Part shown: one piece after another, positions 1-63,187 of the stretch | How positions within the stretch are numbered: the first letter of the stretch is position 1 | Layout of the letters: each line of letters opens with the position of its first letter | Virus record (IMG/VR): IMGVR_UViG_3300042507_002438 | Location: 1 to 63,187 of that record | DNA length: 63,187 nt | Source of the DNA: a virus | Lineage: Duplodnaviria; Caudoviricetes | Direction: 5' to 3' (one strand) | Notes under the pieces: model-generated | Told to the model about the DNA's origin: nothing | The model's input: only the letters and a program-made list of their open reading frames with translations | Databases searched by the model: none | Made by a program: the position numbers and the translations under genes

Positions 1-197
1 GAAATACTGCCGTAGGGAAAACAACATCAAGCACCAACACGTCTTTACCTAATTTTAACACATACATTGGAGCAACTAATTTTAGTGGTACTGCTGCTCA
101 ATTTTCATCAAAACAAAATGCTTTTGCACACATAGGAGATGGTTTAACAACAGTTGAATTTAATAACCTTTATTCAGCAGTACAATTAATGCAACTT
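1..197 (+). repeat. Terminal direct repeat (circular assembly overlap), copy 1
   Basis: Identical to 62991-63187 except A128 vs G63118 (synonymous GCA/GCG); one ORF reads through the junction. Confidence 0.97.
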
Positions 198-218
198 AAT
201 TTAAATAGGAACGTATGA
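3..218 (+). CDS. 3' end of the junction-spanning tail-associated protein starting at 62387
   Basis: Frame continues from 62387 across the repeat and ends ...QLNLNRNV* at TGA 216-218. Confidence 0.85.
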   Translation, partial: NTAVGKTTSSTNTSLPNFNTYIGATNFSGTAAQFSSKQNAFAHIGDGLTTVEFNNLYSAVQLMQLNLNRNV

Positions 219-445
219 TAGGCTATATTTTAACCGAAGAACAATACACCGAAATTCAAGGCAAAGAATTTGCACCATTTCAGCATTTTAACTGCGTTCA
301 AGATGTCAATGATGTTTGGTTCAACTTTGTAACTGAACAACAAATACCTTTAATACAAGCATCTCAATACGCTTGGGTTTTAACATTGCCACAAGGCGAA
401 TATATCGCTAAACCAACACCTAACCCATTCAATGAAACTAACTGA
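215..445 (+). CDS. Hypothetical protein following tail fibre genes
   Basis: 76 aa ORF, ATGA overlap with the upstream gene. Confidence 0.75.
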   Translation: MIGYILTEEQYTEIQGKEFAPFQHFNCVQDVNDVWFNFVTEQQIPLIQASQYAWVLTLPQGEYIAKPTPNPFNETN

Positions 446-450
446 TACCA

Positions 451-708
451 ATGAAACTACCAATAGACTTTGAACAATTTAAAAGCGATCCAACCAAGGC
501 AATAACATTCCTTATGTTGGTTGTTGTGAGTGTGCTATATTATCGTGCTGAACGCCAAAGTAAAGCCATCAATGACCGTTGTGAAAAGCGTTTGGAATTA
601 TGTGAGGCTAAACTTGAAAAGATGTCAAAAATGTTAAAAACGCAAGATTCGCTTTGTTCTGCGTTAATTACTGAAATAAGCATTTACAAAAATTTAGGTA
701 AAATATGA
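451..708 (+). CDS. Membrane protein with coiled coil (possible lysis accessory)
   Basis: One TM segment (AITFLMLVVVSVLYY) followed by a coiled-coil-like tail. Confidence 0.65.
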   Translation: MKLPIDFEQFKSDPTKAITFLMLVVVSVLYYRAERQSKAINDRCEKRLELCEAKLEKMSKMLKTQDSLCSALITEISIYKNLGKI

Positions 709-899
709 AACTACTTTACGCAATAGCAATAATAGCCTTAATTATGGCGGTTGCAATTGAACCTGATATTGAGCAGAAAGCCGAAGAGCAAATCCACCAT
801 TCGGAAATGATGTGTGATTCTGCGGCAATTGTTTTGGAAGAAATCAGAGCCGTTAATGATAGTCTTTTAATTGAAAAATATTTCTATGAGAATAAGTGA
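705..899 (+). CDS. Small secreted or membrane-anchored protein
   Basis: N-terminal hydrophobic segment; ATGA overlap. Confidence 0.6.
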   Translation: MKLLYAIAIIALIMAVAIEPDIEQKAEEQIHHSEMMCDSAAIVLEEIRAVNDSLLIEKYFYENK

Positions 900-1089
900 G
901 TTATTCAAAGGTGACAAAGGCGAATTTTCGTCTAAGAGGTTTGTTGGTATTTTTGGGGCTTTGGTTCTATTTGGCTCTATGGTTTATTATAATAGCGATA
1001 AACTCGTGGAGGCGGTGGAGTTCATCACGATATTTTCGTTAGGGTACACAGTAATTGATAAATATACAAATGGCAAGCAAGGATCCTAG
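886..1089 (+). CDS. Putative holin
   Basis: SSKRF motif, two hydrophobic segments and a charged C-terminus; ATG 886 preferred to TTG 871. Confidence 0.55.
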   Translation: MRISELFKGDKGEFSSKRFVGIFGALVLFGSMVYYNSDKLVEAVEFITIFSLGYTVIDKYTNGKQGS

Positions 1090-1375
1090 ACTAGAAAGAG
1101 CTGGAGTAAGCGGGTTTAACAAACCCAAGAAAACTCCTGGACACCCAACAAAGTCTCACATTGTTGTGGCTAAGGAAGGTGAAAAAATTAAGACGATACG
1201 TTTTGGGCAGCAGGGAGTAAAGACAAACCAGACTGTTGGTCAGCGTGAGGCGTTCAAATCTCGTCACGCTAAAAACATCTCTAAAGGTAAGATGTCAGCC
1301 GCTTATTGGGCTGACAAAGTAAAATGGAGCCCAAGTAAGACTGCGTCTCCAAGTAAAAAGTGGAAGAAGGGATGA
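1070..1375 (+). CDS. Small Lys-rich phage protein
   Basis: Very basic; KTIRFGQQG...FKSRH...SAAYWA pattern familiar from aquatic phage proteins. Confidence 0.75.
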   Translation: MASKDPRLERAGVSGFNKPKKTPGHPTKSHIVVAKEGEKIKTIRFGQQGVKTNQTVGQREAFKSRHAKNISKGKMSAAYWADKVKWSPSKTASPSKKWKKG

Positions 1376-1716
1376 AAGACGCTTGCTACAAAAAAGTAAA
1401 GGCACAGTACGACGTGTTCCCTAGTGCTAGGGCGTCTCAGGCAATAGCAAAGTGCAGAAAGTCTTCAGGCAATGTCAAGAAGACGGAGAAGGGAGCGAGC
1501 CTCAAGAGATGGGAAAGTGAAAAGTGGCAGGACACCAAGTCTGGCAAGGCATGTGGGGCTGGAGGTAAGAATGAATACTGTAGGCCAACTAAGAGGGTAA
1601 GTTTAAAGACTCCGGTCACAAAGTCTGAAATGTCAAGCTCTCAGCTATCAAAAAAGAAGGCAGAGAAGTCTGCTGTAGGAATGGGTAACAAAGTAAAACC
1701 AGTAAAGAAAAAGTAA
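1372..1716 (+). CDS. Small basic phage protein
   Basis: KDACYKKVK...FPSARAS...LKRW..EKW...YCRPTKRVS; ATGA overlap. Confidence 0.75.
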   Translation: MKDACYKKVKAQYDVFPSARASQAIAKCRKSSGNVKKTEKGASLKRWESEKWQDTKSGKACGAGGKNEYCRPTKRVSLKTPVTKSEMSSSQLSKKKAEKSAVGMGNKVKPVKKK

Positions 1717-1856
1717 TGGCTAAAAAAGAAAAACCATCAACCAGTTCTTGGTCTCCAAAGCCGTCAATAAAAAGACCGGGTGTTCACGCAAAGTCAAAGT
1801 CTAGTAAGCTAAAGTCTAGCAAGAACTACACCAAAAAGAGTAGGGGTCAGGGATAA
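1716..1856 (+). CDS. 46-aa Lys/Ser-rich peptide
   Basis: TAATG overlap, MAKKEKPSTSS...SRGQG*; fills the gap before a promoter. Confidence 0.6.
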   Translation: MAKKEKPSTSSWSPKPSIKRPGVHAKSKSSKLKSSKNYTKKSRGQG

Positions 1857-1867
1857 CAAAAATATAT

Positions 1868-1875
1868 TATCTTTG
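1868..1875 (+). promoter_or_regulatory. Bacteroidota -7 promoter box TATCTTTG
   Basis: Matches TAnnTTTG, intergenic, 4 nt before ATG 1880. Confidence 0.65.
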
Positions 1876-1879
1876 TGCT

Positions 1880-2137
1880 ATGAGCTATACTAAACTCCAG
1901 GCGGGACGTGCAGCAGCAGTTACGCCATCAGATACAGTAAATATACCGGCAGTTACCGGTGGAACTAATAACGGGTGTGTTTTGTATGTTGGCGGTACCG
2001 GAACATTAAAGGTTACTACTATTGGTGGTGACGATGTTACGTTTACTGGAGTACCAACCGGAACATTTATCCCTGTTCACGTGGTAAGGGTTTGGGCAAC
2101 CGGAACTTCAGCTACATCAATAGTGGCTCTATGGTAA
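1880..2137 (+). CDS. Head spike base protein (RcGTA Rcc01079-like)
   Basis: AAAVTPSD...LYVGGTG.LKV...G.FIPV.V.RVWATGTSATSIVAL pattern. Confidence 0.7.
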   Translation: MSYTKLQAGRAAAVTPSDTVNIPAVTGGTNNGCVLYVGGTGTLKVTTIGGDDVTFTGVPTGTFIPVHVVRVWATGTSATSIVALW

Positions 2138-2161
2138 TCGGTATCGGCATATTTATTTAAC

Positions 2162-2416
2162 ATGCCAAAGAATAAGGTAGTAGCAAAAAACAATAGACCC
2201 GGATCCAATAAGGCTACCGGTAGGGACTATTCATACGACAAGAAGTACCAGTCAACAGAGGAGAGAAAGAAGTACAGGGTTGAATTAAATAAGGCCAACA
2301 GAAAAGACGGTACATATGGAAATGGCGATAAGATGGACAAAAGCCACACCAAGTCTGGCAAGTTAGTCAACGAGTCACAGTCTAAAAATAGAGCAAGAAA
2401 TAGAGGTAAAAAATGA
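2162..2416 (+). CDS. Small basic protein
   Basis: 84 aa K/R-rich ORF in the operon. Confidence 0.7.
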   Translation: MPKNKVVAKNNRPGSNKATGRDYSYDKKYQSTEERKKYRVELNKANRKDGTYGNGDKMDKSHTKSGKLVNESQSKNRARNRGKK

Positions 2417-2799
2417 GATGGTTAATTATAACTTTACTACTGTCTGGGTGTTCGGCCAACTGGCACATGAAAAGAGTCTGCAAAAAGGACCCAATGCTAT
2501 GCCAGCCGAAAAAGATAGTAGTACTAGACACAATAGTGTACACAGATACGCTAGAATTTTACGAGGAATACTTTACGGACGTACACGACACAATAGTAAT
2601 TGACACTGGAAGCGTTACCGTTAAGATTATTAGAGAGCACGACATAATAAAGACTTACATCAAGCAGAGGCCAGACACAATAAGAATTACAAAGTCTGTT
2701 ACAATGCCTCCGCAGATCGTTTATACTGAGTCGTGGTTTAAATGGTGGTATCTTTTGATTATATTTGCTATATTTGCACTTATAATCAAAATCAAATGA
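2413..2799 (+). CDS. Lipoprotein with C-terminal TM helix, putative unimolecular spanin
   Basis: Lipobox LLSG-C at residue 13; C-terminal WWYLLIIFAIFALII TM segment. Confidence 0.6.
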   Translation: MRWLIITLLLSGCSANWHMKRVCKKDPMLCQPKKIVVLDTIVYTDTLEFYEEYFTDVHDTIVIDTGSVTVKIIREHDIIKTYIKQRPDTIRITKSVTMPPQIVYTESWFKWWYLLIIFAIFALIIKIK

Positions 2800-3035
2800 A
2801 TACAATCACACAAGAAGAATTACAGTCTCTAAGAGACTTAAACCAGTCTGTATCTAACCTAAAGACGATGATCGCAGACTATGACATCAAAAAGCATTAC
2901 GCACTAGACAAGATTTTACGTCACGCTAACGAGTTAAATTCGTTATACGCTTCAATGGAAGAGAGGTACGGAAAGATCGAGATCAATCTTGAGACTGGAG
3001 AGTATGTTAATCAGGAAGATATCAATAGGGAGTGA
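2796..3035 (+). CDS. Coiled-coil hypothetical protein
   Basis: ATG 2796 after tandem TATATTTG boxes (2760, 2769) and an A-rich leader; ends YG..EINLETGEY. Confidence 0.7.
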   Translation: MNTITQEELQSLRDLNQSVSNLKTMIADYDIKKHYALDKILRHANELNSLYASMEERYGKIEINLETGEYVNQEDINRE

Positions 3036-3228
3036 CTATAAGAACTCCATGAACTACCTGGTGGGTCAGCCTGTCTTAAATAATACATACAAGATACACG
3101 ACATTACCAGGGAGTCAAAGGGTGACGTTACCATATGGATCAAGAGTGAAGATTCTGGCGAGATAATGCGCTGGAAAAACTTCAACTCAAACATGCCAAT
3201 ATCATTCGAGTACAACATAGACTTTTAA
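3004..3228 (+). CDS. Hypothetical phage protein
   Basis: MLIRKISIG...WK.FN.NMPIS.EY; TAATG overlap with the next gene. Confidence 0.7.
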   Translation: MLIRKISIGSDYKNSMNYLVGQPVLNNTYKIHDITRESKGDVTIWIKSEDSGEIMRWKNFNSNMPISFEYNIDF

Positions 3229-3779
3229 TGAAATCTACTTACTACGTGCTGGTTGAGCCAGTAGACGGAAAGGAGTACGCAAATCAGACCAAGGACGGGC
3301 TGATTCTTAATGTCAGCATAGAAGACTTTAAGTCAACCCAGCGCCTTGCGAGGGTAGTGGGAGTACCAGGGGCAATGAGCCTTGATGTATTGGTTGGCGA
3401 CATTATTGTTGTCCACCATAACGTGTTTAGATCAAACTATGACATGAGGGGCAGACTAAAGAAGTCTAACTACCTGATAGAGAATAGTCTTTACTACGTA
3501 GAGCCGGAGAGGGTGTACATGATAATGCGTGACGGAGAGTGGAAGATGTTTGGCGACTACGCATTTGTGGAGCCGGTAAAAAGAAGCACGGACGGATACC
3601 ACAGCAACTCAGCTGCATACGTTGAGATGGTTGGAAGGGTGTCTATGATCGATGAGTCTTTTGGTAGCGTTCATGTTGGTGACTTAATAACATTCCAGAA
3701 GGAGAGTGAGTACGAGTTTAGGATTAATGATCAGAAGTACTACAGGATACCAACCAAAAACATAGTAGCCGTATTATGA
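3228..3779 (+). CDS. GroES-like protein with two tandem Cpn10-like modules
   Basis: YVLVEP...GLIL...VVGV..VGD.I.V and FVEPV...G.V...VGD.I.F...EY....K.Y.I...IVAVL both resemble the Cpn10 fold. Confidence 0.65.
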   Translation: MKSTYYVLVEPVDGKEYANQTKDGLILNVSIEDFKSTQRLARVVGVPGAMSLDVLVGDIIVVHHNVFRSNYDMRGRLKKSNYLIENSLYYVEPERVYMIMRDGEWKMFGDYAFVEPVKRSTDGYHSNSAAYVEMVGRVSMIDESFGSVHVGDLITFQKESEYEFRINDQKYYRIPTKNIVAVL

Positions 3780-4057
3780 CAACAAAAAACACTAGAGAAG
3801 AAATCATAAAAGCCGGAGAGATAGCAGTTAAGGAACTCATTAGGGTTGCTAAAGAGGAGATACTCACCGGGGATAAGGACAACGAGCTGGCCGCTGATAG
3901 GTTAAAGAATGCTGCTGCCACAAAGAAGTTGGCAATATTTGACGCGTTTGACATCTTGAACAGGATCGAGGACGAGCGAAATGTAATAGAGTCAATGCAG
4001 GGTGGCCAGAAGCAGGACAAGCCAAAGGGAGGGTTTGCTGAAAAGTTTAGTAAATGA
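3776..4057 (+). CDS. Probable terminase small subunit
   Basis: Helical 93-aa ORF overlapping the start of terL; positional inference. Confidence 0.5.
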   Translation: MTTKNTREEIIKAGEIAVKELIRVAKEEILTGDKDNELAADRLKNAAATKKLAIFDAFDILNRIEDERNVIESMQGGQKQDKPKGGFAEKFSK

Positions 4058-6285
4058 GCAGCGACTACAAGCTATACGACAAGAAGGACGCATCCAGTAT
4101 AGTTCCTGTATCTACGCTGAAGAAAAGAAACGATGAAAAGTCTTGGGAGTACGGGTACAACGAAGAGTATGACCTTGTTGTTATATCTAAGGATGGGACT
4201 ATTGGAGACGTATACGTCATCAACTCGGTCAGAATTGCATTGCCAGGCACGCCAAAAGAAGTTGAGGACAGAGGAGACAGGTGGCACCCACAGGAGTACC
4301 CAAAAGAACTAGAAAAGGTAAAGACCATATTTGACTGGAATAGGAAGCCAAAGGAGTTTCATTCCAGGTGGGTCGACTACGTAGAGAGTGAGTTCGATAG
4401 AAGGGAGTATGGGTTCTGGTTTATGAACAATAAAAAGCCTACGTACATAACTGGCACCCACTACATGTACTTACAGTGGACCAAGATTGACGTCGGTCTT
4501 CCAGACTTTCGTGAGGCGAACAGGATTTTCTTTATATACTTTGAGGCGTGCAAGGCAGACAATAGGTGCTTTGGTATGATATACCTAAAGAATCGTCGTT
4601 CTGGATTCTCGTTTATGAGTGCATCTGAGATAGTCAACCAGGCAACCATGTCAAAGGACGCAAGGTTTGGAATACTATCCAAGACGGGAGACGACGCCAA
4701 AAAACTATTTACTGACAAGGTTGTTAACATATCAAACAACTATCCATTCTTCTTCAAGCCCATACAGGACGGTATGGACAGGCCAAAGACTGAGTTAGCC
4801 TATAGAGTGCCAGCCTCTAAGATCACAAAGAGGAGCATGGTCAAGATCGAGGACGAGGACATGGACGGACTTAATACGACCATAGACTGGAAGAATACAG
4901 CAGACAACAGCTATGACGGAGAAAAGGTAAAACTTCTTATTCATGACGAGAGCGGAAAGTGGGTTCAGCCAAATAACATCCTAAATAACTGGCGAGTTAC
5001 CAAGACGTGCCTTCGTTTGGGTAGCCGCATTATAGGAAAGTGCATGATGGGTTCCACGTCAAACGCATTAGACAAGGGAGGAGGGAACTTCAAGAAGCTG
5101 TACGAGGACTCTGATCCATCACAAAGAAATGACAACGGACAGACCAAGAGCGGACTGTACAGGCTATTCATTCCGATGGAGTGGAACTTTGAAGGATACA
5201 TAGACGTTCATGGCATGCCCGTGTTTCATAAGCCAAAGTCTCCAATACGTGGAGTTGACGGCTCGATGATAAAGAACGGGGTTATTGACTACTGGGAGAA
5301 CGAGGTTGCTTCATTAAAGTCTGACGCAGACGCACTAAACGAATTTTATAGGCAGTTCCCTAGAACGGAGTCTCACGCGTTCAGGGACGAGAGCAAGGCA
5401 AGTATATTCAACCTTACTAAGATATACCAGCAGATCGACTACAACGGGTCTTTAATGCAGGACCGCGTGCTTACCCGTGGGTATTTTCACTGGAAGGACG
5501 GAAAGAAGGACACAGAGGTGGTGTGGACCCCAGACAACAAGGGGAGGTTTATAGTGTCATGGCTACCACCGGTTGGAATGAGAAACAACACGGTGAAACG
5601 TGGAGACTCATTCTATCCAGGCAATGAGCACGTAGGAAGCTTTGGGTGTGACCCGTATGACATATCTGGTGTGGTTGGAGGTGGTGGCTCTAATGGTGCA
5701 CTACACGGGCTTACCAAGTTTCACATGGACGACGGGCCAAGCAATAGGTTCTTTCTTGAGTACATAGCAAGACCGCAGACGGCTGAGATATTTTTCGAGG
5801 ACGTACTGATGGCATGCTTTTATTATGGGATGCCAGTGCTTGCAGAGAACAACAAGCCAAGGCTACTGTATCACTTCAAGAATAGGGGCTATAGAGCGTT
5901 CTCTATGAACAGGCCAGACAAACAGAAGCATAACCTGTCTAAGACAGAAAAAGAGTTAGGCGGTATACCAAATACTTCGGAGGACGTAAAACAGTCGCAC
6001 GCATCAGCCATAGAGACCTACATAGAAAAGTATGTTGGCATAGACTTAGATGGGGTGTATAGGTCTTCTGACGAGATGGGTTACATGTATTTCAATAGGA
6101 CTTTAGAGGACTGGGCTAGATTTGACATAAATAATCGTACAAGACATGACGCATCTATCAGTAGCGGACTTGCCATAATGGCGAACATGAGGCACGACTT
6201 TATCTCTGAAAAGAAGCAATCAAAAATAAGTGTTAAATTTGCAACATACAACAACAAAGGTTACTCTAGCGAGATCATAAAGTAG
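4054..6285 (+). CDS. terL: Terminase large subunit
   Basis: Walker A-like KNRRSGFS, Walker B LLIHDE, MMGST coupling motif, RNase H-like GCDPYD...HDA. Confidence 0.93.
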   Translation: MSSDYKLYDKKDASSIVPVSTLKKRNDEKSWEYGYNEEYDLVVISKDGTIGDVYVINSVRIALPGTPKEVEDRGDRWHPQEYPKELEKVKTIFDWNRKPKEFHSRWVDYVESEFDRREYGFWFMNNKKPTYITGTHYMYLQWTKIDVGLPDFREANRIFFIYFEACKADNRCFGMIYLKNRRSGFSFMSASEIVNQATMSKDARFGILSKTGDDAKKLFTDKVVNISNNYPFFFKPIQDGMDRPKTELAYRVPASKITKRSMVKIEDEDMDGLNTTIDWKNTADNSYDGEKVKLLIHDESGKWVQPNNILNNWRVTKTCLRLGSRIIGKCMMGSTSNALDKGGGNFKKLYEDSDPSQRNDNGQTKSGLYRLFIPMEWNFEGYIDVHGMPVFHKPKSPIRGVDGSMIKNGVIDYWENEVASLKSDADALNEFYRQFPRTESHAFRDESKASIFNLTKIYQQIDYNGSLMQDRVLTRGYFHWKDGKKDTEVVWTPDNKGRFIVSWLPPVGMRNNTVKRGDSFYPGNEHVGSFGCDPYDISGVVGGGGSNGALHGLTKFHMDDGPSNRFFLEYIARPQTAEIFFEDVLMACFYYGMPVLAENNKPRLLYHFKNRGYRAFSMNRPDKQKHNLSKTEKELGGIPNTSEDVKQSHASAIETYIEKYVGIDLDGVYRSSDEMGYMYFNRTLEDWARFDINNRTRHDASISSGLAIMANMRHDFISEKKQSKISVKFATYNNKGYSSEIIK

Positions 6286-8712
6286 ATGGAAAAAGCACAA
6301 CTTGTACCGTATAGTACGTTCCCAAACAATACAGCCACAGAGCAAGAAAAAGCGTCTATGGAGTATGGCCTACAGGTCGGACTCTCTATTCAGTACGAGT
6401 GGTTTAAAAGAACATCAAATAGCTGTAGATACTACGACCAGTGGATCGAGTATAACAGGCTAAGACTTTATGCTAGAGGAGAGCAGTCTATCGCAAAGTA
6501 CAAAAAAGAGTTTGCTGTAGACGGAGACCTTTCGTATCTTAACCTAAACTGGGAGCCAGTACCAATCATACCTAAGTTTGTTGACATCGTAGTAAACGGA
6601 ATATCAAACCGTATGTACGACGTTAAGGCATCTGCGCAGGACCGCCTTTCTTCTAAGAAAAGAAACGACTACCGAAGAATGGTAGAGGCTGACATGCTTG
6701 CGAAAGACTTGTTGAACCAGGTCAAGAATGACTTTGGCGTAGACGCATTTAACGTAAATCCAGACGAGTTGCCAGAGAACAACGACGAGTTGAATCTGTA
6801 CATGCAGCTTAACTACAAGCCAGGCATAGAGATCGCTGAGGAGCAGGCAATTAGAACCATTCTAAATAACAACGACTACGAGGACACCAAGAAGCGTATC
6901 GACTATGATATCGCTGTTCTTGGTATTGGAATGGTTAAGCATACGTTCTGTCCTAATAGGGGCGTTAAGGTTGACTACGTAGACCCTGCTGCTGTTGTGT
7001 ATTCTTACACCGACTCTCCTACGTTTGACGACTGCTTTTACTTTGGCGAGATCAAGCGCGTACACATATCGGAGGTTAAGAAGATGTACCCATACATTTC
7101 TGAAGAGGACATCGAGGAGATTAGTAACTACAGCTACACGTGGTATCAGGACTATGGAGCGATACGCCCATACATAGACAGTGTATTTGAAAAAGAGATA
7201 GTAAACCTATTGTTCTTTAACTACAAGACAGACAAGAAGTTTGTATATAAGAAGAAGTTTTTGGACAATGGTGGCGAAAGAGTTATCAGAAGAGACGAGA
7301 ACTTTAATCCTCCACAAGAAGAGGACGCTAAGTACGAGAGAATAGAAAAGGTTATTGACGTTTGGTACAAGGGCGTTATGGTCCTTGGCACCAACAAGTT
7401 GTTGGAGTGGGACATGATGAAGAACATGGTCCGTCCAAAGTCTGCGTCACATTCAGCGGTTCCAGAATACGTGTGTGTTGCTCCAAGAATGTACCGTGGA
7501 GTAATCGAGTCATTGGTTCGTAGAATGGTTGGATTTGCTGACTTGATTCAGTTGACTCATTTGAAATTACAGCAGGTGATTTCTCGTATGGTTCCAGACG
7601 GTGTGTACATAGACGCTGATGGGTTGAACGAGGTGGACCTTGGTAATGGATCAAACTACAACCCGGAAGAAGCGCTTAAGTTGTACTTCCAGACCGGTAG
7701 CGTGATTGGTAGGTCTTTCACTCAAGACGGGGAGTTTAACAATGCCAGAATTCCTATCCAGGAGTTGGGTACTAGCTCTGGACAGTCTAAGATTGCCAGC
7801 TTGGTTAGTTCTTACAATCACTACCTTGGAATGATTCGTGACGTTACCGGACTAAACGAGGCAAGAGACGGATCGAGCCCAGACCCTAACGCATTAGTTG
7901 GTGTTCAAAAGCTAGCTGCGTTGAATTCAAACACGGCAACTAGACACATCTTAGAGGGTGGGTTGTTTATTACAAGAAAATTAGCAGAGGCGATCTCTTT
8001 GAGGATATCAGACATACTTGAGTACTCAGACACAAGAGAGCAGTTGATGTACCAGATTGGTGCGCACAACACAGAGATCTTGGAAGACATTAAAGACCTA
8101 CACCTACATGACTTTGGTATTAAGATTGAAGTAGCTCCAGACGAAGAAGAAAAGGCGCAGATGGAGGCTAACATTCAAGTGGCTCTTTCTACGGGCCAGA
8201 TTACTCTTGAGGACGCTATAGACATTAGAGAACTCAAGAACGTTAAGCTTGCAAATGAGTTGCTAAAGGTCAAGAGAAAGAACAAGGAGAAGAAGGACAT
8301 GGAGATGGAGCAGCAGAAAATGCAGATGCAGACAGAGTCCAACGTACAGTCTTCTCAGGCAGCTGCCCAGGCCAAGATGCAGCAAATACAGATGGAGTCT
8401 CAGGCTAAAATGGAATTGAAGAGGGCTGAGTCTGAGTACGATATCGTTAAGATGCAGAAGGAAGCAGAGATGAAGTTAATGCTTATGGACAAGGAGTTCC
8501 AGTACCAGATGGCGTTGGCCGAGATAAATGCAAACGCACAGAAGAGTATTAGCGACGTAAAGGAAAAGGCAAAGGACGAGAGGATAAACTTGCAGAGTTC
8601 TAACCAGTCAAAACTTATAGACCAGAGAAAGAAGGACTTACCTCCGATGAACTTTGAGTCTAACGAGGACAGTCTAGACGGGTTTGAATTATCTGAATTT
8701 GAGCCTAGATAA
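6286..8712 (+). CDS. Portal protein
   Basis: 808 aa directly after terL, with long C-terminal coiled-coil barrel typical of podovirus portals. Confidence 0.88.
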   Translation: MEKAQLVPYSTFPNNTATEQEKASMEYGLQVGLSIQYEWFKRTSNSCRYYDQWIEYNRLRLYARGEQSIAKYKKEFAVDGDLSYLNLNWEPVPIIPKFVDIVVNGISNRMYDVKASAQDRLSSKKRNDYRRMVEADMLAKDLLNQVKNDFGVDAFNVNPDELPENNDELNLYMQLNYKPGIEIAEEQAIRTILNNNDYEDTKKRIDYDIAVLGIGMVKHTFCPNRGVKVDYVDPAAVVYSYTDSPTFDDCFYFGEIKRVHISEVKKMYPYISEEDIEEISNYSYTWYQDYGAIRPYIDSVFEKEIVNLLFFNYKTDKKFVYKKKFLDNGGERVIRRDENFNPPQEEDAKYERIEKVIDVWYKGVMVLGTNKLLEWDMMKNMVRPKSASHSAVPEYVCVAPRMYRGVIESLVRRMVGFADLIQLTHLKLQQVISRMVPDGVYIDADGLNEVDLGNGSNYNPEEALKLYFQTGSVIGRSFTQDGEFNNARIPIQELGTSSGQSKIASLVSSYNHYLGMIRDVTGLNEARDGSSPDPNALVGVQKLAALNSNTATRHILEGGLFITRKLAEAISLRISDILEYSDTREQLMYQIGAHNTEILEDIKDLHLHDFGIKIEVAPDEEEKAQMEANIQVALSTGQITLEDAIDIRELKNVKLANELLKVKRKNKEKKDMEMEQQKMQMQTESNVQSSQAAAQAKMQQIQMESQAKMELKRAESEYDIVKMQKEAEMKLMLMDKEFQYQMALAEINANAQKSISDVKEKAKDERINLQSSNQSKLIDQRKKDLPPMNFESNEDSLDGFELSEFEPR

Positions 8713-8722
8713 ATATTTATAT

Positions 8723-8730
8723 TATATTTG
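8723..8730 (+). promoter_or_regulatory. -7 promoter box TATATTTG
   Basis: Intergenic TAnnTTTG before the scaffold-capsid operon. Confidence 0.6.
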
Positions 8731-8749
8731 CAAAAAATAAAATCAAATT

Positions 8750-9841
8750 ATGAGTGAATTTAAGGTACGTGTTCTTGACGCTGAAGAAGAAAAGAGCGTC
8801 CAGGAGTTGGAGGAACAGCTTCTAGGAGATCACGAAGAAAAAGTGAGCACTGAGCAAGAAAGCCAGGTGCAAAACGAAGACAAGCAAGAAAGCCAGGAGC
8901 AGGCTCCGGTTATCGAGCTAAAAGAAGAAGACGTTCTTTCATTTATTAAGAATAGATACAACAAGGAGATTAATACATTTGAGGAGTTGCTTACTGAGCG
9001 AGAGGTTCAGGCAGAGTTACCAGAGGATGTGTCAGCCTTCTTGAAGTATAAACAAGAAACGGGCCGAGGTATTCAGGACTTTATTGCATTAAATAGAGAC
9101 CTTAGTAACGAAGACCCACAAAAACTGCTACTCCAATTCTACAAGGAGACACAGCCAGAGCTAGACGACGAAGACATTGTCTTTGACATACAGCAACGGT
9201 TCTCTTATGACGAGATGTTGGACGATGAGACCGACGTTAGACAGAAGAAGGTAGCAATGAAAAAAGAACTTGCAAAGGCTAAAGAGCACTTTGAAAAACT
9301 GAAGGAGCAGTATAAGATTCCAGTCGAGCGGGCTGGTTTCGGTGCTTCGGACGAAGAAAAAGAGCAATACGAAGCCTTTAAGAGTCAAGCCCAAAAAGCT
9401 AGAGAGCTACAACAAGAGCAGGTAAAACGTTCTGAGTTCTTTGCGCAAAAGACAAACGAATTGTTCGGAAATGAATTCAAAGGTTTTGAGTTCGACATTG
9501 AAGACAAGAGAGTTGCCTTTAAGCCTGCTGATGCAGACACGCTAAAGAAATCTCAAAGTGACGTGAGCACTTTCTTCCAGAAATTTTTGGACGAGAGTGG
9601 ATACGTCAAGGACGCTGCTGCTTATCATAGGGCGATAGCTGTTGCAATGAATCCAGACTCATTCGCAAAATACTTCTACGACAAAGGAAAATCTGATGCG
9701 GTAGACGAAGTTGCGAGAGAATCAAAGAATATAGACATGAACGTAAAACGCGTTCCAGAATCTGTAAGCAAGTCAGGACTCAGGATAACAGCCTTGGACA
9801 GCGGATCTAGCGGAAAACTGATTATAAAAAGCAAAAAATAA
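8750..9841 (+). CDS. Capsid scaffolding protein
   Basis: Acidic, helical, lies between portal and MCP. Confidence 0.7.
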   Translation: MSEFKVRVLDAEEEKSVQELEEQLLGDHEEKVSTEQESQVQNEDKQESQEQAPVIELKEEDVLSFIKNRYNKEINTFEELLTEREVQAELPEDVSAFLKYKQETGRGIQDFIALNRDLSNEDPQKLLLQFYKETQPELDDEDIVFDIQQRFSYDEMLDDETDVRQKKVAMKKELAKAKEHFEKLKEQYKIPVERAGFGASDEEKEQYEAFKSQAQKARELQQEQVKRSEFFAQKTNELFGNEFKGFEFDIEDKRVAFKPADADTLKKSQSDVSTFFQKFLDESGYVKDAAAYHRAIAVAMNPDSFAKYFYDKGKSDAVDEVARESKNIDMNVKRVPESVSKSGLRITALDSGSSGKLIIKSKK

Positions 9842-9859
9842 AAACTAAAAAACAAAAAA

Positions 9860-11263
9860 ATGGCTGGATCTGTATCCGCGGTGCCTGGGTTTTCATTAAC
9901 CCCCTCCGCATCTAAAACTGCGTTGCCTAGCAACTACATCACTAACTTCGACTTCTTGAATCAGTATCTTCCTGATACTTACGAGAAAGAATTCGAGCGT
10001 TACGGTAATCGTTCTATCGCTTCTTTCTTGAGAGCGGTTGGAGCTGAATTGCCTTCTAACTCTGACTTGATCAAGTGGAACGAGCATGGTCGTTTACACA
10101 CACAGTACACTGGCGTAGCTACTACTGGTGCTGTATCAAGCGGTACTCAAACTTTTGACATTGGAACTGGAACTTGCGTGTTCCGTGTAGGTCAAACTGT
10201 AATCTTGTCTTCTGCTACTGCTGCTAAGACTGTAAAGGGTATTGTTGTTGCATTGCCAGCAGCTGACACATTCACAGTTGCTTACTACAGTGCAACTTCT
10301 CCTGGTTTCACTCACACAACTTCTGACGTCGTAGCATTCGTTTACGGTTCTGAGTTCAAGAAGGGTGCAAACGGTATGGACGGTTCTTTGGAATCTCAAC
10401 CAAACATCTTCAGCAACAAGCCAATCATCATCAAGGACAAGTACACTGTATCTGGTTCTGACATGGCTCAAATCGGATGGGTAGAAGTTTCTACTGAAAA
10501 TGGTGCTACCGGTTACTTGTGGTACATCAAGTCTGAGCATGAGACTCGTTTGCGTTTTGAAGACTACATGGAAATGTCTATGGTAGAAGCTGAGCCAGCT
10601 GCAAGCGGTTCTGGTGCTGCTACACAAACTACTGCTACTCAGGTTGGTACTGAAGGATCTGAAGGTCTTTTCTACGTTATCGAGAACCGTGGTAACTTGT
10701 GGTCTGGTGGAAACCCATCTACTTTGGCTGACTTCGACGCTGTAATCGAGCGTTTGGACAAGCAAGGCGCTATCCAAGAGAATGCATTGTTCATCAACCG
10801 TCAATTCGGATTCGACATCGACGACATGTTGGCTACCCAAAACAGTACTGGTACTGGTGGAACTAGCTACGGTTTGTTCGATAACGACGAGAAGATGGCT
10901 TTGAACTTAGGTTTCTCTGGCTTCAAGCGTGGATACGAGTTCTACAAGACTGACTGGAAATACTTGAACGATCCTACACTTCGTGGTGGATTATCTACTG
11001 CTGCTGGTCGCGTTAACGGTGTATTGGTTCCTGCTGGTTCTATGAACGTTTACGATCAAGTAATGGGTAAAAACGCTCGTCGTCCATTCTTGCACGTTCG
11101 TTACAGAGCTTCTGAGAATGAGGACCGTCGCTACAAGACTTGGATCGTAGGATCTGCTGGTGGTGCTTCTAACACTGACTTCGACGGAATGAATGTTCAC
11201 TTCTTGTCTGAGCGTGCATTGTGCACCATGGGAGCTAACAACTTCTTCTTATTTGAAAACTAA
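9860..11263 (+). CDS. Major capsid protein
   Basis: 467 aa after the scaffold, strongly biased high-expression codon usage, followed by a terminator. Confidence 0.88.
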   Translation: MAGSVSAVPGFSLTPSASKTALPSNYITNFDFLNQYLPDTYEKEFERYGNRSIASFLRAVGAELPSNSDLIKWNEHGRLHTQYTGVATTGAVSSGTQTFDIGTGTCVFRVGQTVILSSATAAKTVKGIVVALPAADTFTVAYYSATSPGFTHTTSDVVAFVYGSEFKKGANGMDGSLESQPNIFSNKPIIIKDKYTVSGSDMAQIGWVEVSTENGATGYLWYIKSEHETRLRFEDYMEMSMVEAEPAASGSGAATQTTATQVGTEGSEGLFYVIENRGNLWSGGNPSTLADFDAVIERLDKQGAIQENALFINRQFGFDIDDMLATQNSTGTGGTSYGLFDNDEKMALNLGFSGFKRGYEFYKTDWKYLNDPTLRGGLSTAAGRVNGVLVPAGSMNVYDQVMGKNARRPFLHVRYRASENEDRRYKTWIVGSAGGASNTDFDGMNVHFLSERALCTMGANNFFLFEN

Positions 11264-11284
11264 GAGATAGTTATACCTTAAAAT

Positions 11285-11314
11285 AAACGGGGGTCAATGG
11301 CCTCCGTTTTTTTT
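11285..11314 (+). terminator. Rho-independent terminator after MCP
   Basis: AAACGGGGGTC-AAT-GGCCTCCGTTT hairpin followed by a T tract. Confidence 0.85.
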
Positions 11315-11347
11315 GTTATATTTGCAACGTTAAATAATTACAATAAA

Positions 11348-12085
11348 ATGAAACATAACTTAAAGGACAAGATCTACTATCTGAAGGATGGTAGTGAGCC
11401 AATCTCATTCGTGCTTCAGTCTAGAAGCGGTCGTAGAACACCATTACTTTATTTCGACGAGGAATCAGGACGTAACAGAGCGTTGCGTTATGCCAGAAAC
11501 CAAAAGTCTCCGTTTGAGGACGAGCAAGACGAAAATGCTATCGTAGAGCCAATCATCTTCGAGGACGGAACGCTTAAGGTTGATAAGACTAACGTTGTTC
11601 TTCAAAAGTTCTTAGAGTGTCATCCTGGGCACGGAGTAATCTTTGTTGAGTTTGATCCAGACAAGGACGCAGAGCAAGACATCGAGGACTTAAACTACGA
11701 GGTAGACGCATTAATCTCTGCCAGAGAGATGGGCATCGAGAAGTGTGAGGAGATCTTGAGAGATATTATTGGCAACAGAGTGGACACGATGACGTCTAAA
11801 GAGGTTCGTAGAGACATTTTGGTATATGCCAGAACAAACCCATACGACTTCTTGACTCTAGCTGGAGACCCAAGCGTTAGAATGAAGAACAATATCACTA
11901 AGTTCTTTGAGATGAAAATGATCCAAATGAGAAATCAGGACAGAGACGTCTACTTTAACATGCCAAATAATAAGAAGAAGATGACAAGTATTCCAGAGGG
12001 AGAAGACAAGAGTACGTTCTTGTTTAACTACTTCTCTTCTGAAATGGGAGAACCTGTTTATAACAGAATGTTAAGAGAATTATAA
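11348..12085 (+). CDS. Conserved-looking phage protein downstream of MCP
   Basis: ATG 11348 lies downstream of the terminator and TATATTTG (11317); the 11297 start would fall inside the terminator. Confidence 0.8.
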   Translation: MKHNLKDKIYYLKDGSEPISFVLQSRSGRRTPLLYFDEESGRNRALRYARNQKSPFEDEQDENAIVEPIIFEDGTLKVDKTNVVLQKFLECHPGHGVIFVEFDPDKDAEQDIEDLNYEVDALISAREMGIEKCEEILRDIIGNRVDTMTSKEVRRDILVYARTNPYDFLTLAGDPSVRMKNNITKFFEMKMIQMRNQDRDVYFNMPNNKKKMTSIPEGEDKSTFLFNYFSSEMGEPVYNRMLREL

Positions 12086-12106
12086 AATCACTATCTTTGC
12101 TGAATC

Positions 12107-12388
12107 ATGGAAAAATTTTTAAGCATCCCCGTTACTAATGAGCAAAACCAGTTGGTTTCTGCTAACAACGTTATTTTGGTAGAGCAAGCGTCTACTACTA
12201 CTGTTACTATTGCTTACGCTGGTGGAAAAGTAGTTACATTAACTCACGCAACTGCTGGTGCAGGCGTTGAAACTGAGCGTGACGCAATTCAAGCTGCTAT
12301 CGTAGCTGCATTGCAGAGCCCTTGGTACAGCGTTTCTTACCAGGTAGATAACTTGCCTTTCGCTGTTAGCGGAATCGCTGTAGCGTAA
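12107..12388 (+). CDS. Small virion or decoration protein
   Basis: A/V/T-rich, high-expression codons, own -7 box (12092) and terminator. Confidence 0.65.
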   Translation: MEKFLSIPVTNEQNQLVSANNVILVEQASTTTVTIAYAGGKVVTLTHATAGAGVETERDAIQAAIVAALQSPWYSVSYQVDNLPFAVSGIAVA

Positions 12389-12406
12389 TCTAGTTGTTGA
12401 TTTATG

Positions 12407-12438
12407 AAAGAGCCACCTCTTATCGGGGTGGCTTTTTT
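12407..12438 (+). terminator. Rho-independent terminator
   Basis: AAAGAGCCACCTC-TTATC-GGGGTGGCTTTTTT. Confidence 0.85.
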
Positions 12439-12455
12439 GTTGTATATTTGCGATT

Positions 12456-13151
12456 ATGATCAACGAAGTAAGAAATGCCGTTATGTTTATCCTGAACAAG
12501 GATAATAATGGATATCTTACTCCATCCGAGTTTAACGCATTTGCGCGACTTGCTCAATTGGAGGTATTTGAGGAGTTATTCCAGAAGGTTAACAATTCAT
12601 ACATAAGAAGAAATAACAGAACAGCAAACAGTGGGGTCGCTGACCTTGGAAAGAAATACTCTCAGGAGCTAGACAGGTTTGTTAGTAATGTCGCATTGTC
12701 TCTGGACTCTGGCAGTACTTTTAATATGCCTGCTGACACGTACAGCCTAGTGGACGTAGTATACAATAATAAGTCAGTGGAGAGAGTTTCTCAGCACAAG
12801 ATTACAATGCTGAACGCCTCAAACATGACAGCTCCAAGTCTATATTATCCAGCATATATTGATACGGAGACCAAGATAACTTTGTATCCTACCACTATTA
12901 ACACTGGGGTTAATGCTATATACTTGAGGCTTCCGGCTGATCCAAAGTGGACGTATTTTACAGACCCAACTACCAACTCTCCTATATTTGATTCTAGTGC
13001 CAACGACTACCAAGACTTCGAGCTGGGTAAGGAGGACGAGGTTGATTTAGTGTTAAGGATTCTGGCAAAGGCTGGAGTAACTCTTAGAGAGAGTTCAATT
13101 ATCGATGTAGTTAACATGGAAGAGGCTAAAAAAGACCAGGGAGATAAATAA
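12456..13151 (+). CDS. Head-tail adaptor / tail ring protein
   Basis: LNK.NNGY.TP.EFN.FA..AQ start and YLR.P.DP.W motif; position in the structural module. Confidence 0.65.
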   Translation: MINEVRNAVMFILNKDNNGYLTPSEFNAFARLAQLEVFEELFQKVNNSYIRRNNRTANSGVADLGKKYSQELDRFVSNVALSLDSGSTFNMPADTYSLVDVVYNNKSVERVSQHKITMLNASNMTAPSLYYPAYIDTETKITLYPTTINTGVNAIYLRLPADPKWTYFTDPTTNSPIFDSSANDYQDFELGKEDEVDLVLRILAKAGVTLRESSIIDVVNMEEAKKDQGDK

Positions 13152-14044
13152 TGGCACAGACACCACAACAATACTATGGCTCACCTTCTAGCTGGGGTAG
13201 CGGACAGTACGTCACTCTACAGGACGTGGTCAATAACTTTATGCTCATGTACGTGGGCTACGACAAGCTCATAGACAATGCAGACAGGTACAACGTATTG
13301 TTCCACGCGAAACGTGCGGTACAGGAGTTGAACTATGACGCATTTAAGGAGCTAAAGGTATTGGAGACGATTGTCAATGATAACCTAAAGGTGATACTTC
13401 CTCAAGACTACGTAAACTACGTTAGAATTTCTTATGAGATCGACGGCGTTTTGTTTAAGTTGACAGAAAACCAGACCGTTAACTGGGCCACAAGATACGA
13501 CCAGAACTCTAGCTATAGTTATGTGTTTGACGTAAATGGAAACTTGATTACTGAACAGTCTGAGTTAGACAAGATAAGAATTGACGGAACCTTTGCACAG
13601 TATCCATTCCCCGGAATATGGTACGGAAGAGACGCGTACATGCTAGACGGTGACTGGTACTTCTTGTCAAGCTTTGGTGGACTTTACGGAGCTGACGCTT
13701 CTAAGTTGAACGGAAACCCAACATACGTAATTAATAAGGCAGAGGGCGTGATTAACTTCTCGTCTGGACTACAGGGTAAGTTAATAGTATTGGAGTACAT
13801 ATCTGACGGTCTAGAAAGTGGAGACCCGTCTCTAATTACCGTGCACAAGTTTGCTGAAGAGTTTATCTATTCGTACATAAAGTGGTGCATGCTGAATAAT
13901 AGAGTGAACGTGCAGGAATATATAGTAAGACGCGCAAGGGATGAGAAGTCTGCGCTATTAAGAAATGCAAAGATTAGACTCAGCAATATCAACCCTAGAA
14001 GACTATTGATGGCCCTTAGAGGAAAAGATAACTGGATTAAGTAA
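13151..14044 (+). CDS. Tail ring / structural protein
   Basis: LP.DYVNYVRIS...LEY.SDG pattern; TAATG coupling. Confidence 0.65.
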   Translation: MAQTPQQYYGSPSSWGSGQYVTLQDVVNNFMLMYVGYDKLIDNADRYNVLFHAKRAVQELNYDAFKELKVLETIVNDNLKVILPQDYVNYVRISYEIDGVLFKLTENQTVNWATRYDQNSSYSYVFDVNGNLITEQSELDKIRIDGTFAQYPFPGIWYGRDAYMLDGDWYFLSSFGGLYGADASKLNGNPTYVINKAEGVINFSSGLQGKLIVLEYISDGLESGDPSLITVHKFAEEFIYSYIKWCMLNNRVNVQEYIVRRARDEKSALLRNAKIRLSNINPRRLLMALRGKDNWIK

Positions 14045-17000
14045 TGAATAGTAGCAAAAATTTTATTAGGGGCATAATGAACAAAGACCTGGACGACAGG
14101 TTACTGCCCGACGGAATATACAGAAATGCAATAAACATAAACGTATCGTCTTCTGACGACAAAAATGCTGGTACTGTACAGAATCATCTTGGTAACACAG
14201 AGAAGATGAGTATAGACGGACTTTTGAATGCAGAAGGCTTTACGTTACAGGGGGTGAATGTATTTCCTATAGGATCTTTTACTGACACAAAGAACAACGC
14301 CATATACTGGTTTTTGACGTCTACAAACTATGACATGATTGTTAGGTATCACGAGAGTGACACCGGAACAGTCACCGGAAAGTTAGTGCTAGTAGAGACA
14401 ATATCTACAGGTATTATGAACTTTGATCGCCAATATCTTATCACCGGAGTAAACTTGGTAGAGAATCTATTGTTCTTTACTGATGGCCTGAACCCACCAA
14501 GAAGAATAGACGTAACAAGAGTATATAGAGACGCAAGCATATCAGAGGACACGGTAAACGTAATTGTTAAGCCGCCATTGAACTCTCCCGTCATAGAGTT
14601 GATAGACGACACGACGGACGAGGCTAATAATCTAGAGGACAAGTTCATCAGATTTGCTTACAGATACAGATACGTAAATAATGAGGTGAGCGCATTGTCT
14701 CCATTCTCTGAGACCGCATTTGAGGCTAAGGAGTTTTCTTTTGACTACGCAACCGGTAGAAATATTTCCATGCAGAACAAGGCCAACTCTGTAAATATTA
14801 CGGTAGAGTTGGGGTCTAAGGAGGTAGAGTTTGTTGACATCGTGATGAAGGACACCAGAAACTTAAACGCCATGGTTGTTACTTCTATTGACAAAAGAAA
14901 CATCGACCCGGCTGCTACAACGTATCAGTACAAGTTTAAGAACAACAAGATATACACCGTGTTGCCAGATAGTCAAGTTAATAGACTGTTTGACAACGTA
15001 CCATTAAAGGCAAAGGCACAAGACCTTATAGGTAGTAGGATTATATACGGAAACTATAAGCAGTTCTACGACATAAAGAAGGCTAGCGGAGAGGACATCA
15101 TAATGGACTTTGAGTTGAATACTACAGAGAACTCAATAGTTCCAGGAACTCCAACGCCTACGTTTAAGTCTGGTAGAGACTACGAGGCTGGTATTGCTTA
15201 CTTGGATGACTTTGGAAGAATGACGACTGTGCTAGAATCAAAGGTGCACGTCGACAATATCAACATTCCAATTACAAATGCATCAAAGAAAAACGACCTA
15301 AAATTAAAGATTTACAATAACGCTCCTGAGTTTGCTAGCAAGTACAGAGTGTTCTTAAAGCAGAACCGTGGACGCTACTACAACATAATACCTATTTCTG
15401 TGGTAAATGATGGCCTGTTTGTTTACTTGCAGATTGCCAGATACGATATAGACAAGGTAAAAGAGGGTGACTACATTTATATTAAGTCAACCCCGTCTGG
15501 AGTTAAAGAGGACTCAGACAAGTACAAGGTAATAGAGGCTGTAGTTAAGCCAAAAGACTTCTTGGGAGACAAAGTTGGCCAGATACAGGACGAGGGATTT
15601 TATATTAAGATCAAGGTTCCAAATTCCAATTATTTTTCAGAGGAATCAATCTATACTCTCAAGCAGACAAACAACGGAAGAAACACAAAGAATTCAATAA
15701 AAAATGGGTCTGATACCGCATTCTTGACTTCGTTTGGAGCTGGAGCCGTAGACACGCCTATTTATTATGGAGATGGAGAAAACAAGTCTCTTTCTATTAT
15801 AAGGTCTTCTTCTGCATATACATTTGATACTGATAGAAGATTTGTAATAGAGATCACTGGCGCAAATACATTTTCATGGAGAGACTACAACGCTCAGTGG
15901 TATTACGGAGAGAACGTTACAATGAACTCTGATTCACTTCCTCCAATATATTTTTCAGGGTCAAGTGGAAACTATCTAATAGCAAACATAGGAGGAAATA
16001 ACATAACATTTGGTATTATATCTTGGGATACTTCACAAGCATATACCATTGGTGATTCGTTTAGACTAAACTACAGGGGAGGAAAGTATGGAATATTTGG
16101 AACTCCAATAGATTTTAGGTACGACATTAACTTGTTCTGGAGTGGTCCATATACCGCACTTCCTAACCTAGCGGGGACTATAAATGACAACCCTGGAGAC
16201 TTAGCAATAACACCAGGAACTGTAATAGAAATACAGGTTACTGATACATTTGAGCAAGAAAAACAAAGATTTATTTCTTCCAGCTCATATACCAACATAG
16301 AGGAGTGGTTCTTTGAAGAAAGAATATACAACAAATACAAGCAGTTTTTGCCAGACGGAAAACCAGACGGCGCAAAGGCTGTATTCTTCAGAAGGGGTAT
16401 ATACAAGCAATGGAATCCCCCCGGAGGAGGTGGTGGTACACAAGCTAGGATTGAGGAAGTAAACGACCCAAGAGGATACATAATGATGTGTATAAAGGGG
16501 TATGCAACAAGCACAAAGCAGAACGATCAAAAAGAGATAAAGGTAGACTTTTCTATACGCGTGCCTGATAACTACACTATACTTGAGACGGAGGGAGACC
16601 CTATCGCTGACAACGTATACTACGAGTTGCCTGGAACATATCCAATTATAGCAAATAGAAGACACGGGAAGTTGTTAGCGTCAGACCAAGACCAGGGAAC
16701 ATTCACGCCTGCTGTTATTACTATTGAAGACTTTAACGCTGTATCATTTGGCAATGGAATGGAGTCTTCTATTATAGAGGATGACTGGAATGGCCCAATG
16801 TTACTATCGTCTCCTAGAGCGAGTGCATCAATCGAAGAGTATAAACAGGTAGACGCAAATAACTTCTTGACATACAGCGGAGTGTTTGATATTACTTCAG
16901 GCGTGAATTCATTAAACGAGTTTAACCTGTCTCTTGCAAACTTCAGGCAGCTACACAAGGAGTTCGGGTCCATACAAAAATTGTATGCCAGAAATGCTGA

Positions 17001-19638
17001 CCTAGTTGTCTTCCAAGAGGATAAGGTGTCTAGAGTATTATACAGCAAGAACCTAATATCAGACTCTTCTGGTGGTGGCGTTATTACCACAAACACAGAC
17101 GTGCTTGGAACGCAGCTTCCATACGACGCTGAGTACGGTATATCAAACAACCCAGAAAGCTTTGCAAAGTGGGGTACCGACGTGTACTTTACAGACCAAA
17201 AGCGTGGATCGGTTCTAAAGCTGACTGACGGTGTTGGGATAGAAGAGATTTCTAGCCTGGGCATGAAGGCCTGGTTTAGAGACCTATTTGATGACTATCC
17301 AGACACTCAGAAGATTGGTGCATTCGATCCAAATGAGTTTGTGTACGTATTATCAAACAACGAGACTGAGGTTGTAAAGTGTATGGCTTCAGTTAGCCTA
17401 AACGATATAGACCTTAGTGGTGACGCATTGACTAATGTGTTCTTGTTTAAGTTGTTTGCAAACAGAAGCTGGACAATATCTAAAATAAATACTGGATCTG
17501 GAACCGGTTGGTTGACATTAAATCAGACGTCTGGAAATGGAGACGCAGCAGTGGGTGGAACCCTTACTTCTAATATTGGAGGCGCAACAGAGAGAACGAT
17601 GACACTCAGAGTAAATGCGTGCGGATCTAATATCGACATAATACTAAGACAGTCTAATAGGGCCAGAAAAGACGTAGTCGTTGTTACTTACGGTGACAAG
17701 CAAAATGACGGAGCTAAGCTAATTGCACCTAAGTACAACTACGGTTCTGGTGACGTTGGATTTGGCCAGATACCTCTCTACAATGGCTCTGAGTACATAT
17801 TCAATCCTAAGTCAGGCATAGTTGGGTCCGACGGTATACCTGGAGTTTCTAGCACGGTAAGCATAATTGCGGGAGCTGGATTTGGTACAACAACCGCTCC
17901 ATTAAAAGCGTTTAACCCTAACCTTGGAAACAAGATGTACTACCTAGACACCAACACAGAGTACGACCCAACACAGGGCGCTACGCTGATTGCGGCTGCT
18001 ACACAGGTACCATCTTATTCGTTGGTTAGCGGAGAGTACAAGGGTAACTTTACGTACAGCGCTACAAATAAGTTCTTGTACATGATTACCGACTACACGA
18101 ATGTAATCAACCCAGGAGCTAGCGTGTCTTCTATTCCGGTGCCTACAAACGGGCTTCCAGAATCAATAAACATCAATAACGCCAATGTTCTTGGTAGCTA
18201 TTCCGTGTCTATCACTTCTACGTCTACAAATATTAGAATGACCGTAGAAAACGCAGCCGGAGTAGTAATAGCTGACACTGGATTCTTGAACGCTCCTAGC
18301 GCTGTGTCTTTAAGCATAAAAAAGAGCACAACAGGAAAGCACGTAATCAAGGTGTACAACACTATAACTGCCGGATCTCCAACGTACAACATATCTGTTG
18401 GGGCGATGGGGCTGACATCTGCTAGCATCAGTAGTGCCGGATTTGCAACTTCTGCACTTGCGTGCGCTAGTTCTGGATCAACTCAAACCATTTACCATGA
18501 CGGGGCTGGAGCATCACCTGTACAGGGAGACAACATATACGTGGACGCTCTTGGAGAGGGCATCTTCGTTGGTGGCCTACTGTATTACAAGAGGGGTACA
18601 AATGCCATATCTATTAACGACCAGGGCGTTGTTACTGACCTAGTTTCTTGCGTGTGTGGAGAGTCTAGCGTTCCAGTGGTTAATCAGATAAACGTAAACC
18701 TGGTACAGGGAACAGAGGTTAGCTTCGTTATTAGTGCAACCAACAACCCATTCTCTTATGCTGCCGCTGGAAGCTGTAGAGAGTTTACATTGTATGGTGG
18801 AAGTGGAAGCGCGGTGTTTAGCGGGCAAGACTGTGTTACCGGTGTAACTAAGAGCATATTTGTTTCTGTAAACCAGACAATTACTCAGTGCTTCTGGACA
18901 GACTCTGTTTACGCTCTTATTAGTTCTGATGGATCTTATTTCACAGACAATGGAGGGTGTACAACAACTGCAATACCTCCTGGCCTTGCCTTTGACGCGA
19001 CAAACGGAATTATATCTGGAACACCAACACAGCAGGGCCAGTACACCTTTACGGTTACAGCGACAAACTGCGTTGGAACAAGTTCTCCTGCATCATTTAA
19101 GATGATAGTGGGGCCAGAAACGCCTCCAACAACAGCGTTCAATATTGACGTTACAAATACACAGACCTCCTCTTCATCTGCATGTTCTTTGGTTACTCCT
19201 TCTTACTCTGTATTGTATCATAACGGATTGCTAGCATACCCTGTAATTAGAGACGTAATATTTAGAGACGAGCTAGCTACTATCTTGTTTAACGGTAACG
19301 GACTGTGGTACTCTACGACTCTCGGTATAGCTGTTAAGATTGACGTAGACGGAACGGTTCTAGATACCTTCCAGTGTGGGGTGGGTTCTCTTACTCCAAC
19401 AAATCCAACGTGGATCAGCATGGGAGCATTGTCTAGAAGCAGCGAGTCTGCGCTAGCGGCGTGCGGAGCTGCACCTACTGGAGCGTTCTGGAGGACTGGA
19501 ACATTTGGAGCTAACCCTGGCAAGTTGTCTACAGACTTCCAGGGAACCGTATACGCACCGGCTGGATGGTACAAGAGCGGAACTAACTCTTACTACTGGG
19601 ACGGATCGCAGTGGGGCTCTGTAACACCATGTCCATAA
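14044..19638 (+). CDS. Tail nozzle / DNA stabilisation protein with C-terminal Ig-like extensions
   Basis: N-terminal F..G.MNKDLD.R..P.G.Y..A.N; propeller-like YGIS.NPES, YFTD.KRG; C-terminal Ig-like PPGL.FD..NG.ISGTPT..G.Y.FTVTATN. Confidence 0.75.
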   Translation: MNSSKNFIRGIMNKDLDDRLLPDGIYRNAININVSSSDDKNAGTVQNHLGNTEKMSIDGLLNAEGFTLQGVNVFPIGSFTDTKNNAIYWFLTSTNYDMIVRYHESDTGTVTGKLVLVETISTGIMNFDRQYLITGVNLVENLLFFTDGLNPPRRIDVTRVYRDASISEDTVNVIVKPPLNSPVIELIDDTTDEANNLEDKFIRFAYRYRYVNNEVSALSPFSETAFEAKEFSFDYATGRNISMQNKANSVNITVELGSKEVEFVDIVMKDTRNLNAMVVTSIDKRNIDPAATTYQYKFKNNKIYTVLPDSQVNRLFDNVPLKAKAQDLIGSRIIYGNYKQFYDIKKASGEDIIMDFELNTTENSIVPGTPTPTFKSGRDYEAGIAYLDDFGRMTTVLESKVHVDNINIPITNASKKNDLKLKIYNNAPEFASKYRVFLKQNRGRYYNIIPISVVNDGLFVYLQIARYDIDKVKEGDYIYIKSTPSGVKEDSDKYKVIEAVVKPKDFLGDKVGQIQDEGFYIKIKVPNSNYFSEESIYTLKQTNNGRNTKNSIKNGSDTAFLTSFGAGAVDTPIYYGDGENKSLSIIRSSSAYTFDTDRRFVIEITGANTFSWRDYNAQWYYGENVTMNSDSLPPIYFSGSSGNYLIANIGGNNITFGIISWDTSQAYTIGDSFRLNYRGGKYGIFGTPIDFRYDINLFWSGPYTALPNLAGTINDNPGDLAITPGTVIEIQVTDTFEQEKQRFISSSSYTNIEEWFFEERIYNKYKQFLPDGKPDGAKAVFFRRGIYKQWNPPGGGGGTQARIEEVNDPRGYIMMCIKGYATSTKQNDQKEIKVDFSIRVPDNYTILETEGDPIADNVYYELPGTYPIIANRRHGKLLASDQDQGTFTPAVITIEDFNAVSFGNGMESSIIEDDWNGPMLLSSPRASASIEEYKQVDANNFLTYSGVFDITSGVNSLNEFNLSLANFRQLHKEFGSIQKLYARNADLVVFQEDKVSRVLYSKNLISDSSGGGVITTNTDVLGTQLPYDAEYGISNNPESFAKWGTDVYFTDQKRGSVLKLTDGVGIEEISSLGMKAWFRDLFDDYPDTQKIGAFDPNEFVYVLSNNETEVVKCMASVSLNDIDLSGDALTNVFLFKLFANRSWTISKINTGSGTGWLTLNQTSGNGDAAVGGTLTSNIGGATERTMTLRVNACGSNIDIILRQSNRARKDVVVVTYGDKQNDGAKLIAPKYNYGSGDVGFGQIPLYNGSEYIFNPKSGIVGSDGIPGVSSTVSIIAGAGFGTTTAPLKAFNPNLGNKMYYLDTNTEYDPTQGATLIAAATQVPSYSLVSGEYKGNFTYSATNKFLYMITDYTNVINPGASVSSIPVPTNGLPESININNANVLGSYSVSITSTSTNIRMTVENAAGVVIADTGFLNAPSAVSLSIKKSTTGKHVIKVYNTITAGSPTYNISVGAMGLTSASISSAGFATSALACASSGSTQTIYHDGAGASPVQGDNIYVDALGEGIFVGGLLYYKRGTNAISINDQGVVTDLVSCVCGESSVPVVNQINVNLVQGTEVSFVISATNNPFSYAAAGSCREFTLYGGSGSAVFSGQDCVTGVTKSIFVSVNQTITQCFWTDSVYALISSDGSYFTDNGGCTTTAIPPGLAFDATNGIISGTPTQQGQYTFTVTATNCVGTSSPASFKMIVGPETPPTTAFNIDVTNTQTSSSSACSLVTPSYSVLYHNGLLAYPVIRDVIFRDELATILFNGNGLWYSTTLGIAVKIDVDGTVLDTFQCGVGSLTPTNPTWISMGALSRSSESALAACGAAPTGAFWRTGTFGANPGKLSTDFQGTVYAPAGWYKSGTNSYYWDGSQWGSVTPCP

Positions 19639-19659
19639 TATTAGGTAAATTTGTAAGGA

Positions 19660-20460
19660 ATGCCTAACTACGAAACACTAACATACTCGGACTCATTAAA
19701 GGGGTGGACATCGTTCCACTCCTATGAGCCATACTGGATGACTAGTATGAACAATGACTTCTACACCTTCAAAAACGGAAAGGTGTGGAAGCATCATACA
19801 AATCAGACCAGGAACAACTACTACGGAGTTAACAATAGCTCTGTAATTCAGACGGTTCTAAACGAGGCCCCGTCTCAGCCAAAGGTATTTAAGACAATTA
19901 AGCTAAAGGGAACAAGCGGAGAGGCATGGGCCGCTGTTGTGTCTTCTGACCTTGGGTCTGGCACACTGCCTGCTGACGCGTATCAAAAGAAGGAGGGCAA
20001 CTGGTACTCATACATCAGAAGAAACACTGGAGACATTGATCCTACGTATCTTTCTATTCAGGGTGTCGGTAAGTATTCCAGCTCAATTCTTGGTACCGGA
20101 TTTATTACGTTGGTATTCAATGGAAATCTTCTAAGTTATATCAACCAAAAGGCGACAACTTACAACAACGGAGATCTTTTGTATAAGTACGACGCGTCTA
20201 CCGGAAACAAGGTATTAATCGGACAGGTTGACTTCTTGGTGTACGATAACGTAACAGACCTTACGGTGTTAACATACGTTGCGTCTGGAGCTACTTTATT
20301 ACTACCACTAAATACAGAGTTTATATTCTCTGCCAAAAACTCACAGACAGAATCATACGGACTTCGCGGAGTGTACATGGACGTAACATTGACAAATGAT
20401 GAGACAAGCTACATAGAATTGTTTTCTGTGGAGTCTGAACTGTCTCAGAGTTATCAATAA
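19660..20460 (+). CDS. Tail nozzle C-terminal-like structural protein
   Basis: TL.YS...KGWTSF...RNNYYG...K.FKTI...GLRG.Y; own -7 box at 19646. Confidence 0.65.
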   Translation: MPNYETLTYSDSLKGWTSFHSYEPYWMTSMNNDFYTFKNGKVWKHHTNQTRNNYYGVNNSSVIQTVLNEAPSQPKVFKTIKLKGTSGEAWAAVVSSDLGSGTLPADAYQKKEGNWYSYIRRNTGDIDPTYLSIQGVGKYSSSILGTGFITLVFNGNLLSYINQKATTYNNGDLLYKYDASTGNKVLIGQVDFLVYDNVTDLTVLTYVASGATLLLPLNTEFIFSAKNSQTESYGLRGVYMDVTLTNDETSYIELFSVESELSQSYQ

Positions 20461-20477
20461 TTCGTATATTTGCACTA

Positions 20478-21236
20478 ATGGATCCATTTACTATATCTTT
20501 GGCTATGGCCGGTATCAATGCCGGAATCTCTGCATACCAGGGATACAAGGCCAATCAAAAAGAAAAAGACGCAAGGGCTGCTGCTGAAAAGTTCGGAGCG
20601 CAGCAACGTGCAGTCACAGAGACAGATATGATGGCGGGCCTGAAAGTTCCACAGCTTGGAGCGCAGTTAGCATCGCAACAACTTGGACAGCAATACGCTA
20701 CAGGAGTAGAAGCACTAAGAGGCTCAGGAGCGGCTGGAGTATTGGGTGGTGTAACTGGGCTTGCTGACGTATATTCTGACGCAGCACTAAAACAAGCTGC
20801 ACAATTAGAGCAATTAGAGTTCCAGAGAAATGCAATGCAGGCAGAGAACGCACAGAATGTAGAAATGAGAAGAGCCAATAGGCAGTCAGAAAATATACAG
20901 AGCCAGTTGACTGGTGCTCAGCAGGCAGCAGCAGTTTCAAACATGGCAAAGAATCAGGCAATTCAGTCTGGCCTTTCAGCTGTTACTGACATTGGGCTTA
21001 AGTACATGCAAAATGCTCCGCTGTATCAGCAGCAGAAAGTTTCAGACATGGGGGTTACTGGTCCAATTAGTATAAAGCCAACAAATTTTGACGCTGGACT
21101 AAAAGCACCACAAATGCCAGCTGGTGCGGTACCAATCCCTGGCAAGAGTGGAATGTATAGCATACCTGGGTTGGGTATAATGTCGGAAGAAGAGGCAATG
21201 GGGCTTTCTTCTTTATATTCTTCACCTTTTTCATAA
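20478..21236 (+). CDS. Internal virion / ejection protein
   Basis: MDPFT start with a hydrophobic A/G-rich N-terminus and A/Q-rich body, typical of podovirus ejection proteins. Confidence 0.6.
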   Translation: MDPFTISLAMAGINAGISAYQGYKANQKEKDARAAAEKFGAQQRAVTETDMMAGLKVPQLGAQLASQQLGQQYATGVEALRGSGAAGVLGGVTGLADVYSDAALKQAAQLEQLEFQRNAMQAENAQNVEMRRANRQSENIQSQLTGAQQAAAVSNMAKNQAIQSGLSAVTDIGLKYMQNAPLYQQQKVSDMGVTGPISIKPTNFDAGLKAPQMPAGAVPIPGKSGMYSIPGLGIMSEEEAMGLSSLYSSPFS

Positions 21237-21242
21237 TTAAAC

Positions 21243-22658
21243 ATGGTAGAGTATTCAGGTTATATACCCGTCCAACCAATAGACTGGACGGCTAAGACTT
21301 CAGAGATTACTGGAAAGTTCTTAGACACATATTACGACAGAGAAAAACAAAGAAAAGACCTAGACATTTTACAAGACGAGGCTATTTCTGATGTTGGAAA
21401 GTTTGAGACTTCCAACTCTCAGACATTTAATAATTTTGTATTGAATGGATCTCAGAGCGCAAAGTCATACATCCAGGCACAAAATGACTTATTAAAGAGA
21501 GGTATTATTGACCCTAATACCTATAAGAGAAATATACAAAACTCTAGGGAGGGATTCTCTAATCTAAAAATATTAACCGATGGAGTTAATGAAAGAATAA
21601 GAATTGGCACCGAGAGAATGAATACTGGAAAGGCTTCTAAGATGGAGCAGTTCATTCAGGACAATATATTTGACATTATTGACGTATCGAATAAGCAGTT
21701 CATTCAAGACGAGAACGGAAACGGATACATAGTGTCTACAGACGGAAAGACTAAGATTTCTACCAAGTCGTTAAATAATACCCTTAACCAGTTCATTGAC
21801 ACTCCAGACATTATATCTGACGTTGATGCCGCAGTTAAGGGATTGGGAGTTAGCGGATTAAATAAGGACGGAAAGTACGTAATATCTGCAAGGCTAACAG
21901 GAGACTGGGAAGGAACAAAAAACAGAATGGCTAACGATATTCTTGCCAGCCCACAGAAGGCGGCAAACGTTCTTGCTATGCAGTTTGGGTACTCGTTTAC
22001 CATGGACCCAGAAGAAGCAAAAGGAGATAGCAATAAGATATTACTAACGCTAGACCCTAACGGTGCTTATGTTCCTAGCCTTACAAAGGAACAAAAGTCT
22101 CAAGCCGTTGACGTTGTGAAGAAAGAGATACAGGCAAGGGTTGGATACGAGGAGGACAAGGTAGATCCAGACGCGAAAGCAAAGATAGCGCTAGAAAATA
22201 AAAAGCTAAACCTTGAGTTTACCAAGTTAAATGCAGAGCAAAGAGCAAAAGAAGAGCCATACTTTTTAAGATTGAGCACATTAAACGACATACTATCTGG
22301 ATCAAGAGAGGGAATGGCTGCTATAATTGGAAAGCCATTGTCATATGCTAGCGCTAGAGGTGTTGAAGGTGGCAAAGCTGGAGAGGCAAGTAAACTATAC
22401 GCTGGATACGTTATAGACGATATAATTCCATTAAAAAATGGAACCTATAAGGTGACGATGAAGTTTGGAAAAGGAGGTTCTGCCAAGAAGGCTGTTTTTA
22501 ATTATGATAGACAGGGATTGGTTTCAGATCTTAATCAAGTGTTGAATACTATTGAAGGTTCTTCTAAATTAGACAACGAAAAGATATTATCTTTGAGCAA
22601 GCAAATCAGTGGTGGCGGTGCTACAACTCCAGCTGCTGGTGATGACATTTTTAAATAA
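21243..22658 (+). CDS. Internal virion / ejection protein
   Basis: 471 aa, between the small ejection protein and the giant protein. Confidence 0.6.
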   Translation: MVEYSGYIPVQPIDWTAKTSEITGKFLDTYYDREKQRKDLDILQDEAISDVGKFETSNSQTFNNFVLNGSQSAKSYIQAQNDLLKRGIIDPNTYKRNIQNSREGFSNLKILTDGVNERIRIGTERMNTGKASKMEQFIQDNIFDIIDVSNKQFIQDENGNGYIVSTDGKTKISTKSLNNTLNQFIDTPDIISDVDAAVKGLGVSGLNKDGKYVISARLTGDWEGTKNRMANDILASPQKAANVLAMQFGYSFTMDPEEAKGDSNKILLTLDPNGAYVPSLTKEQKSQAVDVVKKEIQARVGYEEDKVDPDAKAKIALENKKLNLEFTKLNAEQRAKEEPYFLRLSTLNDILSGSREGMAAIIGKPLSYASARGVEGGKAGEASKLYAGYVIDDIIPLKNGTYKVTMKFGKGGSAKKAVFNYDRQGLVSDLNQVLNTIEGSSKLDNEKILSLSKQISGGGATTPAAGDDIFK

Positions 22659-22663
22659 AACTA

Positions 22664-25600
22664 ATGGATAAATTAGACAAATTATACAACCTTTATCTAA
22701 GTAAGGGCCTAATAACTGAGGCTACGCCAATTGACAAGTTTAAGTCTGCTTCTGACCAGCAGAGAGCAAAATTATACGAACTAGGAAAGACTAGTGGCCT
22801 TTTTGCTACTACAGACTTAAATACGTTTAGCAGCGCATGGGGAGGGCTTTCTGTTGATAAAAAAAAAGAGGAATCGGCTTTACCTTCAGGGGAAGAAGGT
22901 ACTTCATTGGCTACACAAAAAATGGCGGGTCCAAAGCCTTTGGCTTCTTCTCGTATAAAGCAGGTAAAAAATCCGTCTAACTTTAATAAAAACATTGAAT
23001 CTTCTGACTATCAAAGACACACAAAGTTAGCGTCTGTAGCAATCAACGCGGCAGACAAGGGAGACAAGAACACACTTATTAATACCCTAAAGGAGATGAA
23101 CGCCATTAGGGCTATGTACCCTGCTGGTGTATTTGAGTCTGACAAGCAGATGTCAGAGGACTTGCAGTCTATTGAAAAGGTAGCATCAAGAAAGAAGCTA
23201 GACGTCGATATTAAGACCGCTAGTAGAATGCCTGTCCCGCAGAAGAAGATCGAACTAAAACTGCCACAAGGCGTGCAGATAAAGACGTCTGACATTAAGC
23301 AAGACCCAGAAGACTTAAAGAGGGCTGTGCGCGCTGATCTTATAGAGCTAGAGGCTATGGACTTTGAGATGGTTGATAAGCAGGTTGAAGAGGAGTTTGC
23401 CCAGGACGGAATTTCTGACAAGGTCCTTCAGACAATTAACAGATGGACATCTAGGGCCGGTTGGGGGTACATGCCAACAAGCGTAGAAAAATCAATAGCA
23501 AAGGCAACAAACGAGGTAAAGGCTAACAACCCAGACGCTAGCGCAGAAGACATTCTTGCATACGCAAAAGAACAGAGAAAAAGAGAGCTATTAGAAGTTC
23601 AAAAGGACAAGGCCGTAGAGGATTACTTTGAAGGAAAAGCAATACTTGGAAGGCCTGAAGAGCAGGTAAATATTGAGAGGTCTCTTGAAAACATCAAGAG
23701 CAAGCAAGAGTATCATATCGCCAAGTTTAACGAAAAGAATCAGGAGATAGAAAGAAATTTATCTACCCTAGAACTTTACAATAAAAAAATAGAAAACAAA
23801 GAAGAGTTAACGCCTGAAGACGTAAACAACATAAACTATGCTGTAAATAATGTAAACTTATTGTACGACGACTTACAGAAAAACTATAAAAACATAGAGA
23901 CCGACGACAAAGATCTTAAGAATACAGCAGAAGAGATTGACAGATTTAAGAGGAACTACTCATATTTAACTAACGCTGGAGCCAGAGTGGGATCTGCTGC
24001 TATTGACATAACGTCTGGAATAGCAGGATACATGGACATGCAGCAGTCATTGTTAATGGGTGCTCTAAAGGACGCGACTGGAGTAGATGTTAGTCAGGCA
24101 AATATATGGGACGACATATCAAAAAACCTTTCGGGAACATCCGAATCCATTAAGCAGTCAATAGCAAAAAACAAAGAACTAAAGAACGTAAACTCTATTG
24201 GTGATTTTGCCGAGTGGTCTGGACAGTTAGTGTTGGATCAGGCACCTCAAATCGTACTAGCCATGGCCACTGGTGGAGCAGCCGTTCCATTGATGGGAGC
24301 GTCAGCTACTGGATCAAAGTTTGAAGAAATAAAGGACGACGAAAAGTATACAATGACTCAGAAGGTTGTTGCGTCTTATGCGGTTGGCTTGGCAGAAGCC
24401 TTATCAGAAAAGATAGAGCTTGATGTTATCAAGTACGCATTTCCGTCTTCAAGGATAGCAAAAGCAGCAGCAAATACTAAAGCTGACGAAGAGATACTAA
24501 AACAGTCTCTAAGAACCGGAATCAAGGGAGCGACTATAAATAACATAGAGAAGCTAGGGATGGCTTCATTGAATGTAAACAAGGAGGGTATATCAGAAGT
24601 TGTTGCTCAGCTTGGGACAAACCTAACCGACAGATATATTCTTGACAAAAAGGACGTATCAATTCTTGACGGGATTGATGATGCGTACCTATCTGGTGCC
24701 GTAATAGGTGGATCCATGATTGCTGCTCCTGCGTTTGCAAGCAAGGTTATATCTCCATTCGTTTACGATCCAGAGAAGAACGTATCAAAGAACGTATCAA
24801 AGATTGCTGAACTTACAAAGGCTTTAGGAATTGCCACTAAAGAGTCAGACAAGAAGATTATACAAGGCCAGATAGACAAGCTGAATAATGACAACTTTAG
24901 CATTGTAGACGCTGCGATAAACAGAACTAAGAACTTATCTCCAGACGAAATTAGAGAGGGCGTAAAGTCTATAGAAAGAATGCAGGAAATCAAGTCAGAG
25001 ATTGCTGACATTAGAGGGAATGCATCGTACTCTACAGAAGCAAAGAATGCCATGGTAAGTGGGTTGTTAGACGAGTACAACCAGTTAGTATTAAAAAGAA
25101 AACAATTAATAGATAAAGCAAATGCCATTCAAAAGCAAACAACAAGTGAAGTTCCTGTACAGCCAGAAGCCGGAGTTGGCGAAGAAGTGGCGCAAGGAGA
25201 ACCCCAAACAGAACCTAAAATCACTACCAAAGAAGGTGTCCAAGAAGGCACAAAAGAAGTAGTATCTGGAGTAGAGATTACCTACCCAAGCGAACAACAA
25301 AAGCAGGAGCGTAAAGAGGCTAGAAACAGGCCTGAGTATGTGGAAGAGTCGTCAAAAGACCTTCAAGAAGAGGACGTTGATGCTCTTTCAGAGGAATTAT
25401 CTGGAGAGTTTGGAATACTCACAGCTGAAAACCCAATGGCTCAGCCTTTGACAGAGGAGGAGAATAAGCAGCTAAATCAAAAAGCTGAAGAGTGGTTAAA
25501 GGGCAAAGGGTATAAGCCAAAAAGAGTGACAGGAAAGTATGACCAGGCAGAAAACTCATTCTTTGTTCCTGGACTTACGGTGGAGGACGCAATTGAATTT

Positions 25601-28600
25601 GCAAAAGAGTTCAATCAAGAATCAGTAGCTCATTCGACTGGCCTTGTAAAGCAAGACGGGTCCATGAATCCAAGGATGAATAGCGATGATAATTTTTCAT
25701 TTGAAGACTTTACTCCAGAATCAAACTACGTATCGGTAGTAAAAACAAAGGACGGACTTAAAACATTTCAGGTAGGATACGACTTTAATACCACGGTAGA
25801 TAGTAAGAAACCTTCCGCTCAACCAGTGCAACAGGCTGTTGCACAAAATATACAGGAGACTGACGAAAACTACCAAGAGTCTAGAGACGCCGTTATGCAG
25901 ATCGCTCAAGACCAGAAGGAGTTCGTTCCTGGTGACGCGGTACTAGAGCAGGTGACTACGGACGGCCAGGGCAATGTTACCGGTGGAGTTGTTACGTTCT
26001 TAGACGCGGACAGAAACCCCACAAGAAAGACCATTAGCCGTGCACAAACAGCACCAGCAAAGACAGGCATCGTAGAAAACGTTAAGAAAGCGATCAGTAA
26101 GTTGTTCCCTAAGTTGGAAGCTAAGAACTTTAATAGCGCTGCCGAGATGCGTGAGTATGCCAGAAGCAAGTACGGAGACGCTGTAGCAAACCAAGTACAA
26201 GATGACGACGCAGCACGTGTGTTGCTTGACCAGAATAACGAGCCAATAGCAATACTAATCAACGACCAGCTTTCTGACGAGACCACGCTTCCACACGAGG
26301 CATGGCACCCAATCATGCTCAAGGCGTTTGGAGACAACCAGAAGTTGTTCTCGCAGTTTAGAGCACAGATCAAGAAGGCGTTAATAGACAACGGATTTAA
26401 GGACATTGCAGACCAGTTAGACGCGTTTGCAAACCAGGAGGAATATAAAAAGACCGGGGTAGACGCTGAGGAGTGGCTAGTACAGTTTGGCGCACTATTG
26501 ACCAATAAAAAGATAGACGCGAATAAGTTGACGCCAAAGCAAAAGTCATTGATAGAAAAGTTGAGAGACATCATAAACTCATTCATGATCAAGGTGTCTG
26601 GCCAGCCAGTATTCAATGAGACGTCTTCAGCTAAAGACATCCTAGACTTCATGGCTTCTATTGCTGACTCAATGGCAAAGGGAGAGGACATCAGTGGGCT
26701 CTTTGAAGTTGAAGGAATAGATAAAACTACAGAGGTAAAAAGCAGAAGCCAAAAGGCTGCAATAGAAATACTTGATGGTCCTAAGTTTGACAATAAGCTT
26801 AAGGAAGATGTAGCTTCTTACTTAAATAGCCTTAGAGATTCAGAGATACCACCAAACTCTAGTAGAGAGCAGCTAATGGAAAGGTTTATCAACAACGTCT
26901 ACGAAGAAGTTGGATACTACCTTTTTAGCAAGCCAGACGCAAGATCAGCTGGGTTGACTTGGTATATAGAGGACATGGTAGAATTTGAAAACAAGGTAAA
27001 AGTTATTATTCCTGAACTTTCAAATGAAAAACAATACAAGCTGTTTTTATCTATATTAGCATTTACCTCTTCTGGTACTAATCCCAACCAGAATCTATCG
27101 TACGCATACAACCTTTGGAATAACTCCAACGACCCGAAGAATTTTGATTTTTCAAAGGACTGGGGAGATAAAAAGCTTTCTTTTGTAGACAAAAAAGGTA
27201 AGGCAGTTGCCAGCGGAGTTATAGTTAAAGAGACCGCTAAAGAATATACAGTAGAGCTAGTTGACTCTCTTGGTAGACCAGAGGTTGATAGCAAGGGCAA
27301 TAAAAAGTACGAGAAAATTTCTAAGGCCTCTATGAAACCAGGATATCCTAAGCCAACTGGATATACCAATAGAGGTAAAATAATCGTAGGTCAGTTAGAA
27401 AAGCTAGAAAAGCTGTATTCTGATCTTAAATCTATAGATGCTGTTGTTGACTGGCTTGAAACACCACATCCTATTGCAGAGCTTAGAAAGTACAACGAGG
27501 CTGTGCCCGATGTTAATGGTAAGGGCCCTGGAAAGACCAATAAAAAATACGATCCTAGTAAAAACGCAGATGGAGAAAGAAACGGAGCGTTTATATTTGG
27601 AGAGAAAATAGGATCTTTTTACCAGAACATGATCGGTATTGGAGAAACTATTACTATGGACCTGTGGTGGTCTAGAACATGGAACCGATATATGGGGACC
27701 ATGATCAACACGACATCTGGAAATAAAGAGATTCAAGAAGTACCAAGAAGCGATCGCGAAAGAAATATTATGCGAGAAGCCGTGAAAATGGTAGCCGAAG
27801 ATTTAAACTTACAAGTAAGCGAATTGCAGGCTGCGATTTGGTATTTTGAGCAGGAACTTTGGACTAAGTCTGGTAACGCCTCTCCTAGTTATAGTTATGT
27901 AACCGCTATTGATGAATTAACCGAAAAACTTAAAGTAGATGAAGAAACAAGAACAAAATTACGATCAGCTGAAGCAGATCTCACAGAGGCTGAAAAAAGA
28001 AGGAAGAATGCCGCAGAAAGAGCAGCTGCTGTTGTCGCTAGCAAAGGCGGCGAAATCCCTAAAGTCAAAGTAACCACTCGTGCACAGAAGTCAATAGAGC
28101 AAGCCAATGAAGACTTTGGAATAGAGGACGGAGAGGCAATGTTCTCAACTAGAGCACAAAAGCTAGAACCAAAAAAGGTAAGTAGCCTGTCATCATCTAT
28201 TCAGTCTATTGACAAAGAAACTACCAAAAAACTAAAGTCTCTAATAAATAAGGGAGTAAAAGAGCCTAAGAAAACACAAAAGGCCTACAAATTATTCAAG
28301 GTAAAAAAAGAATTTCCTGGAGAATTGTTTCCGTTGTTTGTTGGAGCTAATGAATCTGTAACAGTTGGAGAATGGATAGAAGCAAAAGCCGGAGAGTTAA
28401 CTACCACAAAAGAGGGAAAGACAATGGTAAAATCAACTCTTGGGCCTTTGGCTTACAGACCAGGATGGCATTCTGGGGATCTAGCCATTGCTACTCATAT
28501 AGGATCAAAAAGAAATCCTACTGACAAAGCTCCAACACTAAGAGCAGAAGATCAGGTATGGGCAGAAGTAGAAGTTGGATCTGATGTTGACTGGCAAAAA

Positions 28601-31600
28601 GAAGCTACGTCTAGAGCAGAAAAAACAAAAGACGGAAGAATTAATTTGAGAACTGCTCATATTACAGACCAGGTTCCATTAGGTGGATTCTATAAATATA
28701 AGACAAACTCTAACATGACTGGAAGCTGGATTATATCTGGCGAGATGAAAGTAAATAGAGTATTGACGGATAAAGAAGTTAATGATATTAACAAGAAAGG
28801 GGGAGGAAAAGATCTGCCAAGGCTTACTCCGTTTGACTACGAGGCATATGGATTTAATGTTGACGGATCAGTAAAAAATCCAAAAAATGTATTATCAAAC
28901 CAAATTGCTAGAGCGTATTTAGTGGCAAAAGAGACCGGTGAGAACGAGGAATTAGTTAACGCGGTAGACAATGCGCTAAAGATAAATACGAAGGCTCAGA
29001 AGGCTCCTAAGTACGTGCCAGAAAGTGTGTACAAGTATCTTACAGAAGACGCCGACGGTAACATCGTGTTCCACCACTACTCTAAGGCAAGAAGAGACGA
29101 GATCAAACCATCGACTGGTTCTGGTAGCTTCTTGACTAGCAGAGAAGAGCAGCAGGCACTGTCTAGTGTCGGTGGTCTTGGGATGTACTATACCCAGCAA
29201 GGACAAAAAGAGCCAGGAGTAGGGGACGAGAGACACACGGTGGTAGTTCCTAAAGAAAAGATCTACTACATGACTAGTGACCCGCTAAATCTTTACGACG
29301 AGGCTAGGGCCCGATTCCTTGACTACATGAACAGAAATAACGACGTACAGATTGAGTACGCGTTTAATCCTAACTACCAGACAGCATGGATCACGAAGGT
29401 AGCGCAGGAAAAAGGTTTTGACATGGTCATCAGCAAGTGGAAGAACGACGCCGACTACAGAGCACAGTCTTCTATAGCGTTGAAGCCAATTGAGGAAGAC
29501 TTGCCAATGAAGGACATCGAAGACAACATAGAGGTTGGAGACCGAGTGTTTGTTTCTGGTGCGCCTGCAATTATTACTAGTATCGACGAGAACGGACTCG
29601 CTACATACAAGCAAAAGAACTCTTCTGGTAAGTTTGACATAGAACTTGGCAAGCGTACCGACAGATACGGCAAGATGACCTTGCTAGACAAGGGGCCATT
29701 CGAGATGACAGAGGACGGAGAAATAGTTCAGGCATCCATCACAACAAGAGGCCAGAAAGCTTCCAGAGAAAGAATGATGAACGAACTTGACGGAGTAATA
29801 GCAAAGTCAAAAGAAAGAAAGGCAACAAAAGAAACCGTGTACAATAACGCACTTGCATACTTGCAGGGGTCTAAGGTATACGAGGAGGCTGACGACGTCG
29901 AGAGAGAGTCACTAGTAAGAGGACTTAGAAAGAAGCTAGGCCTGAAAGAAAAGTCTGTGTCTAGAATATTCTCACTCAAGAGAAAGGACAACGGAATAAC
30001 CGTAAACGAGAGAATATCACTCAGAGAACAGATCAGACTGGAAGCAAAGGCGGCAAAAGACGCTATCCAGGCACGCCAGAAGATTGGCGCAATGATTAAG
30101 GACCAACTGTCTGGAATGTTCAAGAAGGGCATCATCAAGACCGCTCAGTTGCAGGCCATCAACAGAAAGTTATTGCAGCTTAACTTCTTCAACCAGGACC
30201 ATGTAGAGAACTTTATCAACTACATGGACAAGGTGTTCAGAGACGCTGAGTACGCAGACAAGCTGTCTAAGGCAAACGCATTACAGGCTAGAATCAAGAG
30301 ATCTGTCAAGGACAAGACAATTCAGGCAGAAACTAGAGACACGGCTAAAGAGTTCTCTAAATTGGCTCCATATCTTGCGACAGACATCGACGCTTACATA
30401 GCAGCTGCTGAAGAGGTTTACGAGGCTATTCAACAGACAAAGGGAACCGTGACAGATGGAATAGCAAGCGTTACCTTTAAGAAGGCCATGAACTACGAAA
30501 GGGTTCAAGAGTATACAAAGAACGAGGCGGCAGCACAAGAGGAGGCTAGAAAGCAACAGTTAATAGAAAAGAATAAGTACCTTCTAGAGGCTGGAGTTCT
30601 TGACGAGAGCATGTCATTGAAAGAAATGATGTCAATAATCGAGTCAATAGAAGCCAATCCAGAAAGTGAAGTGGCTAAAGACAAAGAGAAGATCATCAGA
30701 GACTACGTGAATAAGTACTTTGACTCTTATAGAACTATCCTAGAAGAGATCATAAGAACTGACATCGATCCATTTACCGGAGAGCGCATGTATCTAACAG
30801 ACGCGCAGAGAACACAGATCGGAAAATTCTTGGCAGTTGATCTAAACGTATTGAGCCTAAAGGATGCGTACAGCATGGTTAACGCTATAGACAACTTCGT
30901 GATGAACCAGAACACGGACGGAATGGAGGCAACTATAGCTGCATACGAAGGAATAAAGAACGCAAAAGAAGCCCTCAAGAAAGGCTTAGTGGCTAGATCA
31001 TTGAGAGCATACTGGAGTAAGAAACTTGGAAGGGTTTGGGGTGAGCAGTTCGAGCAGATCACTATGATGCACGAACGCATGTTTGGTGGCGTTCAAAGAG
31101 CTATTGAATTTGACAGGCTAAGCGGACTTTCTAAGTTGTTGACTGATAAAGTAAAAGCGCTAAAATCTTTCAATGCTATCGTAGAGAGTTACGCCAATAA
31201 ATTCGGAAAGGTAAAAGACTTCAACAAGGCTGAAAATGTATTTGAGCGTGGAATGCTTGGTATTGTTGCCAGAAATGTTCAGGGATCAGAAACCGAACAA
31301 CAAGAAGAGTTCAACAAGCAGAAGAAGAACATAGAGATCAGCATAAAGGCCATGGAGCAAGGAACTGATAAGCAAAAGAAGGAGGCCGTAGTCGCTAAGA
31401 AGGTTTACGATAAGATACTCAAGGACTCAAACTCATATCAGGACGCCAAGAAAAAAGCCGGAAAAGAAAACGTAATGGCAGTTGAGTTCTGGCAGGGTCA
31501 ATTCTCTAACATATTTGACAGTCTACAAGATGTTTCTAGAGGCGTGTACAACACCATACTAGACAGGGACGTTAACTACCTTCCTCACACGTACAAGAGG

Positions 31601-33238
31601 TTTGAGAAGAAGGGCGACAGCATGGAGGTTAGCGAAGACGGAAGCGCATTCATGGGCATAAACGAAGGCTTCGACACCAAAGAGACCGGAGTATTAATGA
31701 AGGCTACAAAGCCAAAACTCACAGAGACTGGCATACCCTCTAGAATACTCAGCTTTGACTTTGACACAAATATGTCTAGAGCTATGCAGGGAGCTTTGAT
31801 TGACATCAATACCGCGTCAACCATCAGACAAATATCTTCTTTCTACAACTCAGATGAGTTTGCTAAGATAATTCCTAGCAAAGAAGATAGAGACCTGGCC
31901 AGAGACAGAATGAGAAAGTTCATCAAGAAGACCAAGAGGAAAGAATATACTCAAGAGGACAACTTAGACACGCTTACAAAGGCCGCAAACTATATATCCT
32001 CATTCTCTGCCAGTAGAGCGCTTGGTAGTATTTCACAGATACCAAAGCAGACTATAAGTGTCGCGGCAAATACCATGATAAACACCGGAGGAAGCATATC
32101 AATATTCGACGTATTTAAGGCTAAGGACTTCATCGATAAATCTGGATACGGAATATCTATCCGTGGTATTGCCTCTCAGGCAGACATACAGAGTATTAAC
32201 CAAATCCTCAAGAAGGCCGAAGAGTCAAAGGGCAAGCAGGCGCTAGACTACCTCAAGAAGTTGAATGACATGTACCTTGAGTTGTTTGTTGCAAGCCCTG
32301 ACGTGTACATCGCAAGAGCGTCATGGCTAGCGTACTACAAAAAGAAGTTAAATTCTCTTGGGGTAGACACAGACAATATCGACTGGTCAACGCACGAGAT
32401 CAACACAGAGGCCGGAGACTATGCGCAGAGAATGACTGACCGTCAGCAAAACTTCTCAGACTCAGACCTTGCCGGAGAGATAATGTCAAACAAGAAGCCA
32501 ATCGTACAGCTTTTAAGAAAGTCATTGTTCCCGTTCGCGTCATTTGGCATAAATAAAAAGGCGCAGCTTATGGGCGACATGTCAGTTCTTTACAACCCAC
32601 TATCATCAAGCGATGACAAGAAGGCAGCGGTAGCGTCACTTGCTAGCTGGGGCGTAGAGATGGCGGTGTACAGTGGCGTGAGCATATTCATCAGCAACGT
32701 GGTGTTTAACTTCATTGCTAACTTGATGGCCGACTACGAGGAGGACGAGGAAGAGGAAGACAAGAAATATACAAAGGCCATTCAGTACAGAGCAAAGAAT
32801 GCGGCGGTAGAATTACTTTCTCCAATACCAAACGTTGCAGACGACGCCCTTGTAGACGGAATAAACTTTACACTAAATAGTGTTGGCGTTGACGAACAGT
32901 ACAGACTACCTGAAGGAAAGGGAGAGAAGTTGTATGAGAAGGTGGGACTCACAAACATCATGCAACAGAAACTGGCAAACCTTAGCAGAATGACTTACGC
33001 CGGAGCTACCGGAACATACGTTGACAAGTTTGGAAACGAGAAAGAGATGAGCAAGGAAGACCAGCAAAGAGCTGCATCTATGGCCGCCGTGTATGCGTTC
33101 TACGCATTTGGTTTTGTGCCTGCTGACTTTGGAATAACCATAGACAATGCATACTACAAGCTAGGAAAAAAATCTAAGAAGGCTGGTAGCGGTGGAGGAA
33201 AGAGCGCATTCGGATCAATTGACACAAAGATTAAATAA
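22664..33238 (+). CDS. Giant multidomain (polyvalent-type) virion-ejected protein
   Basis: 3524 aa ORF; hydrophobic A/G segment, LTAENP domain, HEAWH zincin-like motif, DLWWSRTW domain, RPGWH domain, long helical C-terminus. Confidence 0.8.
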   Translation: MDKLDKLYNLYLSKGLITEATPIDKFKSASDQQRAKLYELGKTSGLFATTDLNTFSSAWGGLSVDKKKEESALPSGEEGTSLATQKMAGPKPLASSRIKQVKNPSNFNKNIESSDYQRHTKLASVAINAADKGDKNTLINTLKEMNAIRAMYPAGVFESDKQMSEDLQSIEKVASRKKLDVDIKTASRMPVPQKKIELKLPQGVQIKTSDIKQDPEDLKRAVRADLIELEAMDFEMVDKQVEEEFAQDGISDKVLQTINRWTSRAGWGYMPTSVEKSIAKATNEVKANNPDASAEDILAYAKEQRKRELLEVQKDKAVEDYFEGKAILGRPEEQVNIERSLENIKSKQEYHIAKFNEKNQEIERNLSTLELYNKKIENKEELTPEDVNNINYAVNNVNLLYDDLQKNYKNIETDDKDLKNTAEEIDRFKRNYSYLTNAGARVGSAAIDITSGIAGYMDMQQSLLMGALKDATGVDVSQANIWDDISKNLSGTSESIKQSIAKNKELKNVNSIGDFAEWSGQLVLDQAPQIVLAMATGGAAVPLMGASATGSKFEEIKDDEKYTMTQKVVASYAVGLAEALSEKIELDVIKYAFPSSRIAKAAANTKADEEILKQSLRTGIKGATINNIEKLGMASLNVNKEGISEVVAQLGTNLTDRYILDKKDVSILDGIDDAYLSGAVIGGSMIAAPAFASKVISPFVYDPEKNVSKNVSKIAELTKALGIATKESDKKIIQGQIDKLNNDNFSIVDAAINRTKNLSPDEIREGVKSIERMQEIKSEIADIRGNASYSTEAKNAMVSGLLDEYNQLVLKRKQLIDKANAIQKQTTSEVPVQPEAGVGEEVAQGEPQTEPKITTKEGVQEGTKEVVSGVEITYPSEQQKQERKEARNRPEYVEESSKDLQEEDVDALSEELSGEFGILTAENPMAQPLTEEENKQLNQKAEEWLKGKGYKPKRVTGKYDQAENSFFVPGLTVEDAIEFAKEFNQESVAHSTGLVKQDGSMNPRMNSDDNFSFEDFTPESNYVSVVKTKDGLKTFQVGYDFNTTVDSKKPSAQPVQQAVAQNIQETDENYQESRDAVMQIAQDQKEFVPGDAVLEQVTTDGQGNVTGGVVTFLDADRNPTRKTISRAQTAPAKTGIVENVKKAISKLFPKLEAKNFNSAAEMREYARSKYGDAVANQVQDDDAARVLLDQNNEPIAILINDQLSDETTLPHEAWHPIMLKAFGDNQKLFSQFRAQIKKALIDNGFKDIADQLDAFANQEEYKKTGVDAEEWLVQFGALLTNKKIDANKLTPKQKSLIEKLRDIINSFMIKVSGQPVFNETSSAKDILDFMASIADSMAKGEDISGLFEVEGIDKTTEVKSRSQKAAIEILDGPKFDNKLKEDVASYLNSLRDSEIPPNSSREQLMERFINNVYEEVGYYLFSKPDARSAGLTWYIEDMVEFENKVKVIIPELSNEKQYKLFLSILAFTSSGTNPNQNLSYAYNLWNNSNDPKNFDFSKDWGDKKLSFVDKKGKAVASGVIVKETAKEYTVELVDSLGRPEVDSKGNKKYEKISKASMKPGYPKPTGYTNRGKIIVGQLEKLEKLYSDLKSIDAVVDWLETPHPIAELRKYNEAVPDVNGKGPGKTNKKYDPSKNADGERNGAFIFGEKIGSFYQNMIGIGETITMDLWWSRTWNRYMGTMINTTSGNKEIQEVPRSDRERNIMREAVKMVAEDLNLQVSELQAAIWYFEQELWTKSGNASPSYSYVTAIDELTEKLKVDEETRTKLRSAEADLTEAEKRRKNAAERAAAVVASKGGEIPKVKVTTRAQKSIEQANEDFGIEDGEAMFSTRAQKLEPKKVSSLSSSIQSIDKETTKKLKSLINKGVKEPKKTQKAYKLFKVKKEFPGELFPLFVGANESVTVGEWIEAKAGELTTTKEGKTMVKSTLGPLAYRPGWHSGDLAIATHIGSKRNPTDKAPTLRAEDQVWAEVEVGSDVDWQKEATSRAEKTKDGRINLRTAHITDQVPLGGFYKYKTNSNMTGSWIISGEMKVNRVLTDKEVNDINKKGGGKDLPRLTPFDYEAYGFNVDGSVKNPKNVLSNQIARAYLVAKETGENEELVNAVDNALKINTKAQKAPKYVPESVYKYLTEDADGNIVFHHYSKARRDEIKPSTGSGSFLTSREEQQALSSVGGLGMYYTQQGQKEPGVGDERHTVVVPKEKIYYMTSDPLNLYDEARARFLDYMNRNNDVQIEYAFNPNYQTAWITKVAQEKGFDMVISKWKNDADYRAQSSIALKPIEEDLPMKDIEDNIEVGDRVFVSGAPAIITSIDENGLATYKQKNSSGKFDIELGKRTDRYGKMTLLDKGPFEMTEDGEIVQASITTRGQKASRERMMNELDGVIAKSKERKATKETVYNNALAYLQGSKVYEEADDVERESLVRGLRKKLGLKEKSVSRIFSLKRKDNGITVNERISLREQIRLEAKAAKDAIQARQKIGAMIKDQLSGMFKKGIIKTAQLQAINRKLLQLNFFNQDHVENFINYMDKVFRDAEYADKLSKANALQARIKRSVKDKTIQAETRDTAKEFSKLAPYLATDIDAYIAAAEEVYEAIQQTKGTVTDGIASVTFKKAMNYERVQEYTKNEAAAQEEARKQQLIEKNKYLLEAGVLDESMSLKEMMSIIESIEANPESEVAKDKEKIIRDYVNKYFDSYRTILEEIIRTDIDPFTGERMYLTDAQRTQIGKFLAVDLNVLSLKDAYSMVNAIDNFVMNQNTDGMEATIAAYEGIKNAKEALKKGLVARSLRAYWSKKLGRVWGEQFEQITMMHERMFGGVQRAIEFDRLSGLSKLLTDKVKALKSFNAIVESYANKFGKVKDFNKAENVFERGMLGIVARNVQGSETEQQEEFNKQKKNIEISIKAMEQGTDKQKKEAVVAKKVYDKILKDSNSYQDAKKKAGKENVMAVEFWQGQFSNIFDSLQDVSRGVYNTILDRDVNYLPHTYKRFEKKGDSMEVSEDGSAFMGINEGFDTKETGVLMKATKPKLTETGIPSRILSFDFDTNMSRAMQGALIDINTASTIRQISSFYNSDEFAKIIPSKEDRDLARDRMRKFIKKTKRKEYTQEDNLDTLTKAANYISSFSASRALGSISQIPKQTISVAANTMINTGGSISIFDVFKAKDFIDKSGYGISIRGIASQADIQSINQILKKAEESKGKQALDYLKKLNDMYLELFVASPDVYIARASWLAYYKKKLNSLGVDTDNIDWSTHEINTEAGDYAQRMTDRQQNFSDSDLAGEIMSNKKPIVQLLRKSLFPFASFGINKKAQLMGDMSVLYNPLSSSDDKKAAVASLASWGVEMAVYSGVSIFISNVVFNFIANLMADYEEDEEEEDKKYTKAIQYRAKNAAVELLSPIPNVADDALVDGINFTLNSVGVDEQYRLPEGKGEKLYEKVGLTNIMQQKLANLSRMTYAGATGTYVDKFGNEKEMSKEDQQRAASMAAVYAFYAFGFVPADFGITIDNAYYKLGKKSKKAGSGGGKSAFGSIDTKIK

Positions 33239-33266
33239 AAAAGGGGGCCTATTGGCCCCCCTTATT
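33236..33266. terminator. Terminator between converging transcription units
   Basis: AAAAAAGGGGGCC-TATT-GGCCCCCCTT hairpin at the +/- strand switch; T tract on the - strand. Confidence 0.8.
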
Positions 33267-33401
33267 AAAAATTTCTAGGAGTTTTACTTTGTATTCTATC
33301 GCCTCCTGCTCTGACAAGAATACCCTGTCCAACTGATAGTCTACGTAAACACGCCACTCAGGCCTGTTATTTACCGTAGCTCTTACTACCTCTACTGTCA
33401 T
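33249..33401 (-). CDS. 50-aa hypothetical protein
   Basis: MTVEVVRATVNNRPEWRVYV...; fills the gap to the terminator. Confidence 0.5.
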   Translation of the reverse strand: MTVEVVRATVNNRPEWRVYVDYQLDRVFLSEQEAIEYKVKLLEIFNKGGQ

Positions 33402-33810
33402 GTTTCTTTATAATTATTTTATATCCTGTAGGAATAATCTCAAAACCGTCTACAATCATTGCATCGAATTCCTTGCTCACGTACTTCATGTCCATGTTAA
33501 CCGCAATGTATGGTCCACCACTTGGATCCACCATGTCTATCCGTGACATGTCCGACCTGACGTGCTTCATGTACTTTCTGGAAAACTCTGTGTATCCGTT
33601 GTCGTCAGTTTCATGCACTGCCTTTTCAAACTCTCCACGAGTCATCATTGCAGAGCTGTCGCAGTCGTCCTCAACGTACCTGTTGTATGCCTGAGTATAG
33701 TCATTTGGCCATCCCATTCTACACCACTCAAAGTTACCTTCCCAGAGTATGTTGCCTTCGTCGTCTAACGTGAAGGTAAATTTTTCATTGTACCTATTTC
33801 TGTATTCCAT
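33367..33810 (-). CDS. Hypothetical protein
   Basis: 147 aa, NRY...F.F...DPSGGPY pattern; tightly packed operon. Confidence 0.75.
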   Translation of the reverse strand: MEYRNRYNEKFTFTLDDEGNILWEGNFEWCRMGWPNDYTQAYNRYVEDDCDSSAMMTRGEFEKAVHETDDNGYTEFSRKYMKHVRSDMSRIDMVDPSGGPYIAVNMDMKYVSKEFDAMIVDGFEIIPTGYKIIIKKHDSRGSKSYGK

Positions 33811-34174
33811 TTTTTAATTTTTCTAAGTATTCATAAAGCGACTCGAAAGAGTAGCAAATTGGATTTCCATTCTCGTCAGTAGCTCCAGACCTTGGCTCTC
33901 CTTTTCTTGCAACAATCTCGCCCTTCTCATTGTATGCGTCACAGGTTGACCAGTCTTTCTCTCCCCAGTTTGACTCAAAGATAAACCAAGTAACCCAACC
34001 AAGCCCTTCTTCGCCGTAGTGAGATTCTATCGATGTGTATAACAAGGAGTCTACATATTCAATGATGGCGTACTTTCCTTCGTGCAAGTCCACCCCTACC
34101 TGATATAGCTCGTGTGCATTTTCTGAGAACTGACGATAGTTTAAAAGTATTTTTAAAAATTGTTCGTATGTCAT
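33794..34174 (-). CDS. Hypothetical protein
   Basis: 126 aa, W..WFI.E..WG...ESLYEYL. Confidence 0.75.
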   Translation of the reverse strand: MTYEQFLKILLNYRQFSENAHELYQVGVDLHEGKYAIIEYVDSLLYTSIESHYGEEGLGWVTWFIFESNWGEKDWSTCDAYNEKGEIVARKGEPRSGATDENGNPICYSFESLYEYLEKLKNGIQK

Positions 34175-34398
34175 TATTCAAATTCTAAACTATAACTGCT
34201 CATTATTCTACGCAACTCATCTCTGGTCTCATATAAAGCATTTACTTTTTCTTCATGGTATGAGTCAGGAGCGTATTTTGTATTTGTCCTTAAATATTGG
34301 TCAAGATCCCACATAGCAAGTTGCCACTTGGAACCATTCACAGCAGAGTTAAACTCTACTTGATCGTCTGGTAGTTCAAATTTTAAGATAGCTTCCAT
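34174..34398 (-). CDS. Hypothetical protein
   Basis: 74 aa, A.L.F.LP.D..EF..A..G...W..DQ.LR. Confidence 0.75.
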   Translation of the reverse strand: MEAILKFELPDDQVEFNSAVNGSKWQLAMWDLDQYLRTNTKYAPDSYHEEKVNALYETRDELRRIMSSYSLEFE

Positions 34399-34733
34399 AA
34401 TTCGTAATTACTATTTCTTGTTTTAAATTTAATGTAGTCTCCTCTCTGTTCAACTATTTCTGTAACAGGCGTAGTTTGCCAGGTAAAGAACCTATTGAAT
34501 GGAGACATAAGCAATGATCTACCAACAGCTGGCTCAGGATGCTCAGATTTAAATGTGCCATTTTCATTCCATTCTAACCACTTTATGTATTTAGACTCAT
34601 TAACTAGACCATCTCTTTCTCTGACAAGCCTCCAGTTTAACCCGTCATCAATAACTCCTTGCTCGATAGCAATCTTAAGCAAGCCATCATCGTCAATGGT
34701 TGTTGGTATTTTAGTTTGTTTTATTTTACTCAT
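34383..34733 (-). CDS. Hypothetical protein
   Basis: 116 aa, TWQTT.VTEI...F.T.NS.Y.L. Confidence 0.75.
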   Translation of the reverse strand: MSKIKQTKIPTTIDDDGLLKIAIEQGVIDDGLNWRLVRERDGLVNESKYIKWLEWNENGTFKSEHPEPAVGRSLLMSPFNRFFTWQTTPVTEIVEQRGDYIKFKTRNSNYELWKLS

Positions 34734-35002
34734 CTTAATTCTATTTTTAAATAGTACGCATTGTTAGTATTCATTATCTGACAAAACCGATCGTAATGTT
34801 TATTTTGTACATAATCTTCTAAACAAAACAAGTCAGAGTCTATGCCAAACATTTCTGCATAATAACCTTTCCATTTTTTAAGTTTAGTTCTAAACTTTTC
34901 TACATATAGCTTTGCAAGCTCTTCGTTTTCAGTTACAAATATATTTACTGTATAACTATCCCAGTCCCCAACTGAATATTGAACTATAAACATTTCTTTC
35001 AT
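34730..35002 (-). CDS. Hypothetical protein
   Basis: 90 aa, ATGA overlaps. Confidence 0.7.
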   Translation of the reverse strand: MKEMFIVQYSVGDWDSYTVNIFVTENEELAKLYVEKFRTKLKKWKGYYAEMFGIDSDLFCLEDYVQNKHYDRFCQIMNTNNAYYLKIELR

Positions 35003-35586
35003 TTGTATTTATCTTTTAAAATTAAATCATAGTAGTTTACTTTTCTTTGTTCTCCCCACTTTGAAACCGTATAGTCTAATGGAAATTCTTTTTTACATTG
35101 CTCAATTCTTTCACGCTTAGTTCCTTTAGTGTTTCTACAATAGTATAACCATGCTTCCCAGAATCTAGGCGGCTCAGGTGCACTTACAATAACAGCAAAT
35201 TGCCATTTAAAGAATACAAAAGATGCTAATGGTGCCCACTCAAATCTGTAGTCGGTATCGTCACATTTTGTTTTCCATCCCAGTCCAACAAAATCAAATC
35301 CTATTTTCTTGGGTATTGCAAATTGATATCTTAACTTTTCTTCATAAACTTCATCTAATGGTCTTACTTTGCGCTTAAAAGTAGAGTTTGGATTTTTATT
35401 ATTCCAATCTTCAGCGTCTGCAATTTCAGCCATGGCTGCTTCCACTACCATTTCATGTGTAGGATTTACAAATCTTCTAGGAAGAAAGTACGGTGTACCA
35501 ATAACAATCTTACCAAAATACCATTTTAGTTTTGGTCTTTTAAAGGGACTGTTTGTTAATTGTAATAGTTTCATTACTTTCCCCAC
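34999..35586 (-). CDS. Hypothetical protein
   Basis: 195 aa ORF in the operon. Confidence 0.75.
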   Translation of the reverse strand: MGKVMKLLQLTNSPFKRPKLKWYFGKIVIGTPYFLPRRFVNPTHEMVVEAAMAEIADAEDWNNKNPNSTFKRKVRPLDEVYEEKLRYQFAIPKKIGFDFVGLGWKTKCDDTDYRFEWAPLASFVFFKWQFAVIVSAPEPPRFWEAWLYYCRNTKGTKRERIEQCKKEFPLDYTVSKWGEQRKVNYYDLILKDKYK

Positions 35587-35795
35587 TTTTTTACAGGCTC
35601 GTCATAGTATTCGGCATAAGTCTTTTTTAACTCACTTAAAGCATGAAAAACATAGTCGTCACTGAATGTTTTATTAATGTAGCTATTTTCATCGTTTAGC
35701 AATGCTCCGAATGCCCGCTTAATTTCAATCAATGCAAAGGCACTGATTTCTACTTTATCGTTAAACAAGTCTCGTTTTTTTGTTTCGTTACTCAT
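35574..35795 (-). CDS. Hypothetical protein
   Basis: 73 aa, GGAGG upstream, ATGA overlap. Confidence 0.65.
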   Translation of the reverse strand: MSNETKKRDLFNDKVEISAFALIEIKRAFGALLNDENSYINKTFSDDYVFHALSELKKTYAEYYDEPVKKWGK

Positions 35796-36025
35796 TTGTT
35801 ACCTCCTTGTATTACTTTATTAACCCTATCAAATAATTCTTGTAAGTCGTTCACGCTATCGATGCTCCAACCGTCGGTTTTCAGTACATAATAACAACCT
35901 TCATCATTATCTATACCAAGTGATGACTCGCATTCAATGGTAAGTATTTCAAACTCATCTGTTGTGCCGTTACTGTTTCCTTCTTGGTTAAACGTAAATG
36001 AGCATCTTTCAAGTTTTGGTTTCAT
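35792..36025 (-). CDS. Hypothetical protein ending QGGNK
   Basis: 77 aa, ATGA overlaps. Confidence 0.7.
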   Translation of the reverse strand: MKPKLERCSFTFNQEGNSNGTTDEFEILTIECESSLGIDNDEGCYYVLKTDGWSIDSVNDLQELFDRVNKVIQGGNK

Positions 36026-36471
36026 TTGTTATTCAATTCTGTTATTGATGAGTCCCAGTCAGATAATATAAACTGAAGTTTAAGGTTAGTAATTTGAGTC
36101 TTTTCTTCATTACACCATGCCATTGCCTCAAATCCTCCGGTACCATAAGAAATGGGAATTTGGTAATGCACATGAATAAGATCAGTAAGTCTGTAGTCTG
36201 CTGCACCAACAAGCAGCCTCTTAGCTTCTCTCTTTAACTCTCCTATTGATGGTACACCATCGCTTGCGCTTGACCAGTTCCAGTTCAAGTGCCACATTAC
36301 CTTGCGGACTTTATTAAAGTCAAACGACTCTAAGATGTCATCAACCAGGTCATTAACTGGATCAAGAGAAAGCTTTTTATTTGGATCTTCTAGCATCTTG
36401 CCTAACATTTCATGAAGGCTCTTAATTTCTTCTTGTGTTAAATTTTGTATATTCATGTACTTATTGTTCAT
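36022..36471 (-). CDS. Hypothetical protein
   Basis: FDF.KV..VM..L.W.W...GTGGF.A; start uncertain (36471 or 36456). Confidence 0.7.
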   Translation of the reverse strand: MNNKYMNIQNLTQEEIKSLHEMLGKMLEDPNKKLSLDPVNDLVDDILESFDFNKVRKVMWHLNWNWSSASDGVPSIGELKREAKRLLVGAADYRLTDLIHVHYQIPISYGTGGFEAMAWCNEEKTQITNLKLQFILSDWDSSITELNNK

Positions 36472-36597
36472 TATATTACGCCAAAACAAACAAATTTTAT
36501 GAGTTTTGGCTGGGTTATAAATAAAATAGGCTGTTACGTTGTAGTCATTAATCTGCTTTCACACCCAACTTAATGTCAGTATCAGATCACCTATTAG

Positions 36598-36760
36598 AAG
36601 TCAGAGGAGGACTTGAACCCCCACACCATTTGTGGTTTTCTCTAATCTACCCTTGCAAAGGTACCACCAGCGTTTGGCCACTCCTACTAAAGGTCCGCTT
36701 ACCTCCCTTCAGTAATAACAGACTTGCGGTCTATTGTGTGCACTCCTGTGCTATCTGACT
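36598..36760 (-). ncRNA. 163-nt tRNA-shaped RNA with an expanded domain in place of the anticodon arm
   Basis: Acceptor AGTCAGA/TCTGACT, D-like arm GCAC-AGGA-GTGC, T arm GGGGG-TTCAAGT-CCTCC, several internal hairpins; intergenic. Confidence 0.7.
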
Positions 36761-36885
36761 ATGCCAGGTTTTTGCATTAAGCATCCATAGAACCTGATAA
36801 CTATGCCGACTCACGATTCGGAAGGTCTGCTGATCTTACGGAAAGCTACCTTGTTTTCGATCCATTGTACTTCTGGCTACTGTTT

Positions 36886-36893
36886 CAAAGTTA
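36886..36893 (-). promoter_or_regulatory. -7 promoter box TAACTTTG heading a ~400-nt non-coding region
   Basis: TAnnTTTG just after the stop of 36905-37132. Confidence 0.55.
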
Positions 36894-36904
36894 ACTACAA
36901 CAAA

Positions 36905-37132
36905 TTACTTTTGTGTCATAGAATTGTTATAATTTCTATTGTAGTACTCTTCCGGTATCAAATTGTCTGTGAATCCAGAAACGTGCGCCTCCTTTATTCT
37001 GTCCTTCTCTATTTCCTCTGCGCGATCAAGTAGTTCATACATTACGCCATGAACTCCAACCGAACCCTCAAGTTTCATAAACTCACTCCTGAGCCATTGT
37101 ACCGCTGTTAATTTTTCTTCTGTATTTCTCAT
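36905..37132 (-). CDS. Small protein of the TAVxWL paralogue family
   Basis: TAVQWL...A.E.EK..I..A...YYN. Confidence 0.7.
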   Translation of the reverse strand: MRNTEEKLTAVQWLRSEFMKLEGSVGVHGVMYELLDRAEEIEKDRIKEAHVSGFTDNLIPEEYYNRNYNNSMTQK

Positions 37133-37301
37133 TTCTTATTTTTTGAATTGCCCTAGCTTTTGGCGTGCACTTGTGCTGAAGGTAGTACCCTCTCTGCTCG
37201 CTAAGGGTACAGTCTATACACTTTCCGTATAGACCGTCCCCATTAAACTTGTGTTTGTAAAACCTATCAGTTACAGTCTTGCACTTCTTGCACTCTTTCA
37301 T
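37083..37301 (-). CDS. Zinc-finger protein
   Basis: CxxC...FY....G....CxxC; ATGA overlap. Confidence 0.7.
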   Translation of the reverse strand: MKECKKCKTVTDRFYKHKFNGDGLYGKCIDCTLSEQRGYYLQHKCTPKARAIQKIRNEKYRRKINSGTMAQE

Positions 37302-37690
37302 CTGCATATGTACCTCATCAGGTCTCTGTAGTATCCAGTCTCCTCCGGGTACTTCATCGTTAACATGTCCGAGTATGCGTTCTTAGAGTGTATGATGCTG
37401 CTGTGGTCTCTATTGATTTTCTTTGCGACCTCAGTAACGCTCATGGCCATGTGCTCGCACGCAACAAAACATATCAGCTGTCTTGCTGTTACGATTTTTC
37501 TTGTGCCGCGCTTCTTGTCCATAAGCTGGTCCTTGGTTACAGATGTTAGCTCGCATGTAGCTTCTATCATGGTGTCGAATCTTTTTCTTAGCGTGGAGAT
37601 CGTTGGAGGGACTCCCATGCTGTCCTCCATCTTCTTGACCCTGTTTTCTAGTTCCTTGATTTGATTGTTAATTAATTCTATTGTGTTCAT
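37298..37690 (-). CDS. DnaA C-terminal-like helix-turn-helix protein
   Basis: R.R.IV.ARQ...A......S..E.A...NRDHSSIIH signature. Confidence 0.75.
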   Translation of the reverse strand: MNTIELINNQIKELENRVKKMEDSMGVPPTISTLRKRFDTMIEATCELTSVTKDQLMDKKRGTRKIVTARQLICFVACEHMAMSVTEVAKKINRDHSSIIHSKNAYSDMLTMKYPEETGYYRDLMRYICR

Positions 37691-37694
37691 TGTA

Positions 37695-38813
37695 TTAAAA
37701 TATGTGTGTTAGTCTTGCTATCTGTCCGTTTACTTTGCAGTGAAGAAATCCTTCTATTGCCTTTGGATTGTGCTGGTACCCATTCCGGTGGTGCCACCCG
37801 TCAGTCCCAGAAGGAGACCTAAGACTCTCAACGGTCACTCCAATGTAGTCCTTTGACGTCTTGTGATGCACGTGGTGCGTGTACACGTACCGGTGCTTGG
37901 TTGCGGCCCACATGTCTGAGGCCTCTTGCGCCATCAATAGTGGCAAGTCAGGCAGCCTAGCACCGTCTCCATGAGTAGTTCCGATCAAGTTGTTGTGATA
38001 CATGAAGTACTTGCGATGCGATATAGAACAGTCAAATGTCACGTCGCTCTGATTTCTGAACCAGCTCTTTATAACGTCAGCCAAAAAGAATCCGTTTGTG
38101 TAGTCATGGTTAGACGGGTTGTAAACAAAGTGCACCGGAGCAACCGCAAGTAATGTCTCGATAACAGCAATGTATAAGTCCTTTGCCATCAAGAAATTGT
38201 CGTACCACATTCCGTCCGTGTCCTGCGGGGTTCCAGATGTTGTCGTTCTCCTTGGCGTGTCTATGTGCAGGATGTCATTGCCAGCAACCAGCAAGATCTT
38301 GTCAACGCTGAATCCAGAAGACTTCTTTAGTATGCCAAGTACGCCTTCCATAACTCTGTTCACGGCGATCTGATTATTGTACTCCTCTCCAGTCTCAAAT
38401 GATGACGCCAGCTTTCCTATGTGTACGTCTGCCGGATCAATCACCAGTAAGTGCCCGTCGTAGCATGGAGCCCTGTCAATCCTTGGATAGTCCGGTGAGT
38501 ACTTATTCATCTCCTCTATAATAGAGTCTCTGAGGTCGTCATACGTCTTTTCTTCTGAAGACTTTACGTGTACCGACATGTGCTTGCCCTTGTGCCAGTA
38601 GTGAGAAACTCCGTCAAGTGGAACGCCATTAGACTCACAGTACTCCGCTAGAGCGTTGTGAGACTCCTTTAATACCCAGTAACTTATGTTTCTTCTTATC
38701 GTTGCCACGGGGCTGTCTAAATTAAACTCCTCGTGCACTTTCTTTGCTATCTTTCTGCTAGAACCGTATCCTTCACGGTGAAGCTGCATAGCCCTCTCAT
38801 AGTAAGGTTTCAT
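37695..38813 (-). CDS. Calcineurin-like metallophosphoesterase with N-terminal HTH
   Basis: DxH (DVHIG), GND, SNHD, HGD, HxH motifs. Confidence 0.85.
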   Translation of the reverse strand: MKPYYERAMQLHREGYGSSRKIAKKVHEEFNLDSPVATIRRNISYWVLKESHNALAEYCESNGVPLDGVSHYWHKGKHMSVHVKSSEEKTYDDLRDSIIEEMNKYSPDYPRIDRAPCYDGHLLVIDPADVHIGKLASSFETGEEYNNQIAVNRVMEGVLGILKKSSGFSVDKILLVAGNDILHIDTPRRTTTSGTPQDTDGMWYDNFLMAKDLYIAVIETLLAVAPVHFVYNPSNHDYTNGFFLADVIKSWFRNQSDVTFDCSISHRKYFMYHNNLIGTTHGDGARLPDLPLLMAQEASDMWAATKHRYVYTHHVHHKTSKDYIGVTVESLRSPSGTDGWHHRNGYQHNPKAIEGFLHCKVNGQIARLTHIF

Positions 38814-38979
38814 CTGTGTGTGTTTCTTTTATTTGATTTATTTTTTCTGCAATCTGCTTACATGCAAGCAATACAGCCTCGTCTTCCCTGTCCATCATAG
38901 ACTCGTAAAGCTGGTCAACAAGGGCATTAATTTCCGACATGGAAACGTTAACGTAGTTAATATACTCTATCTTACCCAT
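38797..38979 (-). CDS. Hypothetical protein
   Basis: ATG 5 nt after TATCTTTG (38985-38992). Confidence 0.65.
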   Translation of the reverse strand: MGKIEYINYVNVSMSEINALVDQLYESMMDREDEAVLLACKQIAEKINQIKETHTDETLL

Positions 38980-39062
38980 CAATACAAAGATAGCCTACCA
39001 AATCAACGATAGGCTACCATTTACGTCATTTTTGTGTTAAATGTTGTATAGTTGTTTACAAC

Positions 39063-40919
39063 TTACACAATCTCGCACCCATTCCCGCCACATGCAAGTT
39101 CACCAGAAAGATTTGTGTTGTCATTTATCTCAATAATATTTGCGACATTTAACCCCTTTAAGTTCTTAGACAATTCCAAGTACCTAGCCTCGTCAATCTC
39201 CTCGAACGGAGTCTGCTGATAAGAACCTAAGTCTTCAGGCAAGAATGACAGCCCGTTGTAGTGGTTCTGATTCTCCCAAAGCCATTCTCCTACCATCTTC
39301 CACTCCCCTGGGTTCATGGTAACGGTAGCAGATATGTTGTGCGTATTCTCGCCGTACACGTGCCCCGGCTTGATCCACTTCTCATGAAGGAACTTGACGC
39401 GCTCCAAGAAATCAATAGCAGACTCAGAGTCCCTTGTAAGAGCACCAGCAGGTGCAGCGATAGGAACAGATACGTATGCCTCCTTAGAGTCGTAAACGCT
39501 GTCCTCTAATAACTCTGGATGATTTATCAGCATGTACGTGTACAACGCCTCGCTCTTTCCTACGCGCATTCTACGGATGTAGTACTTAGAGTGCCATGTG
39601 TGTACACCGGAAGAACACCCTAAAACGATAGAAGCAGTTCCAGATGGCTTAACAGTCGTTACACGTGCAGCTTCGTTGATGCCAATAGTAGCAGCAACAA
39701 ACTTATTCACACGAACGGCAGCCTCGGCAGCTTCAGCGATGTCAAGATTCAAAATCTTACCGCTTGCAATACCGGTCATTCCAACACCAAGTAATGCCTC
39801 TCGCTCGGTTACTTCCTTCCATTCTGGTCTCAAGTAGTGAAAGTCCGTGTATGATGCCTGAAGCGTTCCGATAAACGCAGCCGTCTCTGCTCTCTGCTCG
39901 AAGTCAAACTGATCGATAATGTCAGAAGCATTGATCTCCACCAAGTTACAAAATTGAAATGAGTTCAAACTAATTTCTGCGCATGGATTTGTGCCGAGCT
40001 CTAGGTCGTTCGTAAACAAGAACCCTGGCTCTCCGGCATTACTTAACTCTACCTTCTTCCAAAGATCCAAGAACATCTCCTTAGAAACTTCTCCGTTGCG
40101 TAAGATTTTAACAGAGTTGTTTGCCCTTCCACGCTGAGGATTTGATTCGTACCACTTGCCAGACTTACACGTAAGCATGTCTTGGTCGTCGTGATCAAAC
40201 AGGGCAATCATTGCAGACCTTCTAATGCCACCAGCCAACACAGCATTAGCGATGTGACACAGTATGTCGTGGCACTCAAGAGACGTAAGTTGCTCTCCAT
40301 CTTTCTTGCGCTCAAGGATAGCCTCAACATGAGCAAGGCACAGCCTCAATGGTTCAGGACCAGGAGCGACACCACCGCTAGTGATAAGCCTCTCGCCTTT
40401 AGCGCGAATAGAACGGTAATCAAAGTTAGGCTTCCAAGAACTCAAACCAAAGTAAGACTTCATCAAGACCTTAACCGAGTCAGCCCATCCCTCAATATTG
40501 TCTGGAATGAGGTACCTTCTTGTCTTGGTTGCTTTAGATATTGCAGGTAACTTACCAATATGATTGCGAGATACGCTATACCCAACCCCAGTGCCTGAAA
40601 GAAGTAAGAACATAGTTTCGTTAAAGGCTCTATAATCATCAATATGCAAATAAGAGCAATTATACTGACGCGCATGATTAACTTCAATAGGCTTACCGCT
40701 AAACTGTAAAGCCCGCATAGAAGGAAGGACCTTCCTTTCGAGTACCAATTCATAATTTGTTCTGATTAATTTTTCTAGTCTAGGAAACTTTCGGATATGC
40801 ATCTCCATGTTGCGAGTAACAAGCTCCTCCCAGGTCTCTCTTCTCTGTTTTGTCTCGTCATACTTAGCGTACTTGCTCCATACAACAATGTCTGATAAAA
40901 TTTTGTGATTTATTTCCAT
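39063..40919 (-). CDS. nrdJ: Class II (adenosylcobalamin-dependent) ribonucleotide reductase, monomeric type
   Basis: VLPSMR, YNCSY, NPCAEI, TTVKPSGT, C-terminal ACGGNGCEI; no small subunit gene seen. Confidence 0.92.
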   Translation of the reverse strand: MEINHKILSDIVVWSKYAKYDETKQRRETWEELVTRNMEMHIRKFPRLEKLIRTNYELVLERKVLPSMRALQFSGKPIEVNHARQYNCSYLHIDDYRAFNETMFLLLSGTGVGYSVSRNHIGKLPAISKATKTRRYLIPDNIEGWADSVKVLMKSYFGLSSWKPNFDYRSIRAKGERLITSGGVAPGPEPLRLCLAHVEAILERKKDGEQLTSLECHDILCHIANAVLAGGIRRSAMIALFDHDDQDMLTCKSGKWYESNPQRGRANNSVKILRNGEVSKEMFLDLWKKVELSNAGEPGFLFTNDLELGTNPCAEISLNSFQFCNLVEINASDIIDQFDFEQRAETAAFIGTLQASYTDFHYLRPEWKEVTEREALLGVGMTGIASGKILNLDIAEAAEAAVRVNKFVAATIGINEAARVTTVKPSGTASIVLGCSSGVHTWHSKYYIRRMRVGKSEALYTYMLINHPELLEDSVYDSKEAYVSVPIAAPAGALTRDSESAIDFLERVKFLHEKWIKPGHVYGENTHNISATVTMNPGEWKMVGEWLWENQNHYNGLSFLPEDLGSYQQTPFEEIDEARYLELSKNLKGLNVANIIEINDNTNLSGELACGGNGCEIV

Positions 40920-40921
40920 GA

Positions 40922-41320
40922 TTAAAATTGTTTTCCGTGTTTATAACCTCTCATTGAATTGTACATCATCTTTAGTTCTATGTGCTTGTCCAAGTCTACA
41001 CCAAGACCTCCACACAAATCAAACAGGCGAATAGCAACATCTGCTAATTCGTCCTCAAATGAGGACTTTATGTTTGCCTCAAACCCAGATTTCCAAGGAC
41101 CGTCCATGATGTTGAACTCATCGTCCCACAAGTTTATGTGTATATCTTTATACAATTCATTCACCGCTTCCTTGTTTGCGTAGTGATCTTTTCTTAGCGC
41201 CTCTAATGCCTCGGCAAGTTCCGAAACAATTAGCATTAATAACTCCGATTTGTTTCTCTCTGAGTCCCAAAATCCCTTTTCTTTGGCCATTCCGTGGGCC
41301 TTTTTAATTAGTTGTTCCAT
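40922..41320 (-). CDS. MazG-like NTP pyrophosphohydrolase
   Basis: LIVSELAEALEA...EDELADVAIR. Confidence 0.85.
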   Translation of the reverse strand: MEQLIKKAHGMAKEKGFWDSERNKSELLMLIVSELAEALEALRKDHYANKEAVNELYKDIHINLWDDEFNIMDGPWKSGFEANIKSSFEDELADVAIRLFDLCGGLGVDLDKHIELKMMYNSMRGYKHGKQF

Positions 41321-41555
41321 AATGTACTTCTACGTTAAATCCTTTTTCTTTTAGTTCTTTTATTCTGTACTCTTGTAATGGCGACAGTTTACCATCGGCT
41401 CTTTTTACTTCGCAGAATAGAGCCCCCTTCTGCGGGTGCAGGGCAATAAGATCGGGTATTCCGTTCTTGTTAGTCTTAATAAGCTTTATTACGTAATAGC
41501 CCTGCTCCTCTAATTCTTTGATCCTCTTAGTTTGGACCTTCTGTTCGCTAAGCAT
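41304..41555 (-). CDS. VRR-NUC domain nuclease
   Basis: E..VQ...G.PDL...EVK...G.LS.LQ; ATG 7 nt after TATCTTTG (41563-41570). Confidence 0.85.
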   Translation of the reverse strand: MLSEQKVQTKRIKELEEQGYYVIKLIKTNKNGIPDLIALHPQKGALFCEVKRADGKLSPLQEYRIKELKEKGFNVEVHYGTTN

Positions 41556-41559
41556 GGGT

Positions 41560-42804
41560 CTACAAAGATACGAAATCTCTTTCAAAATGTGACGACGTGT
41601 AGTTCTTTTTTTTGTTGACTACCTTATAAATTTCTCGCTCTATGCCATGGTCAGAGAATACCCAGTAAACCTTATTATATCCACGGTCCTTGGTAGTCAT
41701 CCGGTCTCTGGCCTGCCAGTAACTAGTAGCACTAAAGTCTATATTATAGAAAACCAAGTACTTAGCATTTTTGAGTGAGATACCCTCCCTGCCAGAAACA
41801 ATCTGAAGCGCTATACTCTTCCCACTATCATCAAACTCCTTGAGGTCTGTAGTTAGGTTTTCGTCTCCAAAAACTTTCTTCAATGCGTTCAACTCTTCGA
41901 CAAATTTGTAGAATATTCCGATCTTCTGTCCCCTAAACTTTTCTCTTATGTACTCGGCCTTGTACGTGCTCAACACCATTGAGTTGCCTGACTCAAACTT
42001 TACCGTGCCAGAAAATATTTGGTGCAGCTTTTGCATCATCTTGGCCCCGGTGTCCGCAAGTATTACCTCTGACTTTCCTTCGACAACAGCGTCTCTCTTT
42101 AATTTCTTTGCGATGTCCATGATATTTTGCGGAGTCTGAACCAGTAACACCTCCTCGTCTATCTGACTCTCAAAGCCGGCCTCTGTCTGAGTGATTGAGA
42201 TCATGTACGGTGATATGGATGCCTGCACCTTCTCCTCTATGGCGTGCGAGTAGTCGTTGACCATCATGGACCCGATCTTTCTCTGTTTCACGTTCACGTA
42301 GTCCTTTGACCATGCATAGAAGTTTTTGTAGTCAGCGAATGGACTCTTGTATCCAAGGACCCAGAACTGATGGTACACCTGTGAGAACGACTCAGGCGAT
42401 GGGGTACCAGACAAGAATATGACCGGAGGGTTAGAATTCTTGAATAGAATGTTCTTAATCTCGTCGGCCCTCTTGCTTGGCTTTGGAAACGCTCCCATTC
42501 CGTGCGCCTCGTCCAGTATCACCATGTCATACTTGTGTATGGCGTACTTGGTCACGCTCTCATAGTTTATAACCGTCATAGCATAACTGCATTCTAGTTG
42601 GTCGTAGTCTGACATGATGGTGTCTATCGCCTTCTTCTTTGTCACAAATAACACAGACTGGCAGCCCATGTCCTTTGCGATCCACATAGAAGTTATTGTC
42701 TTGCCCGTGCGTACCTGCATGGCAAGGTAAACGAAGCCATGGGTATTTATAACCTCTATGGCCTCGTCTACTATTCTTGATTGGTAGTCTCTTAATACGA
42801 TCAT
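41560..42804 (-). CDS. SNF2-like superfamily 2 helicase
   Basis: LRDYQ, GKT, LDEAH, LSGTP, G.EG.SL, QA.DR. Confidence 0.9.
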   Translation of the reverse strand: MIVLRDYQSRIVDEAIEVINTHGFVYLAMQVRTGKTITSMWIAKDMGCQSVLFVTKKKAIDTIMSDYDQLECSYAMTVINYESVTKYAIHKYDMVILDEAHGMGAFPKPSKRADEIKNILFKNSNPPVIFLSGTPSPESFSQVYHQFWVLGYKSPFADYKNFYAWSKDYVNVKQRKIGSMMVNDYSHAIEEKVQASISPYMISITQTEAGFESQIDEEVLLVQTPQNIMDIAKKLKRDAVVEGKSEVILADTGAKMMQKLHQIFSGTVKFESGNSMVLSTYKAEYIREKFRGQKIGIFYKFVEELNALKKVFGDENLTTDLKEFDDSGKSIALQIVSGREGISLKNAKYLVFYNIDFSATSYWQARDRMTTKDRGYNKVYWVFSDHGIEREIYKVVNKKKNYTSSHFERDFVSL

Positions 42805-45173
42805 TTTGTTTTAATTATAATGTACTTCCCTCTTGCGTCTCTATTCCATTCCGGGTCTATTCCGGTTCTGAACACCGAGTACGCTGTCATCCATTGGTAG
42901 AAACGGTTCTGGCTTATGCTACGCTTTCCTCCCTTTGCAAAGTCAGGGAACTCAGATATGAACGTATTCCACAGGTCATTGCCGTACACCCTAACGTCTA
43001 ACTTGAATATGTTGTCGTTGTTCGGGTCAAGCACCCACTCGTAGAAGTTCATGTCAGTCTCGGCAATAAACTTACGGATGTGTAGGTTTCTATACTCGCT
43101 CTTGATGAATCCTTCACGCAGATACAACTGCAAGTTAGATATCATGTAGTTATCAAACCTCAACCACTCTGCCTCTGTCCAGTCGCTGAACAGCAACTTG
43201 CCAAACTCTTGCTCAGGCGTGTAGTCCTTTGAGTAGTACGAAGCAAACTCAATCTCCCACTTTCTTCTCTCAAACGAATTACCCTTTCCCTTGATGGCGT
43301 AGTTGGTCGTGATGATGATCTTTGGTGACTTGTCGAACCCGATCTTGATGGCGTCCTTATTCTTTTTCTCAAGCGTTATACCCTCTGTAACGATACTGAA
43401 CAACCTCTCAAAGTCAAAGTGCTTTCTAACGTCGTCAAATGTCAGAACCTGCGTGTCTGTGGACACCAACTGATACGGGAACGAACGCTCAAAGCTGAAC
43501 GACTTACCGTCCAAAACAACTAAGTTCTTCATCTTGCCAATGGCACTGACGAATATACCCTTACCGGTACCACCCTCCGGGTTCTCCGTGATGACCTCGT
43601 CATTGATGATAACTGCCGGGCAGTAGCCCAAGTTCTTGTAGCCGTGCAGCATGTAGCCAATGGTACTCTCTATACTCTTGGATCTAGCCTCGTCACCACC
43701 GGACACGTTGAACACGAACTGCTTGTAGTCGCAGTCTACGTCATTCAGTGGCCTGAACTCTCGCTGTATCACCTGTCTCTTCCACACATATCCACCAAGG
43801 TCCATGTAGTCAATCGTCTCAACAGCGTCTAGAGTCACACGCACCGCGCAGTTTTTGTAGTACAGATACGACGAGTCCTTGGTGTCACTAACGAAGTATA
43901 CGTCGACTGGGTCAAGCATATTCAGAAACTCCTCCTTGAAGTACTTAGTCTTCTCAGCAAAGAAGTTGTATATGTTTACCTCCGCGTTCTCCTTGACGTA
44001 TCTAAGCACGAAGTCTTTAATCTCTTCGTCTGAAGTGTCGTCGATAAGGTTGTTCGTAACCTTAACAAAAATATAAGACTTAGTGCCTTCCGGTGAATAC
44101 TTATAAAATCCATGGTCTTCTAAAAACTCTTTAAACTCTAGGTGTAGTAATGATACCGCTCCCCTCTCTGATATTGTCCAGAACCTAGGAATAGACAAGT
44201 CCTTCTCCACTTCCGCAAGTACCGCGTCTATGGTCTCGTCGTCGACTCCGGACTCCCTTAAGTCGAGACGCAAGTCCTTTTTTGGCACCCCGTTCTGGAA
44301 ACGTGCGCGCACCTCGTCATACTTTTCTACGTCCTCAAAGAACCTAGTGTTATGCTCATCTGCATGAGAGTACGCACTAGTCACGATCTGCATGATCTCC
44401 TTGTGGTCGAACCCGTCGTGTTGGTAGTACAGGCACTCCTCAATGGCGCGCCCTTTGTCTATGCCAAAACGGTTCATGGTTGCAGCGAGAACAAATACGT
44501 TATTGTTTCTCTCTCCCTCAACGATGCCATACTCTCTGTCCCACCACAACTTGAGCCTGCGAATAATCTCGTCAGTTCTTGTGAGCCTAATCTTTGGCAT
44601 TAGAACGTCGTCCGTGCTGTACTGCCGAACCTCTTGGGTCATGCTCGTCCATGTGTCGGCGTTCTCGTTGATATATATGATCGGGTCATACGACTCGTAG
44701 CACACGCGAGACAAGTTCTTGCCTGTCACGTCGAAGTGGTCGCTGTTAAAGTGATCCTGCAACGCCTTAAAGTAGTGCTTGTGGTTCATCGAGTCTTTTG
44801 GTATTCTCACCAAGACCTTCAGACCGTCACCGGACGGCGATACAAAGCAGGCATACACGTATGGGCTTGATATAATTTCGCTTCTGGCCTCCATCAACGA
44901 CTTGTTTGAGTCGTAGTTGTCGAAGTCTAGACAGATCATCCCGCTATGGTCAAGCAGTGAGTTGTCGTTACGCTTCGTGAACGTGCCAGAAAAACAGATA
45001 GCCGGAAGCTTTGACTTCAGCTTGTTTCTTTCTTCTTTATTCTTTTCTTTTCGGATGGCATTGACAACTTCTCTGCTCTTGCCCTCCTTGATTCGTGCAA
45101 GTATAACGTTGACGTCTCTGTAAAATGGAGCAGACGTGTCCTTTATACTCTGAAATATGGTTATTTGTGACAT
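42801..45173 (-). CDS. Primase-helicase (VirE-N/BT4734-like AEP + PriCT + P-loop)
   Basis: K.KLP...FSG.F..R, CLDFD, F.SPSG.GLK, R.CY.S.D; GERNN; GGTGKG; FDD; TTN. Confidence 0.88.
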   Translation of the reverse strand: MSQITIFQSIKDTSAPFYRDVNVILARIKEGKSREVVNAIRKEKNKEERNKLKSKLPAICFSGTFTKRNDNSLLDHSGMICLDFDNYDSNKSLMEARSEIISSPYVYACFVSPSGDGLKVLVRIPKDSMNHKHYFKALQDHFNSDHFDVTGKNLSRVCYESYDPIIYINENADTWTSMTQEVRQYSTDDVLMPKIRLTRTDEIIRRLKLWWDREYGIVEGERNNNVFVLAATMNRFGIDKGRAIEECLYYQHDGFDHKEIMQIVTSAYSHADEHNTRFFEDVEKYDEVRARFQNGVPKKDLRLDLRESGVDDETIDAVLAEVEKDLSIPRFWTISERGAVSLLHLEFKEFLEDHGFYKYSPEGTKSYIFVKVTNNLIDDTSDEEIKDFVLRYVKENAEVNIYNFFAEKTKYFKEEFLNMLDPVDVYFVSDTKDSSYLYYKNCAVRVTLDAVETIDYMDLGGYVWKRQVIQREFRPLNDVDCDYKQFVFNVSGGDEARSKSIESTIGYMLHGYKNLGYCPAVIINDEVITENPEGGTGKGIFVSAIGKMKNLVVLDGKSFSFERSFPYQLVSTDTQVLTFDDVRKHFDFERLFSIVTEGITLEKKNKDAIKIGFDKSPKIIITTNYAIKGKGNSFERRKWEIEFASYYSKDYTPEQEFGKLLFSDWTEAEWLRFDNYMISNLQLYLREGFIKSEYRNLHIRKFIAETDMNFYEWVLDPNNDNIFKLDVRVYGNDLWNTFISEFPDFAKGGKRSISQNRFYQWMTAYSVFRTGIDPEWNRDARGKYIIIKTK

Positions 45174-45176
45174 GTT

Positions 45177-45357
45177 GTGTTGACTTGTGTTGACTTTGTG
45201 TTGATTTTGTGTTGATTTTTGACTTGTAACTTATTGATTACTAATACTAGTGTTGAAAATGTTAACTTTAGGGGTCTCTCGCACACAAGAGAAAGTAAAA
45301 GTGCTCACTACATATTGCTATATATATAAAGTGGGCCCTCACATTAACATTCAACAT
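45177..45357. other. Putative replication origin (copy A)
   Basis: Four tandem TGTGTTGA iterons, IHF consensus at 45227-45239, inverted arms TGTTGAAAATGTTAA / TTAACATTCAACA flanking TATATATAAA; directly upstream of the primase. Confidence 0.6.
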
Positions 45358-45360
45358 CGA

Positions 45361-45391
45361 AAAAAAGTGGGGCCGAGACCCCACAATTTTT
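45361..45391 (-). terminator. Terminator after SSB gene
   Basis: GTGGGG-TCTCGG-CCCCAC followed by a T tract on the - strand. Confidence 0.75.
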
Positions 45392-45416
45392 AACACTTCC
45401 AAACAAATGGTATACC

Positions 45417-45704
45417 CTAGAATGGAACGTCGTCCACCTCTCTAGAATGCGTTGTTTGTGCCTGAACCTGGCCCGGCTTGTGAACGTCGCCTGACGTGTA
45501 CAATACCTTGCCATTTCCGAGGTAGTTGCGCTTCGCTTTTGAGTCGCGCTCTTCCTTTGTCTGATTCTCCCAACAAGACACGTTGTTGCCGTACTTGTCC
45601 TCCTTGTCGTCGATGTTGATTGTGATGTTGATGTACTTGCCATCCTTCATGCGAGCCTTAGTAATCTTGGTCGCGTCAATTGATAATGAAATTAAATGTG
45701 CCAT
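45417..45704 (-). CDS. Single-stranded DNA-binding protein
   Basis: I.L.ID..KI.K....GKY...D.YGN...YLGNG, acidic tail DDVPF. Confidence 0.8.
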   Translation of the reverse strand: MAHLISLSIDATKITKARMKDGKYINITINIDDKEDKYGNNVSCWENQTKEERDSKAKRNYLGNGKVLYTSGDVHKPGQVQAQTTHSREVDDVPF

Positions 45705-45705
45705 A

Positions 45706-46419
45706 TTATAATGTAAATTGGTTTATATATTCGTTTACGTCTTCGGTTGAATCGGGCCCGAAGTACCTCGCCCATACGTTTACTGCCTGTATTACCTTCT
45801 GCTCGCCAGCTTGAAGGAAGCGTGTAGAACAACTTACCACAGAGGTTCTGAGTGTGCCCTTCTCGATCACTAGGAACACCACCGGCACACCGAACAACTT
45901 CTCGTACACGTATGCCTGAGAGTCGTAGTTGTACTTGCGTGCCGAGAACTTAAAGTCGTCGATGTTTGACGTGGTCTTTAGGTCCACTATCATGTCTCGC
46001 TTTATGATGTCAGCCTTGCCCTTCCAAGGAGCGCCGAAGATCTCTCCTACAGCAGGCTCCTCATAAGCGATTGTGTCCACGTGCACCAAGTCATAAAGGT
46101 AGAAGTTAGACGCGATCTTGTCAGCCATCCTACGGACCTCGTCAGCCTCATGCTCAAGCAGTAGAACGTCGTCTCCAGCCTCTTCCTTGTATTTATTAGT
46201 GTTACGAGTACTAGCAGATACGATCTTGAAATTGCTAGCCTTTTGAGGCTCAAGCACAAGGGTGTGTAGATAACTTCCCTTGACCATGTCAGGAGTCTTG
46301 TCCTTACTCTTCTTGAAACTAGAAGGATCGCTAAGGAGAGCAGAAATGTCACTATTGCTAATGAACTTACTGCCCTCTTGACCATAGTAGTTGTCGTCAT
46401 TTCTTAGCGACTCAATCAT
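45706..46419 (-). CDS. PD-(D/E)xK exonuclease (RecE/ExoVIII-like)
   Basis: S.S.I..L...G...H..VLEP...KGKAD...DLKT...Y..QA..Y. Confidence 0.85.
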   Translation of the reverse strand: MIESLRNDDNYYGQEGSKFISNSDISALLSDPSSFKKSKDKTPDMVKGSYLHTLVLEPQKASNFKIVSASTRNTNKYKEEAGDDVLLLEHEADEVRRMADKIASNFYLYDLVHVDTIAYEEPAVGEIFGAPWKGKADIIKRDMIVDLKTTSNIDDFKFSARKYNYDSQAYVYEKLFGVPVVFLVIEKGTLRTSVVSCSTRFLQAGEQKVIQAVNVWARYFGPDSTEDVNEYINQFTL

Positions 46420-46982
46420 TTTTGATCAGTGATAAATGTTTCAACGTCCTTGGATAGTATATACTTTTTAGATATACTGTCAGCAATTGCCTGTGTCGTC
46501 ATGCCCTCCGATAACTTAGTGATGATCCACTTCTCTACCTCTGGCCAGTTCTTACTCTTCTTACTTAGCGGAACCTTTACCACCTCTACGGGTGCCACTG
46601 CCTTAGCGCCTGACTGCCCGTCGTCGTCGTCCATGTTAAGACTTAGAATGGACATCATGCTGTAACGTCTCGCATAAGAAATGAGAGAGCCTGTTACCTG
46701 TGGGTTGCTTGGGTCCTTTGAGATTAGTGGGTACTCACTCTGCATGAACTCTCCGCTCTCTGCATGGTACAAAGTAGTTACTAGGAAACCGTCATCCGGG
46801 TGTGCTGTCATTATCAAGCCACACGAATTTAACACGGGCGTTACCGCGTCCAAAATGTTCGATAGACTTGCGTAACTGCTCTTGAAGTGCGGATTCTTCG
46901 CGTCCTTCTTGATCTTGTTTACCTCGCTCTGAAATGTGTGTAGAGCCTTCGTTAGGTTGGTGATTTTTTCTGATGTTTTCAT
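46416..46982 (-). CDS. erf: ERF family ssDNA annealing protein
   Basis: K.AKNPHFKS.YA.L...H.ESGE...PQ..GS.ISYARRY...DDDG. Confidence 0.9.
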   Translation of the reverse strand: MKTSEKITNLTKALHTFQSEVNKIKKDAKNPHFKSSYASLSNILDAVTPVLNSCGLIMTAHPDDGFLVTTLYHAESGEFMQSEYPLISKDPSNPQVTGSLISYARRYSMMSILSLNMDDDDGQSGAKAVAPVEVVKVPLSKKSKNWPEVEKWIITKLSEGMTTQAIADSISKKYILSKDVETFITDQK

Positions 46983-47193
46983 TATAGTGTGTTATTAATT
47001 TGTTTATGTACCATTGTGCTTTCTTAATGTCTTCTATTCCGTTCTTGTCTTCGTAACGCCACAGGTACTTGATGACGTTGGCAACACAAACGGCTTCTAG
47101 GCCCTTCTTGTTTACGGTGGCCGACTCGATGGCGTCTATAGCCTCTACCTTACCGTTTTTGTAGTGAGATGGATTGATGTTGTCTTTGTTCAT
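46792..47193 (-). CDS. DUF3310-like protein
   Basis: NP.HY..G..E.ID.I...N..KY.WR...KNG.ED..KA.WY; 3' tail overlaps erf. Confidence 0.8.
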   Translation of the reverse strand: MNKDNINPSHYKNGKVEAIDAIESATVNKKGLEAVCVANVIKYLWRYEDKNGIEDIKKAQWYINKLITHYNENIRKNHQPNEGSTHISERGKQDQEGREESALQEQLRKSIEHFGRGNARVKFVWLDNDSTPG

Positions 47194-47420
47194 TCGCCTC
47201 CGTATGTTTCAATTTTTTGTTTTACTTGTTGCCAGTATTGCAAATATGATGGTGTCATTACGTATGTATCTTCATTCGTTAACATATCTGTATTAATTAT
47301 CTCATCAACTGCAACCAATGCACATTGTTTAGCAAAATGCAAAGTAATATCACTCGCAGAATTAGAATGTACAGCATACATTTTTTTAACTAATTCCTCT
47401 GCCTTCTCTTTTGGTTTCAT
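47190..47420 (-). CDS. Hypothetical protein ending ETYGGE
   Basis: PKEKA.EL...AKQCAL.AVDEI...YW..VK; ATGA overlaps. Confidence 0.75.
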   Translation of the reverse strand: MKPKEKAEELVKKMYAVHSNSASDITLHFAKQCALVAVDEIINTDMLTNEDTYVMTPSYLQYWQQVKQKIETYGGE

Positions 47421-47602
47421 TTGTTACCTCCTTGTTTTTCGTTTTGTAATTGTAAACATTTTGCACCAAAGTCAATCATTTGCTCCTTCTCCATTTCTAA
47501 ATGGTGCTCAAGTAATTTTTGGATTTCATCTCCATTGCCTTGCAAATATCCACCTTCATAAAGTGCTATTGCAAATTCCTCTAATGCTGTTTTGTTTTTC
47601 AT
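47417..47602 (-). CDS. Small protein ending QGGNK
   Basis: KTALE...EMEKEQ; ATGA overlaps. Confidence 0.7.
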   Translation of the reverse strand: MKNKTALEEFAIALYEGGYLQGNGDEIQKLLEHHLEMEKEQMIDFGAKCLQLQNEKQGGNK

Positions 47603-47796
47603 TGCTTACAGAATTTTTTACTTAGCTGCTCTAGTAGGTTCTTCTCCCAGATCCGCGTCGTGTGTCGGAGTTCTGCCGTAACGACATTACCTCCGACGTC
47701 CACGATTGCGTTCTTCTTGTCAACAAAAATCACCCTACCATACTTAACACCATCCATCAAAGATACGGCAACTATGTCGTCAATTCGTATCCGCAT
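47599..47796 (-). CDS. Small SH3/KOW-like protein
   Basis: I.D.V.V....G.V......A.V pattern. Confidence 0.55.
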   Translation of the reverse strand: MRIRIDDIVAVSLMDGVKYGRVIFVDKKNAIVDVGGNVVTAELRHTTRIWEKNLLEQLSKKFCKQ

Positions 47797-48175
47797 GGGT
47801 TAAAATATTATTAAGTTTTTCACAATATTTCCACCGCATCTGCTTGTACTCGTTAAGCGCTCTCTTACTCTTCTCAGGCTCCACGTATCCGGTGTGCAAC
47901 TTTGTTCCGTTAGACACCCGTATCTTCTCGTCTATTGTCCATATGGCCATGTTGAGTGACGCCACGTCAAATCCCCTGCGGAAGAAGTGCTCACGCTCCT
48001 CGCCTTTGACCACTCTGTAGAAGTCGCCTCCGACCATGGTGTTATAGATTACGATAGACCCGTCCGTGTACTTCTCTACCTTGCACCCGTTGTCAATAAA
48101 GTACTCGTGGTCAATGCCGTTGAATAGGCCTCTATTAGATGTTGCCTCGTTCCAAAATTCTTCTTTCGATTTCAT
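47780..48175 (-). CDS. Hypothetical protein
   Basis: 131 aa ORF in the operon. Confidence 0.7.
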   Translation of the reverse strand: MKSKEEFWNEATSNRGLFNGIDHEYFIDNGCKVEKYTDGSIVIYNTMVGGDFYRVVKGEEREHFFRRGFDVASLNMAIWTIDEKIRVSNGTKLHTGYVEPEKSKRALNEYKQMRWKYCEKLNNILTHADTN

Positions 48176-48473
48176 TGTGTATATTTTTTAATTGTTTGTG
48201 ATACTTGTTCTTTGGTTTCTTTATCCACTGCTCCGCGTTGGCAATGGCTCGTGATATGTTTGACTGATTGCGGCCCATGGTCTCGGATAGTTGGATCTGA
48301 TCCAGCATCGTCCTGCTGTACACCTCGTATATCCATGCGTATCGCATGACTCGGTCACTCAGGCCCATCCTGTCCATGTCGAGGTAGTAGTCTTTGTCGT
48401 AGCCCGTCACCTCATTGATGACCGCCTCAACTAACCGCATAACCTCTCTGTCTCTCTTGGTTATGTAGGTCAT
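48135..48473 (-). CDS. HTH protein (remote DnaA C-terminal-like)
   Basis: QIQLSETMGRNQSNISRAI helix-turn-helix. Confidence 0.6.
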   Translation of the reverse strand: MTYITKRDREVMRLVEAVINEVTGYDKDYYLDMDRMGLSDRVMRYAWIYEVYSRTMLDQIQLSETMGRNQSNISRAIANAEQWIKKPKNKYHKQLKNIHNEIERRILERGNI

Positions 48474-48970
48474 CTTACCTTAGTTAGTTGTTCTGTGTAG
48501 TCCTTAGCCTCCGCATAACGCCCGTCGATATTCTTGAGGTACTTGTTCTGTATCCTCACGTAGTCTCTGAGGCAGTCTCTGTACGTGCTGTACACGTTGT
48601 GCCCTCTGTTGAGTCCCTTGGATAACTTGGACGCGCTGTTGCGTATGCCTGCAATATTCTTGTTCTCCCTGCATATGGCCGACCTGAAGTGACCCGTCTC
48701 GACCTTGAACTGGGCGAGCGCCACGTTTGGTAGCATGCACCCTAGTTGTGTTAACTCCTTGGTGATTGCGCTGTCCGTGAGCGGGACGTCCTCTATGTAG
48801 ACCGTGTCCGTGGTGTGCACCTTGCGAGTGTTGACCTGAACGTTGTTTGACATGTATACCATGGCCGTTAATGATGCGCCTAGAAGTACTAGGCACACCA
48901 ACAGCATCTTTCTGTAGTTTGGAGTCTGCCTCAACTTGAGGTCAGAGCCCATGACGTAAAACTTTTTCAT
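48470..48970 (-). CDS. Membrane-anchored glucosaminidase-like (GH73-type) peptidoglycan hydrolase
   Basis: N-terminal TM; ALAQ...ETG...N.N..GI...Y....DY...YAE..DY. Confidence 0.75.
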   Translation of the reverse strand: MKKFYVMGSDLKLRQTPNYRKMLLVCLVLLGASLTAMVYMSNNVQVNTRKVHTTDTVYIEDVPLTDSAITKELTQLGCMLPNVALAQFKVETGHFRSAICRENKNIAGIRNSASKLSKGLNRGHNVYSTYRDCLRDYVRIQNKYLKNIDGRYAEAKDYTEQLTKVR

Positions 48971-49194
48971 TTGTTAAACTTGTTTCTGTAGTACTCTTTC
49001 TGTTCTTTTTGTACGTTTGTAAACACCGAGTTGAACGTGTTCGGGTCTATCTTTGGAAAGTCAGGCTCTCTGTATGGCTCGGCCTCACTTATGGGCTCTC
49101 GGCCCGCGTTCTTGGTCACGTAGTACAGCATGGCGGCATACACTATGTACCCCGCCCCTGCCATTAGTATGAAAAAACCTATCGTGTTACTCAT
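48967..49194 (-). CDS. Small membrane protein
   Basis: MSNTIGFFILMAGAGYIVYAAMLYY TM; GGAGG upstream. Confidence 0.65.
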   Translation of the reverse strand: MSNTIGFFILMAGAGYIVYAAMLYYVTKNAGREPISEAEPYREPDFPKIDPNTFNSVFTNVQKEQKEYYRNKFNK

Positions 49195-49426
49195 CTTTAC
49201 CTCCTTGTATTTTATCACGCATCCATTTTGCTCCTTTTCTAAATCCATTCATAACTCCTAAATCAAAATCACCACTGCATTCTTTTGGCTCTGCTTGGTA
49301 AATCTCCTCGTCACTTGGTATTTCGATGTGTGTTATTTCATTCATAAGATGTTCAATATGCAGTGGCGTGAATTTGTCTGTCTTAATTAGCATTGTTTTT
49401 ACTTGTTCTTCTGTGTATAGTTTCAT
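49187..49426 (-). CDS. Hypothetical protein ending QGGKDE
   Basis: LYTEEQV...PSDEEI...GF..GAKWMR. Confidence 0.7.
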   Translation of the reverse strand: MKLYTEEQVKTMLIKTDKFTPLHIEHLMNEITHIEIPSDEEIYQAEPKECSGDFDLGVMNGFRKGAKWMRDKIQGGKDE

Positions 49427-49692
49427 TGCTCACCTCCTCCGTAGGTTTCGTTGTATGCTTTTGCTTCGTCTAAATAAGTTATAATATGCTGAGTATCGTG
49501 GTGATTTATTTCTCCCATCTCCCCCGCTTTGAGAACATCTTCCTTGGTGTAACCCCTATTTTTATTCTGCATTTCTTTGGCTTGTTGAAATTTTATGGCT
49601 ATTACTCTTTTTTCTGATTGTGGCTTCCATTCTATATGTTCCCAAATTTCATTTTGCAACCACTCTACTGCCGTCTGTTGTTTATTGTTCAT
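49423..49692 (-). CDS. TAVxWL family protein ending ETYGGGEQ
   Basis: KQQTAVEWL...QAKEM. Confidence 0.7.
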   Translation of the reverse strand: MNNKQQTAVEWLQNEIWEHIEWKPQSEKRVIAIKFQQAKEMQNKNRGYTKEDVLKAGEMGEINHHDTQHIITYLDEAKAYNETYGGGEQ

Positions 49693-49997
49693 TTGTTACC
49701 TCCGTATGTTTCGTTAAATTTTACAATCAATTCCTTAACTCTAAAATATAATGTTTCATTCACAAAATGTTTTTGATACATTTTGAATTTATGGTTGTAC
49801 TTATATTCATTGCTGTTCAACCAATTAACAAAATCAATGCTAAATTCATTTTGTTGATTTTTCTCTATCCCTTTAACGACGGAGATTACGTGTTCTAACA
49901 AATACTGGTTTTGTTGGTAGATTGAACGCATTTGAGTTGGAAATTTCTGATTCAATTGCTCAATTAACTGCTCTACTGTGCTTTGTTGTTTACTCAT
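49689..49997 (-). CDS. TAVxWL-like family protein ending ETYGGNK
   Basis: KQQSTVEQL...; ATGA overlap. Confidence 0.7.
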   Translation of the reverse strand: MSKQQSTVEQLIEQLNQKFPTQMRSIYQQNQYLLEHVISVVKGIEKNQQNEFSIDFVNWLNSNEYKYNHKFKMYQKHFVNETLYFRVKELIVKFNETYGGNK

Positions 49998-50157
49998 CTT
50001 CTAGCATTTTATAGATTAATACATAGCCGCCCGATATCAACGTAATTGTCATCAGTGCGACCCAAAAGTCCGTCATGACTAGCGAAAGGGTCACTAGCCC
50101 CACTATCATCAGCATTGTAGATAGTAGCAGTCCTACTGCGTATAGATGTCTTTTCAT
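49990..50157 (-). CDS. 55-aa two-TM membrane protein
   Basis: MKRHLYAVGLLLSTMLMIVGLVTLSLV...; ATGA overlap with the upstream gene; below ORF-track cutoff. Confidence 0.65.
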   Translation of the reverse strand: MKRHLYAVGLLLSTMLMIVGLVTLSLVMTDFWVALMTITLISGGYVLIYKMLEDE

Positions 50158-50447
50158 TCTTCTGTATACTTATGGTGTGAAATAATGTCCAAGTCGTCGG
50201 GAGCCTCCACGACACTCATCGTGTTCTCTTGTCTGTCGTAACAGATTAGTCTGTTGTACGGGGCGAGCAGGTGTGCCTTCCTCATAAAGAATAGTTGTCC
50301 CCACTCCCTGAGGTTTGCGCCATCAGGGATGGACTCGATATCGATCAGGTCTAGGCCGGCCTTGTCTGTGTACACGTCGCCCGTGTTTGCGTTGTAGCAG
50401 AGCACCTCATACTCGTGTGCCCTGCTCATAAATAAGAATAAGTTCAT
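50154..50447 (-). CDS. Hypothetical protein
   Basis: ATG 50447 in an ATGA overlap. Confidence 0.65.
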   Translation of the reverse strand: MNLFLFMSRAHEYEVLCYNANTGDVYTDKAGLDLIDIESIPDGANLREWGQLFFMRKAHLLAPYNRLICYDRQENTMSVVEAPDDLDIISHHKYTEE

Positions 50448-50617
50448 TTCCAAATAATTAAGTGTTTGCCACCGCGTGGCCCGTAGTGTGTGTGCTCGTA
50501 ACGTTTCTTCTCTGTGTTGTACGCAAGTTCGCCCTGAACCCAGTACATTTGACCCTTAAAGTCGTACTCGTAGTACTGAGCCTTGTGGTCTTGTGTTGTG
50601 CCTTTAGTTATTCTCAT
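50444..50617 (-). CDS. 57-aa hypothetical protein
   Basis: MRITKGTT...YGPRGGKHLIIWK*; fills the gap. Confidence 0.6.
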   Translation of the reverse strand: MRITKGTTQDHKAQYYEYDFKGQMYWVQGELAYNTEKKRYEHTHYGPRGGKHLIIWK

Positions 50618-50864
50618 AAAATTGTATTGAATTTTGTAGTGTACCCTTTGTGCCCGCCTCTACCATGGAGCGGGATGGAATTGTCTGTCCGTATGCGCCG
50701 CGTCGTGCCTTTCTTGGAAGGAAGCACGCACCTATCTCTAGTAAGTGCATTGCCTCTCGTCCAAGTGAGCCCTCCATGTGCCACACGGCACCCGTCTCGA
50801 TAATGTTTTGCATCTTGTCGTATCCATACACGACTTGCAGTTTTCTAATCTCTGTAATCTTCAT
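50604..50864 (-). CDS. Hypothetical early protein
   Basis: Q..I..G..W..EGS.GR.AM..LE.G.C.L. Confidence 0.75.
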   Translation of the reverse strand: MKITEIRKLQVVYGYDKMQNIIETGAVWHMEGSLGREAMHLLEIGACFLPRKARRGAYGQTIPSRSMVEAGTKGTLQNSIQFYENN

Positions 50865-51102
50865 GGTCTTCGCTCATTATATTGTTAATTATTTCCCTCA
50901 CGTCGTTCTCGTCGTAGCACTCCATGAACCATGAATGCTTGAGGTACTCGTTCTCTTCGCACAAGAAATGTATCAGCATGTGCCGTCTCATCTCTCGCTC
51001 GCTGTCCCACTCGTAGCCCGAAAAGTCGTCCGAGTGCCACACTTCTTCTGTTGGGTAGTAGACCGCCTCGGCCTCAAACCCCTCTTCAAATATTATTTTC
51101 AT
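50845..51102 (-). CDS. Acidic early protein
   Basis: 85 aa, E/D-rich. Confidence 0.65.
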   Translation of the reverse strand: MKIIFEEGFEAEAVYYPTEEVWHSDDFSGYEWDSEREMRRHMLIHFLCEENEYLKHSWFMECYDENDVREIINNIMSEDHEDYRD

Positions 51103-51200
51103 TTTTTGTCGTTGTCAATTAGTGTAATAATCCCTACAAATAATAGATAGATAACGCCCATCGTCGCTATGCATATCAGTTGCCATACATGATGATTCAT
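51099..51200 (-). CDS. 33-aa single-TM peptide
   Basis: MNHHVWQLICIATMGVIYLLFVGIITLIDNDKK*; ATGA overlap. Confidence 0.45.
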   Translation of the reverse strand: MNHHVWQLICIATMGVIYLLFVGIITLIDNDKK

Positions 51201-51203
51201 TGT

Positions 51204-51620
51204 TTAGTCCTCCCACTCTGTATAGTAACTATCCCCGTCGTCGTCATACTCTTCCTCCCACGTGGTATTGTACACGTTCTTGCACACGGCATCCCTACAC
51301 TCGTCGCAGCAAGCATGCGCCTCACCGCCTCTGAATACGTAACCCTCTGTGAAATTCCAATCGCCGCAGTTGTCACAATATCTGTAGTCGTCGTTGTGTC
51401 TGTTGCATGCATAGATAAATGTAGCCTTTTCAAAGTCGGTCAACTTCTCTCCATCAATCCAATCTGATGGTTTACAATTTGGGTCCTCAAGATACTCGGC
51501 TACTAAACTCTTCATGTAAATTGAATTTGCAACCTCTTCTCTTAATTCGTTAATTGCCCATAGTTCATTCATGATGACTACGCTCTTGACGATTTCATTT
51601 GATTTTAATAGTTGTTTCAT
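51204..51620 (-). CDS. Early protein with zinc finger and acidic tail
   Basis: CDNC...EGY...CCDEC...YYTEWE; ACACTATATC leader. Confidence 0.75.
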   Translation of the reverse strand: MKQLLKSNEIVKSVVIMNELWAINELREEVANSIYMKSLVAEYLEDPNCKPSDWIDGEKLTDFEKATFIYACNRHNDDYRYCDNCGDWNFTEGYVFRGGEAHACCDECRDAVCKNVYNTTWEEEYDDDGDSYYTEWED

Positions 51621-51641
51621 GATATAGTGTATTAATTAGTT

Positions 51642-51863
51642 TTATTGGTTAAATCCCCATTGCTCTACGAAATGGTTGTTGCATTCGCTACACCTTACAA
51701 TGCGCTGTATTGCGTTTCCTACTTGCTGCCTCTCTTCGGTTGGGGTGTACTCTGTTTCGTCCCCACAATGTCTACATATCTTTTTGTATGAGATAATTAT
51801 TTTCTTGCTTGAGGTGTTGTCATATGCCGACTCCCAAGTTACTTGATGCGCTACTTGTTTCAT
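51642..51863 (-). CDS. Zinc-ribbon protein
   Basis: CRHC...CSEC. Confidence 0.65.
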   Translation of the reverse strand: MKQVAHQVTWESAYDNTSSKKIIISYKKICRHCGDETEYTPTEERQQVGNAIQRIVRCSECNNHFVEQWGFNQ

Positions 51864-52075
51864 GCTTGTTCGATTAATTTGATGATTTCTTCAGTTGACT
51901 CCAACACCTCAAACCCACCATTGTTATGGGTAGCTACGCCAACTCTTGTGTACTTTGGCTTTATCCTATTGTCGGCATTTTCGGGAACCTCATACATATG
52001 ACCAATGTGCATGGGGTTCACGTACAATTCTTCTTTTTTGTTAAGGTAGAATGTTGTTAGTTTAATTAGTTTCAT
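51860..52075 (-). CDS. FlbD-like small protein
   Basis: IKLT....E.YVN...I......V.ES.EEI...I; ATG 52075 follows the ACACTATATT leader. Confidence 0.65.
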   Translation of the reverse strand: MKLIKLTTFYLNKKEELYVNPMHIGHMYEVPENADNRIKPKYTRVGVATHNNGGFEVLESTEEIIKLIEQA

Positions 52076-52095
52076 AATATAGTGTATTAATTTGT

Positions 52096-52141
52096 TTGAA
52101 CCGCGGAGGGGAATCGAACCCCTCTCGTTCCTTTCGCGGTT
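52096..52141 (-). ncRNA. Mini-tRNA-like element 3 (degenerate)
   Basis: AACCGCG-AAAGGAACGA-GAGGGG-TTCGATT-CCCCTC-CGCGGTT-CAA; intergenic. Confidence 0.7.
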
Positions 52142-52145
52142 AGTA

Positions 52146-52418
52146 TTATAGATGTCCTCCAAATACTTTATTGTTGTCTTCAATTAAGTCAAATCTAGTT
52201 TCAGACTCGCAGTCTATCCAATCCATTCCGTCTTGCAGTCCAAAGCCAAAATCAAATTCTGATTTACTTATGTTGTCGTCCAATTGTTCAACAAACAATT
52301 CGTGGTTATCCAAAAGCCACTCGTGTATCTTGTCTTGGCTGATGTGAGATGGAACTTCGATAGTTACTGACGCTACCTTATGGTAAACTTCTCTTGTTGT
52401 GATTGTTACTTGTTTCAT
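52146..52418 (-). CDS. Early hypothetical protein
   Basis: 90 aa; ACACTATATC leader. Confidence 0.75.
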   Translation of the reverse strand: MKQVTITTREVYHKVASVTIEVPSHISQDKIHEWLLDNHELFVEQLDDNISKSEFDFGFGLQDGMDWIDCESETRFDLIEDNNKVFGGHL

Positions 52419-52429
52419 GATATAGTGTA

Positions 52430-52714
52430 TTATTTTAAGCCTAGGTTGATGTTGATTTGATTGAACATTACAGAACTTTCAAGGTCTTCTAGAAATCCTA
52501 CCTCAATGCCGTAAGTGTCAGTATCTTTTATATTGTCGCTATATTGGACTAAAGACTCTGATTCGTCATCGTGAAGTCTGAAGACCTCCTTGTTCATGTT
52601 CATTAGGTCTAGAACCTCGGTGTGTTTAACCTCTTGGAAGATAAACCCGTCCAAGTTGTAATAAGTTTCACATGGCGCTAAGCCCAATTTTTTTACGTTT
52701 GTTAATTTTTTCAT
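52430..52714 (-). CDS. Early hypothetical protein
   Basis: ATG 52714 after the conserved leader; F.L.DD.SES.....GIEVG. Confidence 0.75.
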   Translation of the reverse strand: MKKLTNVKKLGLAPCETYYNLDGFIFQEVKHTEVLDLMNMNKEVFRLHDDESESLVQYSDNIKDTDTYGIEVGFLEDLESSVMFNQININLGLK

Positions 52715-52735
52715 GATATAGTGTATTAAATTGTT

Positions 52736-52783
52736 TGGTTCCCGTGACCCGACTCGAACGGGTAGCATGCCATTGGCACGGGA
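52736..52783 (-). ncRNA. Mini-tRNA-like element 2
   Basis: TCCCGTG-13 nt-ACCCG-TTCGAGT-CGGGT-CACGGGA-ACCA; perfect 7+5 bp. Confidence 0.85.
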
Positions 52784-52788
52784 TGAGA

Positions 52789-53136
52789 CTAGTCTAGGTA
52801 TATAGACTTGTCGTTGTTGACGTCGTAGATTGCCTTCTGATGATTGGCGTGCCCGTAAGCAATGGCGACCTCTCTGTCTTGGATGTTCATGCTCAAGTCT
52901 AGGTATAACTTGTTGTCGTCTACCCAAGCGCCAAAGTACGTGTACTCTGACCTTAGTTGTGCTTGTGGTCTGTACCTATCGCACGTCTTGTTTATCTCTT
53001 CGTCCGATATGTCATCAAAGTTGTCGATGATGAACTCTAGCCCCTCTAGGCTGACCATGTAGCCCGACGTTGGCGCGCTGTTGTCCTTGTCCAAGGAAAA
53101 CCCGCCGTTACTTTTGAGTAAGTTTGCGTAATTCAT
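52789..53136 (-). CDS. Early phage protein
   Basis: GGF...P..GYMVS...G.W.D....YLD.S...A...G....Q.AIYD. Confidence 0.75.
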   Translation of the reverse strand: MNYANLLKSNGGFSLDKDNSAPTSGYMVSLEGLEFIIDNFDDISDEEINKTCDRYRPQAQLRSEYTYFGAWVDDNKLYLDLSMNIQDREVAIAYGHANHQKAIYDVNNDKSIYLD

Positions 53137-53278
53137 TTTCAATTTCTCTTTTAAGTTCTAGTTGTCGTTCAATTGCTCGCGTTAATTTGTTGGCGTACTC
53201 GTGGCGCCCCTCTTGGTGCACTAGGTAGGCTAACTTGCCTACCCGTTGTGCGATTTCGATTAGTTCTTCTATTAGCAT
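53108..53278 (-). CDS. 56-aa helical protein
   Basis: MLIEELIEIAQRVG...; fills the gap. Confidence 0.55.
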   Translation of the reverse strand: MLIEELIEIAQRVGKLAYLVHQEGRHEYANKLTRAIERQLELKREIENELRKLTQK

Positions 53279-53517
53279 AAATCTTTGTTTGATACTTTAA
53301 GTGTGTTGTTGTGCTGTTCTGAAATCATGTCGATTGCGACTCTGTATACACGTCCGTTCGGCATTTGATAGGTCACGTACTCTTGGAGTGCGCCCGTCGT
53401 GGAGCGGTGTGTAACCACCCCACTGCGCCATGCTTGATTTCGGTAGACCTTACACTCTCTAGCCCACCCGCGAAACTCGTCGCGTGCTTCGGGCAGTTCA
53501 TTTAATAGGTTAGTCAT
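53272..53517 (-). CDS. Early hypothetical protein
   Basis: MTNLLNEL...; start uncertain (53556 possible). Confidence 0.65.
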   Translation of the reverse strand: MTNLLNELPEARDEFRGWARECKVYRNQAWRSGVVTHRSTTGALQEYVTYQMPNGRVYRVAIDMISEQHNNTLKVSNKDLC

Positions 53518-53521
53518 GTCG

Positions 53522-53710
53522 TTAGTTGATTTTGTTTGATTGAATATGTAATTCATGCAGCATGTCTGATACGTTACATATCATCTGTTCTGTGTGCATT
53601 AAGTTTTGTTGGTCAGCAAAGCATTCGCCTTTTTCCATGTTGTACATTTTGCGAAGTGTCTTAAGAAACTTCTCGCATGCAGCAATTTTTTCTTCTTGAA
53701 TTGTTCTCAT
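53522..53710 (-). CDS. Early hypothetical protein
   Basis: 62 aa; conserved leader. Confidence 0.7.
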   Translation of the reverse strand: MRTIQEEKIAACEKFLKTLRKMYNMEKGECFADQQNLMHTEQMICNVSDMLHELHIQSNKIN

Positions 53711-53727
53711 GATATAGTGTGTTATGG

Positions 53728-54006
53728 TTAATATGTGTACAATGTGTTGTTGAAATTAATCGGGAGTTTTTTTGCTTTGATATATCCGTTACGCATGGTT
53801 TTGTATGTATTAATTGGCATCCAAAAACCAAAGCAAGACAAGAATGAGGATACGTAGATAAATGCCGCCTTATCCGTCATTACAATAGCGCGGCATCCGT
53901 GAGTTACCTCTTCATTTTGTGAGATTTTAAAAATTGGCTCGTCGGATGACTCATATTTTAACTTGAAGTCATCGGACATTTGCGGTGTAATTTTGATTGT
54001 CTTCAT
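53728..54006 (-). CDS. Early hypothetical protein
   Basis: ATG 54006 after the conserved leader, 21 nt from the hammerhead cut. Confidence 0.7.
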   Translation of the reverse strand: MKTIKITPQMSDDFKLKYESSDEPIFKISQNEEVTHGCRAIVMTDKAAFIYVSSFLSCFGFWMPINTYKTMRNGYIKAKKLPINFNNTLYTY

Positions 54007-54021
54007 GATATAGTGTGTTAT

Positions 54022-54071
54022 GGTTAAGACGCCCGTAGGCGTTTCGTCCAATTAGGACTCTTCAGTTAACC
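54022..54071 (-). ncRNA. Type I hammerhead ribozyme 1
   Basis: GGUUAA-CUGAAGA-GUCC-UAAUU-GGAC-GAAA-CGCC-UACG-GGCG-UC/UUAACC; complete core, three perfect stems. Confidence 0.93.
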
Positions 54072-54272
54072 TTTGTGGTCGTGAAAAACAACTTGGTGCG
54101 ACCTAATTAGTTCGGGTATACAATACGCGTCCCAATCACCGCTCTCTATTTTGTTGTCAGCATAATCAATTGCCTCCTCAATTGGTACGTTTACATACGG
54201 GCAGTTCGCATAGATTTCGTTTGGAATTTCACTAACGAATACGTCGTTGAAGTAGATTGTTACTAGTTGCAT
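54066..54272 (-). CDS. 68-aa acidic early protein bracketed by two hammerheads
   Basis: Conserved leader; stop codon lies in hammerhead stem I. Confidence 0.75.
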   Translation of the reverse strand: MQLVTIYFNDVFVSEIPNEIYANCPYVNVPIEEAIDYADNKIESGDWDAYCIPELIRSHQVVFHDHKG

Positions 54273-54287
54273 GATATAGTGTTTTAT

Positions 54288-54339
54288 GGTTAATATGCCC
54301 CGCAGGGCATTTCGTCTATTGAAGACTCGTCAGTTAACC
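54288..54339 (-). ncRNA. Type I hammerhead ribozyme 2
   Basis: GGUUAA-CUGACGA-GUCU-UCAAU-AGAC-GAAA-UGCCC-UGCG-GGGCA-UA/UUAACC; stems covary with copy 1. Confidence 0.93.
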
Positions 54340-54501
54340 TCTTACTCCTCCATTGTAGCACCTTTTCACTTTGTAGTGAGAAGACCCAATTTGCTTTTCC
54401 ATTTTTTTCGCTTGAACACAAGCATCTTTTAGGTTTGAAGCAATTATGTAAATGCTTGAAGGCTTGCCGTTTGAGTAGATTACATTGTAGGTGTTGTTCA
54501 T
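54334..54501 (-). CDS. 55-aa first early protein
   Basis: MNNTYNVIYSNG...NGGVRG*; conserved leader; stop in hammerhead stem I. Confidence 0.7.
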   Translation of the reverse strand: MNNTYNVIYSNGKPSSIYIIASNLKDACVQAKKMEKQIGSSHYKVKRCYNGGVRG

Positions 54502-54520
54502 GATATAGTGTGTAATTAGT

Positions 54521-54568
54521 TGGTTACCTAGAGCGGACTCGAACCGCTTGCACGCCTAGTGCTAGGTA
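54521..54568 (-). ncRNA. Mini-tRNA-like element 1
   Basis: TACCTAG-13 nt-AGCGG-TTCGAGT-CCGCT-CTAGGTA-ACCA; perfect 7+5 bp. Confidence 0.85.
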
Positions 54569-54855
54569 ATGTTACATGGTAGCCGTACCAAATAGGACTC
54601 ATTTGTATGCCTCGCAGCGGGACTATATACGCTGCTGTTAGTCGTTTCGCCGAATCTTCATGACGATTTACTCAAAGGTCACTATCGGGGCGCCGTATCG
54701 CGTTACACACTATGTCAGAGCATGTCACCTAATCGGGTTAGGCTAGCGTACGGGTTATTTCAAAGAACTTATACTATCGGCGGGGAGCCAAAGGCTGCAA
54801 CCCTAGAAGTAATAGTATGTAAGTAAAAGAACGATGTTGAACTAAATCAACGATA

Positions 54856-54887
54856 CAAAGGTATATCGGGGGTTTTGACTATGCAAG
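54856..54887 (-). promoter_or_regulatory. Main early promoter (Bacteroidota -33/-7)
   Basis: CTTG-20 nt-TACCTTTG, canonical spacing, heads the whole - strand arm. Confidence 0.8.
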
Positions 54888-54951
54888 TTATATGCAAAAT
54901 ATTTTTGATTTTCTGACATTTGCGTGACAAAGTTTTTTGAGTTTGATTGAT

Positions 54952-54964
54952 TATCAATGAGTTA
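54952..54964 (+). promoter_or_regulatory. IHF-type binding site
   Basis: TATCAATGAGTTA matches WATCAANNNNTTR. Confidence 0.5.
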
Positions 54965-55010
54965 CAAATCCATGTTAAAAAATGATGAAGAGAAGGTGGG
55001 GTAAACTCTC

Positions 55011-55067
55011 TGTTTCACGCACAAATGTTCCACGGAACTAATGCTGTTTCACGGCCAATGTTCCACG
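55011..55067 (+). repeat. Four direct TGTTYCACG repeats
   Basis: At 55011, 55026, 55045 and 55059. Confidence 0.75.
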
Positions 55068-55401
55068 GCCATTCCGTGACATTACTATGACACAGTTGTA
55101 AACAGGGAGCGAAGGTAGGGCAGCAAGCAAGCATACACGAACGAACGACGTACACGAACGACGAACGGCAGCGGACACGGTCAGCATGTATATTATGTAG
55201 GTAGGTATGTCATCCAAGGCCTACAGAAAATGCCAAAAATCTACAAGAAAAAGGCCGAAACCGAGACCCCCCTATCGCGAAAAAATCGGTTTCCGGGATC
55301 GGCGGCTGGACGTCAAATGGGTATATTACCCAAAATATCCACATTTCCAACGACTTTTTTCAGGCAATACAACTACCGGTTTCGGGGATATTCTGTGAAT
55401 A

Positions 55402-55571
55402 GTGTTGATTTCTAACATTTTGATGTTGATTTTGTGTTGATGTAACCCGCGTCAATACTGGGAATGTTGAAAATGTTAACTTTTTCTCTTAAAAATGAAA
55501 AATTAAAAATAATATTCTCACATATATTATCCTATATATATAAAGGGGCCGGTCACTTTAACATTCAACAT
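55402..55571. other. Origin-like element (copy B)
   Basis: TGTTGAT iterons, TGTTGAAAATGTTAAC, CTCAC...CTATATATATAAAG.GGCC, TTAACATTCAACAT in the same order as at 45177-45357. Confidence 0.6.
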
Positions 55572-55600
55572 TACTTTTTTGAGTTGTATCTTTGCCTGAA

Positions 55601-56227
55601 ATGAATCTAAAACAGGTCAATTTTAACGGCTACTACAAGGAAGAGTCGTCAAAGAAGCAGGTCTACCTGCACCATACTGCCGGAAGTGCGGACGGAGAGC
55701 GTCAGTTTCAGTTTTGGGACGCGGACGCGGTGAAGGTTGCGACGTGTGTTTGCGTGAGTAGGAGTGGAGAGGTGGTGCAGGGGTTTGGGAGTAAGTACTG
55801 GGCTCATCACTTGGGCCTGAGCAGCAAGCACTTTAAGGCTCGCGGCATTGGGTACCGCAACCTGGACCGCTCGTCAATCGGGATCGAGATCTGTAACTGG
55901 GGCTGGCTCAAAAAGGACGGGGACAACTTCTTCACGTATACGGGCACGAAGATTCACAAGGACCTGGTAGTCGAGCTGGAGACGCCATACCGCGGCCAAA
56001 AGTACTGGGAGGCGTACACGCCGGAGCAGATCGAGGCGACAAGAGAGCTACTGGTGCTGTGGCGTGACAAGTACGGCATACCAATGACATACAACGGGGA
56101 CATATGGGACGTGACGATGCGAGCGCTAAAGGGTGACCCAGGCCTTTACACACACAATAGTGTGAGGTCAGACAAGACGGACGTGTACCCTCATCCACAG
56201 CTAGTAAACATGCTAAAGGGGCTATGA
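55601..56227 (+). CDS. N-acetylmuramoyl-L-alanine amidase (Amidase_2 endolysin)
   Basis: LHHTAG, WAHH, SIGIEI, YT.EQ, TH....DK.D..P; ATG 6 nt after TATCTTTG (55587). Confidence 0.9.
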   Translation: MNLKQVNFNGYYKEESSKKQVYLHHTAGSADGERQFQFWDADAVKVATCVCVSRSGEVVQGFGSKYWAHHLGLSSKHFKARGIGYRNLDRSSIGIEICNWGWLKKDGDNFFTYTGTKIHKDLVVELETPYRGQKYWEAYTPEQIEATRELLVLWRDKYGIPMTYNGDIWDVTMRALKGDPGLYTHNSVRSDKTDVYPHPQLVNMLKGL

Positions 56228-56754
56228 GCAGGCACGCAGCGCTGCCATTTCACCTATACGTCAATGTCAAGAACTCATTCCTTGGGCCTGACATGCCTGA
56301 GGGGACGACACGGGCCATATGGCACGGGGTCTACGGGCGTCCGTACCAACTACTGCTGTGCCACGTGATGCTGGATAGCGGAGCACACTGGTCAGGCCTG
56401 CCGCTACACGCCATCTCTACCACGGACGACTTCTCGCTGACACACCAAGAGCTGATGCCGTGGAAGTGCATGGGGGACCAGATGGACGTGGTGCACATGC
56501 CGTACCTGGAGGGGCTGGTAGCAAACACTAGGGCCGGGGCTGGCAGACACACCGGGCTGGTGATAGACTGGACGGACGGTTACAGCCGGTACCAGCAGGA
56601 GCACAAGCCACTGAGCTTGGTCGCGCTAGACGCTGGACAGTACGCGCTGATGCCTAACAACTACTGCCGGTACACGGACGATCACTTCACGGACCAGGCC
56701 CGAACAGAAGACACTAAGATGTACAGACGCGGTGAGGACATATACTGGGAATAA
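56224..56754 (+). CDS. Conserved-looking phage protein of unknown function
   Basis: GA.W..LP..A...W.C...DW...EHK...G.YA..PNN pattern; GC-rich. Confidence 0.75.
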   Translation: MSRHAALPFHLYVNVKNSFLGPDMPEGTTRAIWHGVYGRPYQLLLCHVMLDSGAHWSGLPLHAISTTDDFSLTHQELMPWKCMGDQMDVVHMPYLEGLVANTRAGAGRHTGLVIDWTDGYSRYQQEHKPLSLVALDAGQYALMPNNYCRYTDDHFTDQARTEDTKMYRRGEDIYWE

Positions 56755-56774
56755 ATTAGTATATTTGTGGCATT

Positions 56775-57293
56775 ATGGCAATTAAGAAAAAGAAAAACCC
56801 TGAACCACCAAAGGGTACAACATTAAAGGCAAGTGCTGCTCGCTACTCTGAGACTCGTCAGCAGACTAGCAAAAGGTTTGCTGATAAATACGAGGATAGT
56901 GACCTTAATGATGATGGATATAGAAAGTATGACAGAGGTAGTTATGCAGCGTCTATTCGAGATGACGATGACCAAAGGCAAAGAGGTCTCAAGTCAAAAG
57001 ACAAGGGGATGGTTGGAATGAGCGGACGGGACCCCATTACTGGGCGTGACACTAGATATGGGATGGAAAGTACTAAAGCTATAAAGGCCCTAGGAAAAGT
57101 AGGTGAGACTTCAAAAGCAAAGTTAGCTTCAAAAAAGAAGCCAATGTCAATGGAGGTTTACTCTGCTGGAATGGCTAATAAGGCTAATCAACCAAAGGGG
57201 CAAACTTTAAAAGCTACACCAGTTAAAGCTAAATCAGCACCATCTTCTGTGAAGGCTCCTGCTAAACCAACAGCAAAAAAGAAAGGTAAATAA
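56775..57293 (+). CDS. Basic low-complexity protein ending KKKGK
   Basis: K/A/P-rich, internal PKGxTLKA repeat; -7 box at 56760. Confidence 0.7.
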   Translation: MAIKKKKNPEPPKGTTLKASAARYSETRQQTSKRFADKYEDSDLNDDGYRKYDRGSYAASIRDDDDQRQRGLKSKDKGMVGMSGRDPITGRDTRYGMESTKAIKALGKVGETSKAKLASKKKPMSMEVYSAGMANKANQPKGQTLKATPVKAKSAPSSVKAPAKPTAKKKGK

Positions 57294-57295
57294 TC

Positions 57296-57604
57296 ATGGC
57301 AAAGATGAAAACTCAACGCAAAGGACCCGGAGACCCAAAGAGGCTATCTGCTTATGGTAGCTACTACGCAAGCGGCGAAGGAAAAAACATAAATGCAGGA
57401 GCTGAAGGTACTGTTGAGTACGGTAAAAATTCTCTTTCTGGTAGCATTGACGTTGGTAGAGGCTATAAGAACGTAAACCTTGAGTACAAAAGAAATATAA
57501 ACAAAAATGTTTCTGTTTCTGCAAACTATGGATCAGGAAATTCTTACGGAGTAAACGCAAGAGTAAACATTCCAATAGGAAGTAAAAAGAAAAAAGGTAA
57601 ATAA
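57296..57604 (+). CDS. Beta-strand-rich basic protein ending KKKGK
   Basis: Alternating hydrophobic/G/S/N strands. Confidence 0.65.
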   Translation: MAKMKTQRKGPGDPKRLSAYGSYYASGEGKNINAGAEGTVEYGKNSLSGSIDVGRGYKNVNLEYKRNINKNVSVSANYGSGNSYGVNARVNIPIGSKKKKGK

Positions 57605-57622
57605 TGCCTATATTTGCCGTGC

Positions 57623-58303
57623 ATGCACGAGCAAGAAGACGTATTTAGGGCCAAAAAGAAGCCCAAGAACCCAATTAAATTCAAGTTACAGCTCAACGAG
57701 GAGCAAAAGCAAGCAAAATCGGTCATACTACACAGTCCGATAACGGTCATAACGGGGGCAGCAGGGAGTGGAAAGACGCTCCTTGCTACCGCAACCGGCC
57801 TTGACCTGTTATTTACAAAGGAAGTGGAGAAGTTGGTGATAACCAGGCCTGCGGTTCTTGCCGGAGAGGACCTCGGATTCCTTCCTGGAGACATACAGGA
57901 GAAGATGGACCCGTGGCTACAGCCAATATACCAGAACTTTTACGCACTTTATGGCAAGGAGGCCATAGAAAAAGAGCTAGCGGAGGGCAGAATACAGATC
58001 CTTCCGATGGGATACGTGCGTGGAATCACGTTTGTGGACTCATTTGTCATAGCGGACGAGGTGCAGAACCTGACGGACAACCAGATGCAGGCACTTTTGG
58101 GTCGGTTGGGACGTGGATCCAAGATGGTGCTGTGCGGAGACGTGAGCCAGATTGACTTGAAGAACAAAAAACAGTCAGGCCTGCCATTCTTAAAGAAGGT
58201 GAGCATGTCAGTAGACGAGGTGAAGATGGTGTGCTTGCAGACAAACCACAGGCACGACGTTGTGGAGAAGATATTAGCAGTATACAAAACATACGAGGAC
58301 TAA
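57623..58303 (+). CDS. phoH: PhoH-like ATPase
   Basis: GAAGSGKT, ITRP, GFLPG..EK..P, RG.TF, DE.QN, R.G..SK..L.GD..Q.D. Confidence 0.93.
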   Translation: MHEQEDVFRAKKKPKNPIKFKLQLNEEQKQAKSVILHSPITVITGAAGSGKTLLATATGLDLLFTKEVEKLVITRPAVLAGEDLGFLPGDIQEKMDPWLQPIYQNFYALYGKEAIEKELAEGRIQILPMGYVRGITFVDSFVIADEVQNLTDNQMQALLGRLGRGSKMVLCGDVSQIDLKNKKQSGLPFLKKVSMSVDEVKMVCLQTNHRHDVVEKILAVYKTYED

Positions 58304-58335
58304 TATTCGTATATTTGCAGTAATAAAATCAAATT

Positions 58336-59877
58336 ATGATCGTAAAAAACATTGAATTCGACAAGGATCGACTGTTAGTTGGTATCTCAAAGATTGCCGC
58401 AGCAGTTGGAAGTACGATGGGACCGATGGGTCGCACGGTGTTGTTAGAGTCAGAGAACCACGTCGGTGGCGTTACAGTCACAAAGGACGGGGTAACAGTT
58501 GCTAGAGGGATCACTCTAGAAGACCCGGTAGAGAATTTAGCGGTTACATTGATGAAGCAGGCAGCAGAGAAGACTGCGGTAAGTGCCGGAGACGGTACGA
58601 CCACGTCAATTGTGCTGACGCATGCCATCATCGACACGTTTATTGCCAGCGGAAGAGAGGCCGTGGCAAGTGAGATGCGTGCAATTAAGAAAAGTTCAGA
58701 GGAGATCATCGAGAGACTAAAGGAGATGGCTGTTCCAGTGACTGACGAGACGTTACTACACGTTGCGACGATCAGCGCTAACGGAGACGAAGAGATTGGT
58801 CAGTTAGTGGCTGACGTATTCATGCGAGTTGGCGGCTCTGGGGTTGTTACGGTGGAGAGAAGCAATACCAGCAAGACGTACTTTGAGATCTCTGAGGGAA
58901 TGCGCATCAACAGAGGATGGACCAGTCCATACTTTATTACGGACCACAAAAAGAGAGAGGCTGTATTGGACAATCCATACGTGCTAGTGACGGACAGAGA
59001 GATACAGAGCATCCAAAGCATCGAGCACATATTGGCGCCGCTGGTGAGAGACGGCAAGAGCATACTAATCATCGGAGAGATGAACACGCACGCGTTGAAC
59101 GCTCTGAACATGAACGTTGCTAAGGGCACGATCAAGGCGGCTGCCGTGGTTCCTCCGCAGTTTGGATACAAAAGAAAAGAATTAATGGCTGACATCGCTA
59201 ACGCTGTTGGTGCAAAGTATATCAGCGACGAGGTTGGGGACGACTTTGGCCTGGTTAATATTTCTGACCTGGGGCGCGTGAGCAAGGCGGTGATCGGAAA
59301 GGACTCAACGGTGATGGTGATGCAAGACAACTCTTTGGCAAAGAATAGAGCGGACGAGTTGTTGTCGATGGAGGCTCCGGTGGACGAGGAGGAGAAGAAG
59401 TTCTTGGCAGAGAGAATCGCGACGCTAAACGGTAGTGTTGGGGTTGTGTATGTTGGGGCGCAGACGGACATCGAGCAGAAAGAGAAGTACGACAGGGTGG
59501 ACGACGCGGTGAGCGCTACAAAGGCTGCAATCGAGGAGGGAATCCTTCCTGGCGGTGGTTACGCACTGTTAAAGATCAGTGAGACCATGCCAGAAGACGA
59601 CGTGATGACTAATGCGGTGACAATTCCGTTCTACACCATATTGGAGAACGCTGGATTCGACGAGGACATGATCCAGACGGTGTGTGACGAGTTTGACGCC
59701 AATGGTCGGGCATTCAACCCTGTGACTCAGGAGTTTGGAGACATGATGGAGATGGGAATCGTTGACCCACTTAAAGTTACAAGAAGTGCAATCGAGAACG
59801 CGGTGAGCGTTGCTACGACTATCTTGAGCACACAGGCAATCATTTATAACATGAGAGAGCATGAGAGCGGTAAATAA
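58336..59877 (+). CDS. groEL: Chaperonin GroEL
   Basis: TMGP.GR, TKDGVTVA, AGDGTTT, TISANGD, EEGILPGGG, GIVDP.KVTR.A. Confidence 0.96.
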   Translation: MIVKNIEFDKDRLLVGISKIAAAVGSTMGPMGRTVLLESENHVGGVTVTKDGVTVARGITLEDPVENLAVTLMKQAAEKTAVSAGDGTTTSIVLTHAIIDTFIASGREAVASEMRAIKKSSEEIIERLKEMAVPVTDETLLHVATISANGDEEIGQLVADVFMRVGGSGVVTVERSNTSKTYFEISEGMRINRGWTSPYFITDHKKREAVLDNPYVLVTDREIQSIQSIEHILAPLVRDGKSILIIGEMNTHALNALNMNVAKGTIKAAAVVPPQFGYKRKELMADIANAVGAKYISDEVGDDFGLVNISDLGRVSKAVIGKDSTVMVMQDNSLAKNRADELLSMEAPVDEEEKKFLAERIATLNGSVGVVYVGAQTDIEQKEKYDRVDDAVSATKAAIEEGILPGGGYALLKISETMPEDDVMTNAVTIPFYTILENAGFDEDMIQTVCDEFDANGRAFNPVTQEFGDMMEMGIVDPLKVTRSAIENAVSVATTILSTQAIIYNMREHESGK

Positions 59878-60118
59878 TTTTGTGATCATTGACGAGCTGG
59901 TGGAGGAGAAAAAGACCTCCACCGGCCTAATACTGACGGCTGACGAGAGCGAGGAGATGCGCTACGGCAAGGGAACGGTTGTAGAGGCTGGAGACAAGGT
60001 TGTGGTTGTCAAGAAGGGAGACGTCATATACTTTGACAAGAGACAGGGTCACCAGGTGAGACTGGAGGGCACGCTGTACGGTATCATTAGAGAGCAAGAC
60101 GTAGTAGTAATATTATGA
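59861..60118 (+). CDS. groES: Co-chaperonin GroES
   Basis: EKKT.TGL.L mobile loop, G.VV..G, K.GD.I.F, E.DV..IL. Confidence 0.9.
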   Translation: MRAVNNFVIIDELVEEKKTSTGLILTADESEEMRYGKGTVVEAGDKVVVVKKGDVIYFDKRQGHQVRLEGTLYGIIREQDVVVIL

Positions 60119-60771
60119 GCATTATATACCAGTACCGCCTGAGGAATCAGATCAGAAATATGTCCGACTACTTTAAAAATAAGTGGAAGGCTGGAGACTT
60201 GGAGGCTAAAAACTTTTACGAGTGGCTTTCGAGTATCGATCAGTACGTGCCTGACTCAATGGACGGTGGGCTGTTTTCTCAGACTGGTGACTCTACCCCG
60301 ATAACAAACACTACCGCAGAGACGACAATGGTCAATGGTGGTGTCGGTGCTTTATTCGTGCCCGCTAATAACTTTAGGGTCGGAGACTCATTCATCGCTA
60401 CAATGCATGGTAATCTTACATGCCAGAATAACGCTACAATAAGAATAAGGATAAAGGCAAACTCTATTGTGGTTGCTGACACGGGGTTAATTACACTGGC
60501 TCATGCTACTTCAAATCACTATGACCTTTCTATATACTTTACTGTTAGGCAAATTGGAGTAGCTGGAGTTGCTAGTTTAATGACGACTGGAACATTTACG
60601 TATAACAAGTCATCAAATAATTCCCCGGAGAGGATAGGCATAGAAAGCCTTGATGTTTCTAATTTTGACACTACAATAGACAACGTTCTAGACATAACTG
60701 CACAGTGGGGTGCTGCTAGTCCAAGTAATTCTATTGACACTCATACGTTTAACCTGTACAAGATTTTTTAG
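60115..60771 (+). CDS. Structural (fibre/spike-like) protein
   Basis: Beta-rich, T/S/N-rich; FDTTI.N.L.IT.QW. Confidence 0.6.
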   Translation: MSIIYQYRLRNQIRNMSDYFKNKWKAGDLEAKNFYEWLSSIDQYVPDSMDGGLFSQTGDSTPITNTTAETTMVNGGVGALFVPANNFRVGDSFIATMHGNLTCQNNATIRIRIKANSIVVADTGLITLAHATSNHYDLSIYFTVRQIGVAGVASLMTTGTFTYNKSSNNSPERIGIESLDVSNFDTTIDNVLDITAQWGAASPSNSIDTHTFNLYKIF

Positions 60772-60783
60772 TATATTTGCGGT

Positions 60784-61122
60784 ATGAGTTTTTCAAAGAT
60801 ACCTTCAACAAAGGCACTCTTGATAACTCCCAGCGACGAGAACTTTTTGCCTCCAATAAATGCGGGGGCTTCCGGTGTAGCGGTTTATGTTGGTATTGGC
60901 GGTCAGATCACTGTCGTTAATAGCTCAAATGTAACACAGGTAATAGAGGCTACGTCTGGTGAGTTGTTGGACGTGCTAGTAAAGAAGGTGCTTAATACTG
61001 GGACTAGCGCCACTAGTTTGCTTGGAATATACAGAATAGTTGGTGGTGGTTCTTTTGGTAATACTCAGTGGCAATCACTTACAGTACAAAATTGGAATAA
61101 CATAACAGATACCTGGAGCTAA
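60784..61122 (+). CDS. Second head spike base-like protein with Trp-rich tail
   Basis: ITPSD...YVG.GG...V.VKKV..TGTSAT, similar to 1880-2137. Confidence 0.6.
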   Translation: MSFSKIPSTKALLITPSDENFLPPINAGASGVAVYVGIGGQITVVNSSNVTQVIEATSGELLDVLVKKVLNTGTSATSLLGIYRIVGGGSFGNTQWQSLTVQNWNNITDTWS

Positions 61123-61124
61123 AT

Positions 61125-62390
61125 ATGGGAACAAGTTTAAACGGAACCACGCCATCGTCTACCTACCCTGGACTAATAAAGACGACAAATAATAACCAGC
61201 TGGACGCTGTGCTTAGGACAATTACTGACGGTAATGGAAACGATACCCCATTAAAGTTATCTACCGCTGCTGTTGGTATTGGGTCTATAACCAATGTAGA
61301 GACTGCAATAAATGGAAAACAGGGAGCGATAACACTTACCACTACGGGTACAAGTGGGGCTGCGACATTAGTTGGCAATACATTAAATATCCCACAGTAC
61401 AGCGGAGGAGCAGCAGGAGTAACTACCCTTGATGGGTTAAGTGGTGCAATAACATTGGTGGAGGGTGCAAATGTAACCATCACCGATAACGGCACAAATC
61501 AAATCACGATAGCCGCTGCAAGTGGTGGTGTTACCGATGGTGACAAAGGAGATATAACCGTAACAAGTAGCGGAGCGACTTGGACTATTGACAACGGTGT
61601 TGTAAGTAATGCTAAATTAGGCACAGGGATTGACGCTGCAAAGTTGGCTGACGGAAGTGTAAGTAATACTGAGTTTCAAACATTAAACGGTGTTACATCT
61701 GCAATTCAAACGCAGTTAGACGGCAAAGTTGACGAAAACGCTGCAATCACAGGAGCGACAAAAACGAAAATAACCTACGATGCAAAAGGTTTAGTAACTG
61801 CTGGGGCAGATGCAACAACGGCAGACATTGCAGATAGCAGCAATAAACGCTATGTGACTGATGCACAATTAACGGTTATTGGAAACACAAGCGGAACGAA
61901 TAGCGGTGACAATGCAACAAACTCGCAGTATAGCGGTTTAGCGGCAAGTAAAGAGGACGTTGCAAATAAAAGCACATCAGTAACAACTGACCAAGCCTCC
62001 AACACTAAATACCCATCAGTAAAGGCGGTGTACGATTGGGCAGTAGGGTTATTCGCTACTATTGCGAATCTTGCATTAAAGACCGATAAATTGGTGACAA
62101 CTAATCGCCAAACGGCATCTTATACACTTGTTTTGTCTGATGCTGACAAGTTGGTTGAAATGAACGTGGGGAGTGCTAACAATTTAACCGTTCCTGCATC
62201 AGTTTTTTCTGCGGGTACTCAAATACTTTTGGCGCAATACGGAGCGGGACAAACTACAATCGTAGCGGGTAGCGGTATGACTATTCGCAGTAACGGCGGT
62301 AAACTTAAATTAAACGTTCAATATAGCGGTGCAACTTTGATATTTTTAAGTGGCACTGAAGCCTATTTATTTGGAGACATAGTAGCATGA
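61125..62390 (+). CDS. Tail fibre protein
   Basis: G/T/A-rich; DGDKGDITV, IQTQLDGK, K.TYDAKGLV, YTLVL.D...Q.GAGQ.T motifs. Confidence 0.8.
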   Translation: MGTSLNGTTPSSTYPGLIKTTNNNQLDAVLRTITDGNGNDTPLKLSTAAVGIGSITNVETAINGKQGAITLTTTGTSGAATLVGNTLNIPQYSGGAAGVTTLDGLSGAITLVEGANVTITDNGTNQITIAAASGGVTDGDKGDITVTSSGATWTIDNGVVSNAKLGTGIDAAKLADGSVSNTEFQTLNGVTSAIQTQLDGKVDENAAITGATKTKITYDAKGLVTAGADATTADIADSSNKRYVTDAQLTVIGNTSGTNSGDNATNSQYSGLAASKEDVANKSTSVTTDQASNTKYPSVKAVYDWAVGLFATIANLALKTDKLVTTNRQTASYTLVLSDADKLVEMNVGSANNLTVPASVFSAGTQILLAQYGAGQTTIVAGSGMTIRSNGGKLKLNVQYSGATLIFLSGTEAYLFGDIVA

Positions 62391-63187
62391 TATTAGCAAC
62401 ACACGGAATTGTTGGAAGTCAGATAGTTCAATCATTTGATACTGATGCTCAAGCATTTTTTGACCGAGTAACAACTGCTGGGGGTAATTTATCAAGTACT
62501 GAAAAAAATGCAGTAAATACATTGGTTATTCAAATGAAAAATTACGGCATTTGGACTAAAATGAAAGCCATATATCCAATGGTTGGAGCAAGTGCAGCGG
62601 CTTGTGCTCAAAATTTAAAGAGTTCAAGTTTTACAGGGACGTTTAATGGCGGTTGGACATTTGCAAGTACAGGTGTAACTCCTAATGGAAGCACGGGTTA
62701 TTTTGATACTGGATTAAATACAACTACTCATTTAAGTTATTTAAGTGCTTCTTTTAGTGTTTATATAAGAACAGAAAGCATGGGTAGTAATTTTGTTGTT
62801 GATATGGGTAATTCAACAAACACATACTCTCCAATAACTAATATAGAAGTCAATACAGATGGTACGTCAAGGAATCAATATTGTTGGGACTTTACCGCAA
62901 ATAGAGGTTTAGCAACAATAAACACTACTAACTCCCGTGGAATGTGGGGAACATCAAGAACTGCATCAAGTACTTGGGTTTCATTTGAAAGAAATACTGC
63001 CGTAGGGAAAACAACATCAAGCACCAACACGTCTTTACCTAATTTTAACACATACATTGGAGCAACTAATTTTAGTGGTACTGCTGCTCAATTTTCATCA
63101 AAACAAAATGCTTTTGCGCACATAGGAGATGGTTTAACAACAGTTGAATTTAATAACCTTTATTCAGCAGTACAATTAATGCAACTT
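62387..63187 (+). CDS. Tail-associated beta-sandwich protein (about 273 aa, continues to position 218)
   Basis: D.DAQAF...IWTKMKAIYP..G...NG.TG..DTG; open to the window end. Confidence 0.8.
   Translation, partial: MILATHGIVGSQIVQSFDTDAQAFFDRVTTAGGNLSSTEKNAVNTLVIQMKNYGIWTKMKAIYPMVGASAAACAQNLKSSSFTGTFNGGWTFASTGVTPNGSTGYFDTGLNTTTHLSYLSASFSVYIRTESMGSNFVVDMGNSTNTYSPITNIEVNTDGTSRNQYCWDFTANRGLATINTTNSRGMWGTSRTASSTWVSFERNTAVGKTTSSTNTSLPNFNTYIGATNFSGTAAQFSSKQNAFAHIGDGLTTVEFNNLYSAVQLMQL
62991..63187 (+). repeat. Terminal direct repeat, copy 2
   Basis: 196/197 identical to 1-197. Confidence 0.97.

What the first reader, a model, noticed from the sequence alone, without database searches (positions are those of the whole stretch)
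36598..36760. 163-nt tRNA-shaped RNA with a multi-hairpin domain replacing the anticodon arm
Seen: 7-bp acceptor, UA, a short D-like arm GCAC-AGGA-GUGC (very similar to GCAC-UAGGC-GUGC in mini-tRNA 1), then ~115 nt closed by ACAC/GUGU. This insert contains hairpins AAUAGAC/GUCUGUU, ACUGAAGG/CCUUUAGU, UACCUU/AGGGUA and ACCA/UGGU, followed by a T arm with UUCAAGU. It is too short for tmRNA or a group I intron tRNA, has no encoded CCA, and lies downstream of its own -7 box (36886-36893). Inference: a tRNA scaffold displaying an RNA cargo, possibly the same family as the mini-tRNAs.
Basis: partly seen in the sequence, partly recalled or inferred. Interest (0 to 1): 0.72.

Follow-up and report, generated by a model that had tools for sequence, protein, structure and literature searches.

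The report
Phage tRNA-shaped RNA carrying conserved cargo
A lake-water phage encodes a 163-base RNA that has the outer frame of a leucine tRNA but carries a conserved multi-hairpin module where the anticodon and variable arms should be. It belongs to a previously uncatalogued phage RNA family whose frame is reused with many different inserts.

Summary
On the minus strand, 36760-36598 forms a 7-bp acceptor stem, U8-A9, a mini D hairpin and a canonical T arm around a ~115-nt insert.

I found 28 homologues in phage and metagenome contigs (116-194 bits with a model built here; window copy 176.5 bits). A 24-sequence alignment supports 47 base pairs, 30 of them with compensatory double changes.

The frame is tRNA-Leu-like. 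A 3-bp remnant of the anticodon stem is capped by two hairpins (loops CGCAA and GAGGUAAGCGGA). The variable arm is expanded into a nested three-helix arm.

ARAGORN's 92-nt "tRNA-???" parse is not supported either.

Relatives sit in phage tRNA arrays, as close as 1-9 nt to real tRNAs. Homology between contexts starts and stops at the acceptor stem. A close strain lacks the whole 318-nt block.

The commonest frame occurs in at least 120 IMG/VR stretches, carrying 111 unrelated inserts among 136 unique units.

Rfam has no family for it. GenBank phages and 151 Bacteroidota genomes lack it.

Best reading: a tRNA-processed, tRNA-stabilised non-decoding RNA whose insert is the effector. Expression and function are untested.

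The parts
36598..36760 (-). Whole tRNA-shaped RNA gene (163 nt including discriminator U36598; no encoded CCA)
   Evidence: Model R1 scores it 176.5 bits, E 7.9e-50, over all 168 model positions. Homology with copies in other genomic contexts begins within 3 nt of 36760 and ends about 2 nt past 36599.
36754..36760 (-). Acceptor stem, 5' strand AGUCAGA, followed by U8-A9 at 36753-36752
   Evidence: Pairs 7 of 7 with 36605-36599. All 7 acceptor pairs show compensatory changes across 24 homologues, with 100% of cells paired.
36598..36605 (-). Acceptor stem, 3' strand UCUGACU (36605-36599), plus discriminator U (36598)
   Evidence: The discriminator is A in 16, U in 6 and G in 2 of the 24 homologues.
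36740..36751 (-). Mini D arm GCAC-AGGA-GUGC
   Evidence: Aligns with the full tRNA-Leu-type D arm (GCGG...ACGC) of most relatives; 3 stem pairs are kept in 23 of 23 scorable rows. A strain variant, C36750 to U, keeps the pair as U-G.
36736..36738 (-). P6 5' strand CAC, the remnant of the anticodon stem; pairs with GUG at 36681-36679
   Evidence: Pair types seen: CAC/GUG, UAC/GUA, AAG/UUU. 94.4% of cells paired, and 2 of 3 pairs show double changes. I derived this helix by eye from the alignment.
36717..36735 (-). P1 hairpin, 7 bp, with invariant pentaloop CGCAA (36728-36724)
   Evidence: 5 of 7 pairs show compensatory changes; 98.8% of cells paired.
36684..36715 (-). P2 hairpin, 9 bp, with a 14-nt loop that contains the invariant GUAAGCGG
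   Evidence: 7 of 9 pairs show compensatory changes; 96.8% of cells paired. A strain variant, U36689 to C, turns a G-U pair into G-C.
36625..36681 (-). P6 3' strand (36681-36679), then the expanded variable arm. P5 is GCC 36678-36676 with GGU 36627-25. P4 is GUGGU 36667-63 with ACCAC 36636-32. P3 is ACCUU 36662-58 with AGGGU 36653-49, loop UGCA.
   Evidence: P3 pair types seen at the two covarying stem positions: CU/GG, GG/CC, UG/CA, GA/UC. P4 is paired in 100% of cells, with one double change. P5 has 2 covarying pairs.
36606..36622 (-). T arm GGGGG-UUCAAGU-CCUCC
   Evidence: 3 of 5 stem pairs show compensatory changes. L092 carries GCCG-UUCGACU-CGGC at this position.
36761..36904 (-). Upstream leader holding a TAACTTTG box (36893-36886), 126 nt before the RNA's 5' end
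   Evidence: The leader is shared with L091 and L094. TANNTTTG is enriched in the window. Promoter use is inferred, not shown.
36596..36913 (.). 318-nt block (leader plus RNA gene) that is absent from a close relative
   Evidence: A contig at depth 1211 in run X15 joins 36595 to 36914 with 48 other letters in between (table 5).

Best explanation
The element is a gene for a stable, non-decoding RNA derived from a tRNA.

Shown:
- It is an intact member of a conserved phage RNA family.
- Its outer frame (7-bp acceptor stem, D arm, T arm) is that of a type-II, tRNA-Leu-like molecule.
- The anticodon stem is cut down to 3 bp and capped by two hairpins, P1 and P2. The variable arm is expanded into a nested P5-P4-P3 arm.
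- About 70 of the ~115 insert nucleotides are at least 90% conserved, and the stems covary.
- The unit is bounded exactly by the acceptor stem. It sits among tRNA genes in many phages and moves as a cassette.
- Frame and insert are exchangeable modules.

Inferred:
- In arrays the RNA is transcribed with neighbouring tRNAs. Here it is transcribed from its own leader, which has a Bacteroidetes-type -7 box.
- It is cut out by RNase P and the 3' tRNA-processing enzymes, receives CCA, and is protected from decay by the tRNA fold.
- The frame therefore acts as a processing and stability scaffold, and the conserved insert is the effector.

My best guess for the effector is a decoy or inhibitor. It would bind and occupy a conserved host factor that recognises long-arm (type II) tRNAs, such as a tRNA-cleaving defence nuclease or a tRNA-handling enzyme. 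That last step is speculation (about 0.2-0.25 on its own).
For: Family:
- Pattern scans fetched near-identical and diverged copies.
- Model R1 finds 28 copies at 116-194 bits in 924,583 nt of held loci.

Structure:
- RNAalifold predicts 43 pairs, 26 with compensatory changes.
- The refined structure has 47 pairs and 96.8% of cells paired, against 33-43% when partners are slid.
- 30 pairs show double changes. The covariation score is 0.484 against 0.05-0.09 for slid partners, and 0 of 500 shuffles reach it.

tRNA-Leu frame:
- Rfam tRNA matches the typical member L106 at 33.3 bits. It does so by replacing the 17 anticodon-arm positions with a 107-nt insert.
- The best R1 matches in 151 Bacteroidota genomes are 83-87-nt genes. 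The 5 of 5 that I checked are tRNA-Leu.

tRNA-like handling:
- 7 of 24 unique members have an ARAGORN tRNA within 80 nt on the same strand. Spacers are 1 nt (L097), 4 nt (L103), 5 nt (L109) and 9 nt (L114, inside a 24-tRNA array).

Discrete unit and cassette:
- Flanks differ right up to the acceptor stem and are mosaic between loci.
- A close strain lacks 36596-36913.
- The two strain SNPs inside stems both keep pairing.

Modularity:
- Six acceptor variants carry this insert.
- The commonest frame occurs 9, 7 and 4 times in single phage contigs and in at least 120 IMG/VR stretches.
- Among 136 unique units there are 111 insert clusters, and only 23 of 136 get any ARAGORN call.

Context for the decoy idea:
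- Septu and retron-Eco7 cleave the variable loop of the long-arm tRNA-Tyr, and phage tRNAs counter this (passages of PMC13096335).
Against: - There are no expression or processing data. No RNA run was listed as a holder, so a discrete transcript is not shown.
- The window copy itself gets no Rfam tRNA hit. It has a reduced D arm and U73, so recognition by tRNA enzymes is an assumption.
- The discriminator varies (A 16, U 6, G 2 of 24), which argues against one fixed aminoacylation identity.
- Single-sequence folding energy is unremarkable (z = -1.91).
- Across the wider scaffold set, inserts are only slightly more stable than shuffles: median z = -0.62 over 120 inserts, mononucleotide shuffles. 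'Structured cargo' may not hold for all of them.
- Helices P5 and P6 were read off the alignment after the fact.
- Nothing links this insert to any target. A blast of inserts against 2.25 Mb of held phage DNA found no partners outside other scaffolded units (397 of 411 hits; the other 14 were mostly family members with variant T loops or truncated units).
- No cultured phage carries the family, so no host or phenotype is known.
Confidence: 0.6

Rival explanations
1. It is a working tRNA-Leu gene interrupted by an intron. Splicing would remove the ~115-nt insert and leave a normal decoding tRNA.
For: - The frame is tRNA-Leu-like.
- Some units on the same frame are called tRNA-Leu(UAA) or (CAA) by ARAGORN: 7 of 136.
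- aragorn -i proposes introns in 16 of 29 oversized neighbours.
- tRNA-Leu(UAA) is the classic host of bacterial group I introns (recalled).
Against: - No Intron_gpI or any ribozyme hit at E up to 10.
- 115 nt is well below known group I sizes (recalled).
- Removing the insert leaves no anticodon stem-loop or variable arm.
- The only closing helix is 3 bp.
- The aragorn -i calls give scattered, inconsistent anticodons.
Confidence: 0.07
2. It is an aminoacylated but non-decoding RNA. A synthetase (LeuRS in most relatives) would charge it, and it would work like tmRNA or as an amino-acid donor for a transferase.
For: - The frame keeps acceptor, D and T arms.
- 16 of 24 members keep A73.
- LeuRS does not need the anticodon or the variable arm (recalled from the literature; not checked here).
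- One reading frame in the core ends at a UAA or UAG in most copies (read by eye).
Against: - No G3:U70 pair; position 3:70 is U:A.
- ARAGORN finds no tmRNA and Rfam gives no tmRNA hit.
- The discriminator varies, and the window copy has U73 and a mini D arm.
- The candidate frame has no stop in L097.
- P3 varies as base pairs, not as codons.
Confidence: 0.1
3. The insert is a catalytic or ligand-binding RNA (a ribozyme or an aptamer-like sensor), and the tRNA frame only delivers it.
For: The pattern is typical of ribozymes and riboswitch aptamers. Long invariant junctions and loops (CGCAA, GUAAGCGG, AAACGC, AGAGAAAAC.AC with one variable base) sit between covarying stems.
Against: - No match to any of the 4227 Rfam families.
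- It is not placed in a 5' UTR.
- No cleavage site or ligand can be proposed from sequence.
Confidence: 0.1
4. Conservation acts on the DNA rather than on an RNA. The block would be a recombination or homing target, or a decayed tRNA pseudogene carried along.
For: - Flanks are mosaic and the block is present or absent between strains.
- A small endonuclease VII/HNH-like ORF lies about 320 nt upstream.
- The scaffold ends are conserved at the nucleotide level.
Against: - 30 of 47 pairs change on both sides while keeping pairing. That is selection on a folded RNA.
- The insert is far better conserved than its flanks.
- The 61-codon ORF on the plus strand (36573-36758) is broken in relatives by 2-nt and 1-nt indels.
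Confidence: 0.05

Closest known systems
Canonical type-II tRNA-Leu (Rfam RF00005 tRNA)
   Same: 7-bp acceptor stem, U8, D arm (full in most relatives), and a 5-bp T stem with a UUCRANY loop. Located in tRNA arrays. The best cellular matches to the family model are tRNA-Leu genes.
   Different: There is no anticodon loop. The anticodon stem is reduced to 3 bp and capped by two hairpins, and the variable arm is about 55 nt. The window copy fails the Rfam tRNA model, and ARAGORN's parse is not conserved.
Phage T4 RNAC / RNAD (species 1 and 2 stable RNAs of the tRNA cluster)
   Same: Small stable RNAs (139 and 119 nt) encoded at the end of a phage tRNA cluster. rnaC ends in a T arm, CCGGG-UUCGAAU-CCCGG. 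Their function is still described as unknown (passages of PMC3014915 and PMC9697503).
   Different: Not homologous by the model built here: 12.8 bits for rnaC, comparable to ordinary T4 tRNAs (7.8-22.2 bits). The interior differs, and the acceptor-like stem of rnaC has two U-U mismatches as I read it.
Engineered 'tRNA scaffold' for recombinant RNA (Ponchon and Dardel approach)
   Same: The same design principle: a cargo RNA replaces the anticodon region of a tRNA so that the cell processes and stabilises it. Basis: PMC3753655, search listing and start of abstract only; details recalled.
   Different: That scaffold is man-made. This one is natural, phage-borne, multi-copy and diverse, and its cargo also replaces the variable arm.
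tmRNA
   Same: A tRNA-like acceptor and T-arm domain joined to a large internal domain.
   Different: No G3:U70 pair, no long P2 helix or pseudoknots, and no conserved tag frame. Half the size or less. Not detected by ARAGORN or Rfam.
Bacterial Y RNA YrlA (tRNA-like module)
   Same: A non-coding RNA that imitates tRNA arms. Basis: PMC4201824, listing only; details recalled.
   Different: In YrlA the free ends form the Ro-binding helix and the acceptor-like stem is closed (recalled). Here the free ends form the acceptor stem. No Rfam hit.

Membership tests
tRNA (RF00005) | 7-bp acceptor stem and T arm with a UUCRANY loop and a G53-C61 pair | tested here: met
   Seen directly; pairs covary.
tRNA (RF00005) | Anticodon arm: 5-bp stem with a 7-nt loop bearing U33 and an anticodon | tested here: not met
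   The anticodon arm is replaced by the P6/P1/P2 domain. ARAGORN's alternative, a 6-nt loop UUGCAA with a proximal acceptor, pairs in only 49.4% of cells across homologues.
tRNA (RF00005) | Score at or above the Rfam gathering threshold (29 bits) | tested here: not met
   The window copy gets no hit even at E up to 10. The typical relative L106 reaches 33.3 bits, but only by skipping the anticodon arm.
tmRNA | G3:U70 alanine identity pair | tested here: not met
   Position 3:70 is U:A.
tmRNA | Detection by ARAGORN or the Rfam tmRNA models; a conserved tag reading frame | tested here: not met
   No tmRNA call and no Rfam hit. The candidate frame is not conserved in L097.
Group I intron in a tRNA gene | Group I core (Rfam Intron_gpI), with exons that rebuild an anticodon arm | tested here: not met
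   No hit at E up to 10. The sequences flanking the insert cannot form an anticodon stem-loop.
T4 RNAC-like stable RNA | Sequence and structure homology to T4 rnaC | tested here: not met
   R1 scores rnaC at 12.8 bits, comparable to ordinary T4 tRNAs (7.8-22.2 bits). It is an analogue, not a shown homologue.
New family defined here (model R1) | Full-length match to the 168-position covariance model, including the invariant loops | tested here: met
   176.5 bits, E 7.9e-50, model positions 1-168. The window copy was part of the seed alignment, so the match is partly by construction. Its 23 seed partners were found independently, through motifs.
New family defined here (model R1) | Expressed as a discrete, processed RNA | not testable with these tools
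   No RNA run listed as a holder.

The most novel reading that the evidence does not exclude
Uncultivated freshwater phages use one nearly constant tRNA-Leu-like frame as a natural expression, processing and stability cassette. It would carry a large, fast-turning library of small RNAs: over 100 unrelated inserts, and up to 9 units per contig fragment.

On this reading the constant ends double as homology arms for swapping cassettes between phages. The inserts, including this conserved 115-nt module, would be effectors aimed at host factors, for example decoys for defence nucleases that attack long-arm tRNAs.

That would be a natural counterpart of the engineered tRNA scaffold, and a new class of phage counter-defence or takeover RNAs.
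Probability: 0.3. Interest if true: 0.9.

Novelty: new variant of a known kind. Interest (0 to 1): 0.78.

Why it matters
tRNA-like stable RNAs in phage tRNA clusters have been known since T4's RNAC and RNAD, and their role is still called unknown.

This finding gives that old puzzle a large, alignable data set:
- a covariation-supported family with clear invariant loops that can be mutated
- a much wider set of RNAs that share one tRNA-Leu frame but carry different inserts.

If the frame is a natural scaffold, several things follow:
- It shows how phages make many stable small RNAs without dedicated promoters or terminators.
- It explains 'pseudo' or oversized tRNA calls in phage genomes.
- It offers ready-made parts for RNA expression in Bacteroidota.

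If the inserts target tRNA-directed defences, it opens an RNA-based branch of counter-defence.

Tried and rejected
- blastn of the 501-nt region and of a typical member against 50,697 GenBank phage records: no match.
- nhmmer of the element against 80 loci around the relatives' exonuclease gene: only one hit, at E = 2.
- ARAGORN on those 80 loci: only an ordinary tRNA-Met in L011 and L012, at a similar distance from the exonuclease gene but unrelated in sequence.
- My scaffold scan also hit L021, L031 and L039. Those hits lie inside a 179-codon ORF and were dropped.
- The downstream 149-aa protein has no relatives in IMG/VR. The flanking small ORFs have no PHROG family.
- An exact 24-mer of the T arm plus acceptor: 0 IMG/VR hits.
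- The genome-contig scan gave one hit, L096 (a Bacteroidetes MAG). Its flanks are unlike the element and R1 does not match it, so it is a chance match and gives no host clue.
- L104 is also a chance match: only 1 of 5 T-stem pairs, and no R1 hit.
- No RNA holder was listed among 24 sequencing runs.
- GTTAACTTTG as a longer box is not enriched: 11 matches against 7.5 expected.
- A comparison of flanking proteins between the window and G002 found nothing. A second comparison failed on wrong coordinates and was not repeated.
- An anticodon-stem-like CAUU/AAUG closure was considered and dropped. It clashes with P1, which is kept by compensation in the window's subfamily.
- The 3524-aa ORF matched only a PHROG of unknown function. 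'N4-like' is therefore my impression from gene layout (recalled), not a tested result.
- Eight literature searches found no description of this family or of a natural phage tRNA scaffold with variable inserts. The supplementary tables of PMC10690425 (10,006 candidate viral structured RNAs) could not be seen and may list it.

Full report
**What the window is**

The window is a complete 63,187-bp IMG/VR virus record. Structural genes lie on the plus strand: terminase, portal, virion proteins and a 3524-codon ORF. Early and replication genes lie on the minus strand: exonuclease, ribonucleotide reductase, helicase and primase-polymerase.

The finding lies on the minus strand in a gap of about 430 nt. 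The gap is bounded by a 75-codon ORF (stop at 36905) and a 149-codon ORF (ATG near 36471).

**The observation**

Read 5' to 3' on the minus strand, the sequence is:
- AGUCAGA (36760-36754)
- UA
- GCAC-AGGA-GUGC
- an insert of about 115 nt
- GGGGG-UUCAAGU-CCUCC
- UCUGACU (36605-36599)
- U (36598).

The acceptor stem is 7 of 7 Watson-Crick pairs, and no CCA is encoded.

A mechanical scan for 'T arm followed by a 7-nt strand that pairs with an upstream 7-mer' found this element and one mini-tRNA. Thirty shuffles of the window averaged 0.07 hits. With looser spacing the scan finds four such frames, all on the minus strand.

Standard tools say little:
- Rfam gives nothing at gathering thresholds for the whole window.
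- Rfam gives nothing relevant at E up to 10 for 36000-37400.
- ARAGORN calls a different, 92-nt 'tRNA-???' (36688-36597) with a 6-nt anticodon loop.
- Folding energy is only mildly better than shuffles: z = -1.91, and 12 of 200 shuffles fold as well.

**Finding relatives**

Sequence searches against GenBank phages and against 80 loci from relatives with a 59-74% identical exonuclease found nothing.

Laying contigs of four lake-water metagenome runs on 36350-37150 gave the lead. Two results mattered:
- A high-depth contig of a close strain joins 36595 to 36914, with 48 other letters in between. The leader plus the RNA gene is therefore a 318-nt presence/absence block, and its 3' edge lies 2-3 nt beyond the acceptor stem.
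- Several other contigs match only the core of the insert at 85-90% identity and then diverge. That revealed which motifs are conserved.

Pattern scans built from those motifs fetched:
- 2 near-identical copies from IMG/VR
- 5 from JGI metagenomes
- 23 stretches with a looser pattern. Two of these were already held, and one (L104) is a chance match.

A hit in a Bacteroidetes MAG (L096) is also a chance match.

**Structure**

Twenty-seven full-length copies reduce to 24 unique sequences of 161-207 nt, which align in 211 columns. RNAalifold predicts 43 pairs, 26 with compensatory changes.

By inspecting the alignment I replaced a 2-bp local hairpin with two helices that covary:
- P6: CAC just after the D arm pairs with GUG after P2. 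Variants seen are UAC/GUA and AAG/UUU.
- P5: GC(C) pairs with (G)GC, or with (G)GU in the window's subfamily, just before the T arm. Variants seen are GU/AC and AC/GU.

On this 47-pair structure:
- 96.8% of 1122 cells are standard pairs, against 33-43% when partners are slid by 1-3 columns.
- 30 pairs have double changes.
- The covariation score is 0.484, against 0.05-0.09 for slid partners. None of 500 shuffles reaches it.

The layout maps onto a long-arm (type II) tRNA in this order:
- acceptor stem
- D arm
- a 3-bp remnant of the anticodon stem (P6), whose 'loop' is two hairpins: P1 (7 bp, loop CGCAA) and P2 (9 bp, loop containing GUAAGCGG)
- a roughly 55-nt variable arm (P5-P4-P3, loop UGCA)
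- T arm.

Three alternatives do not hold across the family:
- ARAGORN's proximal acceptor: 49.4% paired.

Two SNPs inside stems in strain X3 both preserve pairing.

**What the frame is**

Most relatives carry a full D arm of the tRNA-Leu type. Rfam's tRNA model matches L106 at 33.3 bits by treating the whole anticodon arm as a 107-nt insertion.

A covariance model of the family (R1) was searched in 151 Bacteroidota genomes. It finds only 33-38-bit matches of 83-87 nt. The five I checked are all tRNA-Leu. No cellular genome among those searched holds the insert.

**Context**

In other phages the RNA sits in tRNA arrays on the same strand as the tRNAs:
- 1 nt after tRNA-Trp (L097)
- 4 nt after tRNA-Glu (L103)
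- 5 nt before tRNA-Arg (L109)
- between tRNA-Gly and tRNA-Pro in a 24-tRNA array (L114).

Seven of the 24 unique members have a called tRNA within 80 nt. With such spacing the RNA must be released by the same enzymes that free the neighbouring tRNAs; this is an inference.

Between contexts, similarity starts within 3 nt of position 1 and ends about 2 nt after the acceptor stem. Flanks are recombined in different combinations.

In the window the RNA has its own leader with TAACTTTG at 36893-36886. The motif TAnnTTTG is enriched: 77 matches against 53 +/- 7 expected, reached by 0 of 100 shuffles. It often lies just before plus-strand gene starts. I recall this motif as the Bacteroidetes -7 promoter element, and it fits a lake Bacteroidota host. 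Neither the promoter nor the host is shown.

**Frame and insert are separable modules**

This insert occurs on six acceptor variants:
- AGUCAGG: 13
- AGUCAGA: 6
- AACACAG: 2
- AGUUAGG, AACCAAG and GAAGGGG: 1 each.

It occurs with full or mini D arms, sometimes with a 20-45-nt hairpin inserted in the D loop.

Conversely, R1's second tier of hits (20-63 bits) consists of other oversized tRNA-like genes in the same arrays. They share a near-identical 5' end (acceptor plus D arm) and 3' end (T arm plus acceptor), but their interiors are unrelated.

How common that frame is:
- Its 5' 15-mer occurs 9, 7, 4, 1 and 1 times in five phage contigs, and 0 times in reversed controls.

In the loci held there were 163 matches to the 3' 25-mer. 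They gave 144 units, of which 136 are unique:
- Lengths spread evenly from about 70 to 182 nt.
- The interiors form 111 clusters.
- ARAGORN calls only 23 of the 136, with scattered anticodons. Seven are Leu(UAA) or Leu(CAA), so the frame probably began as a real phage tRNA-Leu.

Interiors match only other framed units: 397 of 411 blast hits in 2.25 Mb. They are only slightly more stable than shuffles, with a median z of -0.62.

**Interpretation**

The data show a real, selected, structured RNA family with tRNA ends and a modular build.

The most economical mechanism is that the tRNA frame provides three things: excision from transcripts, CCA addition, and resistance to decay. The insert would then do the work. 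This is the same logic as the engineered tRNA scaffold (PMC3753655; listing and start of abstract only).

What this insert binds is unknown. About 70 of its ~115 nucleotides are at least 90% conserved across very different phages (contigs of 20-165 kb). That points to a conserved target.

Defence systems that cut the variable loop of a long-arm tRNA, and phage tRNAs that counter them, are documented (passages of PMC13096335). I therefore rank a decoy or inhibitor of a tRNA-recognising host factor first. It is a guess.

The rivals (intron-bearing tRNA, charged tmRNA-like RNA, ribozyme or aptamer, DNA-level element) are listed with their evidence in the rival explanations.

**Comparison with known RNAs**

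The nearest precedent is T4 RNAC/RNAD. These are stable RNAs at the end of the T4 tRNA cluster, and rnaC ends in a T arm. Their role is still described as unknown. R1 gives rnaC only 12.8 bits, so it is an analogue, not a shown relative.

The element is not a tRNA by Rfam's or ARAGORN's criteria. It is not a tmRNA, not a group I intron host, and not a YrlA-type Y RNA; see the membership tests.

Eight literature searches found no description of the family or of a natural variable-insert tRNA frame in phages. Supplementary tables of the large viral structured-RNA survey (PMC10690425) were closed and could hold it.

**Verdict**

The finding is real and its interpretation holds in essence. It is a new family, and it exposes a wider scaffold-and-insert phenomenon. 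Expression, processing and function remain to be tested.

Noticed in passing
window 54569-54524, 52783-52740, 52141-52099 (minus strand): Three 'mini-tRNAs' of 43-46 nt: a 7-bp acceptor stem, a short linker or hairpin, and a T arm, with no anticodon arm. Two have an encoded CCA. They lie between early genes. Each folds as expected (z = -2.1, -1.1, -2.0). Similar ones occur in relatives (L082, L085). They may be empty versions of the same kind of frame, or processing signals in the early transcript.
   Followed up: partly
window 51613-54511 (minus strand): Eight copies of an ACACUAUAUCAUG-type leader that ends in the start codon of successive small early genes (repeat family D3).
   Followed up: no
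window 36527-36593 (minus strand); L089 about 585-650: The about 65 nt just downstream of the RNA (AUAGGUGAUCUGAUAC...CAGCCUAU) recur in L089 in another context and are missing from L094. This is a second small mobile module. Its fold is not better than shuffles (z = -0.48).
   Followed up: partly
L084 1436-1521 and 1665-1774 (contig G002, a 62-kb relative of the window phage): Two odd tRNA-like genes about 140 nt apart (starts about 230 nt apart). The first shares its leader and acceptor with family member L092 but has a different, shorter interior. The second has a hairpin inserted in the D loop and reaches Rfam tRNA at 30 bits. Its loop could present the anticodon UUA (my reading).
   Followed up: partly
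L098 2002-2095; L099, L100, L112, L116: A tRNA-Leu(CAA)-like gene on the common frame with an 8-nt anticodon loop (ARAGORN calls the anticodon 'caag'). Several family members also carry 20-45-nt insertions inside the D loop.
   Followed up: no
window, whole: TAnnTTTG is enriched (77 matches against 53 expected) and often lies just upstream of plus-strand gene starts (for example 8723, 12092, 12443, 19646, 20465, 56760, 58310, 60772). This suggests a Bacteroidota host using its own promoter type for late genes.
   Followed up: partly
window 37083-37307 (minus strand): A 74-codon ORF with weak endonuclease VII / HNH-like PHROG matches (E = 5e-6) lies about 320 nt upstream of the mobile RNA block. 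This recalls the homing endonuclease SegB in the T4 tRNA cluster.
   Followed up: no
window 58336-59877 (plus strand): A phage-encoded GroEL-like chaperonin (phrog_5725, E = 6e-124).
   Followed up: no
L243 (T4) 1547-1409: T4 rnaC contains CGUAAGC, which resembles the invariant GUAAGCGG of the P2 loop. With only 7 shared letters it may be coincidence.
   Followed up: no

What the first reader, a model, noticed from the sequence alone, without database searches (positions are those of the whole stretch)
52096..54568. Three anticodon-less mini-tRNAs (46-48 nt) with T-loop, D-loop-like GG and ACCA end
Seen: elements at 54521-54568 and 52736-52783 share exact geometry (7-bp acceptor, 13-nt linker, 5-bp T stem, UUCGAGU loop, ACCA) but have completely different stem sequences, which is strong covariation. 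Their linkers align as C....GGC.UGC., keeping a GG that could dock on the T-loop as in the tRNA elbow. A third copy at 52096-52141 has 6+6 bp, a UUCGAUU loop, a GG linker and a UCAA end. Inference: these are either mascRNA-like processing signals or excised tRNA decoys that titrate host tRNA-targeting defences or uncharged-tRNA sensors.
Basis: partly seen in the sequence, partly recalled or inferred. Interest (0 to 1): 0.87.

Follow-up and report, generated by a model that had tools for sequence, protein, structure and literature searches.

The report
Mini-tRNA punctuation marks in phage operon
A Flavobacterium-type phage places tiny anticodon-less tRNA look-alikes between its early genes, at the spots where it and its relatives otherwise place self-cutting hammerhead ribozymes, so they most likely tell host tRNA-trimming enzymes where to cut the early messenger RNA.

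Summary
Three 46-48-nt elements lie on the minus (coding) strand at 54568..54521, 52783..52736 and 52141..52096. Each has an acceptor stem, a short GG-containing linker, a T arm with a canonical T loop, and an ACCA or UCAA tail.

They are real RNA structures. Orthologues and paralogues in seven other viral or metagenomic contigs keep every base pair through compensatory changes: 96 of 96 cells paired, 10 of 12 pairs with double changes.

Two other intergenic gaps of the same early operon hold type I hammerhead ribozymes (54339..54288, 54071..54022). In the window and its two closest relatives, a mini-tRNA 3' end lies 19-21 nt before the next ATG and a hammerhead cut site 21-24 nt before it. 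Homologous genes are preceded by a mini-tRNA in one phage and a hammerhead in another.

The slot before the first early ORF holds a mini-tRNA, a cloverleaf tRNA-like element, a tmRNA or a hammerhead, depending on the phage.

Best reading (about 0.6): these are cis-acting processing signals for host tRNA-maturation nucleases, a phage form of tRNA punctuation and plant-mitochondrial t-elements. No RNA data exist. A trans-acting decoy role for the excised RNA is not excluded.

The parts
54521..54568 (-). Mini-tRNA E1: 7-bp acceptor stem, 13-nt linker (C....GGCGUGCA), 5-bp T stem, UUCGAGU loop, ACCA tail. It lies between the ~1-kb non-coding leader and the first early ORF, and its 3' end is 19 nt before the ATG.
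   Evidence: The orthologue in L008/L047 has 3 compensatory T-stem pairs.
52736..52783 (-). Mini-tRNA E2: same geometry as E1, linker CCAAUGGCAUGCU, ACCA tail. It starts 5 nt after the upstream stop codon and ends 21 nt before the next ATG.
   Evidence: The L047 orthologue carries a G.U pair and a GCCA tail.
52096..52141 (-). Mini-tRNA E3, a second subtype: 6+6 (or 7+6) bp, 11-nt linker with GG, UUCGAUU loop, UCAA tail. It starts 4 nt after the upstream stop codon and ends 20 nt before the next ATG.
   Evidence: Orthologues are in L047 (loop change only) and L159 (one compensatory G-C to A-U pair). Covariance models R1 and R2 do not find it.
54288..54339 (-). Type I hammerhead ribozyme HH1: core CUGACGA...GAAA, AUA cleavage triplet. 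The upstream stop codon lies inside stem I, and the predicted cut is 21 nt before the next ATG.
   Evidence: Rfam RAGATH-1-hammerhead gives 23.1 bits, far below the gathering score of 56.3. My own scanner finds all three stems and the core.
54022..54071 (-). Type I hammerhead ribozyme HH2: core CUGAAGA...GAAA, GUC cleavage triplet. The stop codon lies in stem I, and the predicted cut is 21 nt before the next ATG.
   Evidence: Rfam Hammerhead_1 gives 31.6 bits, E 4.6e-5, just below the gathering score of 34.
51618..54511 (-). Eight copies of the leader motif ACACTATAT(C/T)ATG, which includes the start codon, one in front of each early transcription or translation unit: 54511, 54282, 54016, 53720, 52724, 52428, 52085, 51630 (5' ends on the minus strand). 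Three are preceded by a mini-tRNA, two by a hammerhead and three by nothing.
   Evidence: 8 matches against a mean of 0.07 in shuffles.
54569..55591 (-). About 1 kb of non-coding region between the divergent amidase gene and E1. It is the presumed leader of the early transcript and is strongly conserved with L047, especially the ~270 nt just upstream of E1.
51204..54501 (-). Cluster of small early ORFs (55-138 aa, no Pfam family) that the elements punctuate.

Best explanation
The three elements are cis-acting, tRNA-shaped processing signals in the polycistronic early transcript of a Flavobacterium-type (Elemovirus-like, crAss-muzzle-bearing) podophage.

Each folds into the acceptor/T-arm coaxial helix, which is 12 bp in E1 and E2 and in the 6+6 reading of E3. 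Each has a canonical T loop and a GG-containing linker that can stand in for the D loop. E1 and E2 also have an encoded RCCA end.

That is the set of features by which bacterial RNase P and the 3' tRNA-end nucleases recognise a pre-tRNA (RNase Z, or an RNase E/G-type cut just after CCA). This rests on established knowledge, recalled here.

The host enzymes therefore cut the transcript at the element's edges. This separates the long 5' leader and the individual small genes, and gives the downstream mRNA a short A/U-rich leader of about 20 nt. The hammerhead ribozymes in the neighbouring gaps do the same job autonomously. The 46-48-nt minihelix would be released as a by-product.

Shown: the structure, its conservation by covariation, its strand, its intergenic placement, its positional equivalence with hammerheads, and its interchange with them.

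Inferred: that it is transcribed as part of a polycistronic RNA, that RNase P/Z/E cut it, and which of the two cuts matters.
For: 1. Structure under selection.
- Five sequences from the window, L047 and L048: 60 of 60 cells paired, 6 of 12 pairs with changes on both sides, slid controls 17-47% paired.
- Eight sequences, adding L116, L134 and L107: 96 of 96 cells paired, 10 of 12 pairs with double changes, 0 of 500 shuffles as high.
- E3-type: one compensatory G-C to A-U pair in L159.
- A G.U pair in L047 E2 fits only the sense-strand RNA.

2. Hammerheads in the same operon.
- Two in the window.
- Ten in all across the window, L047, L048, L116 and L091, with 120 of 120 cells paired in stems I, II and outer III, and 7 of 12 pairs with double changes.

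3. Same slot.
- Mini-tRNA 3' end to ATG: 19, 21, 20 nt in the window; 19, 21, 20 in L047; 19 in L048.
- Hammerhead cut to ATG: 21-24 nt in all 10.
- Mini-tRNAs start 4-15 nt after the upstream stop codon where there is an upstream ORF.

4. Interchange.
- The gene after E2 in the window (52714..52430) follows a hammerhead in L047 (88.5% identity over 96 aa) and in L116 (60% over 95 aa).
- A 104-aa gene that is 66% identical between L116 and L159 is followed by an E2-type element in one and an E3-type element in the other.

5. The slot between the long non-coding leader and the first early ORF holds different RNAs in different phages.
- A mini-tRNA in the window, L047, L048 and the complete 67.6-kb record G001.
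- A cloverleaf tRNA-like element in L091 (Rfam tRNA 44.6 bits).
- A tmRNA in Cellulophaga phage phi14:2.
- A type III hammerhead in the cultured Flavobacterium phage elemoF.
- All four are RNAs that are cut, or that cut themselves.

6. Precedent.
- Clustered hammerheads flanking single genes in prophages were proposed to process long phage transcripts (PMC3088659, passages read).
- Plant mitochondrial t-elements are tRNA-like structures shown to direct RNase P/Z cuts that make mRNA ends (PMC1920247, passages read).
Against: - There is no RNA evidence at all. No RNA run was listed for this stretch, so transcription, polycistrony and cleavage are all inferred.
- The host is unknown, so its RNase P/Z/E repertoire and its use of encoded CCA could not be checked.
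- RNase P cleavage at the 5' edge would leave the upstream mRNA with a 4-7-nt unprotected 3' tail. In L159 it would cut inside or right at the stop codon. This is awkward unless only the 3' cut matters or rapid decay is wanted.
- The linker motif GGCRUGC is invariant in elements whose stems have diverged. That is more conservation than a bare RNase P/Z signal is known to need.
- E3 and the two L107 elements lack CCA.
- In L116 and L134 the ATG sits 1 nt after the tail or overlaps it, so spacing is not uniform outside the close relatives.
- The repeated ACACTATATCATG motif could be a promoter in front of each gene. That would weaken the polycistronic premise, although the motif is absent from L048, L116, L159 and G001.
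- Ascertainment: the new family members and the hammerheads were picked by scanners that demand perfect stems, so the 100% pairing figures are partly built in.
- Both window hammerheads score below Rfam's gathering thresholds.
Confidence: 0.6

Rival explanations
1. Excised mini-tRNAs are the product, not a by-product. After processing, the CCA-ended 48-nt minihelices accumulate and act in trans as tRNA mimics or tmRNA-TLD mimics. They might titrate a host factor that reads the acceptor/T-arm/elbow, such as SmpB, EF-Tu, the CCA-adding enzyme, or acceptor-end-directed toxins or defence nucleases. This includes the reader's decoy idea.
For: - The linker GGCRUGC and position C8 are invariant in E1, E2 and the L048 element although 5-6 stem pairs have turned over.
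- The layout is a 7-bp acceptor stem, then a 13-nt unpaired stretch with GG at positions 13-14, then a T arm. It resembles the tRNA-like domain of tmRNA with helix P2 and everything beyond it removed. The comparison uses the Rfam tmRNA consensus shown; the E. coli numbering is recalled.
- A related kind of phage (phi14:2) carries a full tmRNA in the same genomic slot.
- CCA is encoded in E1 and E2 and in the L047, L048, L116 and L134 copies.
Against: - There is no G3.U70 pair, so alanine charging as in tmRNA is not expected (sequence).
- There is no anticodon loop, so the elements cannot decoy anticodon nucleases.
- Hammerheads leave no comparable free small RNA yet replace the elements at the same junctions. 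This argues that the cut, not the product, is the shared function.
- E3 and the L107 copies lack CCA.
- Pfam found no tRNA-related enzyme among the 20 early and middle proteins or the 8 large ORFs.
Confidence: 0.13
2. The elements are 3'-end caps or terminators. They are stable structures that end or protect the upstream mRNA, acting as an exonuclease block or an RNA-polymerase stop signal, without being cut by tRNA enzymes. Their tRNA likeness would be incidental or only ancestral.
For: - They begin 4-15 nt after stop codons.
- In the relative MW202828.1 the same intergenic slots hold a plain repeated palindromic hairpin.
- After a type I hammerhead cut, the folded ribozyme also stays on the 3' end of the upstream RNA. 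This follows from hammerhead topology.
Against: - A plain hairpin would do that job. Instead a canonical 7-nt T loop, a 12-bp coaxial length, a GG linker and RCCA are kept.
- No U tract follows the elements, and the terminator scan was not enriched: 4 found against a mean of 3.4 in shuffles.
- E1 and its equivalents have no ORF upstream to protect.
Confidence: 0.1
3. The elements are a new self-cleaving ribozyme class. By the logic that uncovered twister-sister, pistol and hatchet (conserved motifs next to hammerheads in phage-like contexts; recalled), the mini-tRNA could itself be catalytic.
For: - They occupy the same slot as hammerheads and are interchangeable with them.
- The unpaired nucleotides (linker and loop) are highly conserved.
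- No Rfam family matches: the best hit is mascRNA at 17.2 bits against a gathering score of 42.5.
Against: - The conserved loop is exactly the tRNA T loop and the tail is CCA, which host enzymes already explain.
- Full tRNA-like and tmRNA genes occupy the same slot in other phages.
Confidence: 0.05
4. The elements are decaying remnants of phage tRNA or tmRNA genes, or DNA-level recombination sites, with no present RNA function.
For: - Module shuffling is evident: a relic of the E1 3' end sits in front of another gene in L047, and the genes are mosaic.
- R2 partly matches the variable-arm plus T-arm part of class II tRNAs in a phage tRNA array.
Against: - Every pair is kept through 10 double substitutions, and the 5' strand co-varies.
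- There are several subtypes in at least 8 contigs with G+C from 34 to 57%.
- All copies lie on the coding strand and fill the gap between a stop codon and a start codon.
Confidence: 0.05

Closest known systems
Plant mitochondrial t-elements (tRNA-like structures at mRNA ends; PMC1920247, passages read)
   Same: Non-decoding tRNA-like structures built around a conserved T arm and acceptor stem. They sit next to ORFs in polycistronic transcripts. Their borders coincide with mRNA 5' or 3' ends made by RNase P and RNase Z, and the excised element can carry CCA-type additions.
   Different: t-elements live in organelle genomes, are mostly about 70-nt non-canonical cloverleaves, and their processing was shown experimentally. 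The phage elements are 46-48 nt with no D stem or anticodon arm, encode CCA, carry a conserved GGCRUGC linker, alternate with hammerheads, and have no experimental data.
mascRNA/menRNA at the 3' ends of MALAT1 and NEAT1 (Rfam RF01684)
   Same: A tRNA-like module follows a long non-coding RNA and recruits RNase P (and RNase Z plus the CCA-adding enzyme) to make the 3' end of the upstream RNA. E1 likewise follows a conserved ~1-kb non-coding stretch.
   Different: mascRNA is a eukaryotic nuclear cloverleaf of about 60 nt. Only E3 gave a weak hit, 17.2 bits against a gathering score of 42.5, so the phage elements are not family members.
Mitochondrial tRNA punctuation, and tRNA or ribozyme spacers in engineered polycistronic arrays (recalled)
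   Same: tRNA-shaped spacers between genes are cut out by RNase P/Z to release the flanking RNAs. In synthetic arrays, tRNAs and hammerhead/HDV ribozymes are used interchangeably for this.
   Different: Those spacers are full, decoding tRNAs. Here the spacers are stripped to the parts the nucleases read, in a bacteriophage.
RNase P minihelix model substrates (acceptor stem + T stem-loop + RCCA; recalled)
   Same: E1 and E2 have the same 12-bp coaxial helix, T loop and 3' RCCA that suffice for cleavage by bacterial RNase P in vitro.
   Different: The model substrates are laboratory constructs in which the T stem continues directly from the acceptor stem. The phage elements keep a 13-nt internal linker with GG.
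Clustered hammerhead ribozymes in prophages (PMC3088659, passages read; review PMC6765202, passages read)
   Same: Several ribozymes flank single small genes in phage transcripts, and the proposed role is cutting polycistronic RNA. The hammerheads found here belong to this kind.
   Different: No tRNA-like partner element sharing the slot is mentioned in the passages I read. My literature searches found none.
tRNA-like domain of tmRNA (Rfam RF00023)
   Same: Acceptor stem, unpaired D-loop analogue of about 13 nt with GG, T arm, ACCA, no anticodon arm. A full tmRNA sits in the same genomic slot in phage phi14:2.
   Different: The phage elements have no G3.U70 pair, no helix P2, no pseudoknots and no tag reading frame. 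ARAGORN and Rfam call no tmRNA in the window.

Membership tests
Canonical tRNA (Rfam RF00005) | Cloverleaf with D arm and anticodon arm, detected by a tRNA covariance model or by ARAGORN | tested here: not met
   ARAGORN calls none of the three. There is no Rfam tRNA hit at the gathering threshold or at E<=10 in 51500-55700. Only 11-13 nt lie between the acceptor and T stems.
Canonical tRNA (Rfam RF00005) | 7-bp acceptor stem stacked on a 5-bp T stem, a 7-nt T loop UUCRANY, and a discriminator plus CCA | tested here: met
   E1 and E2 meet this fully. E3 has 6+6 or 7+6 bp and a UCAA tail.
tmRNA (RF00023, RF04321) | G3.U70 pair, tag-peptide reading frame, helix P2 and pseudoknots | tested here: not met
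   There is no tmRNA or permuted-tmRNA hit at E<=10 and none by ARAGORN. Position 3:70 is C-G in E1 and E2.
mascRNA-menRNA (RF01684) | Score at or above the family's gathering threshold | tested here: not met
   Only E3 hits, at 17.2 bits against a gathering score of 42.5, E 7.7.
t-element-type processing signal (functional class) | tRNA-like fold with a conserved T arm, placed directly beside ORFs on the coding strand | tested here: met
   The T-arm motif GGTTCRANYCC used to find t-elements in PMC1920247 is matched by E1 and E3. E2 does not match it, because its stem letters differ.
t-element-type processing signal (functional class) | RNA ends at the element borders, made by RNase P and RNase Z | not testable with these tools
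RNase P minimal substrate | 12-bp acceptor/T coaxial helix, T loop, 3' RCCA | tested here: met
   E1 and E2 have 7+5 bp and ACCA. E3 has 6+6 bp but UCAA. Cleavage itself was not tested.
Hammerhead ribozyme (neighbouring elements HH1, HH2) | Core CUGANGA and GAAA, three stems, NUH cleavage triplet | tested here: met
   My own scanner finds the core and all stems in both, with triplets AUA and GUC. Stems co-vary across 10 copies.
Hammerhead ribozyme (neighbouring elements HH1, HH2) | Rfam gathering score | tested here: not met
   HH2 scores 31.6 bits against 34 for Hammerhead_1. HH1 scores 23.1 against 56.3 for RAGATH-1-hammerhead. Self-cleavage was not tested.

The most novel reading that the evidence does not exclude
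Once cut out, the 48-nt CCA-ended minihelices are functional small RNAs. They would be a minimal tRNA or tmRNA-TLD mimic with a conserved GGCRUGC elbow-forming linker, made in several copies per early transcript. This mimic would engage a host factor that reads the acceptor/T-arm/elbow: SmpB or EF-Tu, the CCA-adding enzyme, or an acceptor-end-directed toxin or defence nuclease. The phage would thereby blunt ribosome rescue or a tRNA-directed defence in the first minutes of infection, and RNA punctuation would be only half of the elements' purpose.
Probability: 0.12. Interest if true: 0.88.

Novelty: new variant of a known kind. Interest (0 to 1): 0.72.

Why it matters
If correct, this extends tRNA punctuation of messenger RNA to a bacteriophage. 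Until now it has been known from mitochondria, plant t-elements and MALAT1/mascRNA. The signal here is pared down to the minimum that RNase P and the 3'-end nucleases read.

It also bears on an open question: what the many hammerhead ribozymes in phage genomes are for. In these phages a hammerhead and a tRNA-shaped nuclease signal are swapped at the same junctions. The shared property is an RNA cut about 20 nt before a start codon. That is independent comparative support for the mRNA-processing reading of phage hammerheads.

Practically, the elements are natural, very short (46-48 nt) spacer parts for polycistronic expression in Bacteroidota-type systems without Shine-Dalgarno leaders.

The invariant linker hints at an extra, still unknown constraint that is worth an experiment.

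Tried and rejected
- **RNA evidence:** The look-up of sequencing runs with kind rna listed no RNA holder.
- **blastn against phages:** 51000-56000 gave no match in the phage collection.
- **Covariance model R1 (3 sequences):** too sequence-specific. It found only its own members and not E3.
- **Covariance model R2 (8 sequences):**
  - It also misses E3-type elements.
  - Its sub-threshold hits in L146 are class II tRNAs of a 27-tRNA array, not family members.
- **Relaxed structural scanner:** not informative, with 164 hits against 90 on reversed sequence.
- **Relatives found through the amidase at about 50-56% identity:** the strict scanners found no convincing mini-tRNA or hammerhead in them.
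- **The search for related loci with the 138-aa early protein:** found nothing.
- **Pattern scan GGCRTGCW-N5-TTCGAGTC:**
  - 47 stretches were returned, L008 among them; the script examined the other 46.
  - Of those 46, only 3 have the full geometry (L107, L116, L134). With L008, known, that is 4 of 47.
  - 8 more of the 46 have a 5/5 T stem without a 7-bp acceptor partner.
  - The other 35 are chance or coding matches.
- **Pattern scan for the E3 linker:** 10 stretches, of which 1 is a true E3-type element (L159).
- **N4-like virion RNA polymerase idea for the 3524-aa protein:** not supported. There is no RNA-polymerase Pfam hit, only DUF3293. There is also no DFDxD motif by regex. I therefore make no claim about which polymerase makes the early RNA.
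- **Sigma-70 promoter and intrinsic terminator scans:** at shuffle level.
- **Pfam on the early and middle proteins (20 in all):** no tRNA-processing or tRNA-modifying enzyme.
- **Larger Rfam family including the conserved stretch upstream of E1:** nothing at E<=10.
- **Not used:** Complex prediction and the structure tools, because no protein-binding claim is made.

Full report
**What is there**

- The window is a complete 63,187-base viral record. Around the finding the genes run on the minus strand, and all three elements read as RNA on that strand.
- E1 (54568..54521) and E2 (52783..52736) each have a 7-bp acceptor stem, a 13-nt linker, a 5-bp T stem, a UUCGAGU loop and an ACCA tail.
- E3 (52141..52096) has 6+6 (or 7+6) bp, an 11-nt GG-containing linker, a UUCGAUU loop and a UCAA tail.
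- Minimum-free-energy folds reproduce both helices in all three. The thermodynamic z-scores are modest (-1.3 to -2.3), so energy alone would not carry the claim.
- ARAGORN and Rfam at curated thresholds call no tRNA here.
- A strict scanner looks for a T loop UUCRANN, 5/5 T-stem pairs, 7/7 acceptor pairs and a linker of 4-30 nt. In the window it finds exactly these three plus one AT-rich hit inside the giant ORF.
- On 802,731 bases of window plus loci read backwards, the scanner gives one hit. Forwards it also lists a handful of weak AT-rich hits without CCA, which I set aside.
- E1 and E2 differ at 5 of 12 pairs, all compensated.

**The phage**

- The large ORFs hit a crAss-type muzzle domain, a BT4734-like primase, a GroEL and a 3524-aa protein with DUF3293.
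- The primase's nearest cultured relatives all infect Bacteroidota. They are mainly Flavobacterium phages of the genus Elemovirus, whose genome plan is the same.
- I found no RNA-polymerase signature in the giant protein, so I do not say which polymerase makes the early RNA.
- The elements lie in a cluster of small ORFs without known families. This cluster is downstream of a ~1-kb non-coding region that separates it from a divergent amidase gene.
- Eight of these units begin with the motif ACACTATAT(C/T)ATG: 8 matches against a mean of 0.07 in shuffles.

**The missed context: hammerhead ribozymes**

- A permissive Rfam scan of 51500-55700 hit Hammerhead_1 at 54071..54022 (31.6 bits, E 4.6e-5, gathering score 34). 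It gave a weak RAGATH-1-hammerhead hit at 54356..54289.
- Both carry the full core (CUGANGA, GAAA), three stems and an NUH triplet (GUC and AUA). They are type I, with the upstream stop codon inside stem I.
- So of the eight leaders, three are preceded by a mini-tRNA, two by a hammerhead and three by nothing. In those three the previous stop codon abuts the leader.

**Relatives**

- Searching with the neighbouring amidase gave 29 viral loci and 53 metagenome loci.
  - The closest lineage is L008 = L037 and L047, at 88-89% amino-acid identity.
    - It has E1, E2 and E3 at the same places. Three E1 T-stem pairs are exchanged (AGCGG/CCGCU to GUCAG/CUGAC), and E2 has a G.U pair and a GCCA tail.
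    - It also has two hammerheads.
  - L048 (59% identity) has one mini-tRNA before its first ORF, then three hammerheads.
- A pattern built from the linker and loop returned 47 viral stretches.
  - Four have the full geometry: L008, L116, L134 and L107. L107 has a second, longer-linker copy.
  - L116 also has a hammerhead on the same strand.
- A pattern from the E3 linker returned 10 stretches. One of them, L159, is an E3-type element with a compensatory G-C to A-U pair.
- L091, found through a conserved early protein, has three kinds of element:
  - a cloverleaf tRNA-like element (ARAGORN 'Asn att', Rfam tRNA 44.6 bits);
  - a 65-nt tRNA-like element with a 30-nt linker;
  - two hammerheads.
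- These contigs span 34 to 57% G+C, so the family is not confined to one phage species.

**Covariation**

- On five sequences (window, L047, L048), 60 of 60 cells are paired. Six of 12 pairs change on both sides, and structures slid by 1-3 columns pair at 17-47%.
- On eight sequences, 96 of 96 cells are paired. Ten of 12 pairs change on both sides, and none of 500 shuffles reaches this.
- For ten hammerheads, stems I, II and the outer part of III are paired in 120 of 120 cells, with 7 of 12 pairs changed on both sides.
- Caveat: members were collected by scanners that require perfect stems, so 100% pairing is partly built in. The orthologous copies in L047 are the least biased evidence, because they were expected at those sites whatever their pairing.

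**Same slot, interchangeable**

- Mini-tRNA 3' end to the next ATG: 19, 21, 20 nt in the window; 19, 21, 20 in L047; 19 in L048.
- Hammerhead cut site to ATG: 21-24 nt in all ten.
- Outside this clade the spacing varies: 1 nt in L116, overlapping in L134, 12 and 17 in L107, 25 and 38 in L091.
- Where there is an upstream ORF, the mini-tRNA starts 4-15 nt after its stop codon.
- The gene that follows E2 in the window follows a hammerhead in L047 (88.5% identity over 96 aa). It also follows a hammerhead in L116 (60% over 95 aa).
- A 104-aa gene that is 66% identical between L116 and L159 is followed by an E2-type element in one and by an E3-type element plus an inserted gene in the other.

**The first slot**

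The position between a long non-coding stretch and the first small ORF holds a different RNA in each lineage. All of these RNAs are cut or cut themselves.

| Phage or contig | Element in the first slot |
|---|---|
| Window, L047, L048, complete 67.6-kb record G001 | Mini-tRNA |
| L091 | Cloverleaf tRNA-like element |
| Cellulophaga phage phi14:2 | Full tmRNA (Rfam 46 bits against a gathering score of 47; ARAGORN gives a tag peptide) |
| Cultured Flavobacterium phage elemoF | Type III hammerhead (36.3 bits against a gathering score of 48.5) |

**Mechanism**

- Shown: the fold, its maintenance by selection, the strand, the placement, and the equivalence with hammerheads.
- Inferred from established knowledge of tRNA maturation (recalled): bacterial RNase P recognises the acceptor/T coaxial helix, the T-loop elbow and 3' RCCA. 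RNase Z, or an RNase E/G-type cut just after CCA, makes the 3' end.
- The mini-tRNAs carry these features and little else, so the simplest reading is that the host enzymes cut the early transcript at their borders.
- By analogy with type I hammerheads, the 3'-side cut may be the one that matters. Those ribozymes stay on the upstream fragment and give the downstream mRNA a ~21-nt leader.
- This is also suggested by L159, where the acceptor strand overlaps the stop codon.
- I put this reading at about 0.6.

**Rivals**

- A trans-acting role of the excised minihelix (0.13) is suggested by the invariant GGCRUGC linker, by the likeness to the tmRNA tRNA-like domain, and by the encoded CCA. It does not explain the replacement by hammerheads.
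- The elements could be plain 3' caps or terminators (0.10).
- They could be a new self-cleaving ribozyme class (0.05).
- They could be functionless remnants or DNA-level sites (0.05).

**What is known**

- Clustered hammerheads flanking single genes in prophages, with the suggestion that they cut long phage transcripts, are in print (PMC3088659, passages read; review PMC6765202, passages read).
- tRNA-like t-elements that direct RNase P/Z cuts at plant mitochondrial mRNA ends are in print (PMC1920247, passages read).
- In phi14:2, early transcripts showed no common upstream motif. Two long intergenic regions were highly transcribed RNAs of undetermined function (bioRxiv 10.1101/2020.03.07.982082, passages read; its supplementary tables were not open to me).
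- Seven full-text searches turned up no description of anticodon-less tRNA-like elements sharing intergenic slots with hammerheads in phages. That is not proof of absence. The library lacks most subscription journals, and supplements (for example the hammerhead alignments of PMC3088659) were closed.

**Verdict**

I rate this as a new variant of a known kind: a tRNA-like processing signal, here in minimal form, in a phage, and paired with hammerheads. The main weakness is the complete lack of RNA or enzyme data.

Noticed in passing
L104 (NC_021806, Cellulophaga phage phi14:2) 4031-4502 +: A full tmRNA lies in the 1.7-kb intergenic region before g006. Rfam gives 46 bits, E 1e-16, just under the gathering score of 47. 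ARAGORN gives the tag peptide GSSVQKLAMVA*, and a G3.U70 pair is present. The record's feature table shows no RNA gene there. It may be one of the abundant early 'long non-coding RNAs' whose function the phi14:2 transcription paper left open.
   Followed up: partly
L170 (NC_055853.1, Flavobacterium phage elemoF) 17865-17921 -: A predicted type III hammerhead (Rfam 36.3 bits, E 6e-5, gathering score 48.5) lies about 14 nt upstream of the first early ORF (gp59) of a cultured phage. The phage has the same genome plan as the window, which makes it a usable experimental system.
   Followed up: partly
L169 (MW202828.1) about 14540-18950 +: In this relative (primase 53% identical) at least six intergenic gaps of the early operon hold the same palindromic hairpin (GTGTCGTTAACGACAC) right after stop codons. 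It is followed by leaders ending in ..AACACTATCATG, a motif like the window's. A longer GC-rich structure precedes the first hairpin. No Rfam family matches.
   Followed up: partly
window 51618-54511 -: The 13-nt motif ACACTATAT(C/T)ATG, which includes the start codon, occurs 8 times and only in the early cluster. A similar leader occurs in MW202828.1, but not in L048, L116, L159 or G001. Whether it is a promoter, a translation signal or a product of module duplication is open.
   Followed up: partly
window 36597-36688 -: An odd tRNA-like call sits in a ~400-nt non-coding gap. ARAGORN reports 'tRNA-???' with a 2-nt anticodon, and Rfam tRNA gives 14.6 bits, E 6. It has a T arm (loop UUCAAGU) and a possible long variable arm. 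Its fold is no better than shuffles (z +0.87).
   Followed up: partly
window 54569-54850 -, compared with L047 3396-3680 -: The ~270 nt directly upstream of E1 is almost identical between the window and L047, while the middle of the non-coding region has diverged. It could be a structured leader or non-coding RNA whose 3' end E1 defines. A leader-like motif (ACACACTATGTCAG) also points the other way on the plus strand near 54706-54720.
   Followed up: no
L047 about 745-765 -: The leader of one gene is preceded by GTAACCAACTAATTAAC. This is the 3' end of an E1-type acceptor strand plus its leader, without the rest of the element. It looks like a scar of module shuffling by recombination at these sequences.
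   Followed up: no
L112, L114, L117, L118, L124, L129, L143 (viral contigs): Seven contigs share a conserved hairpin, then a GC-rich T arm with a UUCGAGU loop, followed directly by ACCA. No acceptor stem lies within 70 nt. This may be a different truncated tRNA-like element.
   Followed up: no
L116 7322-7999 -: A 225-aa ORF is a mosaic of two separate small early genes of the window: gene 52714..52430 at its N terminus (60% identity) and gene 54272..54066 in its middle (79% identity). It shows how freely these early modules recombine.
   Followed up: partly

Follow-up and report, generated by a model that had tools for sequence, protein, structure and literature searches.

Hammerhead ribozymes and tRNA-like minihelices as putative punctuation of a phage operon

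What do two hammerhead ribozymes do between the small genes of a phage operon? The locus lies in a 63,187-nt viral sequence (IMG/VR record IMGVR_UViG_3300042507_002438), the whole of which was analysed and is called the window here. The purpose of most bacterial and phage hammerheads is described as open in a review (PMC6765202). Judging from sequence and comparative evidence, both ribozymes, HH-A and HH-B, are probably active and punctuate a polycistronic leftward transcript, with tRNA-like minihelices occupying the equivalent slots at other gene junctions. The ribozymes and the genes around them are as follows.

54288-54339, minus strand: HH-A, type I hammerhead (sequence, minimum-free-energy fold, covariance model R2)
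54022-54071, minus strand: HH-B, type I hammerhead (sequence, minimum-free-energy fold, covariance model R2)
54334-54501, minus strand: 55-aa ORF, first small ORF of the leftward cassette, ending in stem I of HH-A (ORF list)
54066-54272, minus strand: 68-aa ORF between HH-A and HH-B (ORF list)
53728-54006, minus strand: 92-aa ORF, start 21 nt past the predicted HH-B cut (ORF list)

Neither the 55-aa nor the 68-aa ORF belongs to a PHROG family. Read from 54339 to 54288, HH-A is GGUUAA CUGACGA GUCU-ucaau-AGAC GAAA UGCCC-ugcg-GGGCA U A / UUAACC, the slash marking the predicted cut; HH-B, read from 54071 to 54022, is GGUUAA CUGAAGA GUCC-uaauu-GGAC GAAA CGCC-uacg-GGCG U C / UUAACC. Both carry the core strand C3 U4 G5 A6 N7 G8 A9 (CUGACGA in HH-A, CUGAAGA in HH-B) and G12 A13 A14 with the A15.1-U16.1 pair (GAAA ... 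U), and U16.1 is followed by an H17 that is not G, namely A in HH-A and C in HH-B. An earlier note on this DNA had described CUGANGA and GAAA cores with NUH triplets AUA (HH-A) and GUC (HH-B), a common stem I, stems II and III that differ and yet stay paired, and a 15.2-16.2 pair that is C-G in one copy and U-A in the other; the minus-strand sequence confirms each of these. The predicted cuts fall between A17 (54294) and U1.1 (54293) in HH-A and between C17 (54028) and U1.1 (54027) in HH-B, and the next ATG, with its A at 54272 and 54006, respectively, begins 21 nt further on in both cases, as that note had also stated. Within the 5' strand of stem I, HH-A carries at 54336-54334 the UAA that terminates the upstream 55-aa ORF; the 68-aa ORF likewise terminates at a UAA in stem I of HH-B (54068-54066). 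This double use of the stem I UAA went unmentioned in the earlier note, as did an eight-fold leader repeat and three minihelices, which are described below.

For both sequences the minimum-free-energy fold is the exact three-way junction, with stem I open and stems II and III loop-closed, at -16.3 kcal/mol for HH-A and -16.6 kcal/mol for HH-B (z -3.24 and -3.34); 0 of 200 shuffles folded as well. R2, a covariance model built from 128 hammerheads of other viral contigs with the rows of this window excluded, gave 63.1 bits for HH-A (E 1.7e-13) and 65.2 bits for HH-B (E 5.2e-14) when both strands of the entire window were searched; nothing else matched at E≤1. The Rfam search that the earlier note had proposed as a check was less generous. 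Across the whole window there were 0 matches at gathering thresholds; HH-B came just under the gathering score of RF00163 (31.6 vs 34 bits, E 1.3e-5 in a 1.2-kb search), and HH-A was unmatched by that model at E≤10, its only Rfam match being to the RAGATH-1-hammerhead (23.1 bits, E 0.37). Reading this silence as absence of ribozymes was rejected, given that a permissive search and the family models recover both. The sub-threshold score is a property of the RF00163 seed alignment, not of the ribozyme class; the model is of eukaryotic-satellite origin.

A chance resemblance to the hammerhead consensus could appeal to these unreached thresholds, and also to the partial pattern CTGANGAG..CGAAA, which was found twice against 0.20 expected, a count that 2 of 100 shuffles reach. 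However, neither the E-values of about 1e-13 for both ribozymes nor the fold statistics would be expected by accident, and a relaxed three-stem descriptor had 0 matches in 1.03 Mb of control phage DNA. Chance, to which we give almost no credence, is effectively refuted by the descriptor control and R2.

The earlier note had further claimed that the stems covary. Between the two copies, this amounts to few pairs: one stem II pair, the 15.2-16.2 pair and changes in stem III. Strong support comes instead from relatives of the two ribozymes, a family of hammerheads spread over at least 120 viral contigs. Alignment A1 holds 129 of 135 distinct hammerheads (L034 and five others were left out; L073 was dropped from alignment A4, being misaligned in A1). 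In 131 family sequences, 98.1% of cells are paired, slid controls pair at ≤42%, and there are 408 double-sided changes vs 111 in shuffles, with 0 of 500 shuffles reaching 408. Covariation is strong in stems II and III, and the A15.1-U16.1 pair is invariant (131/131 aligned members). Of the 135 family members listed, 106 have C and 29 have A at H17. The AUA triplet with U15.2-A16.2, as in HH-A, occurs in 11 of those 135; this combination is slower than GUC. Loop II is conserved across the phage family as a 5-nt loop of the U-N-R-R-U type, and the flanks of family hammerheads are A-rich.

Relatedly, hammerheads occupy the syntenic position in locus L242, whose PhoH protein is only about 70% identical; relative to HH-A, the copy there carries compensatory changes at 10.2-11.2 and 15.2-16.2. 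Searching 80 PhoH-related loci with R1, another hammerhead model, found hammerheads in L242 only; the close relative L239 is uninformative on this point, its contig ending at ~54497 of the window. Core, fold, R2 scores and family-wide covariation together thus bear out the claim of two type I hammerheads. One candidate idea, that some mechanistic reason keeps stem I GGUUAA/UUAACC palindromic and free of variation, was not upheld as a general rule: in a sample anchored on stem II, only 20 of 110 members have the GGUUAA stem I, many other 6-bp stems pair at that place (6 instances were unparsed), and stem I itself covaries.

Family members also obey rules of position. Among the matches listed, there were 141 non-redundant members of the GGUUAA type. 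An ORF-opening ATG lies 16-45 nt past the predicted cut in 137 of the 141, and at 18-24 nt in 116 of those 137. An upstream ORF of at least 30 codons is present in 130 cases, 81 of which reach into or overlap the ribozyme's first 10 nt, using TAA in GGUUAA (38), TGA in CUGA (27) or TAG overlapping the first G (16); in a further 42 of the 130 the ORF ends 3-9 nt 5' of the ribozyme. These rules bear on a suggestion of the earlier note, that the spacing from cut to AUG points to function. The bounded distance across the family speaks for it; the exact 21 nt within the window is not independent evidence, because both ribozymes precede the same repeated leader. The supported conclusion is that the spacing matters in a looser form. 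Single GGUUAA-type hammerheads are the rule (100 of the 120 loci listed), and 20 of these 120 have two to four with the same stem I, 122-1137 nt apart; release of monocistronic RNAs by flanking cuts is therefore not general.

The repeated leader and an adjoining conserved stretch map as follows.

54499-54509, minus strand: leader motif ACTATATCATG, ATG included (sequence search)
54270-54280, 54004-54014, 53708-53718, 52712-52722, 52416-52426 and 51618-51628, minus strand: other exact copies of ACTATATCATG
52073-52083, minus strand: copy of ACTATATCATG with 1 mismatch (sequence search)
53708-53731, minus strand: UUAACCAUAACACACUAUAUCAUG leader as after HH-B, with no ribozyme upstream (sequence, fold)
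54569-54810, minus strand: conserved non-coding stretch at the head of the leftward operon, directly 5' of minihelix 1 (comparison with L239)

The seven exact copies and the one-mismatch copy thus all lie on the minus strand, from 51618 to 54509, and the 3' sides of HH-A and HH-B have the leader UUAACCAUAA[A/C]ACACUAUAUCAUG in common. Upstream of the leader at 53708-53731, 77 nt are unstructured (-1.2 kcal/mol, z +0.5), and neither hammerhead model, R1 or R2, finds a hammerhead there. Of the eight copies, three more follow the minihelices described below, and three (53718, 52426 and 51628) have no processing element, so that processing is not required for every gene; the copy at 52426 shares bases with the upstream stop codon, the genes there being 11 nt apart. 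A scan of viral contigs with the 14-nt leader gave scattered single matches only, which makes the leader specific to this phage; these single-match loci (L121-L238) served as controls. Other hammerhead loci carry their own genome-specific motifs 5' of the ATG. As for the conserved stretch, it is nearly identical in L239, the rest of which is 82-90% identical, and it had no Rfam match and no further relative in the collected loci or viral contigs; it may be a structured leader or a non-coding RNA.

Could the ribozymes simply have been carried along when an intergenic module of stop, ribozyme and leader was duplicated, as selfish or neutral repeats that may cleave but serve no selected role in expression? 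A stem I and 3' leader common to both copies are consistent with duplication, and the ribozyme-less leader at 53708-53731 could be a decayed copy. Yet stems II and III have diverged in a compensatory way, a sign that structure is under selection; the rules of position apply to 141 members from more than 100 contigs, and the syntenic orthologue has been kept in L242 despite its distance. We regard this explanation as improbable.

The leader motif itself suggests another reading, in which (A/U)ACACUAUAUCAUG serves this phage as its own promoter or initiation site. Blocks would then be transcribed separately and be almost leaderless, and the elements would act mainly on read-through RNA, forming or protecting upstream 3' ends and insulating units. 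In keeping with this, the motif stands in fixed register with the ATG in 8/8 copies, is confined to the cassette, is present at the three junctions without a processing element, has counterparts in the genome-specific pre-ATG motifs of other hammerhead loci, and presumably resembles CACACTATA-type single-subunit polymerase promoters. A scan of 51000-55700 showed no minus-strand terminator inside the cassette, in which another maker of 3' ends would be useful; the same scan, whose models include no Bacteroidota promoters, showed no excess of promoter- or terminator-like sites over shuffles. On the other hand, no single-subunit RNA polymerase was found in the part of the ORFs scanned, and the 3524-aa ORF lacks both a DFDxD motif and a relative in the PDB. 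The overlap with a stop codon at 52426, with its 11-nt gap, suits a translational signal better, and the tight family-wide distance from cut to ATG would be unexpected if only the 3' end mattered. A promoter is the strongest of the competing readings, although we consider it unlikely.

Punctuation of one long transcript draws support from what occupies other junctions, where three small tRNA-like elements were found.

54521-54568, minus strand: minihelix 1 (script, fold, comparison with L239, covariance model R3)
52736-52783, minus strand: minihelix 2 (script, fold)
52098-52141, minus strand: minihelix 3 (sequence, script, fold)

All three stack a 7-bp acceptor on a 5-6-bp T stem with a UUCRANY T loop. 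In minihelix 1, the acceptor UACCUAG/CUAGGUA is joined through a 13-nt GG-containing linker to the T arm AGCGG-UUCGAGU-CCGCU and ends in ACCA; its discriminator base lies 22 nt from the ATG, and comparison with the 85-90% identical relative L239 shows three compensatory T-stem pairs. Minihelix 2 (acceptor UCCCGUG/CACGGGA, T arm ACCCG-UUCGAGU-CGGGU, ACCA) starts 5 nt past the upstream stop, with 24 nt from discriminator to ATG. Minihelix 3 (acceptor AACCGCG/CGCGGUU, 6-bp T stem, loop UUCGAUU, discriminator C, no CCA) starts 4 nt past the upstream stop, has 22 nt from discriminator to ATG and folds with z -2.5; it gave a weak mascRNA-like Rfam alignment (17.2 bits, E 4.4) and has a close relative in locus L109 with a compensatory acceptor change. 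The leader lengths past the predicted cuts are therefore 21 and 21 nt for the hammerheads vs 22, 24 and 22 nt for the minihelices.

The minihelices look real: besides the compensatory pairs relative to L239, a sixth T-stem pair that the search did not demand is paired in 9/9 sequences with three pair types. The linker GG, invariant in a nine-sequence alignment, may act as the elbow-forming equivalent of the D loop. R3, the minihelix model, found minihelix 1 marginally (17.8 bits, E 0.022) and did not recover minihelix 2 at E≤1; it found 6 minihelices outside its training set in 0.91 Mb of hammerhead-bearing loci vs 0 in 0.88 Mb of control phage loci. A regular-expression scan gave 14, 4 and 0 matches in 1.09, 0.95 and 1.03 Mb. 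ARAGORN calls none of the three, and the Rfam tRNA and tmRNA models match none at E≤10, so the elements are not tRNAs.

In the proposed mechanism, each ribozyme would start at the upstream stop codon and cut itself 21 nt 5' of the next AUG. At its 3' end the upstream message would then carry the compactly folded ribozyme and a 2',3'-cyclic phosphate; the downstream message would have a 5'-OH, followed by a leader that is short, A-rich and unstructured. At other junctions, the minihelices would fill the equivalent slot in the same order of stop codon, element, leader and AUG, and host enzymes, RNase P on the 5' side and RNase Z or E on the 3' side, would cut them to give leaders of 22-24 nt. 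The operon would in this way yield mRNAs of one or a few genes, all with short leaders of uniform length, and this would probably set the stability and the Shine-Dalgarno-independent translation of individual genes. Several features count against punctuation, among them the slower triplet of HH-A, the leader copies that lack a processing element, the prevalence of single hammerheads and the weak or missing model matches of the minihelices. Stem I is a plain 6-bp helix without an internal loop, and fast natural hammerheads use a tertiary contact between stem I and loop II; also, a ribosome terminating on the stem I UAA would transiently unfold the ribozyme.

A broader proposal, which we advance tentatively and with less conviction than punctuation itself, is that flavobacterial-type phages use a mixed code. 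Interchangeable hammerheads and tRNA mimics, fused to stop codons, would place the mRNA start ~18-24 nt 5' of the AUG, and the short A-rich leaders would drive Shine-Dalgarno-independent initiation in Bacteroidota and set message lifetime. In its boldest version, genes lying between hammerheads with the same stem I, such as the 68-aa ORF, would also be freed as circularisable RNAs.

Circularisation can also be put forward as the main purpose. The predicted double cut would free a 266-nt RNA (54293 to 54028) around the 68-aa ORF; its 5' UUAACC could pair with the HH-B GGUUAA at its 3' end and rebuild a hammerhead. The ribozyme, or a host ligase of the RtcB type, could then join the 5'-OH to the cyclic phosphate, and the 68-aa protein would be encoded on a circular mRNA. 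The stem I strands are identical in both ribozymes, making the ends perfectly compatible, and 20 of the 120 loci listed have two to four same-stem-I hammerheads. Circular or spliced products were raised for clustered phage hammerheads in PMC3088659, which reports that none were detected. The prevalence of single copies, the minority share of GGUUAA among stem-II-anchored members and the tRNA-like elements, which cannot circularise in this manner from their equivalent slots, all tell against it, and as the general explanation it seems very unlikely, somewhat more so than the passenger reading.

Punctuation has partial parallels among known systems. The ribozymes resemble RF00163 (Hammerhead_1) in CUGANGA, GAAA, A15.1-U16.1, H17, the three-helix junction with open stem I and the G10.1-C11.1 pair, and HH-B aligns with it end to end; they differ in their sub-threshold score, plain stem I and the conserved loop II of the phage family. 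RAGATH-1 (RF03152), a phage-associated hammerhead, is likewise a type I variant, and its full-length alignments with the two ribozymes are weak (23.1 and 18.2 bits), far below the 56.3-bit threshold; its model has an upstream hairpin that is missing here, and stem I differs. In tRNA punctuation, as in animal mitochondria and MALAT1-mascRNA, RNase P and RNase Z cut tRNA-shaped elements and free the flanking RNAs. The minihelices, by contrast, consist only of acceptor, GG linker and T arm, sit in a phage operon where they alternate with ribozymes, and are putative substrates of such cutting.

Closer in setting are the clustered prophage hammerheads of Perreault et al. 2011 (PMC3088659). Several of these lie close together and border phage genes, one at a time or in short blocks. 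They self-cleave both in vitro and in E. coli, and their proposed role is to process long transcripts; the examples, of types I-III, come from several prophages, those of Clostridium, Azorhizobium and Agrobacterium among them. The present case differs in being a relative of lytic-type flavobacterial phages and in its stop-fused ribozymes, the bounded 18-24 nt to the AUG and the minihelices in equivalent slots, although GGUUAA-type members may already be within those data. The same paper describes 'HHphage' of haloviruses HF1/HF2, which lies 13 nt 5' of a start codon in an early polycistronic transcript; its cut is no more than 3 nt from where the 5' end of the major transcript was mapped. There, as is predicted here, an mRNA 5' end is made just 5' of the AUG; HHphage differs in belonging to an archaeal virus, in its variant core architecture and in being a single site.

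The ribozymes are thus additions to a known phage hammerhead habit, in an unusually clear arrangement, and the interchange of ribozyme and tRNA mimic is the new element. In titles and the starts of abstracts, within a partial coverage of the literature, we found no description of tRNA-like elements alternating with hammerheads in phages and no paper on natural phage hammerheads in flavobacteria; a search of similarly partial coverage found none on hammerheads in crAss-like phages. What makes the cassette unusually legible is the combination of a ribozyme welded to a stop codon, a bounded distance from cut to start and an enzymatically unrelated element giving the same leader length. The convergence of two unrelated elements on one slot and one leader length points to the position of the RNA end, rather than the ribozyme itself, as what is selected.

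Its terminase links the phage to viruses of flavobacteria. All 87 terminase matches among named phages are to phages of Flavobacterium, Cellulophaga, Tenacibaculum or Maribacter, plus one uncultured phage. At the nucleotide level, 51300-55300 had no blastn match among named phages. To our knowledge, Bacteroidota largely lack Shine-Dalgarno initiation, and the host is probably of this kind. Assignment to a crAss-like or N4-like phage with a virion RNA polymerase was rejected, the terminase pointing to podovirus-type phages of Flavobacteriaceae; the sole crAss support is a Pfam crAss_MUZ match at the N-terminus of a 1864-aa ORF. Three of the seven named phage records scanned (MW202828.1, phi38:1 and Gundel_1) had no hammerhead match. 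Family members are present in phages phi18:3 and phi19:3 of Cellulophaga and in phages elemoA and elemoE of Flavobacterium, and their occurrence in cultured phage-host pairs makes the punctuation hypothesis directly testable. In NC_055854.1, a small opposite-strand ORF is annotated over the ribozyme, which we flag as an annotation error.

Two predicted type I hammerheads lie on the minus strand of the window, at the gene 1/2 and gene 2/3 junctions of a leftward operon that starts past a 1.1-kb divergent intergenic region (a slash marks the predicted cut):

HH-A, 54339-54288, minus strand, hammerhead: GGUUAA-CUGACGA-GUCU(ucaau)AGAC-GAAA-UGCCC(ugcg)GGGCA-U-A/UUAACC
HH-B, 54071-54022, minus strand, hammerhead: GGUUAA-CUGAAGA-GUCC(uaauu)GGAC-GAAA-CGCC(uacg)GGCG-U-C/UUAACC

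All sequence features that an earlier note had listed for the pair were present in the minus-strand sequence. The predicted cuts, 54294/54293 in HH-A and 54028/54027 in HH-B, are each 21 nt 5' of an ATG (A at 54272 and 54006). Folded alone, each element had exactly the hammerhead three-way junction as its minimum free energy structure (-16.3 and -16.6 kcal/mol, respectively), with a stability (z = -3.2 and -3.3) equalled by none of 200 shuffles. Rfam gave no match in the whole window at curated thresholds; in a permissive search of 53600-54800, HH-B came near threshold as RF00163 Hammerhead_1 (31.6 bits versus 34, E = 1.3e-5) and HH-A matched RAGATH-1-hammerhead only, and weakly (23.1 bits, E = 0.37). 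Because these matches were weak or sub-threshold, a search for relatives was undertaken.

The pattern GGTTAACTGANGAG-N(6-30)-CGAAA-N(6-30)-TTAACC matched in at least 120 viral contigs, giving 135 distinct sequences among the matches listed; such pattern-selected samples (up to 120 loci per scan) yield frequencies that describe the sample, not the population. Among the matches listed, four or more contiguous pairs were present in stem II in 121/135 and in stem III in 127/135, compared to 3/135 for each after shuffling the stem regions, with 33 distinct strand sequences for stem II and 91 for stem III. The 15.2-16.2 pair was C-G in 98 of these 135 and U-A in 31, and the cleavage-site nucleotide H17 was C in 106 and A in 29, so that the HH-A and HH-B variants represent the family's two common states; the AUA triplet occurred in 11. 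When 129 of the 135 were aligned with both window copies (131 sequences), 98.1% of cells were paired, falling to ≤42% when the partner was shifted by 1-3 columns, and 408 cells had changes on both sides, versus 111 in shuffles (0/500 shuffles reached the observed value). As the search pattern fixes the core and stem I, this covariation evidence comes from stems II and III only. A covariance model (R2) built from 128 family sequences, leaving out the window rows, scored HH-B at 65.2 bits (E = 5e-14) and HH-A at 63.1 bits (E = 2e-13), with no further match at E ≤ 1 on either strand of the 63 kb, and unrelated phage loci totalling 1.03 Mb held no candidate for a looser three-stem descriptor. Sequence analysis could not place HH-A and HH-B more firmly among the type I hammerheads, and the probability of a chance resemblance is negligible; their self-cleavage is a prediction.

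The palindromic GGUUAA/UUAACC stem I was considered as an invariant, mechanistically important feature, an idea dropped as a general rule. A search anchored on the commonest stem II plus loop II returned 110 distinct instances; GGUUAA was found in only 20, the rest having many other 6-bp stems that were still paired (six instances were not parsed). Covariation therefore extends to stem I, as in stems II and III.

Two hammerheads are also kept in the syntenic cassette of a more distant relative (L242, PhoH ~70% identical); one aligns with HH-A, from which it departs by compensatory changes within stem II and at the 15.2-16.2 pair. Of seven named relatives scanned with the family model, four had a single copy (Flavobacterium phages elemoE_6-9C and elemoA_7-9A, Cellulophaga phages phi18:3 and phi19:3) and three had no match (MW202828.1, phi38:1, Gundel_1). 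In elemoE_6-9C (NC_055854.1) the minus-strand hammerhead lies between two small leftward genes. The plus-strand ORF gp65 (35 aa, annotated as 'hypothetical protein'; 16289-16396; L429 1990-2097) covers it and probably does not represent a true gene; on the minus strand, a micro-ORF of 21 codons ends in a TAG that overlaps the ribozyme's first G.

Position was analyzed in 141 non-redundant GGUUAA-type instances among the matches listed, two of them from the window. The ATG of an ORF of at least 30 codons lay 16-45 nt past the cut in 137, at 18-24 nt in 116 of these 137, and four instances had no such ATG. Upstream ORFs of at least 30 codons, present in 130 of these listed instances, ended at the TAA inside GGUUAA (38/130), at the TGA inside CUGA (27/130), at a TAG overlapping the ribozyme's first G (16/130), 3-9 nt 5' of the ribozyme (42/130) or further off (7/130). 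These distances mean that the ribozyme fills the gap between stop codon and next leader almost exactly. Family-wide (L001-L120), the first ten nucleotides, GGUUAACUGA, contain stops in two frames, and a preceding UA gives TAG in the third, so that the ribozyme 5' end doubles as a translation stop for the incoming ORF; window ORFs 54334-54501 (55 aa) and 54066-54272 (68 aa) both end at the stem I UAA. That elements so placed are passenger repeats with no selected role seems improbable. The earlier note took the spacing of exactly 21 nt as a sign of function; the distance holds at both cuts, but the two values are not independent measurements because they reflect a shared leader.

Three tRNA-like elements (minihelices) that the earlier note did not mention occupy other junctions of the same cassette:

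Minihelix 1, 54568-54524, minus strand
Minihelix 2, 52783-52739, minus strand
Minihelix 3, 52141-52098, minus strand

All three consist of a 7-bp acceptor stem, a GG-containing linker of 10-13 nt, a T stem of 5-6 bp closed by UUCGAGU or UUCGAUU, and a discriminator base, and in two of them ACCA comes next. Where an upstream ORF exists, the minihelix starts 4-5 nt past its stop. They were ruled out as tRNAs, not being called by ARAGORN or by Rfam tRNA or tmRNA models, and the sole Rfam hint was a mascRNA-like alignment (17.2 bits, E = 4.4). Several comparisons support the minihelices as real elements. In a close relative (L239, 82-90% identical), three of the five T-stem pairs of minihelix 1 are changed on both sides (AGCGG/CCGCU to GUCAG/CUGAC) within an otherwise nearly identical stretch, and another locus (L109) has a near-copy of minihelix 3 with a compensatory acceptor change. 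In an alignment of nine elements, an additional T-stem position whose pairing was free in the search was paired in 9/9, with three pair types; the other pairs were demanded by the search, and their pairing is no evidence. Across 0.91 Mb of loci with hammerheads, a model from these nine (R3) matched 12 times (six training, six new), as against no match in 0.88 Mb of control loci; a regex scan gave 14, 4 and 0 matches in 1.09, 0.95 and 1.03 Mb. Counting against the minihelices, R3 scored minihelix 1 at only 17.8 bits (E = 0.022) in the window and missed minihelix 2.

The non-coding stretch 54569-54850 (minus strand), at the head of the operon, is nearly identical in L239 and leads straight into minihelix 1. 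When the two sequences were folded to a consensus, its 5' part paired with the 3' strand of the acceptor. Neither Rfam nor tmRNA matches were obtained, and the stretch may be a larger ncRNA whose 3' domain is tRNA-like. At 36597-36688 (minus strand), ARAGORN called an unusual 'tRNA-???' of 92 nt, with only two bases in its anticodon and a good T arm (GGGGG-UUCAAGU-CCUCC); this had no Rfam tRNA match at E ≤ 1 and only 12.7 bits with R3.

The motif ACTATATCATG, including the ATG and likewise absent from the earlier note, occurs in seven exact copies and one with a single mismatch, all on the minus strand (51618-54509): two behind hammerheads, three behind minihelices and three with no structured element in front (53708-53718, 52416-52426, 51618-51628). 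The copy at 53718 has the full HH-B leader, UUAACCAUAACACACUAUAUCAUG, behind unstructured sequence. It is possible, though unlikely, that the leader is a promoter and that the elements shape the 3' ends of read-through RNA. Across 51000-55700 promoter-like sites (13 versus 11.5 expected) and terminator-like sites (4 versus 4.0) were not in excess, with no terminator-like site on the minus strand within the cassette. In four viral contigs with several hammerheads (L053, L060, L120, L054), the interval from UUAACC to ATG contains a conserved motif particular to that contig (for example AAGGACAGC..ATG in L060 and GC(A/G)CACTATAACAGGC in L054). As with the window's motif, this suggests that leader signals differ from genome to genome.

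RNA punctuation of the operon is the best-supported reading, and we consider it reasonably likely. The operon would be transcribed as one long RNA, in which the hammerheads would cut themselves in vivo and host tRNA-processing enzymes would cut at the minihelices. Messages would be released with 3' ends capped by compact structure, the ribozyme-made ones carrying a 2',3'-cyclic phosphate, and with 5' ends ~21-24 nt before the AUG in an unstructured A-rich leader. Initiation in Bacteroidota proceeds largely without Shine-Dalgarno pairing, so selection could plausibly act on how accessible the leader is and how near the end lies. Sequence, structure, covariation, positional statistics and association are shown by the analysis; in vivo cleavage, the enzymes acting at the minihelices and the benefit are inferred. 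The main argument for cut position being what matters is that two unrelated processing devices converge on the same slot and leader length: cutting after the discriminator would leave 22, 24 and 22 nt at the minihelices, versus 21 and 21 nt at the ribozymes.

The hammerhead class is already known in phages, and the window's pair adds examples. Prophages can carry several hammerheads around a single gene or a short block of genes; self-cleavage was reported in vitro for three of these arrays and in E. coli for one, with processing of long phage transcripts as the likely role (Perreault et al. 2011, PMC3088659). In the window, the 266-nt RNA between the cuts could be ligated into a circle after cleavage because its stem I halves match; for the prophage arrays, circular or spliced products had been envisaged but were reported as not detected (PMC3088659), and we rate this outcome as very unlikely. 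A halovirus hammerhead variant lies 13 nt 5' of a start codon, with a mapped 5' end ≤3 nt from its cut (PMC3088659). A 2019 review still treated what hammerheads do in bacteria and phages as unresolved (PMC6765202). In crAss-like phage phi14:2, a different phage from the window's, early-transcript 5' ends share no upstream motif (10.1101/2020.03.07.982082), which would be compatible with processed ends. The titles and abstract openings searched, a partial coverage of the literature, contained no stop-codon fusion of a ribozyme, no bounded cut-to-AUG distance as a family rule and no alternation of hammerheads with tRNA-like minihelices.

The window, which is the entire assembly (63,187 bp), encodes terminase, portal and virion proteins, GroEL, GroES, PhoH, primase, helicase and an ERF recombinase. 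Terminase matches to 87 named phage records (Flavobacterium 68, Cellulophaga 15, Tenacibaculum 2, Maribacter 1, uncultured 1, the last at 70.7% identity) point to a host that is probably a member of the Flavobacteriaceae. One tail protein matched Pfam crAss_MUZ, and this raised the idea of a crAss-like phage, which was not upheld by the evidence from a 3524-aa ORF in the virion module (22664-33238, plus strand). That ORF is reminiscent of a virion RNA polymerase by size alone; it has no DFDxD motif and no PDB relative, and matched only DUF3293 and, weakly, DUF7178. GroES-like and GroEL-like chaperonins lie at 3228-3779 and 58336-59877 on the plus strand (PHROG 13932 at 9e-21 and PHROG 5725 at 6e-124, respectively), and a PhoH-like ATPase at 57614-58303. 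Within the divergent intergenic region, 55000-55200 (minus-strand read) contains the short direct repeats CCGTGGAACATT, CCGTGAAACAG and similar, and CGTTCGT runs; the repeats resemble iterons or operator sites, and this is possibly an origin or early control region.
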